From Gammaproteobacteria bacterium (GTDB taxonomy: Bacteria; Pseudomonadota; Gammaproteobacteria; Eutrophobiales; Eutrophobiaceae): 64,000 nt of DNA. Where the stretch lies: the NCBI GenBank assembly GCA_041984885.1, contig JBHIXH010000003.1:30823-94822 (forward strand), given 5' to 3'. A program made the translations under genes and the position numbers. The notes beneath the pieces are model-generated. The model was not told the origin of the DNA, did no database searches, and was given only the letters and a program-made list of their open reading frames with translations. Of this stretch, positions 1 to 64,000 are shown piece after piece; the first letter of the stretch is position 1, and each line of letters begins with the position of its first letter.

Positions 1-1
1 C

Positions 2-1255
2 GGTGGCCACGTTATCGACCCGGCGAATGCAATCGACGCGCGTCTGGATATACATATCGCCAACGACCGGGTTATCGCGGTCGGTGCCGCACCAGACGGT
101 TTCAAACCACGGAAAAAAATCGATGCAAAAGACCGGTATGTCTGTCCGGGCCTGATCGATCTGTCGGTACATTTACCGGAACCCGGGCGTGAACATAAAG
201 GCACGATAGCAAGTGAACTGGCGGCCGCCGTCAGCGGTGGCGTAACAACACTGTGTGCGCAACCGGATACCTTGCCGATACTCGACAATCCGGCCGTCGC
301 GGAACTGATCCATCAACGCTGCCAGCACGTGAATCTCGCCCGTGTCTTACCACTGGCCGCACTGACCCGCGGTCTGGAAGCAAAAACGCTGACCGACATG
401 AATGCGATGACAGAAATAGGTTGTGTTGCTGTCTCGAACGCGAACATCGATAACTCAAATGCGGAGATCCTGCGCCGCGCGATGGAATACGCGTCCAGTT
501 GTGATTTGACGATACACCTGTTCTGCGAAAACCCGGAGTTAAAAAATAACGGTGTTGTGCACGAGGGTAGTCTGAGTACACGGCTGGGTTTACCGGCTAT
601 ACCGCCAACGGCCGAAACTGTCTCGGTCAGCCGGGCATTACTGCTGGCAAAACAAACCGGCGTGCGGTTGCATCTCTCCCGTATCAGTTGTGGCGAAAGC
701 GTGCATATGATCCAGCAGGCCAGGGCGTCCGGTCTGCCTGTTACGGCAGACACGGCGATCACGAATTTACTGTTGACCGTGGATTCTGCCGATAACTTCA
801 ATACCAGTTGCCATGTTGATCCGCCGTTACGGGAAGAGGCCGATCGGCAAGCCTTGTTGCAGGGTCTGCGTGAGGGGGTCATCGATGCCATCTGCTCGGA
901 TCACCAGGCACATGACCTGGATTCCAAACGTGCGCCATTCAGCCTGACTGCGCCGGGCGCTTCAACGATTGAACACTTTGTCCCGTTGTTATTTCAACTG
1001 GTAAAACAAAAAGAACTGTCCCTGACCGCGGCGCTGGCTGCAGCAACGGTAAAGCCCGCCGAAATTCTGAACATCCAATCCGGTCGGCTTGACGTGAACG
1101 CGGTCGCGGATATCTGCATCATCTCCCGTTCGGATTTCGATGTGCTGCCGATGGCGATGCGCAGTGCCGGCAAAAATACGCCATTCACTGGCTGGACACT
1201 GCCCGCACAAGTGACGCACACACTGGTCGGTGGTAACAGCGTCTTCAGCAAATAG
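2..1255 (+). CDS. dihydroorotase-like amidohydrolase (PyrC-prime-like, probably non-catalytic); 5' end lies outside the window
   Basis: Frame 2 is open from the window edge into ORF 272..1255. My translation of 2..271 reads GGHVIDPANAIDARLDIHIANDRVIAVG...VCPGLIDLSVHLPEPGREHKG. This is the dihydroorotase D-x-H-x-H...R-E-P-G metal motif with the first His replaced by Ser. A later CSDHQAHD amidohydrolase motif is present. Confidence 0.75.
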   Translation, partial: GGHVIDPANAIDARLDIHIANDRVIAVGAAPDGFKPRKKIDAKDRYVCPGLIDLSVHLPEPGREHKGTIASELAAAVSGGVTTLCAQPDTLPILDNPAVAELIHQRCQHVNLARVLPLAALTRGLEAKTLTDMNAMTEIGCVAVSNANIDNSNAEILRRAMEYASSCDLTIHLFCENPELKNNGVVHEGSLSTRLGLPAIPPTAETVSVSRALLLAKQTGVRLHLSRISCGESVHMIQQARASGLPVTADTAITNLLLTVDSADNFNTSCHVDPPLREEADRQALLQGLREGVIDAICSDHQAHDLDSKRAPFSLTAPGASTIEHFVPLLFQLVKQKELSLTAALAAATVKPAEILNIQSGRLDVNAVADICIISRSDFDVLPMAMRSAGKNTPFTGWTLPAQVTHTLVGGNSVFSK

Positions 1256-1266
1256 TGTCCTGAGCC

Positions 1267-2145
1267 ATGCAGCATCCAGCAACCCGCGGCACAATATTCT
1301 CCGAGACTGCGACCGTCATCGATCAACGGTCATATCCCGGGGCGCAACATATCCTGCGGTTACAGGCACCGCAGACGGCCGCCCGTTGTCAGGCCGGCAG
1401 TTTTGTTCACTTGCAATGTGATGTTGCCCTGCCGATGCGACGCCCCATGTCGATCATGCGGGCGAATGCGAAACAGGGCTGGATAGATATCCTGTTTAAA
1501 GTGCACGGTGAGGGTACCGTGTTACTGGCGAATCGGCAGGTGAATGACCACATCGAACTGCTTGGCCCGATAGGCGTACCGTTTAAACAAAACGGCTATC
1601 GTCATTTGCCATTATTAATCGGTGGCGGCGTCGGACTGCCACCGATGATCTACCTGGCAGAACACCTGAAATCGACGGCCAGGGACTGCCAACCGTTTGT
1701 CATCCTTGGCTCCGAGGTGCCGTTTCCGTTTTCGCCGACGCCATCGAAACTCCTGATCGACGGCGTGCCAGAAGGTGTGATCGCGACGATGCCATTACTC
1801 GAAGACTGGAACATCGCCTGTCGACTGACGAGTCAGCAGGGTTTTGCCGGTTGCCACGATGGCCTCGTCACTGACCTGGCACGCCATTGGTTAGAAGCGC
1901 GTTCCGATCAACTTCAGCAAATTGAAATATTCACCTGCGGTCCGACCCCGATGTTACGCGCCGTGGCGGAACTGGCACAGGAATTCAATCTGCCCTGTCA
2001 GGTGTCTCTGGAGGAATACATGGCCTGTGCCGTCGGCGGCTGTGCCGGTTGCGCAGTTCGGGTTATCACGGACACTGGCCCGGCAATGAAGCGGGTTTGT
2101 GTCGATGGCCCCGTTTTTGAAGGCGCGGCTGTCTTCCCGGCCTGA
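1267..2145 (+). CDS. PyrK-like ferredoxin-reductase-type electron transfer protein (dihydroorotate dehydrogenase electron transfer subunit family)
   Basis: 292 aa. FAD/NAD-binding fold motifs (RPMSI, LLIGGGVGLPPM) plus a C-terminal four-Cys 2Fe-2S motif, MACAVGGCAGCAV...CVDGPVF. It lies 11 nt after the pyrC-like stop. Confidence 0.7.
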   Translation: MQHPATRGTIFSETATVIDQRSYPGAQHILRLQAPQTAARCQAGSFVHLQCDVALPMRRPMSIMRANAKQGWIDILFKVHGEGTVLLANRQVNDHIELLGPIGVPFKQNGYRHLPLLIGGGVGLPPMIYLAEHLKSTARDCQPFVILGSEVPFPFSPTPSKLLIDGVPEGVIATMPLLEDWNIACRLTSQQGFAGCHDGLVTDLARHWLEARSDQLQQIEIFTCGPTPMLRAVAELAQEFNLPCQVSLEEYMACAVGGCAGCAVRVITDTGPAMKRVCVDGPVFEGAAVFPA

Positions 2146-2148
2146 ACC

Positions 2149-2856
2149 GTGTTTGGCAACTCGCGCGCGGTCGATAACGGTCAACTGCGAGCCGATGTAG
2201 CGGAAGCAGTTAAACTCTATCATCGACACCAGCAGTCAGCATTCAGACGACCGATCCACGCACGCAGTCGGCAATTGTTTGCGCAGGTTCGCTCCCGGGT
2301 CGAACGCTGTGGCCGGCCAATTCGGCTGGACTCCGGATGTGGTACCGGTACGAGCACATTCAAACTGGCTGCAAGCTATCCGGACAGTTGTGTCATTGGC
2401 ATCGACAAGTCAGCGGATCGGTTGCGGCAACACTTGCCCGAGTCGGGCTGGCTGGCACAAGACAACCTGATACTCGCGCGGTTTGATATTGTCGATTTCT
2501 GGCGTCTCGCACTGGCTGCCAACTGGCAGCTGCAGTCGCACCACCTGCTGTACCCGAACCCCTGGCCAAAGACGAAACAGCGTCTGCGTCGCTGGTATTG
2601 CCATGCGGTATTCCCGACAGTACTGCAGTTGAAAGGCATGCTTGAATTACGGACCAACTGGGCCATTTACGCGCAGGAGATGCAGGGCTTACTGGCTCAG
2701 CTCGGCTATACGACGGAGGCAACGACGCTGAAAATCTGCGCCGACAGCATCAGCCCGTTTGAATGGAAATACCACGCCAGTGGTCATCGGTTGCACCGAC
2801 TGGTTGTGGATCTGGATAAAAAAGTGGTTATCAGCAACCAAAATTCTGGTTGTTGA
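2149..2856 (+). CDS. TrmB-family-like SAM-dependent methyltransferase (tRNA guanine-N7 methyltransferase paralogue)
   Basis: GTG start 3 nt after the previous stop. SAM motif LDSGCGTGTS. LYPNPWPKTKQRLRRW resembles the TrmB FPDPWxKxRHxKRR box. C-terminal SPFEWKYHASGHRLH resembles TrmB TKFEQRGxRLGH. Confidence 0.6.
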   Translation: MFGNSRAVDNGQLRADVAEAVKLYHRHQQSAFRRPIHARSRQLFAQVRSRVERCGRPIRLDSGCGTGTSTFKLAASYPDSCVIGIDKSADRLRQHLPESGWLAQDNLILARFDIVDFWRLALAANWQLQSHHLLYPNPWPKTKQRLRRWYCHAVFPTVLQLKGMLELRTNWAIYAQEMQGLLAQLGYTTEATTLKICADSISPFEWKYHASGHRLHRLVVDLDKKVVISNQNSGC

Positions 2857-2972
2857 TAACCAGATCCAGACCAGAACCACTGTCAAACCACTCGCCCAAG
2901 GCACGAACGGATATTATATAACTTATTGAATATTAAAGATTATATATTTTATTGCTGGTCAAAAGTACCGCT

Positions 2973-2988
2973 TGGCACAGCCCATGCA
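2973..2988 (+). promoter_or_regulatory. putative sigma-54 (-24/-12) promoter upstream of pqqA
   Basis: TGGCACagcccATGCA matches TGGCAC-N5-TTGCA, with GG and GC at the correct spacing. It sits 47 nt upstream of the pqqA ATG and is preceded by a very AT-rich tract. Confidence 0.4.
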
Positions 2989-3034
2989 CTATATTTCACA
3001 GAAGTTTCAACTAACCAACAAAGAGGATACGACA

Positions 3035-3109
3035 ATGAGCTGGAATACTCCTGAATATAGTGACATCCGTTTCGGTTTCGAAGTAACGATGTACATTAAC
3101 AACAAGTAA
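3035..3109 (+). CDS. pqqA: coenzyme PQQ precursor peptide PqqA (24 aa; below the ORF-track cutoff)
   Basis: My translation is MSWNTPEYSDIRFGFEVTMYINNK. This fits the PqqA pattern W-x-x-P...R-x-G-x-E-V-T-x-Y-x-x-N with the E-x-x-x-Y cross-link pair. RBS AAGAGGA lies at 3021..3027. A strong terminator follows immediately. Confidence 0.85.
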   Translation: MSWNTPEYSDIRFGFEVTMYINNK

Positions 3110-3127
3110 TTAGTTCTTGTTGACACG

Positions 3128-3155
3128 AAAAAGGCCTCATCTGAGGCCTTTTTTT
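3128..3155. terminator. bidirectional rho-independent terminator (pqqA on +, rimK operon on -)
   Basis: AAAAAGGCCTCA-tc-TGAGGCCTTTTT: a GC-rich stem flanked by an A-run and a T-run, located between convergent genes. Confidence 0.85.
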
Positions 3156-3187
3156 ATGCCTGCAACAAAACAGGACGTATTTCGCAA

Positions 3188-4234
3188 TCAGATGACCGGC
3201 GGCTCGTGCGGATCTTTCTCATCGGTAGCCGGATCGAGTATCTGTTGAAACTCTTCAATACTTTCCGCCGCTGAGGCTGGCCTGCTAAAACGCGCGATGT
3301 GGAACAGCGCCTCGCCTTCGTTCACCAGCGGGATGTTCGTCTTGCCAACGATGATACCACCGGCGGGTGCCAGTATATTCTCCTCTTGTTCGCCAAACGG
3401 GTCAGAGACGATACCGAGCAGTTCGTTAGCCGCAACCCGCGCCCCCAATGGCTTGATAATTCTCAGGATGCCACTCTGCGGTGCCCTGACCCAACTACTC
3501 GAGCGCGCCACGATCGGCTCCGGTAATGCCTTGCGGCGCTTTAACCTTGGCAACATGCCCAGCTCACGCATGACGGCAACGACACCGCGCACGCCAGCGC
3601 GTATCGAGACCACCTCAACACGCAACGCCTCGCCCGCCTCATAGACGATCACCGGGATACCCAGCTTTTCCACCGCCTGGCGTAATGAACCCTCGACGAT
3701 GCTGGTATTCAGGATAACCGGCGAGATGAACGAACGGGCCATGCGCTCGGTTTCCTCATCATCAAGCACGGCACGAATCTGTGGCAGATTTTCCCGGTGT
3801 ATGGCACCGGTATGTAAATCGATGCCATGCGTGCAGCGAGACACGATCTCCTGCAGAAATAGATTCGCAATTCGACCGGCCAACGAACCCGTGTCCGATC
3901 CCGGAAACGAGCGATTCAGATCACGCCGGTCCGGCAGATAGCGCGACTGGTTGATAAAGCCGAAAATATTGACGACCGGTATCGCGATCAACGTGCCCTT
4001 GATACGGTTGATCGCCTTCGTATGCAGGATACGGCGGATAATCTCGACACCATTTATCTCGTCACCATGCAAGGCCGCGGATAAAAACAATGTCGGCCCA
4101 TCCTTGCGCCCATGTACCACGTGCACCGGCATTTCCAGTTGCGTGTGTGTGTACAGGCTCGGCACCGGCAGTTCAATGGAAGTTCGCTGTCCCGGCTGTA
4201 CGTTAATGCCACCAATCTGAATTGGCGCGCGCAC
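3188..4234 (-). CDS. succinylglutamate desuccinylase/aspartoacylase (AstE/AspA, M14-like zinc carboxypeptidase) family protein
   Basis: 348 aa. HGDEINGVEI zinc-ligand motif and family-typical length. 3-nt gap to rimK. Confidence 0.75.
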   Translation of the reverse strand: MRAPIQIGGINVQPGQRTSIELPVPSLYTHTQLEMPVHVVHGRKDGPTLFLSAALHGDEINGVEIIRRILHTKAINRIKGTLIAIPVVNIFGFINQSRYLPDRRDLNRSFPGSDTGSLAGRIANLFLQEIVSRCTHGIDLHTGAIHRENLPQIRAVLDDEETERMARSFISPVILNTSIVEGSLRQAVEKLGIPVIVYEAGEALRVEVVSIRAGVRGVVAVMRELGMLPRLKRRKALPEPIVARSSSWVRAPQSGILRIIKPLGARVAANELLGIVSDPFGEQEENILAPAGGIIVGKTNIPLVNEGEALFHIARFSRPASAAESIEEFQQILDPATDEKDPHEPPVI

Positions 4235-4237
4235 GTT

Positions 4238-5146
4238 TTATTTTGCTCCGCCTTTGGTACCGGTTTTACCCTTTTTCGCCGTCTTTTCTATGAACTGGAT
4301 AATGCTGCCGGCGATGTCTTTCTCCGTCGCTTTTTCAATCCCCTCAAGCCCTGGCGAGGAGTTCACTTCCATTACGACCGGACCGTGTTCGGCACGCAAT
4401 ATATCGACCCCACACACATTCAGTCCCATCGTGTTGGCCGAGCGGATAGCGGTTTTACGCTCCTCCGGTGTAATACTGACCAGTGATGCCGAGCCGCCCC
4501 GATGAATATTCGAACGAAACTCGCCTTCTGCGCCCTGACGTTTCATCGCCGCCACGACTTTTTCGCCAACAACGAAACAACGTATGTCAGCGCCACCGGC
4601 TTCCTTGATGAATTGTTGCACGAGCACACTCGCATTCAGCCCCAGAAACGACTCGATCACACTTTTGGCAGCACTTCGGGTTTCTGCCAGGACTACGCCT
4701 ATGCCCTGCGTTCCCTGTAACAGCTTGATGACGAGCGGCGCACCGCCGACCATCTTGATCAGGTCCTCGATATCATCTGGCTTGTTGGCGAAGCCACTGA
4801 TCGGTAAGCCGATGCCCTTTCTCGACAACAATTGCAGGGAACGCAATTTATCGCGGGAGCGGGAAATCGCGACCGATTCATTCAGTGGATAGACACCCAT
4901 CATCTCAAACTGGCGGAGCACGGCCGTACCATAAAACGTCACGGACGCGCCGATACGCGGAATGACGGCATCAAATCCTTCCAGTTCCTCGCCCTTGTAA
5001 TGAATACTCGGTGCGTTTGACGTGATATTCATATAACAACGCAACACGTCCAGCGTCCTGACTTCGTGACCACGTTCTTCAGCGGCTTGAATCAAACGCC
5101 GGGTGGAATAAAGCTTCGGGTTTCTTGAAAGAACGGCTATCTTCAT
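4238..5146 (-). CDS. rimK: ribosomal protein S6--L-glutamate ligase (ATP-grasp)
   Basis: 302 aa. N-terminus [18 protein letters not shown] and a full-length ATP-grasp body typical of RimK. Confidence 0.9.
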
Positions 5147-5163
5147 AACGGGTTTTCCTGTTA

Positions 5164-5631
5164 TTAATTATACGTTTGCGCCAATGCCCTGCCAGCGATA
5201 TAGGAACGGGCCGGTTCAACGCACAGACCCGCATCGACCAATGCAGTTCGACCAAGCAGCATCCTGAACATCATACCGTCACGATTGGTCAGACTGAAAT
5301 CCGAATACCACTGTTTGCCGGCAAAATCGATCAGTGTCTTGATGAAATAACGCTCTTCTTCATGACCGCCGGAATCGCGCACGACTCGTCGATCGATGAT
5401 CTCCGCTTTACAATCGACACTGATATCATTTTTTTTTTGTAATGGATGAACCTTGAACAGCACGTAGTCTATGCCTGACTCGGTCACCGTTTCCAATTGA
5501 TAGGTATGGATGGCAGACGTCCTGGCGCCGGTATCTATCTTGGCCTTGATGGATGGTATGCCGAGTTCGGGCAGGGCCAGCCACTCACGCCAACCGATTA
5601 AAGCGGGTTGATCATCCGACATCGTTTTCAT
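5164..5631 (-). CDS. RimK-associated retropepsin-like protease / ATP-dependent zinc protease family (DUF785)
   Basis: 155 aa. [15 protein letters not shown] (D-T-G type motif). Conserved position directly upstream of rimK. Confidence 0.7.
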
Positions 5632-5643
5632 TTATGATTCGGC

Positions 5644-5656
5644 TATTGAAACAATA
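5644..5656. promoter_or_regulatory. LysR-type T-N11-A dyad in the divergent intergenic region
   Basis: TATTG-AAA-CAATA is a perfect interrupted dyad fitting T-N11-A. It sits in the 40-bp gap between the LysR gene and the rimK operon. Confidence 0.45.
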
Positions 5657-5671
5657 CGATAACATAATCAG

Positions 5672-6508
5672 ATGGATGTTGACCTGCTGAAAACGTTTCT
5701 TGAGGTATACAAAACCCGGCATTTCGGCCGGGCTGCGGATAATCTTTTTATCACGCAATCCACCGTCAGTGCACGAATCAAGCAACTGGAGGAGATTGTT
5801 GGTGCCCGCTTGTTTGATCGCGAACACAAACAGATAACACTGACCGCTTCCGGAGAAAAACTGGTTGGCCATGCGGAAAACATCATAGCTATGTGGAACC
5901 GGGTCAAACTGGATGTCGCCAGCGAACAAACCGGCAAGATCCCGTTAAATGTGGGTGCCGTCTCCAGCCTGTGGGATATCTACATGCAAAAGTGGTTGAA
6001 AGAGATCAATGCTCAGCTCGATCGATTTCTGATTTCATGCAATGTCTCGAACGCGGAAGACATTCACGCCCAGATCAACGATGGCACGCTGGACCTGGCC
6101 ATGACGTATGAACCCCCTCCGCATGACAAGATACAGGTGATTCGACAACTCCCGATCAAGTTTATCCTGGTTTCATCCGAACAGAATCTCGATTGTCTGA
6201 CCGCGATAAACAACGATTACATTTATGTCGATTGGGGTACACCGTTTGCGATTACTCACAGTCAGTACTTTAACGAGATGAAAAGTCCGAAACTGCGACT
6301 GGCGCTGGGCCGAATTGCACGGGATTACCTGGTCAGGCAGGGAGGTTCCGGTTATTTACCGGTCACCATGATCAAGCGTGATCTTGAGAAACAACGTTTG
6401 TTCAAGGTTGAGGGCGCGCCGGTCATCCAGCGCGACGCGTACTGGATCGTGAATACCGACAATGCTGAATTTGACAGCATTGCCGGCTTGATGTCAGTGA
6501 AAAACTAG
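5672..6508 (+). CDS. LysR family transcriptional regulator
   Basis: 278 aa. N-terminal wHTH LLKTFLEVYKTRHFGRAADNLFITQSTVSARIKQLEE. Divergent from the rimK operon. Confidence 0.9.
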   Translation: MDVDLLKTFLEVYKTRHFGRAADNLFITQSTVSARIKQLEEIVGARLFDREHKQITLTASGEKLVGHAENIIAMWNRVKLDVASEQTGKIPLNVGAVSSLWDIYMQKWLKEINAQLDRFLISCNVSNAEDIHAQINDGTLDLAMTYEPPPHDKIQVIRQLPIKFILVSSEQNLDCLTAINNDYIYVDWGTPFAITHSQYFNEMKSPKLRLALGRIARDYLVRQGGSGYLPVTMIKRDLEKQRLFKVEGAPVIQRDAYWIVNTDNAEFDSIAGLMSVKN

Positions 6509-6690
6509 TCGGTGAACTCGGTTTGAATACCAGCGCCTGTGTTCAGGGGCCGGGTTTCTGCAATATTTGACTGATTGGACAATGAAGAATCAAACACCGG
6601 TTGATTCGCTGCAGTTGAAACCACGCCGATAGCCGTCGGCATCACGGAAAACGCTGACATACTACTGGCACTTTTAAACAAGTTGTTCAT
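6505..6690 (-). CDS. hypothetical small Ser/Thr/Asn-rich protein (61 aa)
   Basis: ORF with an AAGGA-type RBS about 10 nt upstream. No recognisable domain and no TM segment. Last gene of the pil ATPase string. Confidence 0.4.
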   Translation of the reverse strand: MNNLFKSASSMSAFSVMPTAIGVVSTAANQPVFDSSLSNQSNIAETRPLNTGAGIQTEFTD

Positions 6691-6714
6691 TTCTGTTTTT
6701 TCCTTTTATTCCTG

Positions 6715-6909
6715 TTATTCGTTAAATATATAATCGTCAATATTCTCGCCGACCATCTTCGACAGGGCCATTAACTCACGTCTTTTCTCAATCTCACGCC
6801 AGGTGGCCCGCTGGCCGGCGACTACAGTTGCTTCGCCGGATTGATTACTACTTTCTGTATCGTCATCCGTTTCAAAATCTTCATCCATATCCATTTCACT
6901 TTGCTGCAT
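6715..6909 (-). CDS. hypothetical small acidic protein (64 aa)
   Basis: GAGGAG RBS upstream. Acidic N-terminal half (DMDEDFETDDDTE) followed by a charged helix, WREIEKRRELMAL. From memory it resembles small acidic envelope-associated proteins of Pseudomonas; this is not verifiable here. Confidence 0.5.
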   Translation of the reverse strand: MQQSEMDMDEDFETDDDTESSNQSGEATVVAGQRATWREIEKRRELMALSKMVGENIDDYIFNE

Positions 6910-7058
6910 CGGTTTACTCTCCTCAATCAGCCAGATGATTGGACACCCGCCAATAACGGGTGCGAATCCACGAGAATTTCGCGCTGTATATCGTGCGCCC
7001 CGATTGCTGTAAACCTAATTATTTCGATTTGTTCAATCGATAATATCAATCGTTAATT

Positions 7059-7475
7059 TCAGCTATTTATACCGGGAAAATCTCCGGCAAATTTTTCTAT
7101 CCACTCAGCTGCCGCCTGTTCACTACTGAGTTTTCTGCCCTCTTTTAACTCAAGCTCCTGGCGATAATGCTCGATGTGGCAAACCTGCTCCACCATGCGC
7201 ATCTGAAAAACATCCGCGTCGTTTTTAAACTGCACGCCGAGCAGATAACCATCGGCCTGCTGCTCACTCCAGACGACCGTACCGGTCATAACGACGGCCG
7301 GATCCACCAGGTCAATTAAGAGTTCGACCTCGGTGCCACTTTCGATGTCTGTCGGGAAATGCATGGCCAGACCGCCATAGCCGACATTGACCAGCGCCGA
7401 GTCCCTGTCGTTCACGGGTTCAATCTGTCGGATCCGTACCGGGATGGATGAGGGATGACGTATGTACTTGCGCAT
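7059..7475 (-). CDS. PilZ domain protein
   Basis: 138 aa. N-terminal RKYIR (RxxxR) followed by NVGYGG, a degenerate D/NxSxxG. Immediately downstream of the PilT-family ATPase genes. Confidence 0.65.
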   Translation of the reverse strand: MRKYIRHPSSIPVRIRQIEPVNDRDSALVNVGYGGLAMHFPTDIESGTEVELLIDLVDPAVVMTGTVVWSEQQADGYLLGVQFKNDADVFQMRMVEQVCHIEHYRQELELKEGRKLSSEQAAAEWIEKFAGDFPGINS

Positions 7476-7541
7476 GCGGCTCCCGGTTGTGCGCTGTCTC
7501 GCGCGCTATAGACTTTTATACACAGACGGCTGACGCACTAT

Positions 7542-8600
7542 CTAACCAAAATTAATCTTGGCTTCCATGTTCGTGCGCGAATCGGCGTTGTTCAGACACT
7601 CTTCGAGTTCGATGCGACCCTCCTTGTACAGGTTGAACAGCGCCATATCGAACGTTTGCATGCCTTTCGCACCGCTGTCTTCCATCGCCTCCTTGATCTC
7701 GTGGATTTCACCTTTCAATATCAACTCGGCCACGTGCGGCGTATTAACCATGATTTCTATCGCGGCACAGCGCTTGCCATCGACAGCAGTCACCAGGCGT
7801 TGCGAGATGACCGCGCGCAGGTTCATCGACAGGTCCATAAATAGTTGTTTATGCGCATCCTGCGGAAACAGGTTAATCACACGTTCCATTGCCTGGTTCG
7901 CGTTATTCGCATGCAAGGTTGAGATGGCCAGGTGACCGGTATTGGATAACTCCATCGCCGCTTCCATCGTCTCTTGATCACGGATCTCACCAATCAGGAT
8001 GACGTCAGGCGCTTCACGCAGCGATGCCTTCAGGGCATTACGATAGGACATCGTATCGACGCCGACTTCGCGTTGATTCACGATCGCTTTCAGGTTTGGA
8101 TGGCTGAATTCAACCGGGTCCTCGATCGTCAGTATGTGACCCATCATGTTTTCGTTGCGATGATTGATCATCGCCGCCAGCGTCGTCGATTTACCGGATC
8201 CGGTGGCGCCGACCATCAGGATCAAACCACGCTTGTGCATGATCAGCTCATTCAGTATCTCCGGCAACATCAACTGCTCAACGGTCGGGATCTCTGACGG
8301 GATACGACGCAATACCATGCCGACTTCACCGCGTTGACGGAACACGTTGACACGAAAACGGCAAGAGCCATCCGGCATTGCAATGGCGAAGTCTGCCTCC
8401 ATCGTCTTTTCGAATATCTCTTTGTGATAGTCGGTCATGACGCCGTAGGCGGCGGCCTTCGTCATCTCGCCGGTTAACAACGTCTTGCCAACAGACGTGG
8501 CCTTACCTTCAATCTTGACCTTGACGGGAGAGTTCGTGGTGAAAAACAAATCCGAGGCCTGCTTGTCCACCATCAGATTCAGATAAGGCATGATGTCCAT
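7542..8600 (-). CDS. third PilT/PilU-family type IV pilus retraction-type ATPase (PilU-like paralogue)
   Basis: 352 aa. Walker A GATGSGKSTT, Asp/His boxes, HANNANQ as in PilU. No AIRNLIRE motif. Confidence 0.85.
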   Translation of the reverse strand: MDIMPYLNLMVDKQASDLFFTTNSPVKVKIEGKATSVGKTLLTGEMTKAAAYGVMTDYHKEIFEKTMEADFAIAMPDGSCRFRVNVFRQRGEVGMVLRRIPSEIPTVEQLMLPEILNELIMHKRGLILMVGATGSGKSTTLAAMINHRNENMMGHILTIEDPVEFSHPNLKAIVNQREVGVDTMSYRNALKASLREAPDVILIGEIRDQETMEAAMELSNTGHLAISTLHANNANQAMERVINLFPQDAHKQLFMDLSMNLRAVISQRLVTAVDGKRCAAIEIMVNTPHVAELILKGEIHEIKEAMEDSGAKGMQTFDMALFNLYKEGRIELEECLNNADSRTNMEAKINFG

Positions 8601-8642
8601 TAAGACATGTTCCTCCCGTTATATTTATTAATTATTTTTCAG

Positions 8643-9809
8643 TTACAGCAACGAACCGGATTCTTCTTCCGACTCTTCCAGGCTGAGGTGATCGAGTCCT
8701 TCCATTTTGTCGCTGTCTTTTGAGTCCTTGCCTTCCAGCTTGATCTTCAATCGCAGTTCGTTCATCGAGTCCGCATTACGCAAGGCATCTTCATACGTGA
8801 TCTGATCGGCCTCGTACAAATCAAACAGGGCCTGATCAAACGTTTTCATGCCGAGCTCGTTCGACTTCGCCATGATCGCCTTGATCTCGTGTACATCGCC
8901 TTTCAGTATCAGGTCGGAGATCAACGGCGAATTCAGCATGATCTCGATCGCGGCACGCCGCCCCTTGCCGTCTCTCGCCTTTAACAGGCGTTGCGAGATC
9001 ACCGCTTTCAGGTTTAACGACAAGTCCATCAGCAACTGCTGGCGACGTTCTTCAGGGAAGAAGTTGATAATTCGATCAAGCGCCTGGTTCGCGCTGTTCG
9101 CGTGCAATGTGGCCATTGCCAGGTGACCGGTTTCGGCAAAGGCAACGCCAAACTCCATTGTCTCTCTGTCACGAATTTCACCGAGCAGGATGACGTCCGG
9201 TGCCTGACGTAATGTATTTTTCAGGGCGATGTCCCAGTCGTCTGTGTCCACACCGACTTCACGCTGCATGATGATGCAGTTTTTATGCGGATGAACGTAT
9301 TCAACCGGGTCCTCGATCGTGATGATGTGCCCATAGCTGTTCTGGTTACGATAATCGATCATCGCGGCCAGTGACGTCGACTTACCGGAGCCGGTACCGC
9401 CGACCATGATGACAAGGCCTTTCTTCGTCATGACGACGTCTTTCAACACTTCGGGCAGGCCGAGTTTATCGATATTCGGCACGTCGGTTTCAATCGTACG
9501 CATGACGAGACCGCAGAAACTCTGTTGCACATATGCATTCGCACGAAAACGACCGATACCGACCGGGGCCACCGCAAAGTTACATTCCTTCGTGGCCTCA
9601 AACTCCTTTAACTGCTTGTCGTTCATGATGGCATACGCCATCGCTTTCGTATTCTCGGCCGTGAGTTCCGTTTTCGAGACCGGCGTGACCTTGCCGTCAA
9701 TCTTGATCGCCGGTGGAAACCCGACAGTGATGAACAAATCCGAGCCTTTCTTCTCAACCATAAGCTTGAGAAGATCCCGCATGAATTTTATCGCCTGTTC
9801 TCTCTCCAT
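8643..9809 (-). CDS. pilU: type IV pilus ATPase PilU
   Basis: 388 aa. Walker A GGTGSGKSTS, HANSANQ, no AIRNLIRE motif, acidic C-terminal tail. Directly downstream of pilT. Confidence 0.85.
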   Translation of the reverse strand: MEREQAIKFMRDLLKLMVEKKGSDLFITVGFPPAIKIDGKVTPVSKTELTAENTKAMAYAIMNDKQLKEFEATKECNFAVAPVGIGRFRANAYVQQSFCGLVMRTIETDVPNIDKLGLPEVLKDVVMTKKGLVIMVGGTGSGKSTSLAAMIDYRNQNSYGHIITIEDPVEYVHPHKNCIIMQREVGVDTDDWDIALKNTLRQAPDVILLGEIRDRETMEFGVAFAETGHLAMATLHANSANQALDRIINFFPEERRQQLLMDLSLNLKAVISQRLLKARDGKGRRAAIEIMLNSPLISDLILKGDVHEIKAIMAKSNELGMKTFDQALFDLYEADQITYEDALRNADSMNELRLKIKLEGKDSKDSDKMEGLDHLSLEESEEESGSLL

Positions 9810-9837
9810 AGGGTCCTCCGCAGTTTACTTCAATAAA

Positions 9838-10872
9838 TCAGAAGTTGTCTTTGTTTGCCGCTTTCGACCGTGCTTCATTACGGTTGACAACGTTTTTATT
9901 TACCAGCTCCTGCAGGTTTTGATCGAGCGTATTCATCCCAAATTGCTGACCGGTTTGTATCGCTGAATACATCTGCGCAATCTTGTTTTCACGAATCAGG
10001 TTACGAATAGCCGGTGTACCAATCATAATCTCATGTGCCGCGACACGACCGCCGCCGTTTTTCTTTAACAGTGTTTGTGAAATCACCGCGCGTAATGATT
10101 CCGATAACATCGCGCGTATCATGTCTTTTTCCTCGGCCGGGAACACGTCGACCACACGATCGATAGTTTTAGCCGCAGAACTGGTATGCAGTGTTCCGAA
10201 TACAAGGTGACCGGTTTCAGCAGCCGACAAGGCCAGCCGAATTGTTTCCAGGTCACGCATTTCACCGACAAGTATCACATCCGGGTCTTCACGCAGTGCT
10301 GAGCGCAGTGCTTCATTAAAACCGAGCGTATCGCGATGTACCTCGCGCTGGTTGATCAGGCACTTTTTACTCTCATGCACAAATTCGATCGGATCCTCTA
10401 CCGTCAGGATATGGCCGTATTCGCTTTCGTTTTTATGATTGACCATCGCCGCCAGTGTCGTCGATTTACCCGAGCCGGTCGGTCCAGTCACGAGTACGAC
10501 ACCACGCGGATAGTCGGAGATGTCCTTGAAAATACTCGGGCAGTTTAATTGTTCCAGCGACAGGATCTCGGATGGAATGGTTCGAAAAACCGCACCGGCA
10601 CCGCGGTTCTGGTTAAACGCATTGACACGAAAACGCGCCAGTTGTGGCACTTCAAACGAGAAGTCGCATTCGAGAAACTCTTCGTAGTCCTTGCGTTGCT
10701 TGTCGTTCATGATGTCGTACACCATGTCGTGTACGTCTTTATGATCGAGTGAGGGGACATTGATACGGCGAACATCGCCGTCAACACGTATCATCGGTGG
10801 CAGGCCGGCAGACAAATGCAGGTCGGAACAACCGTTTTTGACGCCAAAGGCCAACAGTTCGCCTATATCCAT
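9838..10872 (-). CDS. pilT: type IV pilus twitching motility ATPase PilT
   Basis: 344 aa. Walker A GPTGSGKSTT. The PilT-specific AIRNLIRE motif is present. Confidence 0.92.
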   Translation of the reverse strand: MDIGELLAFGVKNGCSDLHLSAGLPPMIRVDGDVRRINVPSLDHKDVHDMVYDIMNDKQRKDYEEFLECDFSFEVPQLARFRVNAFNQNRGAGAVFRTIPSEILSLEQLNCPSIFKDISDYPRGVVLVTGPTGSGKSTTLAAMVNHKNESEYGHILTVEDPIEFVHESKKCLINQREVHRDTLGFNEALRSALREDPDVILVGEMRDLETIRLALSAAETGHLVFGTLHTSSAAKTIDRVVDVFPAEEKDMIRAMLSESLRAVISQTLLKKNGGGRVAAHEIMIGTPAIRNLIRENKIAQMYSAIQTGQQFGMNTLDQNLQELVNKNVVNRNEARSKAANKDNF

Positions 10873-11049
10873 TGATTACTCCTTAGCTGGAATCAGTATC
10901 AATCAACAGGTTCGGATATCAGTCGGTCGTTATTTACAGGTATCGCTGGCTGATATCCTGATGCTTGCTAAAACTGCAAACAAGTCTTAATTACATTTAC
11001 TAACAGTTCAATATTACTGACTTTTTTTAGTATAGACTACCGCAAATCC

Positions 11050-11754
11050 ATGAAAAATATCGCTGACCGACTGAATTCCGTACTGGAGCGAATTCGTACA
11101 CTCGAATCACGCTATCAACGCCCCGCAGACAGTGTCCAACTGATCGCCGTCAGCAAGACCCGGCCAGCCGATCAAATCGAGCAGGCCCTGCTGGCCGGTC
11201 AATCCGCGTTCGCGGAAAATTATCTGCAGGAGGCGCTGGTCAAGATAGAACAGCTGCAACAAAAGCCTGTCGAGTGGCATTTTATTGGCCCGGTGCAATC
11301 CAATAAAACGACCACAATTTCGCAACACTTTCATTGGTGTCACAGCGTTGATCGACTGAAAATTGCACAACGACTGGATGCATCACGACCCGCCGACGCC
11401 GATCCACTTAACATCTGTGTGCAGGTCAACATCAGCCAGGAGCAAAGTAAATCCGGAATTACAGTGGATGAAACCCGCAGTCTATGCGAAAAAATCAGCG
11501 AACTTCCGCGATTGAAGCTGCGGGGCCTGATGTGCATGCCGAAACCATCGGCATCACTGGAGGAACAACGACAGCCATTCCGGCAATTGTTTCAGTTACA
11601 ACAATCCATCGTGGACTCGGGCATGGCAATGGACACGATGTCCATCGGGACCACACAGGACCTGGAAGCCGCCATTGCCGAGGGCGCGACGATGGTACGC
11701 ATTGGTACTGCGATATTTGGCGAGAGAGTCGCGAAAACTGCCGCGCCGCACTGA
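11050..11754 (+). CDS. yggS: YggS family pyridoxal phosphate homeostasis protein
   Basis: 234 aa. LIAVSKTRP with the PLP lysine. Conserved position divergent from pilT and upstream of proC. Confidence 0.9.
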   Translation: MKNIADRLNSVLERIRTLESRYQRPADSVQLIAVSKTRPADQIEQALLAGQSAFAENYLQEALVKIEQLQQKPVEWHFIGPVQSNKTTTISQHFHWCHSVDRLKIAQRLDASRPADADPLNICVQVNISQEQSKSGITVDETRSLCEKISELPRLKLRGLMCMPKPSASLEEQRQPFRQLFQLQQSIVDSGMAMDTMSIGTTQDLEAAIAEGATMVRIGTAIFGERVAKTAAPH

Positions 11755-11800
11755 AATCATATTAGACTACACAACCTGAATTCGAACAGATACTAGCTGA

Positions 11801-12631
11801 ATGGAAAATAAACCTATCGCATTCATTGGCTGCGGCAATATGGGCAGCAGCCTGATCGGTGGATTGCTCGCTGATAATTACCCGGCCAGGTATATCTGCG
11901 GCGTCGAAACCGATGCGACCCGGCGAGAAGCAATCGCGCAGCGATTTGCAATCGAAGTGTATGCAGATTTTGAAACCGCCGTGTCCTCTGCCGATATTAT
12001 TTTACTCGCAGTCAAACCCCAACAACTGGCTGCGGTCTGCGCCAGCATCAAACCACACATAAAGCCGGACAGTCTTATTGTCTCCATCGTTGCCGGCATC
12101 AAGCTGTGCAGCTTGCAAAACTGGCTGGGCGAGCAACAGGCAATAGTGCGTGTCATGCCGAATACACCGGCATTAATTGGTGCCGGTGCCAGCGCATTAA
12201 TTGCCAATGACAAAACCCCGGATGATCAAAGAAACGAAGCGGAAGTCATTCTGCGATCAGTCGGCCTGACATTATGGCTGGATGATGAAAGGCAAATGGA
12301 TGCGGTAACGGCCGTCTCCGGCAGTGGGCCGGCGTATTTCTTTCTTGTCATTGAAGTCATGCAAAAAGCCGCACGGCAACTCGGCCTGAATGAAGAGCAG
12401 GCACAGATCCTGACATTACAGACCGCATTTGGCGCAACGCGTATGGCGCTGGAAAGTGAACACGATGCCGCCACATTACGGCAGCAGGTGACGTCCCCGG
12501 GCGGCACCACTGAACAGGCACTGCAGGTACTCAATGCAGCGGGCCTGGATACTATCTTTGCTGATGCACTGCAGGCTGCGCGGGATCAATCCGTTAAACT
12601 GGCCGAGTTATTCGCTGAAGGAAAATCATAA
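11801..12631 (+). CDS. proC: pyrroline-5-carboxylate reductase
   Basis: 276 aa. N-terminal Rossmann motif IAFIGCGNMG and C-terminal SPGGTT motif. Confidence 0.92.
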   Translation: MENKPIAFIGCGNMGSSLIGGLLADNYPARYICGVETDATRREAIAQRFAIEVYADFETAVSSADIILLAVKPQQLAAVCASIKPHIKPDSLIVSIVAGIKLCSLQNWLGEQQAIVRVMPNTPALIGAGASALIANDKTPDDQRNEAEVILRSVGLTLWLDDERQMDAVTAVSGSGPAYFFLVIEVMQKAARQLGLNEEQAQILTLQTAFGATRMALESEHDAATLRQQVTSPGGTTEQALQVLNAAGLDTIFADALQAARDQSVKLAELFAEGKS

Positions 12632-13225
12632 ATGGGTTATCTCATTCAGGCCGCTGTCACCCTTGTGCAATTCGTTGTCGGCATGTACCTCGTGATCGTG
12701 CTGCTACGATTTTTATTGCAACTGGTGCGGGCCGATTTTTATAACCCGATCTCTCAGGCGATTGTCAAACTGACAAATCCGCCGTTGAAAATTCTGCGAA
12801 AGATTGTCCCGGGCTTTGCCGGCATTGACTGGCCATCCATCGTCCTGATCTTGCTTGTCCAGCTACTGGAGATCGTGCTGATCTGCCTGCTGGTATTACA
12901 AACTCTGCCAAATATTGTTGGCTTAATCGTGCTTTGTTTCGCCAGTGTCCTGCGGCTGTGCGTGTTCCTGTATATCGCATTAATATTTGTCAGCGTCATC
13001 ATCAGCTGGATCAACCCAGGTGCCTATAACCCGGCCACCATATTGATCTACCAGTTAATTGAACCTGTCATGCAACCGGTACGCAGAAAAATTCCGACCG
13101 CCGGTGGTCTCGATTTTTCCCCGATGGTTGTGTTGTTGTTGTTATACCTGGCGTTGCAACTGGTCGTCGCGCCGGTACGTGACCTGGGTTACTCGCTGAG
13201 TGGCATTCCAATCCGATTGTTTTAA
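12632..13225 (+). CDS. yggT: YggT family membrane protein
   Basis: 197 aa multi-TM protein that starts immediately after the proC stop, in the conserved yggS-proC-yggT order. Confidence 0.85.
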   Translation: MGYLIQAAVTLVQFVVGMYLVIVLLRFLLQLVRADFYNPISQAIVKLTNPPLKILRKIVPGFAGIDWPSIVLILLVQLLEIVLICLLVLQTLPNIVGLIVLCFASVLRLCVFLYIALIFVSVIISWINPGAYNPATILIYQLIEPVMQPVRRKIPTAGGLDFSPMVVLLLLYLALQLVVAPVRDLGYSLSGIPIRLF

Positions 13226-13342
13226 GCGTGACGCATTGCAGCATGCGGTGGCATTTTGCTGAACTTTTGCCCGCGATCTTGTCAGCCTGTTATATAGGTC
13301 GCAAAATGTGATTATTCATACTGGAAGAGGGACAAAAAAGTA

Positions 13343-13783
13343 ATGCTTAATCGAAACTGCCTGATCGCCTGTTTACTCCTGCTGGCAGCACCCATGGTAC
13401 AGGCCGAGCAATCAAAATCGTTTGGTGATTACACGGTTCATTACAGTGCCTTTACCACAGACATACTGACACCCGCGGTGGCCAAACACTACCGGATTCA
13501 ACGCAGCAAGAGTCGCGCACTGTTAAACATTGCGGTTTTGAAAAAAGTGATGGGTACGACCGCCAAACCGGTTAACGCCAAAATCAGCGGCAGCGCTGCA
13601 AACCTGAGCCAACAACTGCGTGAACTGAACATCCGTGAGTTAAACGAAGATGGTGCCATTTACTATGTGGCCATCAATAATGTCAGCAACAACGAAACGT
13701 TGAAATACACATTACACATCACCCCGGAGGGTGAAAGCGAACCGTTTACCCTGAGCTTTGATCAGACGTTTGTTACCGACTAG
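13343..13783 (+). CDS. DUF4426-like periplasmic protein
   Basis: 146 aa. Signal peptide LLLLAAPMVQA, then FGDYTVHYSAFTTDILTPAVAKHY, typical of the family that follows yggT in Pseudomonas-like genomes. Confidence 0.6.
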   Translation: MLNRNCLIACLLLLAAPMVQAEQSKSFGDYTVHYSAFTTDILTPAVAKHYRIQRSKSRALLNIAVLKKVMGTTAKPVNAKISGSAANLSQQLRELNIRELNEDGAIYYVAINNVSNNETLKYTLHITPEGESEPFTLSFDQTFVTD

Positions 13784-13788
13784 CCGAA

Positions 13789-14565
13789 TTAGTCCACGCT
13801 GTGATCGTAGTCAATGATCAGCGGTGCGTGATCCGAAAACCGCTCTTTTTTATAGATGGAAACCTCTCTGACGCTGTCGCGCAAAGACGGCGAAACCACC
13901 TGGTAGTCGATACGCCAACCCACGTTTTTTGCCCAGGCCTGTCCGCGGTTTGACCACCAGGTGTATTGATCGGCTTCCTCGTTGACAACACGAAACGCAT
14001 CAACAAATCCAACCTCGTAGAATAACGTGTCCAGCCAGGCGCGTTCTTCCGGCAAAAAGCCGGAGTTCTTCTGATTACCACGCCAGTTTTTAATATCTAT
14101 TTTTTTATGGGCAATATTCCAGTCGCCACAAATAATATACTTGCGTCGTTGTCGTCGCATTTTTTTCAGCAGTGGCATGAAACGATCCATAAAGTCTATC
14201 TTGATTGCCTGGCGCTCGTCTCCGGAGGTGCCGGAGGGCAGGTATAACGAGATGACACTTAACTTGCCAAAATCGGTCTGAATATAGCGACCTTCGGTAT
14301 CCGCCGAGTCCCAGCCAAGCCGGGTATGTACCTTGTCCGGCTTTATTCGCGTATAGATAGCAACGCCACTGTAACCTTTTTTCTCCGCATCATGAAAAAA
14401 TGCCTGGTAACCTTTTGGTGCCAACAATTCTTCATCGAGCTGATGTGTTTGTGCCTTGGTTTCCTGCAGGCAGATCACATCGGCCTTTTGTTTATACAGC
14501 CACGGCAAAAAACCCTTGCGCTGAGCGGCACGTATCCCGTTCAGATTTAAAGAGATGACTCTCAT
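13789..14565 (-). CDS. xthA: exodeoxyribonuclease III
   Basis: Start chosen at MRVISLNLNGIRAA (the ATG at 14565). EEP-family motifs QETK and SDHAP are present. The ORF track extends to 14586. Confidence 0.88.
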   Translation of the reverse strand: MRVISLNLNGIRAAQRKGFLPWLYKQKADVICLQETKAQTHQLDEELLAPKGYQAFFHDAEKKGYSGVAIYTRIKPDKVHTRLGWDSADTEGRYIQTDFGKLSVISLYLPSGTSGDERQAIKIDFMDRFMPLLKKMRRQRRKYIICGDWNIAHKKIDIKNWRGNQKNSGFLPEERAWLDTLFYEVGFVDAFRVVNEEADQYTWWSNRGQAWAKNVGWRIDYQVVSPSLRDSVREVSIYKKERFSDHAPLIIDYDHSVD

Positions 14566-14630
14566 TGCTGTTATTGTTCCGGTCAAGAATTACACGCTAT
14601 GATAACTGTTTCACTCACGAGACCGAACCG

Positions 14631-15278
14631 GTGCAGGATTACAAAACAGAATTTATTCGCTTTGCCATGAAGCAAAATGTTTTGTGCTTTGGCGATTTTA
14701 AATTGAAGTCTGGCAGGCAAAGCCCGTATTTTTTCAATAGCGGCCTGTTTAATGATGGTGCCAGCCTGTCGCGCCTGGGACAGTTTTACGCGGCCGCGAT
14801 CATCGAATCCGGTATTCAGTTCGATATGCTCTTCGGGCCGGCGTATAAAGGCATCCCGCTGGGCTCGGCAATCAGTATTGCGCTCGCGAACGATCACGAT
14901 CGCAATGTACCGTATTGTTTTAACCGTAAAGAGGTCAAGGATCACGGTGAAGGCGGCGTATTACTCGGCGCGGATTTGCATGGTCGCATCCTCATCGTCG
15001 ATGACGTCATCTCGGCCGGGACCTCGGTGAATCTATCGGTAGACCTGATCCGCGAAAATAACGCCGAGCCGGTCGCCGTCGCGATTGCGCTGGACCGCCA
15101 GGAACGTGGACAAAATCACCTTTCTGCGACCCAGCAGGTGGAACAAGACCATCACCTGAAAGTCATAAATATCATTGGCCTGGAGGATCTGGTCGAGTTT
15201 TTACAGAACGAACCGGACTCCAGAGAGAATCTGGACAAAATTCAGCAGTATCGCGAACAATATGGTGCAGCCGGCTGA
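14631..15278 (+). CDS. pyrE: orotate phosphoribosyltransferase
   Basis: GTG start chosen so the N-terminus (VQDYKTEFIRFAMKQNVLCFGDFKLKSGRQSPYFFN) aligns with E. coli PyrE. PRPP motif ILIVDDVISAGTS is present. Confidence 0.9.
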   Translation: MQDYKTEFIRFAMKQNVLCFGDFKLKSGRQSPYFFNSGLFNDGASLSRLGQFYAAAIIESGIQFDMLFGPAYKGIPLGSAISIALANDHDRNVPYCFNRKEVKDHGEGGVLLGADLHGRILIVDDVISAGTSVNLSVDLIRENNAEPVAVAIALDRQERGQNHLSATQQVEQDHHLKVINIIGLEDLVEFLQNEPDSRENLDKIQQYREQYGAAG

Positions 15279-15355
15279 ATTGACGTATGCATCTGGTTTA
15301 TTAAACTTTATACATTACGTGCCGAATAACAGGACTATCAACCCGGATTAAGAAT

Positions 15356-15994
15356 ATGACCAAGCATCGACTGATTATTTGCCTTTTGCTCTGCTCCCTC
15401 AGCCTGCCGGCTACGGCTCGTATCAAATGCTGGACGAACAACGAAGGCGTACGCGAATGCGGCAAAACCGTCCCGCCTGAATACGCGCAACAGGGGCACG
15501 AGGAACTAACGAAACACGGCACCGTTGCTGAGAAAACCGATCGCGCCAAGACAGAAGAAGAACTGGCGAAGCTGGAGGCGGAACAGAAGAAACAGGCAGA
15601 AGTAAAACGCCAGGAAGAGTTACGTCGCCAGGAGCAGGAGAAACACGATCGAATACTGGTCGATACGTTCTCCAGTGTTGAAGATATTGAGGCCGCAAGA
15701 GATGACCGTATCTCCGTGCTGGAAAATGACATTTCTCTGACAAACAGACGCACGGAAAAAATTCAGCTTGACCTGGATAAACGTGTTGAACGCGCCGCCG
15801 CCCAGGAGCGCAGCGGCAAGCAACCGTCAGACACGCTGCTGGAAAGCATCGACTCATTAAAGCGGCAGATAAAAAATAACGACGAGTTTATCGCTGGCAA
15901 GCGACTGGAACAGGACAAGATCCGGCAGGACTTTGCGGACGACATCGCACGCTACAAAGAGTTAAAAAGCGTTGAGGTATCAGCCTCGGAATAA
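15356..15994 (+). CDS. DUF4124-like secreted protein with charged coiled-coil
   Basis: Signal peptide, then IKCWTNNEGVRECGKTVPPEY (DUF4124-like), then a long E/K/R/Q-rich helical region. Confidence 0.55.
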   Translation: MTKHRLIICLLLCSLSLPATARIKCWTNNEGVRECGKTVPPEYAQQGHEELTKHGTVAEKTDRAKTEEELAKLEAEQKKQAEVKRQEELRRQEQEKHDRILVDTFSSVEDIEAARDDRISVLENDISLTNRRTEKIQLDLDKRVERAAAQERSGKQPSDTLLESIDSLKRQIKNNDEFIAGKRLEQDKIRQDFADDIARYKELKSVEVSASE

Positions 15995-16573
15995 ACCGGG
16001 TTTAACAATACTCCATTGTTCCTGCAAATGCTGCGTCGGTTTCTGTTCGAATGCAGTACGAATATAGTCACTGATTTTTCCCTGTATCAGTATGACCAGC
16101 AGGTTCGCGGTTGCATCGATCGATTCTGCTGCCCTCACCTCACCCGAAAGGTTGGCCTCACGTAACAATTGTTTAATTTGCGTTTGCAGGCGTTCAAAAA
16201 ACTGACTGACACGCTTGCGTAAACGTTCGTTTTCACCAACCAGCGCATCGCCGGCCAGGACTCGACTGATACCGGGGTTACGCTCGGCAAACGTCACAAC
16301 GACCGTGACAATCTTTTCACAACGGGACTCAAGATCCGTTTCCTGCTCCTGCACCTTGTTCACCAGTGTGAACACAGACTCCTCGGCAAAATCGATCAGG
16401 CCCTCGAACATTTTTGCCTTGCTGGCGAAGTGGCGATACAGCGCTGCCTCGGACACGCCGACTGCACGCGCCAGTGATGCCGTTGTAATCCGTGTGCCAG
16501 GGCTGCTTTCCAGCTCCTGTGCCAGTGCCTGCAAAATATCTTCGCGTCGGTTTTTACGCCTGGCCGCTGACAT
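15980..16573 (-). CDS. slmA: nucleoid occlusion factor SlmA (TetR family)
   Basis: KNRREDILQALAQELESSPGTRITTASLARAVGVSEAALYRHF closely parallels E. coli SlmA. Start chosen at MSAARR, 1 nt after the argB stop. Confidence 0.85.
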   Translation of the reverse strand: MSAARRKNRREDILQALAQELESSPGTRITTASLARAVGVSEAALYRHFASKAKMFEGLIDFAEESVFTLVNKVQEQETDLESRCEKIVTVVVTFAERNPGISRVLAGDALVGENERLRKRVSQFFERLQTQIKQLLREANLSGEVRAAESIDATANLLVILIQGKISDYIRTAFEQKPTQHLQEQWSIVKPGLFRG

Positions 16574-16574
16574 A

Positions 16575-17516
<942 letters not shown>

Positions 17517-20057
17517 CTAAAAAGGAATATCCAGATCCGCTTTCACGGCCAGCAAGGATTCACGAAACCGGCCCTGGATCTTTTCCAGTCCGGCCTGGTT
17601 CTCGGCTTCAAACCTGGCAACCAGATACGGGGAGGTATTCGACGGGCGCACCAGTCCCCAGCCGTCCGGAAAATCAGCACGCAAACCATCGACATCATGG
17701 ATTTCCGCATCCTCAAAATTTGCCGCCTGTAACAACGCAGACATGACCGACCCATGTTCTGATTCATCCAGCTTGATCCGTAATTCTGGCGTGGAAACAC
17801 CTTCCGGTATCGTTGCAAAGACATCGGTCGGTATGGATTTTTCTGCCAGCAACACCTCGAGCAAACGCGCGCCGGTGTATAAGGCATCGTCAAAACCATA
17901 CCAGCGTTCCTTGAAAAAGATATGGCCACTCATCTCGCCGGCGAGGGGTGCATCGACTTCTTTCATTTTTGCTTTGATCAATGAATGCCCGGTTTTCCAC
18001 ATCAATGCCTTACCGCCGCTGGACTCGATCATCGCTTTTAAATAACGACTGCATTTCACATCGTAAATGATCGCGGCGCCCTGGTTACGCGACAGCACGT
18101 CTTTTGCCAGCAACATCAATTGTCGATCCGGCCAGATGATATTGCCGTCACCATCGACGACACCCAGCCGATCACCATCACCGTCAAAGGCAAAACCGAT
18201 ATCGGCCTGCTCGTCTTTCACCTTCTGAATCAGCTCAGTCAGGTTTTCCGGCTGGCTCGGGTCCGGATGATGATTCGGAAAATTACCGTCGACATCGCAA
18301 TACATCTCGATCACATCGTGTCCCATCGCCCGATACAGTTGTGGCGCGACCGCGCCGGCGACGCCATTTCCGGCATCGACAACGATCTTGAACGAGTTGC
18401 CGAGTGCAACCGGGATATCCTCGGAGATACGGCGCAGATAGTCGGCGATGATTTCGACGGTTTGCACCTGCCCCTGGCCCGCCGAAAAGTCGTTTTCCCT
18501 GACACGTCGCAACAGGTTCTGAACCGCATCACCGGACAACGTCTCGCCACCAATGACAATTTTTAGTCCATTGTATTCCGGCCCGTTATGACTGCCGGTC
18601 AACATCACGCCGCTTTTTGCTTCCAGCGTATGCGTGGCGAAATAGGTAACCGGTGTCGGCACCATACCAATATCGATCACATCCTGTCCGCTGGCCGTCA
18701 GCCCGGCTATCAGCGCCTCGGCCAGTTCCGGGCTGTGAGTGCGACCATCACGACCGACAACAACACCCTGTTGCCCGGCGACCGTGGCTTCTGAACCGAT
18801 TGCCTTACCGATTGCTTTCACCGTATCGGCGGTGAGTTCCTTGCCGACGACACCACGGATGTCATAGGCACGGAAGATTTTTTCTGAAATCTGTGAACTC
18901 GCGGCCGCGGGCGTTTCCTTAACCTCGACCGGTGTCGGCGGGACACCGATATCCAGCACATCATTGGCCCCGGCAGGGGCGGCTGCATTCGGATTGGCGA
19001 TGACCGTGGCGTCATCGGTCGCTATACCCCGGGAGACACTGGCCTGCGCCGCGCCGGGTTTACGTTTGCTGCCTGGCAGATCCGGGATCAACTCTTCCAC
19101 GCCAGGGTGTGCACCCTCCATGATCGCCTTGACCGCGCCCTGATAAACGACCTCACCTTTTTTCTTCTTGCTACCCGCCTTGTCGGTGCCGTCTGCCGAT
19201 GGGGCCGATTTCTTTTTATAAAAATAGAATCCGGCAGCGGCCAGCACGACTATCAACAATACCAGCAGTGGCAACATCGATGACCCTTCATCGTCGACAG
19301 TGGCAGTACCGCCTTTCGGCCAATAGGCAATTTCAAACCGACTGTTCGCGATCGGCTCCGTGATCGGGTTACCCAGTTTGGAAGCCTTGTTGCCCGCCTC
19401 ACCCAGCACAATGGATCGCGATGCGAATGACTGCTTTAACTCGGCATAACCAGTACCGGCGTCGATCGACCCCGCTAATGACTTGATCAGATCAACCGAC
19501 ACTGCCAGATGTAACAATCCAAGCAAGTTGTTTTCATCGTCATTGACTGCCGTTGCCATAACGATATGTTCATCTTCACTACCGAATTTATTGACCTCGG
19601 CAATAATGTCGTTGTTACCTTTCTCGATATCACGTAACTGATCGATCGAGGCAAAGCTGAGGCCATAACGTTCATCGGATTCAACGTCGTATTCGCCGGG
19701 GAGATAGATGCGCAGACGCAACGCCTGTCCAATTGAAGATTTTTTGCTCTCGGCCAGGTCCTGCAACGCACTGCTATCCCCGGTGGTGAGTGCCTGTTTG
19801 ACTTCTGTGTCTTTTGCCACCGCCAACAATTCCGATCGAGCCGTTGCCAGACTTTTTTCAAATGGCTGAACCAGCGACGCTACTTTTTGCTGTAACTCCT
19901 CTTCCTCTGCAAGACGCGCCTTCTCCGCCAGCGTGGACAACAGAAAATTTCCGCCAACAAGAACGATAAGCAATACAACCAGGCCAATACCACCGTAGGT
20001 CAGATTGCGCACCTTGCGACGAGACAATTTCTTTTCAGTTATCGGGCCTTCAACCAT
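17517..20057 (-). CDS. algC: phosphomannomutase/phosphoglucomutase (AlgC-like) fused to a roughly 390-aa N-terminal two-TM extracytoplasmic region
   Basis: The C-terminal ~455 aa begin at [16 protein letters not shown] and carry the phosphoserine loop [11 protein letters not shown] and the metal loop FDGDGDR. The N-terminus has TM1 ([19 protein letters not shown]), a ~220-aa soluble region, TM2 ([20 protein letters not shown]) and a low-complexity linker. Confidence 0.85.
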
Positions 20058-20529
20058 CGACTTTTTCCTCTACCTGAATACCTGTATGTCCGAATCCGCC
20101 AGCACCGCGTTGCGTTGCCTGAAACTCATCAACAACGTCAAACTGACATTGCACGACTGGTACTATCACCATTTGCGCAATGCGCATGCCGGGTTCGATC
20201 TCAAAAGTCCGCTCGCTGCGATTCCAGCACGAGACAAATATCTGCCCCTGGTAATCCGAATCGATCAGGCCAGTCAGATTACCGAGGACGATGCCATGTT
20301 TATGACCAAGCCCGGAGCGGGGCAACAACACCGCGGCCAGCCCGCTGTCCTGAATATCCATCGCGAAACCACACGGGATTAACTCTGTCTGTCCCGGCTG
20401 CAAGCGTATGACCGAACTGATACAGGCAGACAAGTCCATACCGGCCGAGCCGGTCGTCGCATGCGTGGGTATCGGAAACTCAGTGCCGAGTCTCGGATCG
20501 AGAATTTTGATGCATATTTTTTTCTTCAT
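20050..20529 (-). CDS. dut: dUTP diphosphatase
   Basis: [33 protein letters not shown] parallels E. coli Dut. C-terminal motif [10 protein letters not shown] is present. Confidence 0.93.
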
Positions 20530-21712
20530 ACTGCTCAGCGATGACCTGGATTAATTTGCGCGCCAGCTTTCGTTTTGATGCGCGCCCAAGATCAAGATCG
20601 CCCCCTTCCCAGAACAAGTGCAGCGCGTTGTCATCAACATCGAAGCCCAGCCCCGCACCGACCTGATTCGCGGCTATTAGATCCAGGCGTTTATTTTTCA
20701 ATTTCAGTTTCGCGTTGTCAGCCACGGCGTCGGTCTCTGCCGCAAAGCCGACTGTGAACGGTGGTTTTGCTAATGCCGCCACGTCTGCCAGTATATCGGC
20801 TGTCTTTTCCAGTGTCAGTGAGAATTCACTAACCTTTTTCTTAATCTTCAAAGCGGCGATGTTTTCACAGGCATAATCGGCGACGGCGGCCGCTGAGATA
20901 AAGATAGAATGGTCATTAATGTTCTGCATGACTGCGGCGTGCATCTCCCTCGCTGACTCAATTTGAATCAACCGGGTCATCTCTGGCGCGCTCAACTCGG
21001 ACGGGCCGGAGACGAGCGTCACGTTCGCACCGGCTTCAGTGGCGGCCTCGGCAATCGCGTAGCCCATACGACCGGAACTGCGGTTGCTGATATAGCGTAC
21101 CGGGTCGATATACTCACGCGTTGGCCCGGCGGTAATGAGCACGGATTGGCCGGCCATCAGGCCGGTCTGAAACTGTTTGATCACTTCGCCGACGATTTGA
21201 TCCGGCTCCAGCATGCGCCCGGGCCCCTCTTCACCGCAGGCCTGGCTGCCGCTGGCCGGCCCCAGCATCGGCAGCCCCCGTTCCTGCAATACAGCCACGT
21301 TTTGCTGTGTCGCCGCTGCCTGCCACATTTGCTGGTTCATTGCCGGCACCAGGACAATCGGCGCATCCGCCGCCAGGCAAATCGTGCTGAGCAAGTCATC
21401 GGCCAGGCCGTGTGCCAGACGTGCCAGCGTGTTCGCACTGCAGGGGGCGATCAGCAGCAAGTCCGCCCAGCGGGCGAGCTCGATATGCCCCATCGCGGCC
21501 TCGGCCTGTTCGTCCAGTAGTGTCGTCGCCACCCGGTGACCGGACAACGCCTGCATCGTCAGCGGCGTGATAAATTCGCACGCCGCGGTCGTCATCACCA
21601 CCCGTACCTCGGCCCCCTGCTCACGCAGACGACGAATGAGTTCAGCACTTTTGTAGGCCGCGATGCCACCGGTGACACCGAGCAGGATCCGCTTGTTCAT
21701 CAATCTGTTCAT
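20480..21712 (-). CDS. coaBC: bifunctional phosphopantothenoylcysteine decarboxylase/phosphopantothenate--cysteine ligase
   Basis: 410 aa. N-terminal flavoprotein motif [13 protein letters not shown] and a C-terminal CoaB domain. Confidence 0.92.
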
Positions 21713-21779
21713 ATTGGTGTGATTCTAAACTATATTGAACAGGCGCTACACGCACGGATTCACAGACACTGGAGGTCGT

Positions 21780-22454
21780 ATGCCAATCACTCACTGGCCC
21801 GGGGCCGAACGCCCACGCGAGAAATTATTGCTAAAAGGCGCGGCGGCGTTATCCGATGCCGAATTGCTCGCCATCTTCTTTCGTACCGGTACACGCGGAC
21901 GTTCTGCTGTCGATCTGGCGCGTGACCTGGTCCGTGACTACGATGGCCTGCGCTCACTACTCGATGCCGACCAGGCGACCCTGTGCAGTGCAAAGGGTAT
22001 CGGCCCCACCAAATACGTGCTGATACAGGCGGCACTGGAACTCGGGCGCCGGTATTTGCAATCCGAACTAAGCGAACGCGCCGCCATGACGAACCCGCAA
22101 AACGTGCGTGATTTTCTCAGCCTGCACCTACGCCGACAAAAACACGAGGTGTTCGCCGCGATGTTCCTGGATAACCGGCATCGAGTCATTGAATTCAGGA
22201 CGTTGTTCCGCGGCACGATCAACGGCGCCAGCGTGTATCCACGTGAAGTCGTGAAAGAGGCGCTGGCACTGAATGCCGCGGCAATCATCTTTGCGCACAA
22301 CCATCCGTCCGGTGTGGCTGAACCGAGTCAGGCCGATGTGCAAATTACGAAGCAGTTACGCGAGGCACTTGAACTCGTGGATATCAACGTGCTCGATCAT
22401 TTTATTGTTGGTGATGGCAACGCCGTGTCGTTTTCCGAGCGCGGCCTGTTATAG
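21780..22454 (+). CDS. radC: RadC-family JAMM-motif protein
   Basis: Start at [17 protein letters not shown], preceded by a GGAGG RBS. JAMM motif HNHPSG is present. Confidence 0.88.
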
Positions 22455-22474
22455 AAACAAACGAAACCAGCGGC

Positions 22475-23188
22475 TTATTTAAACACGCCCGCGATCGTTT
22501 GCTGGATGGATTCCGCCGCCGCACGCGGATCGGCCGCGTCACGGATCGGACGACCGACGACGATGTGGTCGGCACCGTTGCTGAACGCCTGCTCCACATT
22601 AACGGTGCGTTTTTGATCGTCTTTATTATCGACCGGCCGAATGCCGGGCGTGATGACAAGTAACTTGTGATCGATATGTTCCCGTAACGCCGGTGCCTCC
22701 AGGCCGGACGAGATGACGCCGTCGCAACCGGATTCGAGCGCCCGTTTGGCGCGCGATAACACCAGCGCCTCAACATCGCAGTCAAAACCGAGATCATCGA
22801 GATCGCCGCGGTCGAGACTGGTCAGCGCGGTGACCGCGAGGATCTTCACCTCGCCTTTCGCCTCGGCGGCCGCCTGCATGATCGCGTCGTTACCGTGCAC
22901 GGTCGCGAATGTCGCGCCATGCCGGCTGAGTGCGCGCACGGCCGATTGCACCGTCTGCGGCACGTCGAAAAACTTCAAATCGACGAACACCTTCTTGTCC
23001 CGCTGGATCAGCCATTCGAGCAGATTGAAATAATCGCCGGCCATGAACAGCTCCAGGCCAATCTTGTAAAACGTCACCGCGTCGCCGAGTTGCTCGACCA
23101 GTTCCCGCCCCTGCTGCGGCGACGGTACATCGAGGGCAAAGATGAGGCGATCCCGATTGTCTATCGGTTTTGGCTTGAATTCAGACAT
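22475..23188 (-). CDS. pyrF: orotidine 5'-phosphate decarboxylase
   Basis: 237 aa. LIFALDV...FYKIGLELF and DLKFFDVP motifs. Confidence 0.92.
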   Translation of the reverse strand: MSEFKPKPIDNRDRLIFALDVPSPQQGRELVEQLGDAVTFYKIGLELFMAGDYFNLLEWLIQRDKKVFVDLKFFDVPQTVQSAVRALSRHGATFATVHGNDAIMQAAAEAKGEVKILAVTALTSLDRGDLDDLGFDCDVEALVLSRAKRALESGCDGVISSGLEAPALREHIDHKLLVITPGIRPVDNKDDQKRTVNVEQAFSNGADHIVVGRPIRDAADPRAAAESIQQTIAGVFK

Positions 23189-23306
23189 GGCAATTGTATC
23201 TCATTGAAATATAATAAATTATTGTTCTGTGACGGCGTATTCAGGCGGCAAATTGCAGCATAGACCGAAACCGGACGCAAGCCGCTGGCGAAACCCGGCT
23301 GAAAGC

Positions 23307-23335
23307 TTGGCAGTACCGCATGATCCATGTAAAAT
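23307..23335 (+). promoter_or_regulatory. putative sigma-70 promoter of rpmB-rpmG
   Basis: TTGGCA, a 17-nt spacer, then TAAAAT. It lies 45 nt upstream of the rpmB ATG. Confidence 0.5.
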
Positions 23336-23379
23336 CCGCGCTCTTTTTCACAAGTAGAACAACATTTACGGAAGCCATC

Positions 23380-23616
23380 ATGTCTCGCGTTTGCCAAGTA
23401 ACCGGAAAAAAACCGATGGCGGGAAACAACGTATCGCACGCGCATAACAAGACGCGTCGCCGTTTTCTGCCAAACCTGCACTATCGACGCTTCTGGGTCG
23501 AGAGTGAAAAGCGCTGGGTGCGCCTGCGTGTCAGCCGACATGGCATTCGCGTCATCGATAAAAAAGGCATCGATAACGTGCTGTCCGACATCCGCGCCCG
23601 CGGTGAAAAAGTCTAG
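23380..23616 (+). CDS. rpmB: 50S ribosomal protein L28
   Basis: [33 protein letters not shown], canonical L28. The ORF track starts upstream at 23320. Confidence 0.95.
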
Positions 23617-23626
23617 GAGCTAACAG

Positions 23627-23782
23627 ATGCGCGATAAAATCAAACTCGTTTCCAGTGCCGGCACCGGTCACTATTACACAACGACGAAGAACAAACGTAA
23701 CATGCCGGACAAAATGGAAATCAAGAAATTCGATCCGGTCGTACGCAAACACGTGATCTACAAGGAAGGCAAGATTAAATAA
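23627..23782 (+). CDS. rpmG: 50S ribosomal protein L33 (51 aa; below the ORF-track cutoff)
   Basis: My translation is [59 protein letters not shown] lies at 23616. Confidence 0.93.
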
Positions 23783-23802
23783 TCCCTCTTATCAGGGGAT
23801 AG

Positions 23803-23831
23803 AAAAAACCCGCTGTGACAGCGGGTTTTTT
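23803..23831. terminator. rho-independent terminator between rpmG (+) and desA (-)
   Basis: AAAAAACCCGCTG-tga-CAGCGGGTTTTTT: an A-run and a T-run flank a GC stem. Confidence 0.85.
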
Positions 23832-23850
23832 ATTGTCTTCGTTTTGATGC

Positions 23851-25035
23851 TTACGGTGCAGGCAAGGCCGGCTGCAAACTGTAACCCCGTAACAACGCTA
23901 CAAAGTCTTCCAGCGCAGCAATGCCGGACTGCTCGGCATGTCGGCACCACTGTTGCAGGTCTTTCAGGATCATTTCTTCCGTCAGTGCCGTGTCCTGCCA
24001 GAGTTGTTGCAACTTCTGCCTGAACTCATACACCGCCTTCATCGCCTCGTTTTCATTTAACAACTTTTCCAGTTGTTCTATTGTGTGCGTGTCGAGTTGC
24101 CATTGCGGTTTGTTTAACAACCGCCGCATCTTGCGCAGGGCAATACGACCGGAACGTTTTGTGCGCGAGTATTCATCACGATAGACCTGGCGAATGACGT
24201 TACGCGTGTAATCCGACATCACATGCATGCGCGATGTCACCACGGCAGTCGCCGTATCGGCATCAATGCGATCCTTTGTCGGATCAAACAATAACCGCGG
24301 TGCCAGTTTTTTCACCCTGGCCATTCCCAGCGCTTGCAAACAGCAGATGTAAAACCAGCCTATATCAAACTCCCACCATTTACTGGAGAACCGGGCCGAA
24401 CTGGCAAACGCATGGTGATTGTTATGCATTTCCTCGCCACCGATCAAAATACCGATCGGTGTAATATTCGTTGCGGCATCCGGCGAATCATAATTGCGGT
24501 AACCCCACCAGTGACCGAGACCATTGATCACACCCGCGGCAAAAAACGGGATCCACGCCATTTGTATTGCCCAGATCGAAACACCGATAACACCAAACAA
24601 CAACACGTTGATTGCCAGCATGGCAACGATGCCACAATTCGTAAATGGCAGGTAAAAGTGTTTCTCCATCCAGTCATCCGGGGTTGCATGACCATAGTCG
24701 ACAATCGTCGCGTCGTTTTCACATTCTTCACGATATAACTCCACGCCTTCCCACAGGACCTTGTTGATGCCGTGCGTTTGCGGACTGTGCGGGTCGTCGG
24801 CGGACTCCACCTGCGCATGGTGTTTGCGATGCACGGCGACCCATTCCTGTGTGCGCATGCCGGTCGTTAACCACAACCAGAAACGGAAAAAATGACTGAC
24901 GACGGGGTGCAGATTGACAGCGCGATGTGCCTGACAACGGTGCAGGTAAAGCGTGACCGCAGCGATCGTGATGTGCGTGAGTGCCAGCGTAACAATAATG
25001 TAGCCCCACCAGGGCAAGACGATCAGACCGGTCAT
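23851..25035 (-). CDS. desA: membrane acyl-lipid/acyl-CoA delta-9 fatty acid desaturase (DesA-like)
   Basis: 394 aa. His boxes HRCQAH, HRKHH and HNNHH. N-terminus and length resemble Pseudomonas DesA. Confidence 0.8.
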   Translation of the reverse strand: MTGLIVLPWWGYIIVTLALTHITIAAVTLYLHRCQAHRAVNLHPVVSHFFRFWLWLTTGMRTQEWVAVHRKHHAQVESADDPHSPQTHGINKVLWEGVELYREECENDATIVDYGHATPDDWMEKHFYLPFTNCGIVAMLAINVLLFGVIGVSIWAIQMAWIPFFAAGVINGLGHWWGYRNYDSPDAATNITPIGILIGGEEMHNNHHAFASSARFSSKWWEFDIGWFYICCLQALGMARVKKLAPRLLFDPTKDRIDADTATAVVTSRMHVMSDYTRNVIRQVYRDEYSRTKRSGRIALRKMRRLLNKPQWQLDTHTIEQLEKLLNENEAMKAVYEFRQKLQQLWQDTALTEEMILKDLQQWCRHAEQSGIAALEDFVALLRGYSLQPALPAP

Positions 25036-25083
25036 ATTTTATCTCCTGCGAATGGTTATTTTCATTGGTTTTGAATGCAACGA

Positions 25084-25971
25084 CTATGCCGCCGCCGTCA
25101 AGACATAATACAACGCCAGCGGTAACGTAATGACGCTGAACGCATTGCCAAACAACACCATTGCTGCAACGCGAGACGGTTGTTGCCGGTAATGCTCGGC
25201 AAACATGTAGTTTAATACCGCTGGCGGCAAGGCGCCGAAAAGCAATAATGTGCCCTGCTCGACCGGCGTCAATTGTAACCACGGCGTGACGGACAATGCC
25301 AGTGCCACCCCGATAACCGGCGATAACACGGCGACCAACAAGCCAATCCGCCACTCGGACAAGTCGGTTTCAGCCAGCCGTACACCGAGCGCAAACAACA
25401 TCAACGGCACACAGATATTTCCCAGCAACCGGATAGGCTGCAGGATGACATCCGGCACAGCCACCCCGCCAAACCCCAGGCCCAGCGCCAGCATGGTCGC
25501 AATCATCATCGGGTTCGTTGCCACGCTGGCCAGGTTGAAATCACGATGCATGATCGCCGGTGCGATCGTGATGTGAAAAAAATTGCACACAATAAATACT
25601 ATGACCGCCTGCGGCATCGCCTGCTGACCAAACGTTAACACGACCAGCGGCAAACCCAGGTTGCCGGCGTTACTGAACATTAACGGCGGACACAACACGG
25701 GCACAGGAATATTCAAATAGCGGGACAGCTGCCAGCCGATCAGGCCGGAAATGAGAATAATAAAGGCTATGCCGAAAGCAAGAGAACTGAACACGTTTTC
25801 ATAACCGGATTGATCGGTCAGCACGCTGAACAACAACGCCGGCACGAACACATCCATGTTTAACCGGTTCGGTAATGTCATGTCCGGTGTGAATCGTTTG
25901 GCGTACGCCAGGCCGACCAGCACAACGGTAAAGATCGGAAAGGTAATTTCAAAAATGCGGGCGGCAATCAT
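25084..25971 (-). CDS. AEC (auxin efflux carrier) family transporter
   Basis: 295 aa, about 10 TM segments, typical AEC family composition. 4-nt ATGA overlap with the upstream hydantoinase-like gene. Confidence 0.7.
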   Translation of the reverse strand: MIAARIFEITFPIFTVVLVGLAYAKRFTPDMTLPNRLNMDVFVPALLFSVLTDQSGYENVFSSLAFGIAFIILISGLIGWQLSRYLNIPVPVLCPPLMFSNAGNLGLPLVVLTFGQQAMPQAVIVFIVCNFFHITIAPAIMHRDFNLASVATNPMMIATMLALGLGFGGVAVPDVILQPIRLLGNICVPLMLFALGVRLAETDLSEWRIGLLVAVLSPVIGVALALSVTPWLQLTPVEQGTLLLFGALPPAVLNYMFAEHYRQQPSRVAAMVLFGNAFSVITLPLALYYVLTAAA

Positions 25972-27965
25972 GGCGTCGCATCGCTCAATGTCAGGATCAG
26001 GTTCGCGTATTCATCCAGGCTGGCGTACCAGTTTTTGGCGACGAACGTGGTGGCGACCGGGTCAGTCACAATCAACGGCCCTGGTTGTGGCGGCTCGCCC
26101 GCAAGGCTGTACCGGGGTCGCACTGGTATCGCCTGATCGAATCCATACGCAGTTACATGTTCTGTCTCCGAACCGGTTTCAGGTTTACCCATCTTCGGCA
26201 AGTTGAGCGAAGTTGGCGCGGCATTCAGACTGACACACAGGTTCACCAGTTCGATCGGGCTTTGCAGGCGATGACCGAAACGTTGCTGGTGCAGTTCGTG
26301 AAATTGTTGTTGCATCGTCTCCGTGTCAGTCAATGGCAGGTTCAACGTTGAGCTTTGGCCGTGATAGCACAGATCGACGCTCGTGGTGATGTCAATGCTG
26401 TCGATATTCACGTCTTCCTGTTGCAACCGTTCGATCCCGGTATCGATCAATGCCTGTCGCTGCTGCTGTAACTCCTGCCCGGTGATTCCGGCAAGCATGA
26501 CAGCCAGCGTTTGTTTCAGGTAACGACCCGGACTGGTGACGATCATACCGAGCGCCGATAACACGCCGGCGCGATCCGGCACAACGGCCTGGTGCATATT
26601 CAATGCCTCTGCCAATGCACAAATATGCAGACCACCGGCGCCACCAAAGGCGAACAGGCTGAAGTCTTTCGGGTCGATACCACGTTGCACCGAGATCATC
26701 CGTAACGCCTGCACCATGTTTTCATTGACTACTCTTATGACCCCTTCGGCCGCGGCTGCAGCCGAATCGACACCGATATCGGCGGCCAAGCTGTCCAAAG
26801 CGGTGTCGGCCGCCGCGACATCCAGTTGCAAACTGCCGCCGAGCCTGGCCTGAGGCGGAATCCGCCCGAGCACCAGGTTGGCATCGGTAACCGTCGCCGC
26901 TTGACCACACTGACCATAGCATGCCGGTCCCGGTACCGAGGCGGCCGATTCCGGTCCGACGTGGAGTTTACCGCCGGCATCGACATGGGCGATGGAACCG
27001 CCGCCGGCCCCGATCGTTTCCATTTCGACCATCGGTACGCCAACCGGATAGCGGCCGATACGACCGCGACCCATGATGTTAATGCCACCGTTGATCATGG
27101 CGACATCGGTCGAGGTCCCGCCCATGTCAAACGTCAGTAATTGTCTCCGCCCGATGGTTTCGCCAATGAACTTCGCTGCGGCCAGTCCACCGGCCGGGCC
27201 GGACAACAACAGGTGCACCGCCTCGGTGCCGGCTTGCCCGGTATCGCAGGTCTGGCCGGAACTGCGCATCACACTGACGCGTGCCGGTTTAACGGCCGCG
27301 CTCAGGCGCTGCAGATAACCTTGCACCAGTGGACCGACGGACGCATTCAACCAGGTGGCAATGCCACGTTCGTATTCGCGGTATTCCGGCAAGACACGAT
27401 GGGAACAGGAAACAAAAAAATCGTTTTCCAGTGCCGCGGCAATCTGTTGCTCGTCGTCGCTGCTGACAAACGAAAATAATAAATTGATTGCGACCGCTTC
27501 CACCTGTCGTTGTAACAGGGTTTCACGCAGCCGGGAGATGTCTGCCGATTTTAACGGCTGAATGATGACGCCTTGCTGATCGCGACGTACATCGATCTCG
27601 AGACACAGTTCGGCCGGCACTGGCGGTGGCAATGGCTGCGGTTGCAGGTTGTACAGTTCCGCCCGCGCCTGGCGCCCGATCGTCAATACGTCCTTGAGAC
27701 CTTTATTCGTGACATAGGCGGTTCTAACGCCACGGTTCTGTAACACCGCGTTCGTTGCCACGGTCGAACCATGAATAATACGTAATTGCTGCAGGTCCAG
27801 TTGCATCTCGGCAATGCCCTGCAGGATCGCGCGTTCCGGTGCAGCCGGGGTTGATAGCACTTTATGTAAACGAATGTCGTCGCCATCGACATAAACAAAA
27901 TCGGTGAACGTTCCGCCGGTATCGACGCCCAATAAACAAAGTTTTTGCCCGGACTTGCAACTCAC
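25968..27965 (-). CDS. hydantoinase/oxoprolinase A-type (HyuA) family protein
   Basis: 665 aa. N-terminal LLGVDTGGTFTDF and an internal second ASKHA-fold segment, FDMGGTSTDV. The start codon (GTG at 27965) is uncertain. Confidence 0.8.
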   Translation of the reverse strand: MSCKSGQKLCLLGVDTGGTFTDFVYVDGDDIRLHKVLSTPAAPERAILQGIAEMQLDLQQLRIIHGSTVATNAVLQNRGVRTAYVTNKGLKDVLTIGRQARAELYNLQPQPLPPPVPAELCLEIDVRRDQQGVIIQPLKSADISRLRETLLQRQVEAVAINLLFSFVSSDDEQQIAAALENDFFVSCSHRVLPEYREYERGIATWLNASVGPLVQGYLQRLSAAVKPARVSVMRSSGQTCDTGQAGTEAVHLLLSGPAGGLAAAKFIGETIGRRQLLTFDMGGTSTDVAMINGGINIMGRGRIGRYPVGVPMVEMETIGAGGGSIAHVDAGGKLHVGPESAASVPGPACYGQCGQAATVTDANLVLGRIPPQARLGGSLQLDVAAADTALDSLAADIGVDSAAAAAEGVIRVVNENMVQALRMISVQRGIDPKDFSLFAFGGAGGLHICALAEALNMHQAVVPDRAGVLSALGMIVTSPGRYLKQTLAVMLAGITGQELQQQRQALIDTGIERLQQEDVNIDSIDITTSVDLCYHGQSSTLNLPLTDTETMQQQFHELHQQRFGHRLQSPIELVNLCVSLNAAPTSLNLPKMGKPETGSETEHVTAYGFDQAIPVRPRYSLAGEPPQPGPLIVTDPVATTFVAKNWYASLDEYANLILTLSDATP

Positions 27966-27991
27966 TGGCGAATCGCAATAATAGCTGCGCG

Positions 27992-28936
27992 ATGGATAAA
28001 CAAACTCTGATAGAAATCGACAACGTCAGTCGTTATTACGGCGATCATTGTGCGGTAGATCATGTCAGTTTTACGGTGCAACGTGGTGAAGTCATCGGTT
28101 TTCTCGGACCTAACGGCGCTGGCAAATCGACGACCATGCAGATCATCTGCGGCGTGCAAACGGCCAGCGAAGGCCGTGTCAGTATAGCAGGCCATGATAT
28201 TTTCGATCAGGCGCGTGCAGCGAAAGGCTTTATTGGTTTCTTGCCGGAAACGCCACCACTGTACAGTGAACTGACCGTCGATGAATACCTGCATTACAGT
28301 GCGCGCCTGCGACGTTTACCGAGTAATGAAATTCAGGCTGCCGTTGAACAATGTAAACAACGTTGCGGCCTGATCCGGACCGGCGGCCGCCTGATACGCA
28401 ACCTGTCGAAAGGCTACCAGCAACGCGTCGGCATCGCGCAGGCGATCATACATTCACCGGAAGTCGTCATCCTTGATGAGCCGACGTCCGGCCTGGATCC
28501 GATCCAGATCCGCGAGATCCGACAACTCATCCGTGAGCTCGGTAACGATCACAGTGTGATCCTGTCCACGCACATATTGTCCGAAGTGCAAACCGTCTGT
28601 GATCGCGTCGTTATCATTCACCAGGGGAAGATCGTATTGGACAAACCGCTGGCCGAATTAGACCAGCAACAGGACAACACGCTGCTGGTCAGTTTTCGTG
28701 AAACGCCCTCGGTCGACGACTTGCGCTCCGTTGATTTTGTTACTCACGTTAATCCATTAAACGAACACGACTTTCAGCTCACATTTAACGAGCAACATCC
28801 GGTACACGATGTATTGTGTCGCGCTGCGCTCGATAATAACTGGGGGCTGCTGTCAATGACACCGCTACGCCATTCGCTTGAAGAAACGTTTCTGCAACTG
28901 ACGCAACAGGATAACAACGAGGAACAGGCGGCATGA
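27992..28936 (+). CDS. ABC transporter ATP-binding protein (ABC-2 / GldA-like)
   Basis: Walker A GPNGAGKST, signature LSKGYQQR, Walker B VVILDEP. Confidence 0.9.
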   Translation: MDKQTLIEIDNVSRYYGDHCAVDHVSFTVQRGEVIGFLGPNGAGKSTTMQIICGVQTASEGRVSIAGHDIFDQARAAKGFIGFLPETPPLYSELTVDEYLHYSARLRRLPSNEIQAAVEQCKQRCGLIRTGGRLIRNLSKGYQQRVGIAQAIIHSPEVVILDEPTSGLDPIQIREIRQLIRELGNDHSVILSTHILSEVQTVCDRVVIIHQGKIVLDKPLAELDQQQDNTLLVSFRETPSVDDLRSVDFVTHVNPLNEHDFQLTFNEQHPVHDVLCRAALDNNWGLLSMTPLRHSLEETFLQLTQQDNNEEQAA

Positions 28937-29679
28937 GGCTGGCGTTGTCGATCGCGAACCATGAACTGCGGCGCCTGTTCAAGTCACCATTGGCCTGGGT
29001 GATCATGGCGATCGTGCAATTCCTGCTGGCGCAGCTGTTCATCAAGTACTGGGAGATCTTTGAAACGCGTGGCGCGCAGTACAGCAATATCGGCCTGACC
29101 GAGATAGTCGTGACCAGCCTGTTTCAAAGCAGCGCGATCATTTTATTAATGGTGACACCGTTTATCACGATGCGCGGTTTCAGTGAAGAACGCCGCAACG
29201 GCACGATGCGTCTGCTGTTGTCCGCGCCGATTACAATTACCGAGATGGTGCTCGGCAAGTTTCTCAGCGTGCTCGGATTTGTTTTATTAATCGTCGCGAT
29301 GATCGCATTGATGCCACTGTCACTCGGTATCGGTACCCAGCTCGATTATTACCAGTTATTTGCCGGCGTGCTTGGGCTGATGTTGTTATGCAGTTCGTTT
29401 GTTGCGATCGGTTTGTTTATCTCGACGTTAACCCAGTCAACAACGGTCGCTGCTGTCAGCACGTTTGGCGTGTTATTCCTGTTATGGATTTTAAACCTGG
29501 CGGGCAACAGTGGCTCGGAACAGGTGGCCGCGGTTTTAACCTACCTGTCGCTGCTGACACATTATAATAACCTGCTTGACGGCTTGTTTGATCTGTCCGA
29601 TGTCGTCTACTACCTGATCATGACGTTTACGTTTCTGGTTTTGTCCATCTGGCGTCTCGACATGGAGCGTATGAACTGA
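28933..29679 (+). CDS. ABC-2 type transporter permease (GldF-like)
   Basis: 248 aa, 6 TM segments. 4-nt overlap with the ATPase gene. Confidence 0.8.
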   Translation: MRLALSIANHELRRLFKSPLAWVIMAIVQFLLAQLFIKYWEIFETRGAQYSNIGLTEIVVTSLFQSSAIILLMVTPFITMRGFSEERRNGTMRLLLSAPITITEMVLGKFLSVLGFVLLIVAMIALMPLSLGIGTQLDYYQLFAGVLGLMLLCSSFVAIGLFISTLTQSTTVAAVSTFGVLFLLWILNLAGNSGSEQVAAVLTYLSLLTHYNNLLDGLFDLSDVVYYLIMTFTFLVLSIWRLDMERMN

Positions 29680-29680
29680 C

Positions 29681-31057
29681 ATGCAGCTTGATAAAACCAG
29701 TCGTTTGCAGTTTCGCCTGAACAGCGCCTTCATGTTTGTCCTGTTGCTGGCCGTCGCCGTTGTGCTTGGCTGGTTCAGTAATCGCTATGATCAACAGTTC
29801 GACTGGACGGCTTCCGGTCGCCACACGATCTCGGATGCCAGCCGTGACGTGCTGCAGAAGTTCGATGGCCCGATCGAAATCACTGCGTATGCCAGCGACA
29901 ACAAGGGGCTACGCGAAATCATAAGAAACATTGTCGGTCGCTACCAGGCAGTCAAACCGGAAATCGAATTGGATTTTGTCAATCCCATCGCCGTTCCGGA
30001 CGAGGTCCGCAGCCTTGGTATTACTGTTGATGGTGAGTTGATCCTGCGCTACCAGGATCGGCTTGAGCACGTCAAGACCGACAGCGAAGAAGAATTCACC
30101 AATGCGTTACAACGCCTCGCGCGTGGTGGCGAACGCTGGCTGGCGTTTGTTGAAGGCCATGGCGAACGCAATGCACTCGGGCAGGCGAACCATGATCTCG
30201 GCAGCTGGGTAGACAACCTGACCGGACGGGGTTACCAGGCGCAACCGATCAACCTGGCCGAGGTGGACGCAGTACCGGACAACACATCCGTACTCATCAT
30301 TGCCGGGCCACAAGTCGATTACCTGCCTGGCGAGGTCGAGAAAGTCATTAATTACATCAATAACGGCGGCAACCTGTTGTGGCTGCATGATCCGGGACCG
30401 ATGTATGGCCTGTTACCACTGGCAGAATCTCTCGGTGTCGAGATCTATCCCGGGACGATCATTGATTTTGTCGGTCAATTGCTCGGCATCAATGATCCGA
30501 CGATCGCGATAGCGACCGGCCCGGCGTATCAACCCCACCCGGCACTGGATGGTTTCAGCATTACCAGCCTGTTTCCCGCCGCTGCCGCCATCAATGTCAA
30601 CGACAATGCCGAGTGGAACGCGGTACCGTTGATCCTGACCGGCGATCACACCTGGTCCGAGAACGGGGAGTTAATGGGCGAAGTCGAATTTGATGAATCG
30701 ATTGATGACCAGGGACCGCTGAACCTGCTGGTCAGCCTGACCCGCGAAGTCGAGGTCGAGCTGGAAAACGGCGAACTGGAAACACGCAAGCAACGAATCC
30801 TGGTCAGCGGTGACGGCGACTTTTTATCGAACACGTTTCTCGGCAACAGTGGCAACCTGGATCTCGGCGTACGCCTGATCAACTGGCTCAGCAATGACGA
30901 TGAACTGATCGCGATCCCGCCGCGGGTTGCCGACGATCTGTTCCTGGAGCTGTCCAATACCAGCAAGATCATCATCATCGCTGGCTTTCTGTTCCTGTTG
31001 CCTCTGGCGTTGTTGGTCACCGGCATGAGCGTCTGGTGGCGACGGCGCAAGTTATAA
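29681..31057 (+). CDS. GldG-family ABC transporter auxiliary protein
   Basis: 458 aa with N- and C-terminal TM anchors around a large extracytoplasmic domain. Canonical position after the ABC-2 permease. Confidence 0.7.
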   Translation: MQLDKTSRLQFRLNSAFMFVLLLAVAVVLGWFSNRYDQQFDWTASGRHTISDASRDVLQKFDGPIEITAYASDNKGLREIIRNIVGRYQAVKPEIELDFVNPIAVPDEVRSLGITVDGELILRYQDRLEHVKTDSEEEFTNALQRLARGGERWLAFVEGHGERNALGQANHDLGSWVDNLTGRGYQAQPINLAEVDAVPDNTSVLIIAGPQVDYLPGEVEKVINYINNGGNLLWLHDPGPMYGLLPLAESLGVEIYPGTIIDFVGQLLGINDPTIAIATGPAYQPHPALDGFSITSLFPAAAAINVNDNAEWNAVPLILTGDHTWSENGELMGEVEFDESIDDQGPLNLLVSLTREVEVELENGELETRKQRILVSGDGDFLSNTFLGNSGNLDLGVRLINWLSNDDELIAIPPRVADDLFLELSNTSKIIIIAGFLFLLPLALLVTGMSVWWRRRKL

Positions 31058-31061
31058 GTCG

Positions 31062-31916
31062 ATGCGACAACGATTCCTGGTCAGCCTTGCACTGTTTGTC
31101 CTGGTCGCTGCGGCGATCGCGTTCCTGTTACTGACCGAAGCAGAAACGGAGACCGAAACCGAGACGCTGATCAGTGATCTGGATAAAGACACGATCAGCA
31201 CAATAACCATTCAGCATAAAGATAACGAATCCATCGTTTTTCAACGTGATGATTCGCACTGGTTGATGCAGTCACCGTTTACGGTCGCCGCCAAAACAGA
31301 ACGCATTGACGCCTTGCTGAACCTGTTGTCTTCCGGCAGTGCGGCGCAACTGGATGTGAACACGACTGACCTGCAGCGACTGTTGCTGGCGGAACCGGAA
31401 GTAAGTGTGCAGTTCGACGAACACCTTTTCCAGTTTGGTGATATTAACCCGCTGGATAAAAAACGTTATGTCCTGTTCAACGACACCGTGCACCTCGTTC
31501 ATGACAACCTGTATCCTCAGCTCACGGTCGGGCCCACATTCTTTATCGATCACAACCTGTTTCGCCCCGATGAAAAAATTATCAGCGTGCAATATCCGCA
31601 ATTTCGGTTATTAAATGAACAGGATCAATGGCGTCTTGAATCGGAGCTGAATGTCGATGATGAACAGGTGCAGTTGCTTGGCCGTACCTGGGCCACGTTA
31701 AATGCGAACACGGTACAGCAATACGAACCGCTGGAGCCGCTGTACGAATTACACGTCACGCTGACAGACGGCAGGGCGATCACGTTTGCCGTGATCTCCG
31801 ATCTGCCGGAGCTCGTACTGGCACGGGCGGATCTTGGTCTGCAATATCACATACCGGCCTACCTGTCGGAAAAACTGTTCCCGCGCGAGTCGGCCGAGGA
31901 AAGCGTCAGCGAATAA
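31062..31916 (+). CDS. DUF4340-like protein
   Basis: 284 aa with an N-terminal TM anchor. Usual fourth gene of GldA/F/G-like operons. Contains a short (ET)x4 run. Confidence 0.55.
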   Translation: MRQRFLVSLALFVLVAAAIAFLLLTEAETETETETLISDLDKDTISTITIQHKDNESIVFQRDDSHWLMQSPFTVAAKTERIDALLNLLSSGSAAQLDVNTTDLQRLLLAEPEVSVQFDEHLFQFGDINPLDKKRYVLFNDTVHLVHDNLYPQLTVGPTFFIDHNLFRPDEKIISVQYPQFRLLNEQDQWRLESELNVDDEQVQLLGRTWATLNANTVQQYEPLEPLYELHVTLTDGRAITFAVISDLPELVLARADLGLQYHIPAYLSEKLFPRESAEESVSE

Positions 31917-32731
31917 TGCCGGAGCTGCCGGAAGTCGAAACAACGCGCCGTGGCATCGCACCGTACATAAAAGGGCAAACCGTCTCTGAACTCCTCGTTC
32001 GCAACCGGCAACTACGCTGGCCGATTCCGCGACAATTAAACAAAACGTTAACCGGACGAACCATCCATGCCATCGAGCGGCGCGGAAAATATATCCTGTT
32101 TTATACCAGCCAGGGTTGCCTGCTGTTGCATCTCGGCATGTCCGGCAGTCTGCGCATATTAAAAGAGCCGCAAGCGCCGAACAAACACGACCACGTGGAT
32201 ATCCGGTTCAACAGCGGGGTTTGCTTGCGGTTTACCGATCCTCGACGCTTCGGCTCAATACACTGGACTTCGCACGATCCATTGCAACATGCCCTGTTAA
32301 AAGACCTGGGACCGGAACCGCTCGGCAAGGACTTCAATGCCGACTACCTGTTCATCGTGTCACGCAAACGCATACAATCGATCAAGACGTTCATCATGAA
32401 CAGTCATATCGTTGTCGGTGTCGGTAACATCTATGCCAACGAGGCGCTGTTTGCCGCGCGCATCCATCCCCTGCGCAGGGCCGGCAAGTTGAGCAAACGT
32501 GAATGCAACGAACTATGCAAAGAAATTAAAACCGTACTGACATTGGCCATTGAAAAGGGCGGCACGACATTACGCGACTTTGTTGATGGCGACGGCAAGC
32601 CCGGATACTTTCGTCATGAGTTACAGGTTTATGACAAGGCCGGCGATCCGTGCCCGGTTTGCAACAAACCGATCACGCTTAAACGGATTGGTCAACGCTC
32701 AAGTTTTTATTGCACTCGCTGCCAATCCTGA
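31916..32731 (+). CDS. mutM: formamidopyrimidine-DNA glycosylase
   Basis: N-terminus MPELPEVETTRRGI and C-terminal zinc finger CPVC...CTRCQ. The start overlaps the preceding stop (TAATG). Confidence 0.95.
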   Translation: MPELPEVETTRRGIAPYIKGQTVSELLVRNRQLRWPIPRQLNKTLTGRTIHAIERRGKYILFYTSQGCLLLHLGMSGSLRILKEPQAPNKHDHVDIRFNSGVCLRFTDPRRFGSIHWTSHDPLQHALLKDLGPEPLGKDFNADYLFIVSRKRIQSIKTFIMNSHIVVGVGNIYANEALFAARIHPLRRAGKLSKRECNELCKEIKTVLTLAIEKGGTTLRDFVDGDGKPGYFRHELQVYDKAGDPCPVCNKPITLKRIGQRSSFYCTRCQS

Positions 32732-32732
32732 A

Positions 32733-32957
32733 TTAAAGATTGTCGAGCGGACTTTTCACACCATTGCCACCCTTGTTTAGCACATGGGTATACACCATTT
32801 CTTCACCTGCTATATCTTTCGGGTGACGTTTGTTATGAAAAATAATATAGCGGCGTATCCACTGAGTATAAGATTGCTCTGTTTTTCTTGAGTAATGCAA
32901 AAACCGGATCTTGTTCCAGATTTGATCGAGTAATTTAGGCATGGAATCCTGACTCAT
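32733..32957 (-). pseudogene. intI: integron integrase (IntI) remnant with a large internal deletion
   Basis: The 74-aa ORF joins an IntI-like N-terminus (KLLDQIWNKIRFLHYSRKTEQSYTQWIRRYIIFHNKRHPKDIAGEE) directly to the extreme IntI C-terminus (MVYTHVLNKGGNGVKSPLDNL, including the catalytic-Tyr box). About 250 aa of catalytic core are missing. Confidence 0.8.
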
Positions 32958-33219
32958 TTTGCCCCTCCCTGGAAATACCCTCCTAAAATGTCCGCTAAAA
33001 GTATTTTAACGATCTCTCTAAGCTATTGAATATAAATTAATAAAGCAAGCCTTATAGATCGCTAAAATATAGGGGAATATTGAAACCATGGATATAAAAT
33101 AAGCAAAGTGGACACCGCCGCTATAGACGGTCTAGAATAAAATCACTGCATATCTAATTGAAACAGGGAGGTTTTTCACAATGTCCACTCTCTACTCTCT
33201 ATAATGCCTTAGCGGACTA

Positions 33220-33244
33220 ACTGTCCCTTAAAATATAGTTAGGT
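33220..33244 (+). other. attI-like recombination site (core GTTAGGT at 33238..33244)
   Basis: ACTGTCCCTTAAAATATAGTTAGGT. It is about 280 bp from the intI start, divergent orientation. From memory it resembles class 1 attI1, ...GCCCTAAAACAAAGTT.... Confidence 0.55.
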
Positions 33245-33269
33245 TACCAAGTCCCCAAGGATTCTAGAT

Positions 33270-33965
33270 ATGCATCAAGATGAAATAAAGTCTCTTTTTG
33301 ATAAACAAGCAGCAAACTACGACGCGCAGTGGGCTAAAACAGCGTCGATACGAAACTGCCTACATTTGCTCCTCGGGTCGATGTTCGCTGAGCTACCTCA
33401 AGATGCAAATATACTTTGAGTCGGGGTGGGTACAGGCGACGAACTAATCTATCTTGCGTCTCGCAATCCTGAGTGGAGATTTACTGCAGTAGAGCCATCT
33501 GGACAAATGCTTGATATCTGTCGCAGGCGGACGCAAGAAGAAGGTATTGAATCTCGTTGCTTTTTTCACGAAGGTTATTTGGATTCACTTCCAGAAATCG
33601 AAGATTATGATGCTGCTACTTGCTTCTTGGTATCACAGTTTATCCTAGAATTTGATGATCGTTCTAAGTTCTTCAGGGAAATTGCGAAAAGACTCAAAGC
33701 GAATGGCGTTCTTGCAAGCTCAGATCTTGCATCAGATATTGAATCACTGGAGTATGAGGTAGTGCTACGTGGCTGGATGAATATGATGAGTGCGGCGGAT
33801 ATTACATCGGAGACGTTAGAACGTATGAGAAAAACTTATGCTACCGATGTTGGAGTTTTACCTTCAACCAGTATTGAATCAATTATTAAATCTGGAGGTT
33901 TTGATTTACCTGTCCAGTTCTTTCAGGCAGGGCTAATTCATGCTTGGCTGTCAAAGCGAGCGTGA
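33270..33965 (+). pseudogene. cassette 1: class I SAM-dependent methyltransferase interrupted by an in-frame TGA at 33417..33419
   Basis: The ATG at 33270 is in frame with ORF 33426..33965. The translation reads MHQDEIKSLFDKQAANYDAQW...PQDANIL*VGVGTGDE. The stop therefore sits inside SAM-binding motif I (ILxVGxGTG). Confidence 0.75.
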
Positions 33966-33972
33966 AATTACC

Positions 33973-34020
33973 ACCTAACTAGGCAATGCACGCGACAAGC
34001 GCGTGATTGCAGCGTTAGGT
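33973..34020 (+). repeat. attC site 1
   Basis: ACCTAAC...GTTAGGT are perfectly complementary RYYYAAC/GTTRRRY boxes. Internal dyad GCAATGCACGCG/CGCGTGATTGC. Starts 8 nt after the cassette 1 stop. Confidence 0.85.
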
Positions 34021-34035
34021 ATCGTTAATGAAAAA

Positions 34036-34575
34036 ATGAAGCATCTGACAAAACTAATTTTAACGTTATATTTGGCAATCCTCTACGGCTGCACTATCAG
34101 CATAGGCAATACAAGTTTAAAGGGTAAAATTTTTGATGAAGCTAATGTTCAAGTTTTATCTAAAAATATCAGCATAAACGGCGAAGACATCCTGGCAGGG
34201 AAAGAAATCTCATATAAAGCTGGAGAGATAGTAATTGATTATAAAGGCGAATTGCTTCGCAAAAAATTAATAGCAACGGACAATACAAAAACTAACAATA
34301 ATATTATGTCCGATCTAGGGTGCTTTTTATTACTACCTATATGTATGTTAACTGCTGCTGCATCCGGGGTTTCATCTGAACCAATATATGAATTCATCCC
34401 CTCTTATTGTGATGCTAGATTGACTGTGCAAATTGAGGCAGGTCATAAATATATTATAAAAACCAATGAAAAAACTACAGATTACCCAATTTTATCTATT
34501 GACCGTAAATCTTCGCCGTCTTTTACAATTTCAGAAGAAATTATGTCTTGCAAAGATTTAGATAATACAACATGA
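34036..34575 (+). CDS. cassette 2: hypothetical lipoprotein
   Basis: Start at MKHLTKLILTLYLAILYGC (lipobox LYGC). No recognisable domain. The ORF track starts at 34003, inside attC 1. Confidence 0.6.
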   Translation: MKHLTKLILTLYLAILYGCTISIGNTSLKGKIFDEANVQVLSKNISINGEDILAGKEISYKAGEIVIDYKGELLRKKLIATDNTKTNNNIMSDLGCFLLLPICMLTAAASGVSSEPIYEFIPSYCDARLTVQIEAGHKYIIKTNEKTTDYPILSIDRKSSPSFTISEEIMSCKDLDNTT

Positions 34576-34588
34576 CATCATTAATGAT

Positions 34589-34655
34589 ATCTAACCAATC
34601 ACTCCACACGGACTGCTCGCCTGCGGCTCGCCGCCCGTGAGTTCAGCCGTTAGAT
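34589..34655 (+). repeat. attC site 2
   Basis: ATCTAAC...GTTAGAT are perfectly complementary core boxes. 67 bp, GC-rich imperfect dyad interior. Confidence 0.85.
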
Positions 34656-34671
34656 GCCTAAAAGGATCAAT

Positions 34672-35103
34672 ATGAAATCTGTCAAAACATATCTATTTTC
34701 GTTATCAATACTAATACTGTCTGCTTGCACAACAGATAGATCACCCAGCCAGATCTATGAGGAATACAACTCAAAAGTAATACAGGGAATAGACTTTTAT
34801 GAGGAGAAGGCTTATTTCACGAAACGCAAGCAAGAGGAAGTGGAGTCAAAAATGCCTCAGTACATGGAGTCAATGAATAAAACTCGCGACGAGGTCATAT
34901 TATTTTACCTGGAATTCTCCAGGGAATTAGCCAAATGCAAAGAAATTGCACTTATAAAGGAAGAAATTACCGGAAATACAGCCAAGCTTGAATACTCGCA
35001 AAACGATATTTGCGGGAATGAATCATCATCACAGGAAAAGCAATCTATTCGAATGATTAATGAAAATGGCTGGAAGATTGATGATGTTGTGGTCAGCATC
35101 TAA
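34672..35103 (+). CDS. cassette 3: hypothetical lipoprotein
   Basis: Start at MKSVKTYLFSLSILILSAC (lipobox LSAC) with an AAAGGA RBS. No recognisable domain. Confidence 0.6.
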   Translation: MKSVKTYLFSLSILILSACTTDRSPSQIYEEYNSKVIQGIDFYEEKAYFTKRKQEEVESKMPQYMESMNKTRDEVILFYLEFSRELAKCKEIALIKEEITGNTAKLEYSQNDICGNESSSQEKQSIRMINENGWKIDDVVVSI

Positions 35104-35169
35104 CAAGGCGCTGAAGACTGACAACTCTAAGGCTACGCCTTAGAGATGCGGCTGAGCGCAGCGTTTGGC
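35098..35169 (+). repeat. attC site 3 (degenerate right core)
   Basis: ATCTAAC overlaps the stop codon. Central perfect hairpin CTCTAAGGC-tac-GCCTTAGAG. The right end is GTTTGGC: it keeps GTT but deviates from GTTRRRY. Confidence 0.55.
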
Positions 35170-35175
35170 ACCCGT

Positions 35176-35574
35176 ATGACATATCCAGGTTCTTGTCTTT
35201 GTGGTGATGTCACCTTTGAAGTCGAAGGTGAGTTTCAACACTTCTTTCTTTGCCACTGCAAGCACTGTCAGAAAGATACAGGTTCAGCTCATGCAGCAAA
35301 TCTTTTTTCTAGTGCTGCTGTAATACGCTGGGTATCTGGCGAAAACAATATATCAATATATAACCTTCCCTCAACCCGGCATCAAAAAAGTTTTTGTTCT
35401 AACTGTGGTTCGGCGCTTCCCTACATGCAGTCAAACAAAACATTAGTCGTGCCAGCTGGTAGCCTTGATTGCGACGTCCCGATATCACCCAAAGCTCATA
35501 TTTTTACAGACAGCAAAGCAAACTGGAGCCGAGATCTTGAGGAAGTGACCTCTTTTGCAAAACTTCCCGAGTAA
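35176..35574 (+). CDS. cassette 4: GFA (glutathione-dependent formaldehyde-activating / CENP-V) family protein
   Basis: Start at MTYPGSCLCGDVTFEV. Cys pattern CLCG...CHCKHCQK...CSNCG is typical of the GFA zinc fold. Confidence 0.75.
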   Translation: MTYPGSCLCGDVTFEVEGEFQHFFLCHCKHCQKDTGSAHAANLFSSAAVIRWVSGENNISIYNLPSTRHQKSFCSNCGSALPYMQSNKTLVVPAGSLDCDVPISPKAHIFTDSKANWSRDLEEVTSFAKLPE

Positions 35575-35597
35575 GTTATGAACCACCTCACACAGAC

Positions 35598-35672
35598 ACC
35601 TAACAATTCGTTCAAGTTCGCCTTCGGCAGGATGGTCGCTTATGCGCCCGCCCCTTAGCTCAGGCGTTATGT
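35598..35672 (+). repeat. attC site 4
   Basis: ACCTAACAATTCGTTCAAG...CTTAGCTCAGGCGTTATGT, a VCR-like layout. The right core GTTATGT has one mismatch to GTTRRRY. Confidence 0.7.
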
Positions 35673-35712
35673 GGCAATAACTCATAGGGCACTACGCTTA
35701 CAGGATATTTTG

Positions 35713-36000
35713 ATGGCTGACACAGAAGTTAATATTGCAAAATGCATGTGTGAGAATTGCGGATGTGAATTTGAATTTACCAGAGAAAACGCCGAGAAAT
35801 TGGATGGATCTACAATTACATGTCATTGCGGTTATTCTTTTCAGCCATTTTTTGTACGAGAACTTTATCAGTTTGATGACATCAATTTTCCCGATCAATG
35901 TTATGAAGGAGACGAGCGTAAAAACAAGGCAATAAAAGTTCAATTGGCAGACGGAAGCATAATCACTGTAGGGCTTAGGCCATGGTGGAAGTTTTGGTAA
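35713..36000 (+). CDS. cassette 5: hypothetical Cys-rich small protein (95 aa)
   Basis: Start at MADTEVNIAKCMCENCGCEFEF...ITCHCGY (zinc-ribbon-like Cys/His pattern). No attC is recognisable downstream. Confidence 0.5.
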   Translation: MADTEVNIAKCMCENCGCEFEFTRENAEKLDGSTITCHCGYSFQPFFVRELYQFDDINFPDQCYEGDERKNKAIKVQLADGSIITVGLRPWWKFW

Positions 36001-36094
36001 ATTATTTTTTTAATTTATAGCTAGTAATAGAGAATCAAGGGTATCAAACTTATTACTTCCGCTATTAAAAGCAGGCATTTCGTGAATTATCAAA

Positions 36095-36123
36095 TTGACA
36101 CAATAAAACACATTACTGGTAAT
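36095..36123 (+). promoter_or_regulatory. possible sigma-70 promoter for the GNAT gene
   Basis: TTGACA, a 17-nt spacer, then GGTAAT, in an AT-rich 158-bp spacer. Confidence 0.3.
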
Positions 36124-36158
36124 TCGTATGGGATCGCTGATGTAACCCCACCTTTCTA

Positions 36159-36611
36159 TTGTCAGGTTTTATCCGGCGTATTAGCTTGATCATTCGCGAA
36201 ATGGCGCCGTCAGATGTAAACCAGCTTCAGGAGGTTTACTATCAAACCCGATCGAAAGAATTTCATTGGTTGCGTGAAAATGCAATCAGTCGAGATGACT
36301 TTGAACAAGACACGGAAGGCGAAAGGATCTGGGTTGCCGAACGCAACAGGAAAGTGCTTGGTTTTATCTCTGCCTGGCAACAAGAGAATTTCATCCACCA
36401 TTTATTTGTTCTGCCTGAACATTTCAATCAAGGCATCGGGTCACGGTTACTCTCGGTTTGCTTGCAGAACATCGGGCGCCCTGCCACACTCAAATGCGTT
36501 TCTGAAAATACCCGGGCGTTACAGTTTTATAAGAGTAAAGGCTGGCAAACGGTATCCGTTGCATCAGGCGCCGAGGGTGAATATCAACTTATGCAAGTGA
36601 ATGAAACGTAA
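36159..36611 (+). CDS. GNAT family N-acetyltransferase
   Basis: 150 aa. Motif A HHLFVLPEHFNQGIGSRLL and C-terminal NTRALQFYKSKGW. The TTG start is uncertain. Confidence 0.8.
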   Translation: MSGFIRRISLIIREMAPSDVNQLQEVYYQTRSKEFHWLRENAISRDDFEQDTEGERIWVAERNRKVLGFISAWQQENFIHHLFVLPEHFNQGIGSRLLSVCLQNIGRPATLKCVSENTRALQFYKSKGWQTVSVASGAEGEYQLMQVNET

Positions 36612-36620
36612 TCAATTCCT

Positions 36621-36983
36621 GTGAACTCCCGCGTGCTAGGCATGCACGAGTTAGCCGATTTCTCAAAAGCCTATCTTTCTGCCATGACCAGATTATGTAT
36701 TTCAAGCATGGCAAGCTGGACAGAAGACTTCTACAAAAAGCACGGTCTGCAAATTGTGAAACTGGTCAGCTACTTTCCCCGGGGTATGTCATTTCATACG
36801 ATAATCTACGACGTCTGTTCGGCCAATTCCTTGGAGCACTTGAGGCTGTTTAATAACAGGGGTGAAGCCGTTCGTTGGCTTAATGAGGAGGACGAAGCCC
36901 GGTTCGCGCTCGAGACATTTAATGGAAACCGGGAACGCAGCGCCTGCCGAAGGCATCCAATGTCACAGTATCCGCAGAGATGA
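36621..36983 (+). CDS. hypothetical protein (120 aa); its C-terminus carries the ALETFNGNR repeat copy 1
   Basis: GTG-start ORF 9 nt after the GNAT stop and 11 nt before the ECF sigma start. No confident domain assignment. Confidence 0.45.
   Translation: MNSRVLGMHELADFSKAYLSAMTRLCISSMASWTEDFYKKHGLQIVKLVSYFPRGMSFHTIIYDVCSANSLEHLRLFNNRGEAVRWLNEEDEARFALETFNGNRERSACRRHPMSQYPQR
36906..36932 (+). repeat. 27-nt direct repeat, copy 1 (encodes ALETFNGNR)
   Basis: GCGCTCGAGACATTTAATGGAAACCGG versus copy 2 GCACTCGAGACATTTAATGGCAATCGA. 23 of 27 positions are identical, with a 17-nt perfect core. Confidence 0.8.
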
Positions 36984-36994
36984 GTGCATAACCG

Positions 36995-37711
36995 ATGTTG
37001 AACCCAGACGAATTGACCATTGACGCAACCAGCGATGCCGAGTTGGCCCAACGAATGGCTGCTGGTGACACCGTCACCCTGGAACGGGTTATGCGCTGCT
37101 ACAATCAATTACTGTATCGCGCCGCACGCAGCATCCTAAAGAACGAACAGGAGGCGGAAGAGGCGGTGCAAGACGCCTATCTGAAAGGCTATCGCAACAT
37201 CGGTCAGTTTCAGGGCTACGCCAAACTGTCCACCTGGCTGACCCGGATCGTCATCAATGAAGCGCTGGTACGCCAGCGCAAACATCAACGCCGAGCAGCG
37301 ATCATCCCCATCGACGCAGATGCCGCTGTGGATTCACCCACTGCCGAGGATGCCCCTATGCCAAACGCGACCTCAGCCAGCCCGGAACAGGACGCCCAGC
37401 GCGCTGAAGTCCGTCGTCTGATAGAACGAAATATCGACAAATTACCCGATGCGTTTCGTTGCGTATTTGTCCTGCGGGCGCTCGAAGAAATGACCGTTGA
37501 AGAAACTGCAAACTGCCTGGACATAGCGGAAGCCACTGTGCGATCCCGTTATTTCCGTGCCCGGGGCCTGCTACGCGAAGCCATTGCGCGTGAAATTGAC
37601 CTGAAGCAGGAAGATGCCTTCAGTTTTGCCGGCACGCGCTGCGATCGCATAGTCGCCGGCGTACTGGCGCGACTGGCGGGCGAGGACAACGACGCCCCGG
37701 CCGGGCCATGA
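36995..37711 (+). CDS. ECF-type RNA polymerase sigma-70 family factor with C-terminal extension
   Basis: 238 aa. Region 2 (AVQDAYLKGYRNIGQF...STWLTRIVINEAL) and region 4 (FVLRALEEMTVEETANCLDIAEATVRSRYFRARGLL), followed by about 50 extra residues including FSFAGTRCDRIVAGVLARL. Confidence 0.85.
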   Translation: MLNPDELTIDATSDAELAQRMAAGDTVTLERVMRCYNQLLYRAARSILKNEQEAEEAVQDAYLKGYRNIGQFQGYAKLSTWLTRIVINEALVRQRKHQRRAAIIPIDADAAVDSPTAEDAPMPNATSASPEQDAQRAEVRRLIERNIDKLPDAFRCVFVLRALEEMTVEETANCLDIAEATVRSRYFRARGLLREAIAREIDLKQEDAFSFAGTRCDRIVAGVLARLAGEDNDAPAGP

Positions 37712-37802
37712 ATCCGGAAACGCAGGGACGGCTGCGGTATCCGATCAGATAGAGCCCAAGCCAAGGCGACTGACGCAAGATCAATCACAAGTGGTATCAC
37801 CC

Positions 37803-38105
37803 ATGCACAAATTCATAGCCTTTGCCGGATTATTGACCCTGGCATTCACCGCTCAAGCGGCCGACCTGAATGCGGGCAGGCAGAAAGCGGCCCGCTGCGC
37901 CGGTTGCCATGGTAGCGCAGGCATCAGCAATAACCCGGCTTTGCCCAACCTGGCAGGACAAAAAGAACAGTACCTGCAAATACAGCTACGCGCATTTCGG
38001 GACGGCTCACGCAGTAACCCGATGATGAATGGCATGGCCCAATCCTTGACCGATGCGGACATTGAAAATCTCGCTGCGCACTTTGCCCGTCTAAAGCACG
38101 AATAG
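37803..38105 (+). CDS. class I c-type cytochrome (monoheme, periplasmic)
   Basis: Signal peptide FAGLLTLAFTAQA, heme motif CAGCHG, distal Met region NPMMNGMA. An alternative GTG start lies at 37791. Confidence 0.85.
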   Translation: MHKFIAFAGLLTLAFTAQAADLNAGRQKAARCAGCHGSAGISNNPALPNLAGQKEQYLQIQLRAFRDGSRSNPMMNGMAQSLTDADIENLAAHFARLKHE

Positions 38106-38110
38106 TGTCC

Positions 38111-38420
38111 ATGCCCGGGGTTGCAGGCCCGGCGATCACCACCACACCCTATGACCAAGGCGGGGCGACCTTATACGCCTCGGGTGGAGTGATCGGCATC
38201 CGTCAACTTGTCGATCACTATTACGACATCATGGCATCCGCACCGGCCTAAAGACGCAGGTACCGCTAGCACTCTCCCGGCGGCGATGCGGCGCGCGACG
38301 AACTGGCGCGCTTTCTCTTCAGCTGAACCCTTGCGGGAACGTGACTGGCGCTCGTGTCATCTCATTGTCAGAGCGTTGCTCTGCATTGAGATACCACCGT
38401 TTATTCAACCCCTCAGGAGG
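38111..38420 (+). pseudogene. group 2 truncated hemoglobin remnant
   Basis: The frame from ATG 38111 reads MPGVAGPAITTTPYDQGGATLYASGGVIGIRQLVDHYYDIMASAPA*. The same frame continues RRRYR*HSPGGDAARDELARFLFS*. These resemble the trHb N-terminus (LYxxLGGxxxIxxLVDxFYxxM) and the MHPxDL...R-x-K/E-L-x-x-FL segment. There are at least 3 in-frame stops and too little room for a full globin. Confidence 0.45.
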
Positions 38421-38426
38421 GACACC

Positions 38427-39113
38427 ATGACAACCCAACCGCATTCCACACGCTCGAACCGCCGTTGCCGTTTGCAGGCAGGTACAATGACCATTGCTCT
38501 GATCGTGTCTTTGCCTGCCGCGATGAACGGTTGCGCCAGCACCGATGATGGTGGCCAACATCAAGCCAGCACCTCGCAACACTCAGCTCCCGTGAACATG
38601 TTTGGTGGTGCGTCTTACCAGGGTGAGCCTGCTCTGGCGGTAACGGCTGCGCTGGTAAAAGCCGGCGGTGGCAGTGAAAAGTTCAGCTTTGCGAAAGCGC
38701 TGGTTTCTATGCTTGGCATGGAAACCGTCAACGCGGAAGTTGCAAAATTGACACGGCAATATGGTGAAGCTGAGGTCAATACCTTCCTCGGCGGTATGGA
38801 TCTAGCCATCAATCTCAGCCTCAAGCACGCTACTCAGGCTGGTGTCAGCTTACCCGAACCCGCCCCGTTAAGCGGCGCGGAACTGGCAAAAACTCTGGTC
38901 ACTGCCGGCACTACACCCGATGGCACCTTCTGGAGCGGCTACCTTTTCGACAAGGCGGTATCCAACAAGATTCATCATCAGGTGATGGTGGATATCAACA
39001 ACAGCGCGGGCTACGAAGCGGATCTGACAACCCACAAAATTCTCAACCAGGCGATGTATGACGTGGCTCAGGCGTTGGGTATGAAGCACGTAAAACTGGC
39101 CAGTTTGCACTAA
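38427..39113 (+). CDS. hypothetical lipoprotein, possibly Tat-exported
   Basis: AGGAGG RBS, then MTTQPHSTRSNRRCRLQAGTMTIALIVSLPAAMNGCAS (an RR motif plus lipobox AMNGC). The mature part has no domain I recognise. The ORF track starts at 38208, inside the globin remnant. Confidence 0.6.
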   Translation: MTTQPHSTRSNRRCRLQAGTMTIALIVSLPAAMNGCASTDDGGQHQASTSQHSAPVNMFGGASYQGEPALAVTAALVKAGGGSEKFSFAKALVSMLGMETVNAEVAKLTRQYGEAEVNTFLGGMDLAINLSLKHATQAGVSLPEPAPLSGAELAKTLVTAGTTPDGTFWSGYLFDKAVSNKIHHQVMVDINNSAGYEADLTTHKILNQAMYDVAQALGMKHVKLASLH

Positions 39114-39188
39114 TCATCGCGCAACGCAGTCGCGAGGCTCACAACCGGGACTGCAGCTGTGAGTCTCGATTAACAAGAGGAACTGAAT

Positions 39189-39527
39189 ATGTTGAATTAC
39201 GCTTTGATCGCATTTGGAATTACCGCCGTGGGTGGTCTGGTACTGGCAACCAGTGTGTTACGCGGCAAACTCGCCCCTTGGGCATTGTCCGTGGTGCATG
39301 CCTTGCTGGGTGCTACCGGATTGGTACTGTTGATCACGATACTGTTGCTGGGCTCCGCACCGCAGCAAGTCTTAATCGGCTTTGTGTTGTTATTAGTCAC
39401 CGCTCTGGGTGGCTTCTTCCTGGCATCATTTCATGTGCGGAAGAAAATTGCACCCAAGGCGGCAGTGGTCGTGCATGCCGGCGTGGCAGTTGCCGGTTTT
39501 CTGACCCTGCTCAGCCTGTTGCTATAA
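39189..39527 (+). CDS. hypothetical 4-TM membrane protein with internal 2-TM duplication
   Basis: 112 aa. The halves align: LRGKLAPWALSVVHALLGATGLVLLI versus VRKKIAPKAAVVVHAGVAVAGFLTLL. Each half has one intramembrane His. Confidence 0.6.
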   Translation: MLNYALIAFGITAVGGLVLATSVLRGKLAPWALSVVHALLGATGLVLLITILLLGSAPQQVLIGFVLLLVTALGGFFLASFHVRKKIAPKAAVVVHAGVAVAGFLTLLSLLL

Positions 39528-39530
39528 ATC

Positions 39531-39941
39531 ATGCAGCACCCGCTGCACCCGTCGTTGGTACATTTCCCCATTGCCTGCTGGCCACTGGCGGTGCTTGCCG
39601 ACTTTGCCAGCCTGCACTTCGGCGAGGTAGCCTGGCGTTGGTCGGCAGGCCTTCTGGCAGTGGGTTGTAGCATGGCGCTACTCGCCATGTTGGCCGGGTT
39701 CGTGGAACTTTCAAAGGTTCCGGAAGGCCCACCACTGCGGGACACCTATTGGCACATGAGTTTAATGTTTGCTGCGTTTACTCTATTTTCCGTACGGTTA
39801 CTATTGGGTCAGGAACAATTCCAGCCCATTGCACCAAATTTAACTCTATTGTGCGTGGATGTGATAGCTCTCGTTTGTCTGGTCGTTGGCGGCTGGCTTG
39901 GCGGTCGGCTGGTATATGAACATGGTGTCGGGCGAACTTGA
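39531..39941 (+). CDS. DUF2231 domain membrane protein
   Basis: 136 aa. N-terminus MQHPLHPSLVHFPIACWPLAVLADF is the DUF2231 signature (HP-x-LVHFPIA). Starts 3 nt after the previous stop. Confidence 0.75.
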   Translation: MQHPLHPSLVHFPIACWPLAVLADFASLHFGEVAWRWSAGLLAVGCSMALLAMLAGFVELSKVPEGPPLRDTYWHMSLMFAAFTLFSVRLLLGQEQFQPIAPNLTLLCVDVIALVCLVVGGWLGGRLVYEHGVGRT

Positions 39942-40079
39942 AAGACCGTACTTATTACCGTAATAACACCCCAAACAACACAGCATCAGGATTCGACCTG
40001 AACAATTATGGGTTTCTAGCAGTCACTAGAGATGACGCGTGATACTGTGCTCGCATTTCGGTACAGCTTGCAAGAAGCA

Positions 40080-40229
40080 ATGAAACAACCTATTACACTG
40101 TCACTTTTGGCTTTGTCATTTTCCGTATCTACTGAACAGGCAGGTTGCATCGGCAAGCGTGATCTGGATAACGACGGCGTTATTCATACGATACAATCAG
40201 GTCCAATCGAAATGTTAGGCAACGCATGA
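40080..40229 (+). CDS. hypothetical small secreted/lipoprotein-like peptide (49 aa)
   Basis: The internal ATG gives MKQPITLSLLALSFSVSTEQAGC.... Weak call; the ORF track has 40032..40229. Confidence 0.25.
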   Translation: MKQPITLSLLALSFSVSTEQAGCIGKRDLDNDGVIHTIQSGPIEMLGNA

Positions 40230-40247
40230 GACCTGCTGATTGTTACG

Positions 40248-40532
40248 TTGAGTGCAAACGGCAATGCACTCGAGACATTTAATGGCAATCGACCTGCAAG
40301 ATTATGGTTCTACTGGCGACTGGTAAATAGCGAAGGCGTTGTCACTGCGTTTACCTTCATGAAACAAGAGTTAAAGCAGCAGAGCATCACTGTTTATGTC
40401 GGTACCGCCGGGTCCGGGCTTGGGGAATCGTTGCTGGCGACAATGTTCGAAAAGACTCGCGTCCATATTCTCGACCGGGTCAGTCCTTATACGGTTCCGG
40501 ATCATCCGGACGGAAACGAGTGGGGCAAGTGA
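40248..40532 (+). CDS. hypothetical protein (94 aa), possibly a GNAT-like fragment; its N-terminus carries the ALETFNGNR repeat copy 2
   Basis: TTG-start ORF. ITVYVGTAGSGLGESLLATMFEK is reminiscent of GNAT motif A. Too short for a full domain. Confidence 0.35.
   Translation: MSANGNALETFNGNRPARLWFYWRLVNSEGVVTAFTFMKQELKQQSITVYVGTAGSGLGESLLATMFEKTRVHILDRVSPYTVPDHPDGNEWGK
40266..40292 (+). repeat. 27-nt direct repeat, copy 2 (encodes ALETFNGNR)
   Basis: See copy 1. All four mismatches fall on third codon positions and are synonymous. Confidence 0.8.
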
Positions 40533-40605
40533 TGCCCTAACCTGACCAGGTGCGGGCTGGTGCAACTTAACCAGAGATATCAACCATACAATTGGAGAGA
40601 GATAT

Positions 40606-41019
40606 ATGAACGTGAATACTCAATGCCTGTGCGGTTCAGTGGCAATAGAAGCAGAGCTATCGAGCACGGAAGTGGCGGCGTGCCACTGCAGCATGTGCAG
40701 AAAGTGGGCCGGCGGGCCGATGCTGGCGATTGACTGCGGTGGTTCAGTGAAATTCAAAAATGAATCTCTGGTGACCCGTTATCCCTCTTCCGACTGGGCC
40801 GACAGGGGATTTTGCTCAAAATGCGGCACGCATTTATTCTATTATTTAAAGTCGGCCAATCAGTATCATTTGCCAGCCGGTTTAATGGAAACCGACGCTG
40901 ATTACGCGTTAACACATCAGATCTTCATCGACGAAAAACCGGCTTATTACAGCTTCTCCAACGAGACGAAAAATATGACCGGCGCTGAAGTGTTTGCCGA
41001 ATTTGAAAATAATCAATAA
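40606..41019 (+). CDS. GFA (CENP-V/glutathione-dependent formaldehyde-activating) family protein
   Basis: 137 aa. CLCGSVAIEA...CHCSMCRKWAGGP...CSKCGTHLFY. GGAGAG RBS. Confidence 0.8.
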   Translation: MNVNTQCLCGSVAIEAELSSTEVAACHCSMCRKWAGGPMLAIDCGGSVKFKNESLVTRYPSSDWADRGFCSKCGTHLFYYLKSANQYHLPAGLMETDADYALTHQIFIDEKPAYYSFSNETKNMTGAEVFAEFENNQ

Positions 41020-41088
41020 GTGCGCGTCGAGTAAATTAACCGCAAACGCCAGCACCACTGCCATAACGAACAACGCTATTTATACATT

Positions 41089-41784
41089 ATGCGAGCGCAC
41101 TATTTACAACACGTGCCATTTGAAGGATTGGGCAGTATCGAACCCTGGCTGTTGCAACATGGCTATACAATCACCTGCACGCGACTGTTTGACTCCGAAC
41201 CGCTGCCAGACATTGACGATGTCGACTTTCTTATTGTTATGGGAGGCCCGATGAGCGTCAACGATGAAGACGATTATCCCTGGCTCGCAACAGAAAAGAC
41301 ATTCATCAGTCGTTTTATTAAAAGTGAGAAGCCGGTGCTTGGCATTTGCCTCGGCGCACAATTGATCGCTGTCGCCATGGGCGCGGAGGTGTTTGCCAAT
41401 TCAGAAAAAGAGATTGGCTGGTTTCCGATCGAAGCCATCCGGCCTGCAGGCCACGAGGTGTTTCAGTTTCCGACGACAAACCAGGTATTTCATTGGCACG
41501 GCGAAACCTTTCATTTGCCGGACGGCGCGGTTCGACTGGCAAAAAGCGACGCTTGCGACAACCAGGCGTTTCAGCTGGGTGATCATGTCATTGGTTTACA
41601 GTTTCACCTGGAGACAACCGAAGACTCGGCTAAAACACTGATTGTGAATTGCCGGCACGAACTGGTTCAGGCGACGCACGTCCAGTCAGAGGCGGAGTTA
41701 TTGTCCGCCCCGCAACAACACTACGCTTGCATAAACCGCTTGATGGACGAGGTGCTTGAGTACCTGCATAAACGGGTTCGTTAA
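41089..41784 (+). CDS. class I (type 1) glutamine amidotransferase
   Basis: 231 aa. Nucleophile elbow VLGICLGAQL and His/Glu pair in IGLQFHLE. Confidence 0.85.
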   Translation: MRAHYLQHVPFEGLGSIEPWLLQHGYTITCTRLFDSEPLPDIDDVDFLIVMGGPMSVNDEDDYPWLATEKTFISRFIKSEKPVLGICLGAQLIAVAMGAEVFANSEKEIGWFPIEAIRPAGHEVFQFPTTNQVFHWHGETFHLPDGAVRLAKSDACDNQAFQLGDHVIGLQFHLETTEDSAKTLIVNCRHELVQATHVQSEAELLSAPQQHYACINRLMDEVLEYLHKRVR

Positions 41785-41844
41785 CCTCTGAAACAATAAT
41801 TGCTGAACACGCTCGACGGCTCGTATCCGCGATACACTATCTGC

Positions 41845-42678
41845 ATGCACTCCATTACCGATGCTTACCTGTCAATTGCTGCGCAACTGTCTGCCAGCCT
41901 TGGCCCGTCGACGGTAGCGGCCTTGCACCTGCCGCCAGCGCCCGGCAGAAAAGACGCGGAGTTTTGTGCGTTGGAACTTGATGATGGCTCGATAGGGTTT
42001 AGTTATATAAAACTGCAAGGTACCGAGGCTAGGTTACGCGCACGCTATGGAGACAATGGCGTCTCCGGAATGCCGGCGGCCGGGCTTGCGCAACAACTTG
42101 GCAGCACCGATGCCGTGACAAAGACGCTGGCCTTTGCCGCTATCAACGCGCTATCGCAACAATTATTCAGCCGCGCTCAATGGCAGCCACCGACCAGTAT
42201 CGACCCGCTTGGCCATATCGATGCGCAGCCAAACGAACACATTGGTATGATCGGGCTGTTTCCACCGTTGCTACCGGAAATAAAAAAGTCCGGGGCCAGG
42301 CTGACCGTGCTCGAGTTACGCCAGTCACTGGTACGGGATGAGGACAATGTTCGCGTCACGCTGGACCCGGCCGAACTTGGCTCGTGTGAAAAAGTCGTCA
42401 GCACCTGCACCGTCATGTTGAATGATACGCTGGATGACGTGCTCGCACGCTGTCGCGCTGCGAAACGTTTTGTCATTGTTGGCCCGACGGCCGGTTGTGT
42501 GCCGGATCCGTTGTTTGCGCGCGGCGTGCATGCCGTTGGTGGCCGCCGCGTCGTTGACCGTGATCGATTTCTTGCTGCTTTTTGTGCCGGTAAAAAATGG
42601 AGTGCGCATGCAAATAAATACGTGCTGACAGCGGATAACTATCCCGGCCTGGATGAACTAATGGCGCGAATTAACTGA
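41845..42678 (+). CDS. DUF4213/DUF364-like (putative heavy-metal chelation fold) protein
   Basis: About 277 aa. Rossmann-like C-terminal half (IGMIGLFPPL...VVSTCTVMLNDTLD...VIVGPTAG). The start is uncertain (TTG at 41800 or ATG at 41845). Confidence 0.5.
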   Translation: MHSITDAYLSIAAQLSASLGPSTVAALHLPPAPGRKDAEFCALELDDGSIGFSYIKLQGTEARLRARYGDNGVSGMPAAGLAQQLGSTDAVTKTLAFAAINALSQQLFSRAQWQPPTSIDPLGHIDAQPNEHIGMIGLFPPLLPEIKKSGARLTVLELRQSLVRDEDNVRVTLDPAELGSCEKVVSTCTVMLNDTLDDVLARCRAAKRFVIVGPTAGCVPDPLFARGVHAVGGRRVVDRDRFLAAFCAGKKWSAHANKYVLTADNYPGLDELMARIN

Positions 42679-42684
42679 AAAATA

Positions 42685-43176
42685 ATGACGAAAGAAGACA
42701 TCATAAAAACATTGAAACTGGAGCCGCACCCGTTGGAAGGCGGTTATTTCCGCCGCACGTACGAATCAGCACACTGTATGAATACGGATGTCGGCGAACG
42801 AAGGTGGCTCACGTCGATGTATTACCTGCTGACAGATGACAGTCCGATTGGATACCTGCATAAAAACCGGTCCGACATTATTCATTACTATCATGCCGGC
42901 GCACCGATTCGCTACGTCATTATGAATCCGACAGGCGAGATCAGGGAGGCCGTGCTGGGTCCTGATCTCAGTAACGGTGAGCAGCTACAACTCGTGGTCA
43001 AAGGTGGCGAGTGGAAGGCGGCGGAATTGTGCTCGGGCAGTTATGGCCTGCTCAGCGAGGCCGTCTCGCCCGGCTTTGATTATGACGATAATACGCTCGC
43101 CGGGGTCGAAGTGATTGAAAGCCTGGGCCCGGCCGAAAGGGATCGCGTTGCACGGTTCCTAAAAGGCCTGCGTTGA
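42685..43176 (+). CDS. DUF985 cupin superfamily protein
   Basis: 163 aa. LKLEPHPLEGGYFRRTYES is the DUF985 N-terminal signature. Confidence 0.75.
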   Translation: MTKEDIIKTLKLEPHPLEGGYFRRTYESAHCMNTDVGERRWLTSMYYLLTDDSPIGYLHKNRSDIIHYYHAGAPIRYVIMNPTGEIREAVLGPDLSNGEQLQLVVKGGEWKAAELCSGSYGLLSEAVSPGFDYDDNTLAGVEVIESLGPAERDRVARFLKGLR

Positions 43177-43189
43177 ATACAGATAACAC

Positions 43190-43927
43190 TTATTGGCTTT
43201 GTGGTTCGGCCTCTTCCAGCTTGTGTTTGCGCATCAACCACAGATAGCAGGCCGCGGAGATACCGGAGGATCCGAAAATCATGCACATGACCATGATCTG
43301 GTAGCGCACCGCGATCAGCGGTGACACGCCAGACAGGATCTGGCCGGTCATCATGCCGGGCAACGACACGAGACCCACGGCAAACATCGAGTTAATGACC
43401 GGGATCATCGCTGCTCGCATCGCGTTATTGCGTGCCTTCATATAATCCACCTGGTTCACGGTCTCTGATTCAAAGCGTTCAGCCGCCACGCTGACCGTGT
43501 TCATTGCATTTGAAAATATCATCCCGGCCAGCGGTATGACCATGTGCGGGGCAAACCACGGCTGCAGCTCCAGCACCGAGGTAGTCACGAGAAACAGCGT
43601 GCTGACGCCACCGAGTGATGTGGCGATTAACACATTGAAATACAGTTGCGAGTTGGTCCGGCTTAACGGTCGTAATGCGATCCAGCTGGAAACCAGCAGC
43701 ATGATGATTAACACGGCCACCACGATCAGCGACTGGTTCGTTTCAAAAATATAGGTAAGCACGTAGCCGATTGCGATCAGTTGCACCAACATGCGCGCGA
43801 TCGCGTACACGGACGTTTTTCCGCTCAATGACCAGTACGACATGATACCGACGACAACAAACGCCGGGATAAACGACAAGGCAAGATTAAAAACCGGGAT
43901 CACGTTAACACTTTGCATTTCATTCAC
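43190..43927 (-). CDS. UPF0014/FetB-like ABC-type permease subunit
   Basis: 245 aa multi-TM protein. Length and composition are typical of FetB/YbbM. No partner ATPase gene is adjacent. Confidence 0.6.
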   Translation of the reverse strand: MNEMQSVNVIPVFNLALSFIPAFVVVGIMSYWSLSGKTSVYAIARMLVQLIAIGYVLTYIFETNQSLIVVAVLIIMLLVSSWIALRPLSRTNSQLYFNVLIATSLGGVSTLFLVTTSVLELQPWFAPHMVIPLAGMIFSNAMNTVSVAAERFESETVNQVDYMKARNNAMRAAMIPVINSMFAVGLVSLPGMMTGQILSGVSPLIAVRYQIMVMCMIFGSSGISAACYLWLMRKHKLEEAEPQSQ

Positions 43928-43978
43928 TCATTTGGGTGAGGCGCCAGTATAAGCGATGCCCCGCACAGGTCATATTTA

Positions 43979-44006
43979 TTGACGTCGATCAGCGCCACCG
44001 TATAAT
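43979..44006 (+). promoter_or_regulatory. near-consensus sigma-70 promoter upstream of the PEP-CTERM gene
   Basis: TTGACG, a 16-nt spacer, then TATAAT. It lies 43 nt upstream of the ATG at 44049. Confidence 0.5.
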
Positions 44007-44048
44007 CGCAGGGTGTAAACGGATTTTTTACTGACAGGGAGCATTGTC

Positions 44049-44621
44049 ATGACGAAACACTTTCTTGTTTTTATTTTTCTTCTCACGGCGGTGCCAGTCC
44101 AGGCCATGCCGATTCAATTTGATTTTCGCAGTCCACTGATCGAGACTCTGGACGAAGCGGTCTCATTTAACCTGTCGTCAGGCGGCTTGATACTCACTGT
44201 CGCCACGAGTGACGGACTGCTGAATCGAACCAATAACGGTTTCGGTGTCAACGCAACCGGGGCCGGTGATAATACGGATGCGCTCGATGCCGGTAGCGGC
44301 TTCAGTGAAAGCCTGACCTTTCAGTTTAATTTACCGGTTTCATTAATTGGCTTTACTGTCTCCGGCGTTGGCAGCCAGGACATCGGCGAATATGTGGTTC
44401 ACCCGGCGGCTGTGGTCACATTTGATTCATCCGGATTGCATTCGCTGGACAACCAGCTGCTACTGGCCGGTGAGCGTCTCGGTATTATGCATGTAGCTGG
44501 CAACGGCTTCAGCCTTGACAGCCTGTCGGTGGAAATGGCCAGTGTGCCTGCACCGGCTACACTGCCGTTATTATTCGCAGGATTACTGCTTACGGCGATG
44601 GTCCGATATAAACGTTGTTAG
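44049..44621 (+). CDS. PEP-CTERM sorting-domain secreted protein
   Basis: Signal peptide FLLTAVPVQA. C-terminus VPAPATLPLLFAGLLLTAMVRYKRC, a VPEP-like motif (here VPAP) plus a TM helix and a basic tail. Confidence 0.75.
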   Translation: MTKHFLVFIFLLTAVPVQAMPIQFDFRSPLIETLDEAVSFNLSSGGLILTVATSDGLLNRTNNGFGVNATGAGDNTDALDAGSGFSESLTFQFNLPVSLIGFTVSGVGSQDIGEYVVHPAAVVTFDSSGLHSLDNQLLLAGERLGIMHVAGNGFSLDSLSVEMASVPAPATLPLLFAGLLLTAMVRYKRC

Positions 44622-45448
44622 GCGTCGTGCGCTGCCTGCAACAATTTTAAAATGCGTTTTACATAAGCGCGTGTTTCCTGAAACGGTGGCACACCTTTAT
44701 ATTGCGCAACTGCATTTTCACCGGCGTTATACCCGGCCAGTGCCAGGCTGATATCGCCTTTAAAGTGATCCAGCAACCAGCGTAGATAGGCCATACCGCC
44801 ATGCAGGTTTTGCAATGGGTCCCAGACATCGTCCACGTTAAAACGATCCGCCGTCGCCGGGATTAATTGCATCAGTCCCTGCGCGTTTTTTTCCGAACGC
44901 GCTTTGACATTAAAGTTGGATTCCGTTTCGATGACCGCCAGCACCAGGTTGGCGTCAAGTTCATAATCCGGTGCCAGGCGTTGCACCCAGTAATGGATCA
45001 GTTTTTTATCCGGGTTCGGTACACTTTTAATCGGCGGTAATATCTCCTTGCCATTCGCCAGCAGACAACGACGATTATCCTCAACAGCGACCGTGGTCAG
45101 CCGCTGCAACATTTTCTGCGCAAACCGGTCGCCGGCCTCCGCGGCCCGCGAAAACCAGGCCGCAGCAATCGCATCATCACGCGGCACACCCCGTCCGTTC
45201 GCATAGATCCAGCCCAGCTGATAATTGGCATCGGCGTCGCCTTTACGCGCGGCGTGACAATAGATTTTGATCGCCTGGTTCATATCACGTGGCACGCCCT
45301 CGCCATGTTCATAACGGGCCGCCAACTCACGCATTGCCACGACTGACATGTATTCAAATTGTGTATCGGCTGGCGTCAAGTCGAGCGTGTATGCCACCGA
45401 ACTGTAGGCAATCAGCGACAAAAGCAGGCTGGAAAAACATTGGCGCAT
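44618..45448 (-). CDS. lytic transglycosylase (SLT domain) with N-terminal Sel1 repeats
   Basis: Signal peptide from MRQCFSSLLLSLIAYSSVA. Sel1 repeats (YEHGEGVPRDMNQAIKIY, GWIYANGRGVPRDDAIAAAWF). SLT catalytic motif IETESNFN...AQGLMQLIPATA. Confidence 0.8.
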   Translation of the reverse strand: MRQCFSSLLLSLIAYSSVAYTLDLTPADTQFEYMSVVAMRELAARYEHGEGVPRDMNQAIKIYCHAARKGDADANYQLGWIYANGRGVPRDDAIAAAWFSRAAEAGDRFAQKMLQRLTTVAVEDNRRCLLANGKEILPPIKSVPNPDKKLIHYWVQRLAPDYELDANLVLAVIETESNFNVKARSEKNAQGLMQLIPATADRFNVDDVWDPLQNLHGGMAYLRWLLDHFKGDISLALAGYNAGENAVAQYKGVPPFQETRAYVKRILKLLQAAHDA

Positions 45449-45547
45449 GCACGATATCCTCACTAAATCAGCCAATTGGCCGATCTAGCCTGTGTTATAT
45501 AAAGAGTTTAACGGATATATGGCAGAAAGCGTGCCAGGATACAACGT

Positions 45548-47710
45548 CTAGCTGTCGTTTAAGGCAAGGACACGCGTGGAGAAACTGGCCAGCTCGGTTG
45601 CCTCGGTCAGTTTAATGTAGTTCTGGTACAGTGTTTTTATCTCGCGGACATAGACAACGGTCTGGCCACAGCGACATCGAATTTTGGTTTCACCGTCTCG
45701 TTCGACCGGTTTGGCCAACTGCATCATGGCGGCCTCGACATTGCCGAACCAGCGATTCGGATCCAGGCCGATCTGTTCGGTATAACGACGAACACGTTCG
45801 ATTCGTCCCAGCCCCGCGTTGTAGGCCGCCAGCGAAAACCAGATCCGGTCCTCGAGTAACAGCTCGTCCTCGAAACTGTCACGCAACTGCCTCAGGTAGG
45901 CCACGCCCGCGGCAATACTCTGTTGCGGATCGTACGGCATATCGACACCAAGGTCTTCTGCCGTCGCCGGCATGATCTGCATCAAGCCTTCGGCCCCAAC
46001 CGAAGACACGGCTAACGGGTTAAACTGGCTCTCCTGGTATACCTGGGCAACGATCAGGCGCCAGTCAAAATCGTGCAGCTCGGCCGCCCGTTGAATATCG
46101 GCATCATACGGTGAAAGCTGTTCAATCCTGGCCAGTAACCGCGCATCGCCATTCTGCGTTTTCGGTCGACGTATGTATTTCGCATACAGGTTGTTATACG
46201 TGTGGTTTTTATAGGTATTGGCAATAAACCGATTTAACTGTGCGAGCAACTTTGTATCGCTGGCGCGTACCGCCCACACATTTGAGCGTGGTTCGGTCAG
46301 GGCGAACTCGGATTGCAATCCAATCTGACGATTTAATTCCGACTTTAATTGATGGCTCGGTACAACGGTCAGGTCATACATGCCCTGCGACACCATGAAC
46401 AGCGTCGACTCGGTGTTCATGCCCTTGTGTGCCTCGATTACCTGGAATTCGACACCATGCCAGCGTTGCAATTGAGTCAGCAATGCCATGTACGGGCTCT
46501 CGGCCGGCAAATGAATCCGTCGACCTTCCAGCTCGTGGATATCAACGATACGATCATCGCTGCTACGTCCAACGACAACCGGGGCAGAGTAAAGATAAGG
46601 CTGCGTAAACATCAACTCTTTCGACGTCAAGCTTTGTCGCGGTAACGAGGCCGCGATGACGTCGCCCTGGCCGGAGACCAGCAACTGCTTCATTTCCTCA
46701 TGCGATTCGGCCAGCACAAGTTCAACGCGCATGCGATGTTTTTTGGCAAAACGGTTGATCAACTCATATTCAAAGCCGGCGATCTCCCCGTTTTTATAAA
46801 ACAGGTTGGTCGGACTCTGGTACGTGATCAAGCGAATGTTTCGTTTTTCCTGCAGGGCAGGCAGATCATCCTTGGCGATATCCGACAGGTTCATCGCCAA
46901 CAGGTATTTTTTCAGGTACGTGTTGAGTGAGGCGGCCAATGTGTCCGAGTCCGGCCTGACGTACCACGCCATACGTTGTGGTGAAGTTAAATCAAAACTG
47001 GCGTTCAGGTCAGTATGTTCCGGCAACAAACTGTTCAGGCGTAAACTGTCCATCACGGTCAGGTCGAATTGACCGGTACTGACTCGCTGCAGTATGTCGT
47101 TCTCTGACATCAATTCAGGGATAACCACCACGTCCATACCGGTATGTTGTTCCGCCATCTGCTTGACCAGGGGAAACACCGGTGATGATTTCTTCAATGC
47201 CACCTGGCGAAAGGCCAGGTCTTCGATGTGGCTGATACGTGCGCTGTCCTTACGGTTCACCACCTGTTGCGCTGACACAGACCAGGGCTCCAGCATCGTT
47301 GCAGTATCATGGATGCCGGCACGTAACGATTCGTTCTCTGCCAACACGATATCGCCTTCACCTGTATGCAGATGATGCAATAGCTGCCAGCGGCGATCGA
47401 CTTCGATCCAGCGCAGTTCGAGATCATGCTCGGCGGCATAGGTTGCAATCAGACGCTGCTCAACATCACTGATGCCGACATCGTTCTGAAACTGGCGCGT
47501 ATATAGTATTCGCAGTGTATTGTCGCTGGCGCTGTCTGACGTATCAGCGGGGAGCAGGTCCGTGGCCAATAGATCGCGTGACAGAACGGCCAGCAATACC
47601 CATAGCACGGCAGCGACGCGATGGCGTCGTAGCAGGTTCGGCAGTGTTGATTGGCCTGATAAAATCATACGTTCACACGTCTCATCCGGGCGTCGGCGCG
47701 GATTATACAA
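45548..47710 (-). CDS. MltF-like membrane-bound lytic murein transglycosylase with two tandem solute-binding-protein-like domains
   Basis: 720 aa. The C-terminal SLT domain has AQVYQESQFNP...GLMQIMPATA. Two SBP_bac_3-like segments precede it. The start could be the internal ATG at 47668. Confidence 0.75.
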   Translation of the reverse strand: MYNPRRRPDETCERMILSGQSTLPNLLRRHRVAAVLWVLLAVLSRDLLATDLLPADTSDSASDNTLRILYTRQFQNDVGISDVEQRLIATYAAEHDLELRWIEVDRRWQLLHHLHTGEGDIVLAENESLRAGIHDTATMLEPWSVSAQQVVNRKDSARISHIEDLAFRQVALKKSSPVFPLVKQMAEQHTGMDVVVIPELMSENDILQRVSTGQFDLTVMDSLRLNSLLPEHTDLNASFDLTSPQRMAWYVRPDSDTLAASLNTYLKKYLLAMNLSDIAKDDLPALQEKRNIRLITYQSPTNLFYKNGEIAGFEYELINRFAKKHRMRVELVLAESHEEMKQLLVSGQGDVIAASLPRQSLTSKELMFTQPYLYSAPVVVGRSSDDRIVDIHELEGRRIHLPAESPYMALLTQLQRWHGVEFQVIEAHKGMNTESTLFMVSQGMYDLTVVPSHQLKSELNRQIGLQSEFALTEPRSNVWAVRASDTKLLAQLNRFIANTYKNHTYNNLYAKYIRRPKTQNGDARLLARIEQLSPYDADIQRAAELHDFDWRLIVAQVYQESQFNPLAVSSVGAEGLMQIMPATAEDLGVDMPYDPQQSIAAGVAYLRQLRDSFEDELLLEDRIWFSLAAYNAGLGRIERVRRYTEQIGLDPNRWFGNVEAAMMQLAKPVERDGETKIRCRCGQTVVYVREIKTLYQNYIKLTEATELASFSTRVLALNDS

Positions 47711-47883
47711 TATATAGTTGAGAAAAAGTTAGTATCTACTACATGTAGATTTGTGCGCTGCACAAAGTGTGAACTGTATCAAACTGAAAATTTGATAGCA
47801 AGCACTCACGAGGCCGCATAGCCGGTCCGGTGAGGTTAACCTAAGTTGCTGTTTGTAATGATTTTATCAGGGTGGGTGAGTGT

Positions 47884-48546
47884 TTACTCTGATTGCTGGG
47901 ATTGAATTTCCGATAACCTCTCTGGCGTGCCGATGTCACTCCAGACACCCTCGTAGACGACGCCGGACAGCTGTTGCTGGTCGGCCGCGACGCGCAGCAG
48001 GGGTGTGAGCGAGTAGCGCCCGGCACTGGCTGAGGCAAATAACTCGGGACGGTAGAGCCCGATGCCGCTGAACGTAAATTGATTCGTGCCGGTATTACGC
48101 ACACTGCTATTTTCCAACGCAAAGTCGCCGTTCTGATTATGTTTCGGGTTGGGTACGAGCACGAGGTGCCCGAGACCATCGATGGCCCGGGGCAACGAAT
48201 TAAAGTCGTAGTCCGTCCAGATATCGGCATTCAGGGCAATGAATGCCTCGCGGCCAAGCAACGGTAATGCCTGATAAATACCGCCGCCGGTTTCCAGCGG
48301 CGCCTCTCCCTCGGCGGAATACTGAATATTAACGCCAAAGAGACTGCCATCACCCAGCCTGTTCTCGATCAACTGGCCAAGTCGTCCATGATTGATGACG
48401 ATGTCTGTTATGCCGCACGCAGCCAGTCGCTCAAGATGATAGACGATCAGCGGTTTACCGTTTACCTCGAGCAACGGTTTCGGTGTGTGATCGGTTAACG
48501 GGCGCATACGCTCACCGTGGCCGGCGGCAAGGATCATGGCGCGCAT
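47884..48546 (-). CDS. murU: N-acetylmuramate alpha-1-phosphate uridylyltransferase
   Basis: MRAMILAAGHGERMRPLTDHTPKPLL nucleotidyltransferase N-terminus. Paired with amgK and overlapping it by 13 nt. Confidence 0.8.
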   Translation of the reverse strand: MRAMILAAGHGERMRPLTDHTPKPLLEVNGKPLIVYHLERLAACGITDIVINHGRLGQLIENRLGDGSLFGVNIQYSAEGEAPLETGGGIYQALPLLGREAFIALNADIWTDYDFNSLPRAIDGLGHLVLVPNPKHNQNGDFALENSSVRNTGTNQFTFSGIGLYRPELFASASAGRYSLTPLLRVAADQQQLSGVVYEGVWSDIGTPERLSEIQSQQSE

Positions 48547-49532
48547 TGGTCGCCCTCGCGTTCAAATACGGGTAATACCTTTTCCTGAATAAACCGGCTG
48601 ACGGGGTTTAACTCGGCATAGTCATCTTGCAGTTGCACGATGTAGCGTAACGTTCTCGGAATGTCTTTCAGGTATCCGTCCTTGCCGTCACGATGATACA
48701 GGCGACAGAAGATGCCGCTGGCCTTTAACTGACGTTGCACACCCATCAAATCAAACCAGCGTTGCACCCGCTCGCGATCGAACCCGATACCGGCCTGCTC
48801 TGCTGTATCGATAAAGTACTGCAGCCATTGCTGGCGTTGCGCGACCGGCCAGTCGATATAGCAGTCCTTTAATAATGAAACGATGTCATAACAGAACGGC
48901 CCATGCACGGCATCCTGATAATCAAGTATGCCAGGAGATTCAGTGCCGTTCGTCATCAGGTTGCGCGAATGATAATCACGGTGCACAAACACGCGCGGCT
49001 GTTGTAGCGCATTTTCAATTAACAGGTCCTGCAACTGATCGATCATCGACTGTTCGTCAGCGGAATAGTCCTGTTGCAGATGATGACCAACCAGCCAGTC
49101 ATCAAACAGCTTCATCTCATTCAGCAGTAACGTTTCATCGTAGTCCGGCAGGCCGGTGACTGAAGTCTGCGCCTGCATCAGGACCAGCGAATCGATCGCC
49201 CCTTTATATAATGTATCGGCGTTCGTTTCGTTCACTACCTGTAAGAATTGTTCCGTGCCCAGGTCAGTCAGCAATAAAAACCCCTGCTCAGTATCACTCG
49301 CTTTAATCGCTGGCACCTTCAAGCCGGCGCGTAACAGTCGACGACTGATATCAATGAACTCACGGCAGGATTCGTGTTCCGGCGGCGCATCCATTGCAAC
49401 CCAGCTAGTGTCGTTGGCGGTAACGCGAAAATAACGACGAAAGCTTGCATCGGCGGAAGCCGGTGCGATGGAGTCAAGCTGTATGCCCGCCTGTTTCAAC
49501 CAGTCAGTTAATTGTTGTAACCGTGTATCCAT
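48534..49532 (-). CDS. amgK: anomeric MurNAc/GlcNAc kinase (aminoglycoside phosphotransferase fold)
   Basis: 332 aa. Catalytic loop VHRDYHSRNLM. Conserved pairing with murU. Confidence 0.75.
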   Translation of the reverse strand: MDTRLQQLTDWLKQAGIQLDSIAPASADASFRRYFRVTANDTSWVAMDAPPEHESCREFIDISRRLLRAGLKVPAIKASDTEQGFLLLTDLGTEQFLQVVNETNADTLYKGAIDSLVLMQAQTSVTGLPDYDETLLLNEMKLFDDWLVGHHLQQDYSADEQSMIDQLQDLLIENALQQPRVFVHRDYHSRNLMTNGTESPGILDYQDAVHGPFCYDIVSLLKDCYIDWPVAQRQQWLQYFIDTAEQAGIGFDRERVQRWFDLMGVQRQLKASGIFCRLYHRDGKDGYLKDIPRTLRYIVQLQDDYAELNPVSRFIQEKVLPVFEREGDQCAP

Positions 49533-49621
49533 GAGGTTGCTGTTGTATTCGTTGCCGTTGTCTATCGAACCAATCGATATTCTGGCATTATCGCCGAAAC
49601 AACTAAACCTGACTGCATTTC

Positions 49622-50584
49622 ATGTTGCTCGCCTCTCTCGGATTAATTGCCGGCCTCGCCTGCCTGGTTTATGGCGCCGATCGTTTTGTCATTGGTGCTG
49701 GCAGCACTGCGAGAAACGCGGGCGTCAGCCCTCTGATCATCGGACTGACGATTGTCGGCTTTGCCACCTCGGCACCGGAGATCCTCGTCGGTTCGGTTGC
49801 CGCCTGGCAAGGGAAAACCGAAATGGCGGTCGGTAACGCGCTGGGCTCAAACATCACGAACATTGCACTGGTGCTGGGTGCGACAGCGGTGTTGTATCCC
49901 ATCACGATAAATTCTAAAACGCTGATACGCGAATACCTGATCATGTTTGCCGCTTTATTGCTCGGGCTGATCGCGTTATTCGATCAGTCACTCAGTCGTG
50001 TTGATGCCGGTATCTTACTCGTGTCGATGTTCATCATCACCGTCATCATTGTTGTGCTTTCGCGCCGCTCCAAGGAAAAGGACCTGTTGTTGCAGGAATA
50101 CGAAAAAGAACTGCAAATACCGTTATCTGTTAAAAAGTCCCTGTGGTTACTGGTTATTGGTCTGGTCCTGCTCGTTGGCGGGGCCGAGTTACTCGTGCGC
50201 AGCGCTGTCATCATTGCCCAGGCATTCGGCCTTAGCGACCTGATCATCGGGCTGACAATCATTGCCATCGGTACCAGCCTGCCGGAACTCGCCGCATCGA
50301 TCATGAGTGTGATCAAAAAAGAATCCGAGCTTGCGATCGGCAACGTCATCGGATCGAACATGTACAATATGCTGGCCGTGCTTGGTATCCCCGCGCTGAT
50401 CACACCAACGGTCATTGATCCTGCCGTGCTCTACCGCGACCTGCCTGTCATGTTCGGCCTGACGCTGTTAATGGGCTGGATGGTGTTTATCCACGGCAGT
50501 GGTAAATTTACTCGCGCTGAGGGTGCTGTACTGCTTGCCTGTTTTTTTTCATACCAGGCCCTGTTGTTCAGCCAATTATCGTAA
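49622..50584 (+). CDS. yrbG: calcium/sodium antiporter (YrbG family)
   Basis: 320 aa. Duplicated alpha-repeat GNALGSNITNI / GNVIGSNMYNM. Upstream of kdsD as in E. coli. Confidence 0.88.
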   Translation: MLLASLGLIAGLACLVYGADRFVIGAGSTARNAGVSPLIIGLTIVGFATSAPEILVGSVAAWQGKTEMAVGNALGSNITNIALVLGATAVLYPITINSKTLIREYLIMFAALLLGLIALFDQSLSRVDAGILLVSMFIITVIIVVLSRRSKEKDLLLQEYEKELQIPLSVKKSLWLLVIGLVLLVGGAELLVRSAVIIAQAFGLSDLIIGLTIIAIGTSLPELAASIMSVIKKESELAIGNVIGSNMYNMLAVLGIPALITPTVIDPAVLYRDLPVMFGLTLLMGWMVFIHGSGKFTRAEGAVLLACFFSYQALLFSQLS

Positions 50585-50598
50585 TATAGGCAGCCGAT

Positions 50599-51579
50599 AT
50601 GACCCGTACGGAACAGGACAAACTACTCGAACTCGGCCGCGCCGTGTTACAGACCGAGGCCGATGCGATCCAGGCGCTCATGCCGCGCCTGGATCAGGCC
50701 TTCGTGCAGGCCTGCGAGTTCATATTGAACTGCTCCGGCCGCACCGTCGTGATTGGCATGGGGAAGTCCGGCCATATTGGCGGCAAGATCGCGGCGACGC
50801 TGGCCAGCACCGGCACACCGGCCTTTTTTGTCCACCCGGGCGAGGCCAGTCATGGTGATCTTGGCATGATCACTTCCAGCGACGTCGTCATTGCCCTGTC
50901 AAACTCGGGCGAAACGGAAGAAGTGATTACGTTACTGCCACTGATAAAACGCCTGGGTGTACCGCTCATCGCGCTAACCGGCGCGGGCGAATCGACACTG
51001 GCGCAGGAGGCGACCGTAGCAATCCATGTTGGTGTCGATAAAGAGGCCTGCCCGCTTGGTCTGGCACCAACGGCAAGTACAACGGCCGCACTGGCAATGG
51101 GTGATGCACTGGCTATCGCGTTGCTGGAGGCGCGCGGTTTCGATGCCGATGATTTTGCGCTGTCACATCCGGGCGGCAGTCTCGGTCGGCGCCTGTTACT
51201 GCACGTTGCCGATATTATGCATACCGGCGATGCGATACCGGTGGTACAGACCGATACCAAATTATCGGCAGCGCTGGTCGAAATGTCCGCAAAAGGTCTC
51301 GGCACAACCGCTGTCGTCGACCGGCACAATCACATCGCCGGAATTTTTACCGATGGCGACCTGCGGCGTACGCTGGATAAACAGGTGGATATTCTTACTA
51401 CGCCCGTTTCCGCCGTGATCAGCGGCAACTGTAAAACGATCACACCGGATAAACTGGCAGCGGAAGCATTGGCGTTAATGGAGCAACACAAGATCAACGC
51501 GTTACTGGTCGTGAACGAAGCAAACGATCTCGTCGGTATTCTCAATATGCATGATCTGCTCAGGGCGCGCGTGGTCTGA
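50599..51579 (+). CDS. kdsD: arabinose-5-phosphate isomerase (SIS + tandem CBS)
   Basis: 326 aa. VIGMGKSGHIG SIS motif and a C-terminal CBS pair. Confidence 0.92.
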   Translation: MTRTEQDKLLELGRAVLQTEADAIQALMPRLDQAFVQACEFILNCSGRTVVIGMGKSGHIGGKIAATLASTGTPAFFVHPGEASHGDLGMITSSDVVIALSNSGETEEVITLLPLIKRLGVPLIALTGAGESTLAQEATVAIHVGVDKEACPLGLAPTASTTAALAMGDALAIALLEARGFDADDFALSHPGGSLGRRLLLHVADIMHTGDAIPVVQTDTKLSAALVEMSAKGLGTTAVVDRHNHIAGIFTDGDLRRTLDKQVDILTTPVSAVISGNCKTITPDKLAAEALALMEQHKINALLVVNEANDLVGILNMHDLLRARVV

Positions 51580-52112
51580 TGCAAACCACGCCGGAATTGA
51601 TTGCGCTTGCACGCGAGGTAAAACTGGCCGTGTTTGATGTCGATGGCGTATTGACTGACGGTAGCCTGTACCTGGGCGAAAATGGCAACGAGTATAAGGC
51701 GTTTAACGTGCGCGACGGGCTTGGCCTTGTCATGTTGCGTGACAGTGGTTGTGAACTGGCTGTGATCACGGCACGCAGTTCAACAATAGTTGCCGATCGC
51801 ATGCAAAGCCTCGGCATTAATCATGTCTACCAAGGGCAGGACGACAAACGTGTTGCCTTGCTTGGCTTAATGGAAAAACTCGACATTCAACCGTCACAGG
51901 TCATGTATCTCGGCGACGACCTGATCGACCTGCCGGCCATGAAAAAAGTCGGGCTGCCGATCGCGGTGGCCGACGCGCATGCACGGGTGAAAGAGATGGC
52001 TGCCGCGGTAACCGAAGCAAACGGCGGCAGGGGTGCGGCCAGGGAAGTGTGCGAGTTTATCATGCAGGCACAGGGCACCTTTGCCGACAGGCTGCAGCAA
52101 TACTTATCCTGA
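51579..52112 (+). CDS. kdsC: 3-deoxy-D-manno-octulosonate 8-phosphate phosphatase
   Basis: 177 aa. HAD motif AVFDVDGVLTDG. 1-nt overlap with kdsD. Confidence 0.92.
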   Translation: MQTTPELIALAREVKLAVFDVDGVLTDGSLYLGENGNEYKAFNVRDGLGLVMLRDSGCELAVITARSSTIVADRMQSLGINHVYQGQDDKRVALLGLMEKLDIQPSQVMYLGDDLIDLPAMKKVGLPIAVADAHARVKEMAAAVTEANGGRGAAREVCEFIMQAQGTFADRLQQYLS

Positions 52113-52117
52113 AAAAA

Positions 52118-52831
52118 CTAGGCGGTAATACTCCGGGCTTGCATGCGCCGATAGAGTGAGACGAGGTACAGCGCCAAAAACACGGCAAAATACAGCTCCT
52201 GCGCTTCACTCCATCTTATTTCAAACTGGTAGGGATCGAGTTGAAACACGTCTTTAATCCGCTCCGGAAATTTTATCAAGATCGCGATGCAGGCTGCGGG
52301 CAGACAAACATGCGTCGGCCAGAACCAGTACCTGTCATCGTTCGGGGAGTAGGAATATTTATTTAACGAACGACTGATCGGCAGAATAATTCCACCAATC
52401 AGCACCCATATCTCCAGCAGAATGCGCGGCTTCTGATCAAACCAGCTGCTGATATTGTGCAGGTTGGTTTCGTTCTGATCATTCACGCCCTGCAGGCTTG
52501 CCGGCGTTTCCCAGCCAAGCAGGTGTTGTCCCCAGCTTATCTCTTCTCCGGCCATGTAAACGCAGGCAAGCGTGACTAACATGAACCATATACGCAGCCA
52601 GGTTTTAACCTGTTGTTGGCTGACGAGAAATACACGGAAACCAAAATAGATACCCGGCAACAATACGAGTGGCGTGCATAGCTCAACAAAACCCAGCTCG
52701 CCTTCGAGCCATAGTAGATAAAACTCCGGGCTGACCTGGTTGATACCAACGAGGAGCAGCACAACAACCAGCGGCAGCCATAAATATAACCAGCGCGGCA
52801 GTTCAGTCGTATTCGCAGTCAGGCCTGCCAC
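52118..52831 (-). CDS. hypothetical polytopic membrane protein
   Basis: 237 aa, about 6 TM segments, no recognisable motif. Last gene of the minus-strand heme A / oxidase assembly string. Confidence 0.5.
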   Translation of the reverse strand: MAGLTANTTELPRWLYLWLPLVVVLLLVGINQVSPEFYLLWLEGELGFVELCTPLVLLPGIYFGFRVFLVSQQQVKTWLRIWFMLVTLACVYMAGEEISWGQHLLGWETPASLQGVNDQNETNLHNISSWFDQKPRILLEIWVLIGGIILPISRSLNKYSYSPNDDRYWFWPTHVCLPAACIAILIKFPERIKDVFQLDPYQFEIRWSEAQELYFAVFLALYLVSLYRRMQARSITA

Positions 52832-52840
52832 TGATAGCTA

Positions 52841-53764
52841 TCAGGAAAAATTGATAAGAGAGAGGAAAACCGGGACGTAATGATCAACAAGAAGAAATGC
52901 AAATAACGCCATCAGGTAGATGATCGAATAGGAAAATGTCTGCATCGCCAGCCGATCACTTTTCGTTTGCCAGAGACGCACGGCATACCAGATAAAGCCG
53001 AGGCCAAGGCCAACCGCACCCACCAGGTAAAGCGGTCCGCTCATTAACGTGACAAACGGCAACAGGCTGACAATGAATAATACGACCGTGTATAACAAAA
53101 CGTGTAGACGGGTAAACTCGGCGCCGTGCGTGACCGGCAACATCGGAATATCGACTTTTTTGTATTCTTCGCGACGGTAAATTGCCAACGCCCAGAAATG
53201 CGGGGGCGTCCAGGCAAATATGATTAAAAACAAAATCAGCGAGCTTGGATCCAGCGTCCCGGTAACCGCGGTCCAGCCGAGTACGGGCGGGGCGGCACCG
53301 GCGGCACCACCAATGACAATGTTTTGCGGCGTGGCGCGTTTCAGCCACATTGAATAGACAAAGCCATAACCGATCAGAGATAACAACGTCAGTACGGCGG
53401 TCAGCACGTTGACGAACGTTGTTAATATGATCATTGCCAGGGCGCCCAGAATAAACGCAAACAGGATGGCGGATTGCGATGAGATATTGCCTTTGGCCAA
53501 CGGGCGTAACTTCGTACGCGCCATGACGGAATCAATATGCTGATCGACGACATGATTGACCGCAGCCGCGGAAGCCGCCGCCAGGCCAATGCCAAGCGTG
53601 CCAAAGATCAGCGCTGGCAACGGCACCATGCCGGGCACCGCGAGAAACATGCCGACGACGGCAGTGAAGACGATCAACGAGACGATCTTTGGCTTGCAGA
53701 GGGCCAGATAGTCCTGCCAGGTGGCACCGGCCAGTGTTGATTCGTTCGTCATGGCGTCATTCAT
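52841..53764 (-). CDS. ctaB: protoheme IX farnesyltransferase (heme O synthase)
   Basis: 307 aa. YLALCKPKIVSLIVFTAVVGM, UbiA-fold motifs. 4-nt overlap with ctaA. Confidence 0.9.
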   Translation of the reverse strand: MNDAMTNESTLAGATWQDYLALCKPKIVSLIVFTAVVGMFLAVPGMVPLPALIFGTLGIGLAAASAAAVNHVVDQHIDSVMARTKLRPLAKGNISSQSAILFAFILGALAMIILTTFVNVLTAVLTLLSLIGYGFVYSMWLKRATPQNIVIGGAAGAAPPVLGWTAVTGTLDPSSLILFLIIFAWTPPHFWALAIYRREEYKKVDIPMLPVTHGAEFTRLHVLLYTVVLFIVSLLPFVTLMSGPLYLVGAVGLGLGFIWYAVRLWQTKSDRLAMQTFSYSIIYLMALFAFLLVDHYVPVFLSLINFS

Positions 53765-54741
53765 ACGGTGAATTTCTGTGTGCGGGAATAATACAGAAGT
53801 GTGGCGACGCTTAGCAATAAAAGCGCAGCCCCGCCGTTATGGGCGACCGCCACCGGTAACGGCAACACATGGACAATGTTCATCACGCCCAGCGTCACCT
53901 GCCCGGCAAGCAGGATCAACACCGCCACTGCCGGGATTATCGCCGAGCCGGCAACAAGCGAGCGTAGCGCCACGACCAGCAACAGCAGCGTGGTCACAAC
54001 GGCACCGATACGATGCGCGACGTGAATGGCAGTGCGTGCGTCGACAGCGAGGACACCGCCCTCGTAGTCCTGGCCGACACCACGCCACAGCGTGAAGCCT
54101 TCGTTGAAATCCATGGGTGGCCACCATTGCCCCTGGCACATCGGCAGGTCCGAGCAAACCAGCGCCGCGTAGTTCGCACTGGTCCACCCACCCAGCATTA
54201 TCTGTATATACAGCACGGCGAGACCGGCAAGGATAAGTCGCGAGAACCGGGGTGTGGCAGAGACAACCGGCTGCGGTCGCCACAGGCTGAGGCACAGCCA
54301 CCACAATAACAGCAGTATCGTCATGCCGCCGAGCAGATGGGCGACGACGATGGCCGGTTTCAGCAACAGTGTGACTGTCCACATACCGAGCAATGCCTGG
54401 AAGATGACGAGCGCGAGCAGACCGAACGGCAACCACAATGACAGCTCGTTTTTATCACGTTGACGCCAGGCCCCTATCGCCAGCGCAAGGATGCACAGGC
54501 CAAGGAAACCGGCAACATAGCGATGCAACATTTCCTTCCAGGCTTTCGCCTGGTGCATCGGCCGCTCCGGATAAGCCAGATTTGCCTGATCGATCAGTTC
54601 CGTCTGCGCCGGTACGACCATATGACCATAGCAACCGGGCCAATCCGGACAGCCAAGACCGGCATCAGAAAGACGCACGTAGGCGCCGAGCGTGACGACA
54701 ACAAACGCCAGTACTACCGTGAAAATTGCGAGCCACTTCAT
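53761..54741 (-). CDS. ctaA: heme A synthase (COX15/CtaA)
   Basis: 326 aa, 8 TM segments. Conserved His pairs (MLHRYVAG, VAHRIGAV) and a CPDWPGC motif. Confidence 0.88.
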   Translation of the reverse strand: MKWLAIFTVVLAFVVVTLGAYVRLSDAGLGCPDWPGCYGHMVVPAQTELIDQANLAYPERPMHQAKAWKEMLHRYVAGFLGLCILALAIGAWRQRDKNELSLWLPFGLLALVIFQALLGMWTVTLLLKPAIVVAHLLGGMTILLLLWWLCLSLWRPQPVVSATPRFSRLILAGLAVLYIQIMLGGWTSANYAALVCSDLPMCQGQWWPPMDFNEGFTLWRGVGQDYEGGVLAVDARTAIHVAHRIGAVVTTLLLLVVALRSLVAGSAIIPAVAVLILLAGQVTLGVMNIVHVLPLPVAVAHNGGAALLLLSVATLLYYSRTQKFTV

Positions 54742-54748
54742 CGTCTGC

Positions 54749-55348
54749 CTACCCGATCCGTGATGATTTCAGCAGCTTGCGCAGATCACGCAAAATACCG
54801 TATGGGTCAAAATCCGATGCATACTGCATCATCAGGTTACCGAGCGGATCGACGATGTAAATTCTACGTGCATCTGCCGGTGACTCGTTTATGCCTGTTT
54901 TGAATGTTTCCACGACGGGCGCCTGCTCGTCGGCCGGCACCTGTAGTCGCCAGAGATCCGGATAATTGGCCAGCACCTGTTTGACCTGGGCCGGCTGTAA
55001 GGCGATAACGACACGCTGCACGCGCAATGAGTATTTCCCCATCGCCTGCTCTATCTGGTTCAGGCTGAACAATGTTTGCTTGCAGTCTTCATCGCACTCA
55101 TTCGCAATGAAATAGACCAGGTTCCATTTGCCCTGAAAATCACGTGTATTGTTTGCATCACTGGTATTGACTACAGACAGCTCGGGCAGGGGTCGAGCCG
55201 GATGGATCAATTCACCATAGTTAGTCGTGGTGTGGTCGGACTTGTCTGCATGGTTCAGATACCACCAGGAAAAAACAAACGGCGCGATAAACAGCATGCA
55301 GATCACGACGACCATTAACCCTTTTCTTGTTTGTGCGGATAACGCCAT
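54749..55348 (-). CDS. SCO/thioredoxin-like cytochrome oxidase biogenesis protein, membrane anchored
   Basis: Start chosen at MALSAQTRKG, 2 nt after the SURF1 stop. TM anchor, CDEDC (CxxxC) and the SCO-like tail IYIVDPLGNLMMQY. Confidence 0.5.
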   Translation of the reverse strand: MALSAQTRKGLMVVVICMLFIAPFVFSWWYLNHADKSDHTTTNYGELIHPARPLPELSVVNTSDANNTRDFQGKWNLVYFIANECDEDCKQTLFSLNQIEQAMGKYSLRVQRVVIALQPAQVKQVLANYPDLWRLQVPADEQAPVVETFKTGINESPADARRIYIVDPLGNLMMQYASDFDPYGILRDLRKLLKSSRIG

Positions 55349-55350
55349 AT

Positions 55351-56094
55351 TTATGTATCTTGCTTCTTTAAATTCAGTATTATAAAAATCAGTGTCAATA
55401 CGGTAGCCATCGCGAACCACTGAAAGGCATAGCCCGTGTGTTTGGCCTCACCAAAGCCGGGCTTTGACCATTGCGCTACCAATGCCTGCTCTGAGTCAGG
55501 CGATAACCGAGTCAGTGCCCTGCTTAACTTTTCCGTGTACAGCGACTGAACTTCATCGATTTGAATATCATTGACCCGATAAATTCCATCGCCCAGTTTT
55601 TCTGCCTGCGCCGGTTTAAACATGACGCCAGTCGGTGGCTTACCGGTAATTTCTGCCTTGATCCTGACTGTTGCCGTCGCCGCTGACAGGTCCGGGATCA
55701 GGCTTCGGTCCAGGCCCGCTGCTATCCAGCCACGGTTGACCAGAAAAACCCTGTTCGTTTGTTCAAGTTTGAACGGCGTAAACACGTAATAGCCCGCCTT
55801 ACCATTCACAACCTGGTTATCCAGCAGCACATGCAGCGAGTTATCAAACTGACCGTTGGCCAGCACTCGCCGCCAATAATGTTTTTCCTCACCGGACAGC
55901 AATTCCATGTTTTCGTGCAGGGATGCCGGTGGCTGTTGTACTGATTGTTCGTAACTTATACGTAAACTACGTTTCTGATCCGCCCGATCCAGTTGCCACA
56001 GTCCGAGACCGATTAATGCCGGCAAGACGATCAACACGGCAACGGTCGGCCACAGTCCAGGACAAAAACGCCAGGCTCCGATTTGTAACTGCAT
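55351..56094 (-). CDS. SURF1 family cytochrome oxidase assembly protein
   Basis: 247 aa with N- and C-terminal TM segments. FLVNRGWI motif. Confidence 0.85.
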   Translation of the reverse strand: MQLQIGAWRFCPGLWPTVAVLIVLPALIGLGLWQLDRADQKRSLRISYEQSVQQPPASLHENMELLSGEEKHYWRRVLANGQFDNSLHVLLDNQVVNGKAGYYVFTPFKLEQTNRVFLVNRGWIAAGLDRSLIPDLSAATATVRIKAEITGKPPTGVMFKPAQAEKLGDGIYRVNDIQIDEVQSLYTEKLSRALTRLSPDSEQALVAQWSKPGFGEAKHTGYAFQWFAMATVLTLIFIILNLKKQDT

Positions 56095-56154
56095 ATGTTG
56101 TTAGTATGGACTCAAGGCTATACTGTGCGGATTCTTCTTCCTTGTTCCGTCGCG

Positions 56155-56415
56155 ATGAGTGCAGCCGTAGTCTTTAAAATCGTCATTTTAATCTTGATCG
56201 TCGTAATCCTGATCTCGCTCAGCTCCGGCATGATCTTTCTTGTCAAGGACCAGGGGCAGACAAGTCGAACGCTGAACTCTTTGAAAGTACGGATTTCACT
56301 TTCTGTACTGCTGTTTATCCTGTTGTTTGTCGGCTACTGCGCCGGCTGGATTCAACCGCATGGTATCTATCCCGAACAACCTTTATCGATGCCGCAAAAA
56401 GAAAATGACACTTAG
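56155..56415 (+). CDS. twin transmembrane helix small protein (DUF2909)
   Basis: Start at MSAAVVFKIVILILIVVILISL. Two TM helices. Usual member of gammaproteobacterial cox clusters. Confidence 0.65.
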   Translation: MSAAVVFKIVILILIVVILISLSSGMIFLVKDQGQTSRTLNSLKVRISLSVLLFILLFVGYCAGWIQPHGIYPEQPLSMPQKENDT

Positions 56416-56427
56416 CGTGTCATTTTC
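56401..56427. terminator. hairpin terminator shared by the DUF2909 gene (+) and coxC (-)
   Basis: GAAAATGACAC-ttagc-GTGTCATTTTC, a perfect 11-bp stem. On the minus strand it is followed by TTTTT. Confidence 0.7.
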
Positions 56428-56467
56428 CTGTACATCCGCGGTATAAATCACGGATTAATCATAGCGT

Positions 56468-57343
56468 TTATATCCAGTAAACAAATACAAACAAGCCGAG
56501 CCAGACCACGTCAACAAAGTGCCAGTACCAGGCCACGGCTTCAAACGCGAAGTGATTCTCCGGCGTAAAATGACCTTTGATCGCGCGCGCGAGTATGATA
56601 GTCAACATGATTGCGCCCATCGTCACATGAAAACCATGAAAACCGGTCAACATGAAAAAGGTTGAGCCATAGATACCGGAGCCCAGGGTCAGGTCCAGGT
56701 CTTTATACGCATGTACATATTCTTCCGCCTGAAAGAAGACAAAGATAAAACCGAGCAGAACCGTAGCGGCCAACCACCAGCACAGTGCCTTACGGTTATT
56801 ATGCTTTAACGCATGATGGGCAATGGTTACGGTGACACCACTGGCCAGTAATATGGCGGTGTTCAATGCCGGAATGCCCCAGGCAGGGATCACTTCCTTG
56901 ATCGTCATGTAGACGCTGCTGTCCGGTGACATCATCAACGGCCAGGTCGCCTGAAAGTCCGGCCACAGCACCGCATGCGTAACGAATTTTGCACCTTCGC
57001 CACCAAGCCACGGCACGGATAACACACGGGCATAGAAAAGCGCGCCAAAGAACGCGGCAAAGAACATGACCTCGGAAAAAATAAACCAGCTCATACCCCA
57101 GCGAAAGCTGATATCGACCTGCTTGTTATAGTTGCCGGACAGGCTTTCACTGATCACATCAGAGAACCAGCCAGCAAACAGATAAATCAGCGCCGCGATA
57201 CCAAGACCAAGAATAAACGTACCGAAACCGGAACCATTCAGCATGATGCCGCCGCCAATAAACGACGTGAACAATGCCAGCGTGCCGACTATCGGCCAGC
57301 GACTTGGCTCCGGTATGAAGTACTCCCCGTGTGAACTTGACAT
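56468..57343 (-). CDS. coxC: cytochrome c oxidase subunit III
   Basis: 291 aa. GFHGFHVTMG and WYWHFVDVVWL motifs. Confidence 0.93.
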   Translation of the reverse strand: MSSSHGEYFIPEPSRWPIVGTLALFTSFIGGGIMLNGSGFGTFILGLGIAALIYLFAGWFSDVISESLSGNYNKQVDISFRWGMSWFIFSEVMFFAAFFGALFYARVLSVPWLGGEGAKFVTHAVLWPDFQATWPLMMSPDSSVYMTIKEVIPAWGIPALNTAILLASGVTVTIAHHALKHNNRKALCWWLAATVLLGFIFVFFQAEEYVHAYKDLDLTLGSGIYGSTFFMLTGFHGFHVTMGAIMLTIILARAIKGHFTPENHFAFEAVAWYWHFVDVVWLGLFVFVYWI

Positions 57344-57393
57344 AACTAAACCCCTGTTTCTGGTTTTGTTTAAATCTGGATTAAATGTACAAA

Positions 57394-57975
57394 TCAGGTA
57401 TTTTTATTTTGTCCTGATTTTTCGGCGCTGGCAGTTTTATCGCTGCCGGGCACCTGAAAAAATGTGTACGAGAGAACCAGCGAGCCAAAGCGCTGCGGTA
57501 TCTCCGTATTGACGACAAACTTGACGACCATTTCCACTTCCTCGCCGGGTTTGACGCGTTGTTCGTCAAAACAAAAACATTCTGTCTTGTCGAAATAGAT
57601 CGCTGCCTGCGTTGGTGCGACGCTCGGTATCGCCCGGCCAACAATCTCATGGTCAGCGTTATTACGCACACGAAACACCGCCTCTCCAATCTCGCCCGGA
57701 TGCACGCGCACCTTGCGATCCACGACCTCGAAATCCCATGGCAACTGCCGGAGGTTCGTGTCGAACTCGACAGCAATCATACGGCTGCGATCGATACCGT
57801 CCGGATCCACTTCTGTTGCGCTGATCGTGCCTGTCTTGCCGTTCAGGCCGGTCAGATCACAAAACACGTTATAAATCGGCACTAATAAGTAACCGAAACC
57901 AAACATCGCAATCGCGACCGCGAATAATTTCGTCGCAGTTCTTCTTGTCGACGTGATTACCGCTTCAGGTTGCAT
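57394..57975 (-). CDS. ctaG: cytochrome c oxidase assembly protein CtaG/Cox11
   Basis: Start at MQPEAV. TM anchor, then VPIYNVFCDLTGLNG and the CFCF copper motif. Confidence 0.88.
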   Translation of the reverse strand: MQPEAVITSTRRTATKLFAVAIAMFGFGYLLVPIYNVFCDLTGLNGKTGTISATEVDPDGIDRSRMIAVEFDTNLRQLPWDFEVVDRKVRVHPGEIGEAVFRVRNNADHEIVGRAIPSVAPTQAAIYFDKTECFCFDEQRVKPGEEVEMVVKFVVNTEIPQRFGSLVLSYTFFQVPGSDKTASAEKSGQNKNT

Positions 57976-58093
57976 AAAATAAAATGAAACCAACATAAAA
58001 ACCCAACGCCACCAGACCCAGAATTATCGCCAGGCGAATATTCTTTTTCGCCAGATCATTATCCGGTTGTCGGGTTGCGTTGTGTTCGTTCAT
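57965..58093 (-). CDS. small single-TM protein between coxA and cox11 (42 aa; below the ORF-track cutoff)
   Basis: My translation is MNEHNATRQPDNDLAKKNIRLAIILGLVALGFYVGFILFYAT. Its stop overlaps the cox11 ATG (ATGCAACCTGA). An alternative ATG lies at 58102. Confidence 0.5.
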   Translation of the reverse strand: MNEHNATRQPDNDLAKKNIRLAIILGLVALGFYVGFILFYAT

Positions 58094-58110
58094 TTCCGGC
58101 ATTGCCTTGC

Positions 58111-59706
58111 TTATGAATGCGCCGTGGCTTCCGTCACCTGCGGCGGTGTCGTAAAGCTATGGAACGGCGGCGGAGACGGCAGCGTCCACTCCAGTCCGTG
58201 TGCGCTTTCCCAAACCTGATCGGTCGCTTTCTCGCCGCCACGAACACATTTAATAATGACCCAGACAAAAATCAACTGGCTCAGGCCAAAGGCAAAACCA
58301 CCGAGACTGATGATCTGGTTCCATTCCGTAAACTGGATGTTGTAGTCCGGAATACGCCGCGGCATACCGGCGAGACCAACAAAGTGCATCGGGAAGAACA
58401 ACACGTTGACCGAGATCGTCGACAACCAGAAATGCCATTTACCGAGCGTCTCGTCGTACATATGGCCGGTCCATTTCGGTAGCCAGAAGTACACGCCAGA
58501 GATAATACCGAAGATAATGCCCGGCACGATCACGTAGTGAAAATGCGCAACGATGAAATACGTATCGTGATACTGGAAGTCGACCGGCGTAATACCCATC
58601 ATCAGGCCGGAGAAGCCACCGAGCGAGAACATGAACAACACGCCGATAGCGAACAGCATCGGTGTCTCGAACGTCATCGATCCTTTCCACATCGTTGCCG
58701 TCCAGTTGAATATCTTCACCCCGGTTGGCACCGCGATCGACATCGTCGCGTACATAAAGAACAACTCACCGGTCAACGGCATGCCAACAGTGAACATGTG
58801 ATGCGCCCAGACGAAAAACGACAGGAACGCGATCGCGGCCGTCGCGTACACCATCGATTCGTAGCCGAACAACGGTTTGCGCGAAAACGTCGGGATCACC
58901 TGTGAAATCACGCCGAACGATGGCAACACCAGGATGTAGACCTCCGGATGACCGAAGAACCAGAAGATATGCTGGAACATGACCGGGTCACCGCCGCCGG
59001 CCGCATCAAAGAAACTCGTGCCAAAAAACTTATCTGTTAACAGCATGGTGACACCGCCGGCCAGGACCGGCATGGCAGCGATCAGCAGGAATGCCGTGAT
59101 AATCCAGGTCCAGACAAACAGCGGCAAGCGCATGAATGTCATACCGGGCGCACGCATATTGAACACGGTAGCAATGATGTTGATCGCGCCCATGATCGAT
59201 GAGATGCCGAGAAAGTGCACGGCAAAAATCAGAAATGGAAACCCGTCACCAAGCTGTAATACCAGCGGCGGGTACATCGTCCAGCCACCAGCCGGCGCAC
59301 CGCCTTCCATAAAAAACGTGGCCAGTAATAATGTAAATGCGAACGGCAGGATCCAGAAACTCATGTTGTTCATGCGCGGCATCGCCATGTCCGGCGCACC
59401 GATCATCATCGGGATCATCCAGTTGGCCAGACCGACACCGGCCGGCATCAACGCACCAAAGATCATGACCAGTGCATGTACTGTCGTCATTGCGTTAAAG
59501 AACAGCGGATCGACAAATTGCATACCCGGTTGATACAACTCGGCGCGGATGACCATTGCCATGGCGCCACCGACAAAGAACATGATCAACGCGAACACGA
59601 GATACATCGTGCCGATGTCCTTGTGGTTCGTTGAGAAGAGCCAGCGGCCTATGCCAGTCGGTTTGTGATCGTGATGATCGTCGTGATGTGCGACTGCTTC
59701 ACTCAT
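58111..59706 (-). CDS. coxA: cytochrome c oxidase subunit I
   Basis: 531 aa. NHKDIGTMYL and WFFGHPEVYIL motifs and the HHMF segment. Confidence 0.96.
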   Translation of the reverse strand: MSEAVAHHDDHHDHKPTGIGRWLFSTNHKDIGTMYLVFALIMFFVGGAMAMVIRAELYQPGMQFVDPLFFNAMTTVHALVMIFGALMPAGVGLANWMIPMMIGAPDMAMPRMNNMSFWILPFAFTLLLATFFMEGGAPAGGWTMYPPLVLQLGDGFPFLIFAVHFLGISSIMGAINIIATVFNMRAPGMTFMRLPLFVWTWIITAFLLIAAMPVLAGGVTMLLTDKFFGTSFFDAAGGGDPVMFQHIFWFFGHPEVYILVLPSFGVISQVIPTFSRKPLFGYESMVYATAAIAFLSFFVWAHHMFTVGMPLTGELFFMYATMSIAVPTGVKIFNWTATMWKGSMTFETPMLFAIGVLFMFSLGGFSGLMMGITPVDFQYHDTYFIVAHFHYVIVPGIIFGIISGVYFWLPKWTGHMYDETLGKWHFWLSTISVNVLFFPMHFVGLAGMPRRIPDYNIQFTEWNQIISLGGFAFGLSQLIFVWVIIKCVRGGEKATDQVWESAHGLEWTLPSPPPFHSFTTPPQVTEATAHS

Positions 59707-59753
59707 TTGTCTGTCCTCGTTTATATCTAGTCAGATTTATTAAAGTCATTTGA

Positions 59754-60896
59754 TTAACGTGCAGCCTTGACGTCTGTCGGCTGCAGCAGGTCGCCGGTGT
59801 CATTACCCCAGGCGTTACGTTCATAGGTTACGACTGCAGCCAGTTCAGCATCATTCAACTGCCCACCGAATGCGGCCATGGCCGTGCCGGCTTTGCCGTT
59901 CAGAACAATATCAATGTGGGCGGCAATATCACCGGTCGCAATCGGGCTGTCTTTCAGCGCCGGGAACGCGCCGGGGACGCCAGCACCATTCGCCAGATGA
60001 CAGGCGGCGCAGGCTTTCTTGTAGACCTCTTCGCCTTTTGCCATCGACTCTTCCATGGTGAACGTCTTGTTCGCCTCATCCGCCGCCGCTGCGGCTGCGG
60101 CCTTTTGTTCTTCTGCCCAGGCGACGTATTCTTCTTTCGGCACCGCCTTCAACACAATCGGCATGTACGCATGATCACGGCCACATAACTCGGCGCATTG
60201 ACCGCGATACGTGCCGGCCTTTTCAATATATGTCCAGTTGTCGTTGATGAAGCCCGGGATCGCGTCCCGCTTCCAGCCAAGATCCGGTACCCACCAGGCA
60301 TGGATCACGTCAGCGGCTGTCGTCAGAATTCGGACTTTCGTCTCAATTGGTAAAACGATCGGATTATCGACATCAAGCAGGTAGTTATCGTGTTCGGTCG
60401 GGTCCATGCCAGACTTCAGCTGGCGGATATCATTACTCCACGCATCCATGGCGCTGAAAAAGCCAAAGCCTTCGTCCATATATTCGTAGTGCCATTTCCA
60501 CTGGTAGCCAGTGACCTTGATCGTCATCTCGGCGTCTTCCGTTTTCTCCATCGCGACCAGCACTTTTGTCGCCGGAATCGCCATGCCGACGAGGATTAAA
60601 ATTGGAATGATTGTCCAGACGATCTCGGCCGTCGTATTGTGGTGAAACTGTGCCGCGACGGCACCTTTCGATTTACGATGATGGACGATTGACCAGATCA
60701 TGACGCCAAACACGAGCACACCGATGATCGTCACAATCCAGAGAATCAACATATGCAGGTCGTAGACCTGATTACTGATTGGTGTCACACCCCGTGTCAG
60801 GTTCAAACCATATTCAGCCGATGCCGGAATCGACATCAGCGTAGAGATCAAAGCGGTAATGCCCGCAGCTAAAGTTCGCAGCTTATTGACTCGCAT
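59754..60896 (-). CDS. coxB: cytochrome c oxidase subunit II with fused C-terminal cytochrome c domain
   Basis: 380 aa. CuA site HAWWVPDLG...CAELCGRDHAYM. C-terminal heme motif CAACHL. Confidence 0.94.
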   Translation of the reverse strand: MRVNKLRTLAAGITALISTLMSIPASAEYGLNLTRGVTPISNQVYDLHMLILWIVTIIGVLVFGVMIWSIVHHRKSKGAVAAQFHHNTTAEIVWTIIPILILVGMAIPATKVLVAMEKTEDAEMTIKVTGYQWKWHYEYMDEGFGFFSAMDAWSNDIRQLKSGMDPTEHDNYLLDVDNPIVLPIETKVRILTTAADVIHAWWVPDLGWKRDAIPGFINDNWTYIEKAGTYRGQCAELCGRDHAYMPIVLKAVPKEEYVAWAEEQKAAAAAAADEANKTFTMEESMAKGEEVYKKACAACHLANGAGVPGAFPALKDSPIATGDIAAHIDIVLNGKAGTAMAAFGGQLNDAELAAVVTYERNAWGNDTGDLLQPTDVKAAR

Positions 60897-60931
60897 GTAG
60901 CTTTCCCCAGCTAAATTTTATGAAATAAGAA

Positions 60932-61552
60932 TTACCCAGCATTGTTTTTTTCATTGTCCCGGTTCACTGCTGAGCAAAGCAACCGGGCCAAACCCTGACG
61001 TTCCTGTTCGTTCAGGAAGCGTCCTATCTCTAGTTGGCGACCGTGGGAACGCAACAACAGCCGGCTAGGATACCAGCTATTCCACGATCTCTCTAAAACA
61101 AAATTTACCCAGGCACGCTGGAACTCGTAGCGTTGCTCCGGCTGTCGGTGTCCGCGTTCAACCAGCACCGAATCGTCTGTGAACAGGATGACCTCCTGTA
61201 CGCCGCCACGCCAGGCCGAAATATACAAGGCGATACCCAGCGCCAGGACTTCCAGTCCGGAAAATGGCAGGATTAATGTATAGCCAAGCAGATAAAACGT
61301 GACGCCGACTGTCAGCGTCACTGTTGTAATCATTAAATAGATCGTCACGAGAGCTGACCAACTCATCGCCCGGTTTGGCATCACAATAAATCCGCTGCCA
61401 CTGTTGTCATCAGGACGAAAGTGATCAATCAACGGATGCCTCACAAAGCTCGATTTCGGCTGATGAGAATATGCCAGATTGCTGGTTTGGTGCAAGTTAC
61501 TGCGAGATCGGTGCTGATTATTTACGCCAGAGTACTGGACAACCTCTGCCAA
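60932..61552 (-). CDS. DUF2244 domain integral membrane protein (oxidase-cluster associated)
   Basis: PNRAMSWSALV...two TM helices...LPFSGLEVLALGIALY is typical of DUF2244. The true start is probably internal (family members are about 160 aa). Confidence 0.65.
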   Translation of the reverse strand: MAEVVQYSGVNNQHRSRSNLHQTSNLAYSHQPKSSFVRHPLIDHFRPDDNSGSGFIVMPNRAMSWSALVTIYLMITTVTLTVGVTFYLLGYTLILPFSGLEVLALGIALYISAWRGGVQEVILFTDDSVLVERGHRQPEQRYEFQRAWVNFVLERSWNSWYPSRLLLRSHGRQLEIGRFLNEQERQGLARLLCSAVNRDNEKNNAG

Positions 61553-62217
61553 TCCACTCCGCTCGACAGATCCGGGCTGCTGCTGTCTCGACTAAACGGT
61601 TGGCAGCCGAAATATGGTACCGCTAGTGTTTCTTGCAGGTAAGCCAACGTGCGTGACTTTTCCTGGTAATCACGATCGATTTCGTTGCCCAGCCAACCGA
61701 GTACGTGTATGCCATCGTGCTGCATCGCCTCGACCGTCAACAATGCATGATTGATACAACCCAGCCTGAGACCGACCACGAGCAACACCGGCACCGACAA
61801 TGCAGCGACAAAGTCTCTCGCTGTAAACGTGTCCGACCAGGGGACACGCCAGCCGCCGACGCCCTCGATAACGCAGTAATCAGCCGTCGCCTGCAGTTCC
61901 CCGGCTTTCTCCAGCAACGTGTCCAGGCTGGGCGAGACCTGTTCGAGGGCCGCGGCGATGTGTGGTGCGATCGGTGCCGCCAGCGTATACGGATTCACCC
62001 GTTCATACGGTTGCGGCGGATTACATAACGCACTGATTTGCACGGCGTCATCATTACGCAGTCCTTGCGGCGTGGACACGGCGCCGGACGCCACCGGCTT
62101 CATACCGGACACGCGCGCGCCCTGTCCAAGCATAAATCGCATCAGCAATGTCGTGACCACGGTTTTACCAATGCCGGTGTCTGTGCCGGTAACAAACAAT
62201 GTCGGGCAATGGCTCAT
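61522..62217 (-). CDS. bioD: dethiobiotin synthetase
   Basis: LFVTGTDTGIGKTVV P-loop. 231 aa. Confidence 0.92.
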   Translation of the reverse strand: MSHCPTLFVTGTDTGIGKTVVTTLLMRFMLGQGARVSGMKPVASGAVSTPQGLRNDDAVQISALCNPPQPYERVNPYTLAAPIAPHIAAALEQVSPSLDTLLEKAGELQATADYCVIEGVGGWRVPWSDTFTARDFVAALSVPVLLVVGLRLGCINHALLTVEAMQHDGIHVLGWLGNEIDRDYQEKSRTLAYLQETLAVPYFGCQPFSRDSSSPDLSSGVDWQRLSSTLA

Positions 62218-63071
62218 GACTTGTTCCGTCGCAACGCCTGTTTTGACACAAACGTTACCGGCTTTTCGTTGTTATCTCCGCTTGAATGCCTGCGCCAGGC
62301 ATGCGCGTAAATAATTTCGTAACTGAGCGGCAGTCTTTCCTCGTTACGCAACGCTTCATACGCATTGAGAAATTTTTTCATGCGCTGTTTGCCGGTCAAG
62401 CCGCGGTTGCGCAGTTCATGTGCATTGGCCGCACCCACGTGTTTCAGATCGTTAAACAAATCCCGGATCGATGCATACGTCAGCGTGATCGTTTCTGTTG
62501 ATAACACGGGCTGATCAAAGCCGGCCGCCATCATCGCCTGGCCCAGTTGTTGAATATCCGGGAAAAGATGCAGGGCCGGCGCAGCGCCGCTGTCGGCCCA
62601 GCTTTGCCTTAATTGGTTCAGACTGTTTTGTCCCAGCGTCGCCAACAGGCAAAGCCCGCCCGGCTGTAACACGCGTCGCTGTTCTGCCAGCGCCTGTTGC
62701 AGATCATGGCTCCATTGCAGCATCAAGCTGGAAAACACGAGGCTTAAACTGTTGTCACTGAATGGTAACCGTTCCGCGTCGGCGCAAACGAACAATTGTT
62801 TTCTAAACCAGCGTTTGTGTTGCCGGCGGGCCACGCGCAACATGTTTTCAGCGATATCGACCTGACATACCGCGTGTTTTGGAAACGCCTGTTGCAATGA
62901 TTTCACTGCATGGCCGGTGCCGGATCCCAGGTCCAGTACTCGGCCCGCCGGCAAGCGAAAGGCGGGCAACATTTCAACCAGCCGCTCCAGCACCAGTTGT
63001 TGAAGGGCGGCGTACTCATCATACGTGTCGGCCGCCCGGTTGAAGTTCTTTTTGATCGCTTGCTTGTCCAT
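62214..63071 (-). CDS. bioC: malonyl-ACP O-methyltransferase
   Basis: FNRAADTYDEYAALQQ...VLDLGSGTG. 4-nt overlap with bioD. Confidence 0.9.
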   Translation of the reverse strand: MDKQAIKKNFNRAADTYDEYAALQQLVLERLVEMLPAFRLPAGRVLDLGSGTGHAVKSLQQAFPKHAVCQVDIAENMLRVARRQHKRWFRKQLFVCADAERLPFSDNSLSLVFSSLMLQWSHDLQQALAEQRRVLQPGGLCLLATLGQNSLNQLRQSWADSGAAPALHLFPDIQQLGQAMMAAGFDQPVLSTETITLTYASIRDLFNDLKHVGAANAHELRNRGLTGKQRMKKFLNAYEALRNEERLPLSYEIIYAHAWRRHSSGDNNEKPVTFVSKQALRRNKS

Positions 63072-63074
63072 TGC

Positions 63075-63806
63075 TCAGGGGTGTGGCTGTAAAAACTGCT
63101 GGATCGCCGCCGCCGTCTCTCCCGGCAGCGAAACCGGCAGGGCGTGGCCACAATCGGGTATGACCTTGACGGTGACGTTGTCCGCCAGCGCGGCGCAGAA
63201 ATCCGCGGCTTCGACGGGCACCAGTCGATCGTTAGCGGCAAACAGCATGAACACGGGGCATGACAGCCTGGCTAACTGCTCTCTCTGATCCACCTGTTGT
63301 AAAAGCTGCAGACCAAGTTGTAACGCGACCGGGTCCGGCGCGGCTTCGATCATGGCTTGCTGCAAGGCTAGATTTATCGATTTCGGCGCTCGATCGCCAG
63401 TTGCACACCAGCCAACAAACGCGCGTAACGCCAGTTCGACATTGTCGTCCAGGCGCGCACGTAATCCGATTAATGCATCCAGACCGAGACCACACGGCCA
63501 GGCTGGTCGAAAAATAAAACTCGGATTACAACAAATCAGGATCAACGCAGTTAACTCGTTTGCGCGCTGACTGGCATACTCAATTGCGACGTTACCGCCC
63601 AGCGACCAGCCAATCACCACATCGCAGGCGCCAGCCTCGCCGGCCAGCGACGCTGCCACATGCTGCAAGCTGGACACGTCTTTTCTTTGCCGAACCAGTC
63701 CGGGCAGATCCAACGGGTTCGTTGTAGATAACTGCATTAATGTGCGTGACAACGGCTGCATCACGGACGCATCAAAACCCCAGCCATGTAATAACAGCGT
63801 TCGCAT
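63075..63806 (-). CDS. bioH: pimeloyl-ACP methyl ester esterase (alpha/beta hydrolase)
   Basis: LLLHGWGFDASVM and nucleophile elbow GWSLGG. Located between bioF and bioC. Confidence 0.8.
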   Translation of the reverse strand: MRTLLLHGWGFDASVMQPLSRTLMQLSTTNPLDLPGLVRQRKDVSSLQHVAASLAGEAGACDVVIGWSLGGNVAIEYASQRANELTALILICCNPSFIFRPAWPCGLGLDALIGLRARLDDNVELALRAFVGWCATGDRAPKSINLALQQAMIEAAPDPVALQLGLQLLQQVDQREQLARLSCPVFMLFAANDRLVPVEAADFCAALADNVTVKVIPDCGHALPVSLPGETAAAIQQFLQPHP

Positions 63807-63809
63807 GGA

Positions 63810-64000
63810 TCAGTCGACCGTTTGAATCACATCGGCCAACGTGGCAACCAGCGCGCGAATATGTTGTTCACTATGGCCCGCCGTCAATACTATACGCAGC
63901 CTGGCAGTCCCTTCCGGTACAGTAGGCGGCCGTATCGCAACAACATAAAAGCCGGCCTGCATCAGTTTCTTGCTTGCCAATAGCGCCGCTTTATCACCAC
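63810..64000 (-). CDS. bioF: 8-amino-7-oxononanoate synthase, C-terminal fragment (5' end outside the window)
   Basis: My minus-strand translation is ...GDKAALLASKKLMQAGFYVVAIRPPTVPEGTARLRIVLTAGHSEQHIRALVATLADVIQTVD*. The IRPPTVPxGTARLR motif is present. Confidence 0.85.
   Translation of the reverse strand, partial: GDKAALLASKKLMQAGFYVVAIRPPTVPEGTARLRIVLTAGHSEQHIRALVATLADVIQTVD

Follow-up and report, generated by a model that had tools for sequence, protein, structure and literature searches.

The mutM (fpg) gene at 31916..32731 on the + strand (NF002211, E 5e-106; Pfam Fapy_DNA_glyco, H2TH and zf-FPG) is the left chromosomal flank of the element described here, which lies within a 64-kb window, i.e. 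the whole stretch of DNA analysed. Its stop codon is 1 nt away from that of a convergent 74-aa ORF (32733..32957, - strand), which the first-pass annotation had taken for an IntI-like remnant. This assignment is well founded: the ORF matches the integron-specific family TIGR02249 in two stretches (E 6e-17) and positions 1-45 of the 85 in PF13495, and it aligns to VchIntIA (PDB 2A3V) with residues 18-54 on 14-50 and residues 54-73 on 300-319. A tblastn search with IntI1 matches aa 15-61 and 310-330; residues 62-309 are missing. In the intI pseudogene the N-terminus of IntI (about aa 1-53), 49% identical to that of IntI1, is joined in frame to the last ~20 aa of the protein (MVYTHVLNKGGNGVKSPLDNL); about 250 central residues have been lost at a junction near 32796-32798 with the reading frame kept, and an SD-like GGGAGGGG precedes the ATG. 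A Pfam search returned no PF00589 match in the 74-aa ORF, which falls outside the IntegronFinder-type definition of IntI (a PF00589 catalytic domain plus the IntI-specific additional domain), and no second IntI-like sequence was detected within the 64-kb window. Lost with the deleted segment would be one half of the N-terminal domain, the insertion specific to IntI and the catalytic residues Arg-Lys-His-Arg-His; of the active site, the tyrosine motif alone would remain. Because all catalytic residues except the tyrosine are deleted, the 74-aa product is predicted to be unable to recombine DNA. The same 74 residues are encoded identically in the Logan contigs L081 and L082. In-frame fusions of IntI N- and C-termini recur in metagenomes, so the ORF could, as a weaker alternative, be a retained small protein rather than simple debris.

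Integron integrases are tyrosine recombinases that recombine attI with the folded bottom strand of a cassette attC, an event that places promoterless single-gene cassettes downstream of the platform promoter Pc; cassettes are excised by recombination between two attC sites. The attI proposed some 280 bp from the integrase remnant was found where expected, with its GTTAGGT (33238-33244) 281 bp from the intI start. The simple site CCCTTAAAATATA-GTTAGGT (33225-33244, + strand; full site CCCTTAAAATATAGTTAGGT) adjoins the 5' end of the divergent intI, terminates in a GTTRRRY box where the cassette DNA begins, with the predicted crossover between G33238 and T33239, and resembles attI1 (GCCCTAAAACAAAGTTA, taken from plasmid locus L100). 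It is further supported by homology with L084 (Logan, SRR3501078), a metagenome contig carrying the closest integron platform found, whose IntI N-terminus is 74% identical. The alignment spans the whole intI-attI spacer, including TGGACA...TA-A-T, GGAGGTTTTT, TATAAT and a GGAC...GTCC dyad, and ends right after TAGTTA, at the GTT crossover; beyond this point L084 carries different cassettes, with an attC of 31.8 bits after the first one. Its intI is also truncated, albeit differently, the frame ending after about 75 homologous residues. Within the spacer, a consensus scan covering 16-18 nt spacings revealed a candidate Pc facing the cassettes (TGGACA-18 nt-TAGAAT; 33109..33138, + strand; 10/12 matches), the same hexamer positions reading TGGACA-18-TATACT in L084. 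A second candidate cassette promoter, TTCACA-19 nt-TATAAT (33175..33205, + strand), was read directly from the sequence, its 19-nt spacing lying outside the scan range, and its TATAAT is kept in L084. Judging from these consensus matches, transcription of the remaining cassettes probably starts at the conserved promoter-like sites of the attI region and reads through the array.

The attC sites were searched for with a covariance model (R1) trained on 13 class 1 plasmid attC sites and nothing else, as a surrogate for IntegronFinder's model. This independently built model recovered exactly the four predicted sites in the 64 kb, one of them only marginally by score, all on the + strand and within 1.7 kb; the best score elsewhere in the window was 13.1 bits. 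It gave a single match in 1.38 Mb of control mutM loci, located in another integron remnant, and genuine sites in further arrays (L084, L101 and L103) are recognised as well. The best site, attC1 (48 nt; 33973..34020, + strand), reached 32.9 bits (E 6e-6), compared with 9.8 bits for the opposite strand, and its R'' ACCTAAC and R' GTTAGGT boxes are complementary at 7/7 positions. In its bottom-strand fold (-16.5 kcal/mol, z -5.3), a paired R box is followed by 3-nt spacers and an L stem of 11 bp, from whose R''/L'' arm a single base bulges out. Almost the same score was obtained for attC2 (67 nt; 34589..34655, + strand; 32.8 bits, E 6.6e-6), with R'' ATCTAAC and R' GTTAGAT again complementary at 7/7 positions, a paired R box flanked by unpaired spacers of 6 and 5 nt in the bottom-strand fold, and, at the canonical L'' position, a bulged base that reads C on the top strand and G on the bottom one. 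The last site, attC4 (75 nt; 35598..35672, + strand; 32.5 bits, E 7.5e-6), has the R''-spacer-L'' ACCTAAC-AATTC-GTTCAAG, identical to the aadA/aadB attC consensus, and the R' GTTATGT. The weak site is attC3 (72 nt; 35098..35169, + strand), the top sub-threshold match in the window (13.8 bits), which by itself would fail a strict threshold (E 0.46) and is marginal. In the array its R'' ATCTAAC matches R' GTTTGGC at 4/7 positions only; the same R'' matches the 5' end of its own cassette, GTTAGAT, at 7/7, and the R box would therefore be perfect in the circular form. The RYYYAAC...GTTRRRY architecture had been claimed for all four sites; the R' boxes of attC3 and attC4 depart from the GTTRRRY consensus. 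Folding of the bottom strands revealed R-box pairing and the anticipated bulged bases in attC1, attC2 and attC4; the unconstrained folds of attC2-attC4 are little more stable than those of shuffled sequences (z -0.8 to -1.6). By fold and score, attC1, attC2 and attC4 look like working sites and could be mobilised by an integrase acting in trans.

The four sites delimit four co-oriented single-ORF units on the + strand, the attC starting 8 nt, 14 nt and 24 nt past the stop of the first, second and fourth ORF and overlapping that of the third, in keeping with the distance of about 25 nt or less noted at first. Cassette 1 (33239..34014) carries a class I SAM-dependent methyltransferase pseudogene (CDS 33270-33965; Pfam Methyltransf_25/12/11) interrupted by an in-frame TGA (33417-33419) that lies in motif I, at the Asp of ILDLGAGTG; the alignment to PDB 3DTN runs unbroken across it, and the same TGA is found in the contigs L081, L082 and L106. 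Cassette 2 (34015..34649) encodes a lipoprotein (lipoprotein 1; CDS 34036-34575) whose signal peptide ends LYG|C. Its sole homolog (P0019, 62% identity) is located in the metagenomic array L101, where the DNA homology sets in at the upstream R' and runs as far as the GTT (...CAGCCGTT) of the cassette's own attC, the neighbouring genes being different. A dN/dS of 0.14 indicates purifying selection on this gene. Judged by sequence, cassette 2 thus recurs in an unrelated array with homology stopping exactly at the cassette boundaries, as is required of a gene cassette; no second copy was found for cassettes 1, 3 and 4, though they share the same layout. A second lipoprotein (lipoprotein 2; CDS 34672-35103, lipobox LSA|C) is encoded by cassette 3 (34650..35163), its TAA stop lying inside the R'' of attC3. 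It has no Pfam match and an AlphaFold model of pLDDT 93 with weak matches to NTF2-like folds, and it belongs to a sizeable uncharacterised family with at least 93 homologous representative clusters besides its own. Cassette 4 (35164..35666; CDS 35176-35574) encodes a GFA / CENP-V family zinc protein (PF04828, E 1.7e-26).

A fifth unit (35667..36158, + strand) starts at the attC4 crossover and consists of a Cys-rich 95-aa ORF (35713-36000), with no homolog found and an unusable structure model (pLDDT 43), and a 158-bp AT-rich tail. The Cys-rich peptide had been counted among the cassette genes; the ORF exists and is homolog-free, but no attC follows it, the best R1 score in 35680-37100 being 5.2 bits. 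The cassette genes had also been described as mostly orphans, which holds for the Cys-rich ORF, but not for lipoprotein 2. Further downstream on the + strand lie a GNAT acetyltransferase (36159/36201-36611; Pfam Acetyltransf_1/7/10) and orf120, a 120-aa ORF with no relatives found (36621-36983). Their GC content (36159..36983; 0.46-0.50) is still below average and the low-GC tract extends to about 36990. They may be eroded cassettes or unrelated DNA. As the fifth ORF, GNAT and orf120 all lack an attC, the element has no defined right boundary. Base composition otherwise agrees with the AT-richness reported for the cassette DNA, the integron features having a GC of 0.36-0.46 and the flanks 0.53-0.54.

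The four components claimed for the locus by the first-pass annotation, i.e. the intI remnant, attI, the attC sites and the GC contrast, are all present, with coordinates exact or at most 1 nt off. A divergent intI remnant, an attI, promoter-like sites and four co-oriented single-ORF units directly after mutM make up, with high confidence, a small chromosomal integron with a destroyed integrase gene. The term decayed is appropriate, as the integrase lacks the counterpart of IntI1 residues 62-309 and the gene of cassette 1 is interrupted by a stop codon. With the integrase inactive, the array would therefore be frozen and now eroding, and the nonsense codon of cassette 1, the weak attC3 and the missing terminal attC may be read as signs of this erosion. 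Chromosomal residence is supported by the housekeeping genes that flank the element; no mobility gene abuts it, nor are there transposition or plasmid genes at its borders. Three sequencing runs show the same order of cassettes, every other assembly carrying the array has the same sequence and order, and the gene order through GNAT is the same in the Logan contigs L104 and L105. The Logan contigs that carry the array are near-identical and may share their source population with the window, in which case the word frozen would rest on little diversity.

That the sites are chance or generic intergenic palindromes (terminators or REP-like elements, for instance), with the 74-aa ORF being a fragment of an unrelated recombinase, might be suggested by the unconstrained folds of attC2 to attC4, which barely beat shuffled sequences, and by the noise-level score of attC3. 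Chance, however, would hardly produce three matches of E about 7e-6 within 1.7 kb on one strand for a model never trained on them; scoring is strand-specific, the 1.38 Mb of controls are almost match-free, the homology of cassette 2 stops exactly at its boundaries and the ORF matches TIGR02249. We consider this explanation refuted and its probability negligible. A whole or fragmentary mobile integron, recently landed beside mutM via a transposon, plasmid or island, would account for the attC sites being as heterogeneous as those of mobile integrons (48-75 nt, with dissimilar sequences), the likeness of attC4 to aadA/aadB-type sites and a base composition AT-richer than that of the host. Such an arrival is nonetheless highly improbable, given that neither edge shows tni/Tn402, qacEdelta1/sul1, IS or plasmid genes, that no foreign DNA separates the intI and mutM stops, that the IntI N-terminus is just 49% identical to IntI1, that no resistance gene was found among the cassettes by Pfam and profile searches, and that the only syntenic relative likewise has an integron remnant after mutM.

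It is also conceivable that the array is still dynamic, an intact integrase from another genomic locus or a plasmid acting on the attC sites in trans. Genomes with several intI genes and attC clusters with an IntI elsewhere are common (PMC4889954, PMC2426708), and attC1, attC2 and attC4, at 32-33 bits, score like functional class 1 sites and have kept R-box pairing and bulges. We nevertheless regard continued activity as unlikely: the 64-kb window holds no second IntI, cassette order is the same in all assemblies recovered, and the cassette 1 nonsense mutation and the missing terminal attC fit neglect.

Operationally, the frozen array adjoining mutM is a CALIN with an intI pseudogene. [quoted passage not shown] It shares with CALIN neighboured by an intI pseudogene the integrase remnant beside the attC cluster and cassettes mostly of unknown, non-resistance function, but differs in that the remnant lacks the IntI-specific C-terminal region entirely and the attI and promoter region are intact. 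The pseudogene screen of Cury et al. (2016) demanded intI_Cterm coverage above 50% and found 95% of CALIN "without" a pseudogene (PMC4889954); since the remnant has no IntI-specific C-terminal region, this locus would be counted among that 95%. Dead integrases beside small arrays are documented and common (PMC2426708, PMC4889954), about one third of intI genes being inactivated, e.g. in Xanthomonas or as intI2 of class 2 (Nemergut et al. 2008, PMC2426708). The locus resembles such inactivated chromosomal integrons in its fixed position beside a housekeeping gene, its dead integrase and its short array of unknown function. Here, however, inactivation took the form of a single large in-frame internal deletion, whereas that survey emphasised stop codons or frameshifts (PMC2426708), and the host lineage has no close sequenced relative.

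With class 1 mobile integrons the element shares the platform layout, an attI like attI1 (CCCTAAAAC...GTTA) and the aadA/aadB-type attC4, and a model derived from class 1 attC sites recognises its own; in contrast, it is chromosomal and non-functional and has no Tn402 backbone, 3' conserved segment or resistance cassettes. The IntI identity and the lack of transposon, plasmid and resistance genes place it outside mobile integron classes 1-5. By its attC sites it likewise falls outside the sedentary chromosomal integrons (SCI), defined by occurrence in all genomes of a species or more than 19 attC sites and by homogeneous attC, as it has four dissimilar sites (48, 67, 72 and 75 nt).

Comparison of the region downstream of mutM in relatives identified L001 as the nearest by synteny and the sole syntenic one found; its MutM is the best match (61% identical) and the ~15 kb of upstream synteny stops at mutM. 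L001 also carries a decayed integron there, although in inverted orientation, and neither an empty site nor an intact intI turned up in a close relative. It is tempting to speculate that, in an undescribed lineage of gammaproteobacteria, the position after mutM has long served as an integron docking site passed on vertically, but we give this only a slim chance of being correct. If it were, the two loci would represent a natural inversion of a whole integron followed by integrase loss, as expected if the way an array is oriented with respect to replication renders an active integrase costly, for which the V. cholerae inversion experiments (PMC13108822) offer a comparison.

Degenerate chromosomal integrons are a well-known type of element and no new mechanism is indicated here. 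The array had been singled out as the likeliest place in the window for new biology, chromosomal integron arrays being known reservoirs of uncharacterised adaptive and defence functions, an expectation that was not borne out. PADLOC returned only a generic methyltransferase-domain match (mad2, E 1.7e-11) to the pseudogenised cassette 1 and nothing for the other six ORFs, and no defence system or function is evident at the locus. What the element adds is a further degenerate chromosomal integron from a poorly sampled gammaproteobacterial lineage, and one that screens for pseudogenes of the IntI C-terminal region would miss; some "integrase-less" attC clusters may thus be integrons with deep internal deletions. 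Three of its attC sites look competent, and should an integrase arrive, the cassettes could re-enter circulation, potentially including those for lipoprotein 1, which is under purifying selection, for the uncharacterised NTF2-like lipoprotein family and for the GFA-family protein.

The left end of the element lies immediately downstream of mutM (31916-32731, + strand), where the first-pass annotation had placed it, a single base separating this gene from a minus-strand ORF of 74 aa (32733-32957). The likeness to IntI proposed for this ORF was borne out by a TIGR02249 match (E 6e-17, in two stretches) and by alignments to known integrases. The product covers positions 1-45 of the 85-position Pfam model of the N-terminal SAM-like domain and has no match to the PF00589 catalytic-domain model; its residues 18-54 align with residues 14-50 of the Vibrio cholerae integrase 2A3V and its residues 54-73 (MVYTHVLNKGGNGVKSPLDN) with residues 300-319 of that protein. 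Relative to IntI1, positions 15-61 and 310-330 are kept and 62-309 are missing. The ORF is therefore an integron integrase whose middle was lost in a single large in-frame deletion. The IntI-specific insertion and the catalytic residues Arg-Lys-His-Arg-His fall in the deleted part, the tyrosine motif alone being left, and therefore the 74-aa product cannot act as a recombinase. No second IntI-like sequence was found across the 64-kb window, nor a LexA box upstream of intI at <=1 mismatch. Homology searches of metagenomes recovered recurrent short ORFs of 77-130 aa with an IntI N-terminus joined in frame to an IntI C-terminus (P0002-P0007, P0013, P0014 and P0017); their junctions differ, several lying just before (A/V)SCHT(L/F)RHSFAT, and one of these ORFs (P0004, at 8001-8354 of the array contig L103) has a 34.5-bit attC and a glyoxalase cassette as neighbours. 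Such deep deletions within intI are, then, recurrent, and this recurrence is uninformative about selection since a protein database shows in-frame deletions only.

The attI-like site expected about 280 bp from the remnant was also substantiated: the simple site CCCTTAAAATATAGTTAGGT (33225-33244) lies 281 bp from the intI start codon and resembles attI1 GTCGCCCTAAAACAAAGTTA, taken from a class 1 plasmid. A protein search with the remnant retrieved the closest integron platform found, the Logan contig L084 (SRR3501078), with an IntI N-terminus 74% identical to that of the window. The entire intI-attI spacer can be aligned between both, with the blocks ATAAAATAAGCAAAGTGGACACC, ATTGAAACARGGAGGTTTTT, CTATAATRCCTTA and CGGACnAAnTGTCC in common, and the alignment stops directly after TAGTTA, the pattern expected if G|TT (33238|33239) were the crossover, with different cassettes beyond. 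In L084 (1208-1770) intI is itself truncated, its frame ending ~75 residues into the IntI-homologous region with unrelated sequence beyond, and none of the relatives recovered supplied an intact intI of this lineage. Two candidate promoters face the cassettes, TGGACA-18-TAGAAT (33109-33138) and TTCACA-19-TATAAT (33175-33205); the hexamers of both are kept in L084, and we infer from these sequences that they may be active. Within the attI region, the cassette strand also carries at 33166-33204 a strong Shine-Dalgarno-like GGGAGG ahead of an ORF of 7 codons (ATG at 33181), and in L084 (~1030-960, reverse strand) the same GGAGGTTTTT precedes an ORF of 19 codons. The arrangement is reminiscent of the short leader ORF of attI1, which aids cassette translation.

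Rfam 15 holds no attC family, and scanning the window with Rfam returned noise alone; therefore, we built our own attC covariance model (R1, from alignment A3), reproducing the IntegronFinder approach. Class 1 integrons were located on plasmids via IntI1, twelve arrays were fetched, and the training set was made up of 13 distinct attC sites that follow annotated cassette genes (including aadA1, aadA2, aadA5, aadB, aac(6')-Ib, blaVIM-2, arr-3 and dfrA5/12/27), none being taken from the window. The canonical pairing of the R and L boxes is built into R1, as is the bulged L'' base. Scanning all 64 kb on both strands with filters off, its four best matches were exactly the four sites proposed from inspection, all on the + strand; three are strong, namely attC1 (33973-34020; 32.9 bits, E 6e-6), attC2 (34589-34655; 32.8 bits, E 6.6e-6) and attC4 (35598-35672; 32.5 bits, E 7.5e-6), and attC3 (35098-35169; 13.8 bits, E 0.46) is weak. 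All further matches in the window scored <=13.1 bits, and the one at 40166-40220 (minus strand, 13.1 bits), although attC-like, was treated as chance. The model is strand-specific, giving 9.8 bits on the opposite strand of attC1, and in a control of 1.38 Mb of mutM loci from 80 other species it yielded one match at E <=1, inside another integron remnant; it also recovers sites in three unrelated arrays (L084, L101 and L103).

The low score of attC3 is explained by its place in the array, because its R'' (ATCTAAC) and the in-array R' (GTTTGGC) agree at 4/7 positions alone. The six bases past the crossover belong to the next cassette, and against the 5' end of its own cassette (GTTAGAT) attC3 R'' matches at 7/7, just as cassette bookkeeping would predict. 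Hybrid R' boxes likewise occur in class 1 arrays, as GTTATGC after aac(6')-29a, and the R''-spacer-L'' of attC4, CCTAAC-AATTC-GTTCAAG, is that of the aadA/aadB consensus. A strict RYYYAAC...GTTRRRY expression recovers attC1 and attC2 alone; it demands too much, since the next cassette supplies the distal part of R'. The bottom-strand folding suggested as a check was informative in part: attC1 and attC2 fold like attC sites, with a 7-bp R box, unpaired spacers, an L stem and the unpaired base(s) on the R''/L'' arm. Unconstrained single-strand folding separated attC1 from shuffled sequences and failed to do so for attC2-attC4, and was judged too insensitive to stand alone.

Four cassettes are bounded by these sites. 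Cassette 1 (33239-34014) encodes a class I SAM-dependent methyltransferase with an in-frame TGA (33417-33419) within motif I, across which the alignment to PDB 3DTN is unbroken; the TGA is also present in independent assemblies, and the gene is a pseudogene. Cassette 2 (34015-34649) encodes lipoprotein 1, whose signal peptide ends LYG|C and whose one homolog among 5.8 billion proteins (P0019, 62% identity) is located on L101, a 4.7-kb metagenome contig with four attC matches. DNA homology between the window and L101 runs from CGTTAG of the upstream R' to ...CAGCCGTT of the cassette's own attC, and the DNA on either side is unrelated; such boundary-exact homology is direct evidence of past movement of this unit as a cassette. 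The dN/dS of 0.14 indicates that lipoprotein 1 is under purifying selection. In L101 (1-4666) the attC matches are on the + strand; Fic/antitoxin and PIN/VapB cassettes lie on the opposite strand, and a Zn-ribbon protein is encoded as well. Cassette 3 (34650-35163) encodes lipoprotein 2 (lipobox LSA|C), for which exhaustive searching with HMMER gave 93 homologous representative clusters (~140-150 aa), its own cluster excluded and none with a Pfam family; its confident structure model (pLDDT 93) matches NTF2-like folds weakly, and its best homolog (contig L102) has no attC alongside. Cassette 4 (35164-35666) encodes a GFA/CENP-V family protein (PF04828, E 1.7e-26).

A fifth unit begins at the attC4 crossover and contains a Cys-rich 95-aa ORF (35713-36000), for which no homolog was detected and the structure model (pLDDT 43) was unusable. 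Of the genes described as orphans, lipoprotein 2 is not one. Nor did the cassettes point to defence, none matching a defence family except for a generic methyltransferase-domain match on the cassette 1 pseudogene. No attC follows the Cys-rich ORF, the top R1 score in 35680-37100 being 5.2 bits. The GNAT acetyltransferase gene beyond it (to 36611) and the 120-aa orf120 (36621-36983), for which no relatives were found, have a GC content of 0.46-0.50 versus 0.58 in the following ECF sigma gene; they may be eroded cassettes or unrelated DNA. The integron therefore spans at least 32733 to ~36000, and the low-GC island reaches ~36990. A 26-nt direct repeat, GCRCTCGAGACATTTAATGGMAAYCG, occurs at 36906-36931 and 40266-40291 (23/26 identical; ~7e-4 such pairs expected by chance, by our own estimate), one copy falling in the 3' part of orf120 and the other in the 5' part of an ORF at 40248-40532, and both encode ALETFNGNR. 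They flank a 3.36-kb high-GC block with the ECF sigma factor, cytochrome c and DUF2231 genes, and the repeat could be the trace of an insertion or rearrangement that interrupted a formerly continuous low-GC tract. A second lower-GC patch (39950-41050; 0.445-0.50) contains, besides two small uncharacterised ORFs, a second GFA-family gene (40606-41019), 27% identical to that of cassette 4.

The element is flanked by ordinary chromosomal genes: an ABC transporter, its auxiliary protein, a DUF4340 protein and mutM upstream, and the ECF sigma factor, cytochrome c and DUF2231 genes downstream, with no transposase, tni, plasmid or IS gene adjoining it. Far to the left, a chimeric ORF (23851-25035, minus strand) joins a fatty-acid desaturase (residues 8-212) to an ISL3-family DDE transposase (264-383), and the block around it (~22475-27965; pyrF, transporter, hydantoinase) is missing from the otherwise syntenic L001. 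This metagenome-assembled genome is the nearest relative by synteny, with the best MutM (61% identical) among the matches listed in a scan of species-representative genomes, and shares gene order over ~15 kb up to mutM and none beyond. Directly after mutM, L001 has a decayed integron of its own (10817-14424), oriented opposite to that of the window: an N-terminal piece of IntI interrupted by an in-frame TAG (14263-14424, + strand), an attI-like TAGTTATGT near 14020, minus-strand cassettes running back to mutM (among them those for a STAS-like protein, an amino-acid permease and a YoeB-like toxin fragment) and an attC at 11501-11598 (22.6 bits). The other 79 mutM loci had no attC matches. Both shared ancestry and independent capture are possible origins for the two mutM-linked integrons; caution is advised because the IntI remnants are 36% identical, less than the window remnant is to IntI1, and the attI regions give no convincing alignment.

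No close relative with an empty site or an intact intI occurred among the mutM matches listed, and exact-protein look-up gave no match for MutM and one identical short contig alone for the ECF sigma factor. In three sequencing runs, 32196-38127 is covered by six short Logan contigs (99.9-100% identity), in which the intI deletion, the TGA and the cassette order are identical. The window sequence is thus reproduced in independent assemblies; cassette turnover was not seen, a weak indication given the little diversity sampled.

Taken together, remnant, attI, attC sites, cassettes and flanks uphold a decayed chromosomal integron. In the operational classes of IntegronFinder the locus is a cluster of attC sites lacking integron-integrase (CALIN) with an adjacent intI pseudogene, a combination recognised in 15/279 CALIN of the original survey (PMC4889954). 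That survey demanded the IntI-specific C-terminal region in its pseudogene screen (PMC4889954), which is deleted in the window remnant, and about one third of genomic intI genes are pseudogenes (PMC2426708). The expectation that this would be the likeliest place for new biology was not sustained: the integrase is unable to work, one claimed orphan belongs to a family, and the element is an ordinary, decaying chromosomal integron. Its interest is modest, and lies in the tidy 74-aa integrase relic, in the evidence of cassette mobility from homology ending exactly at cassette boundaries, and in the nearest relative's having an integron remnant at this locus in the opposite orientation.
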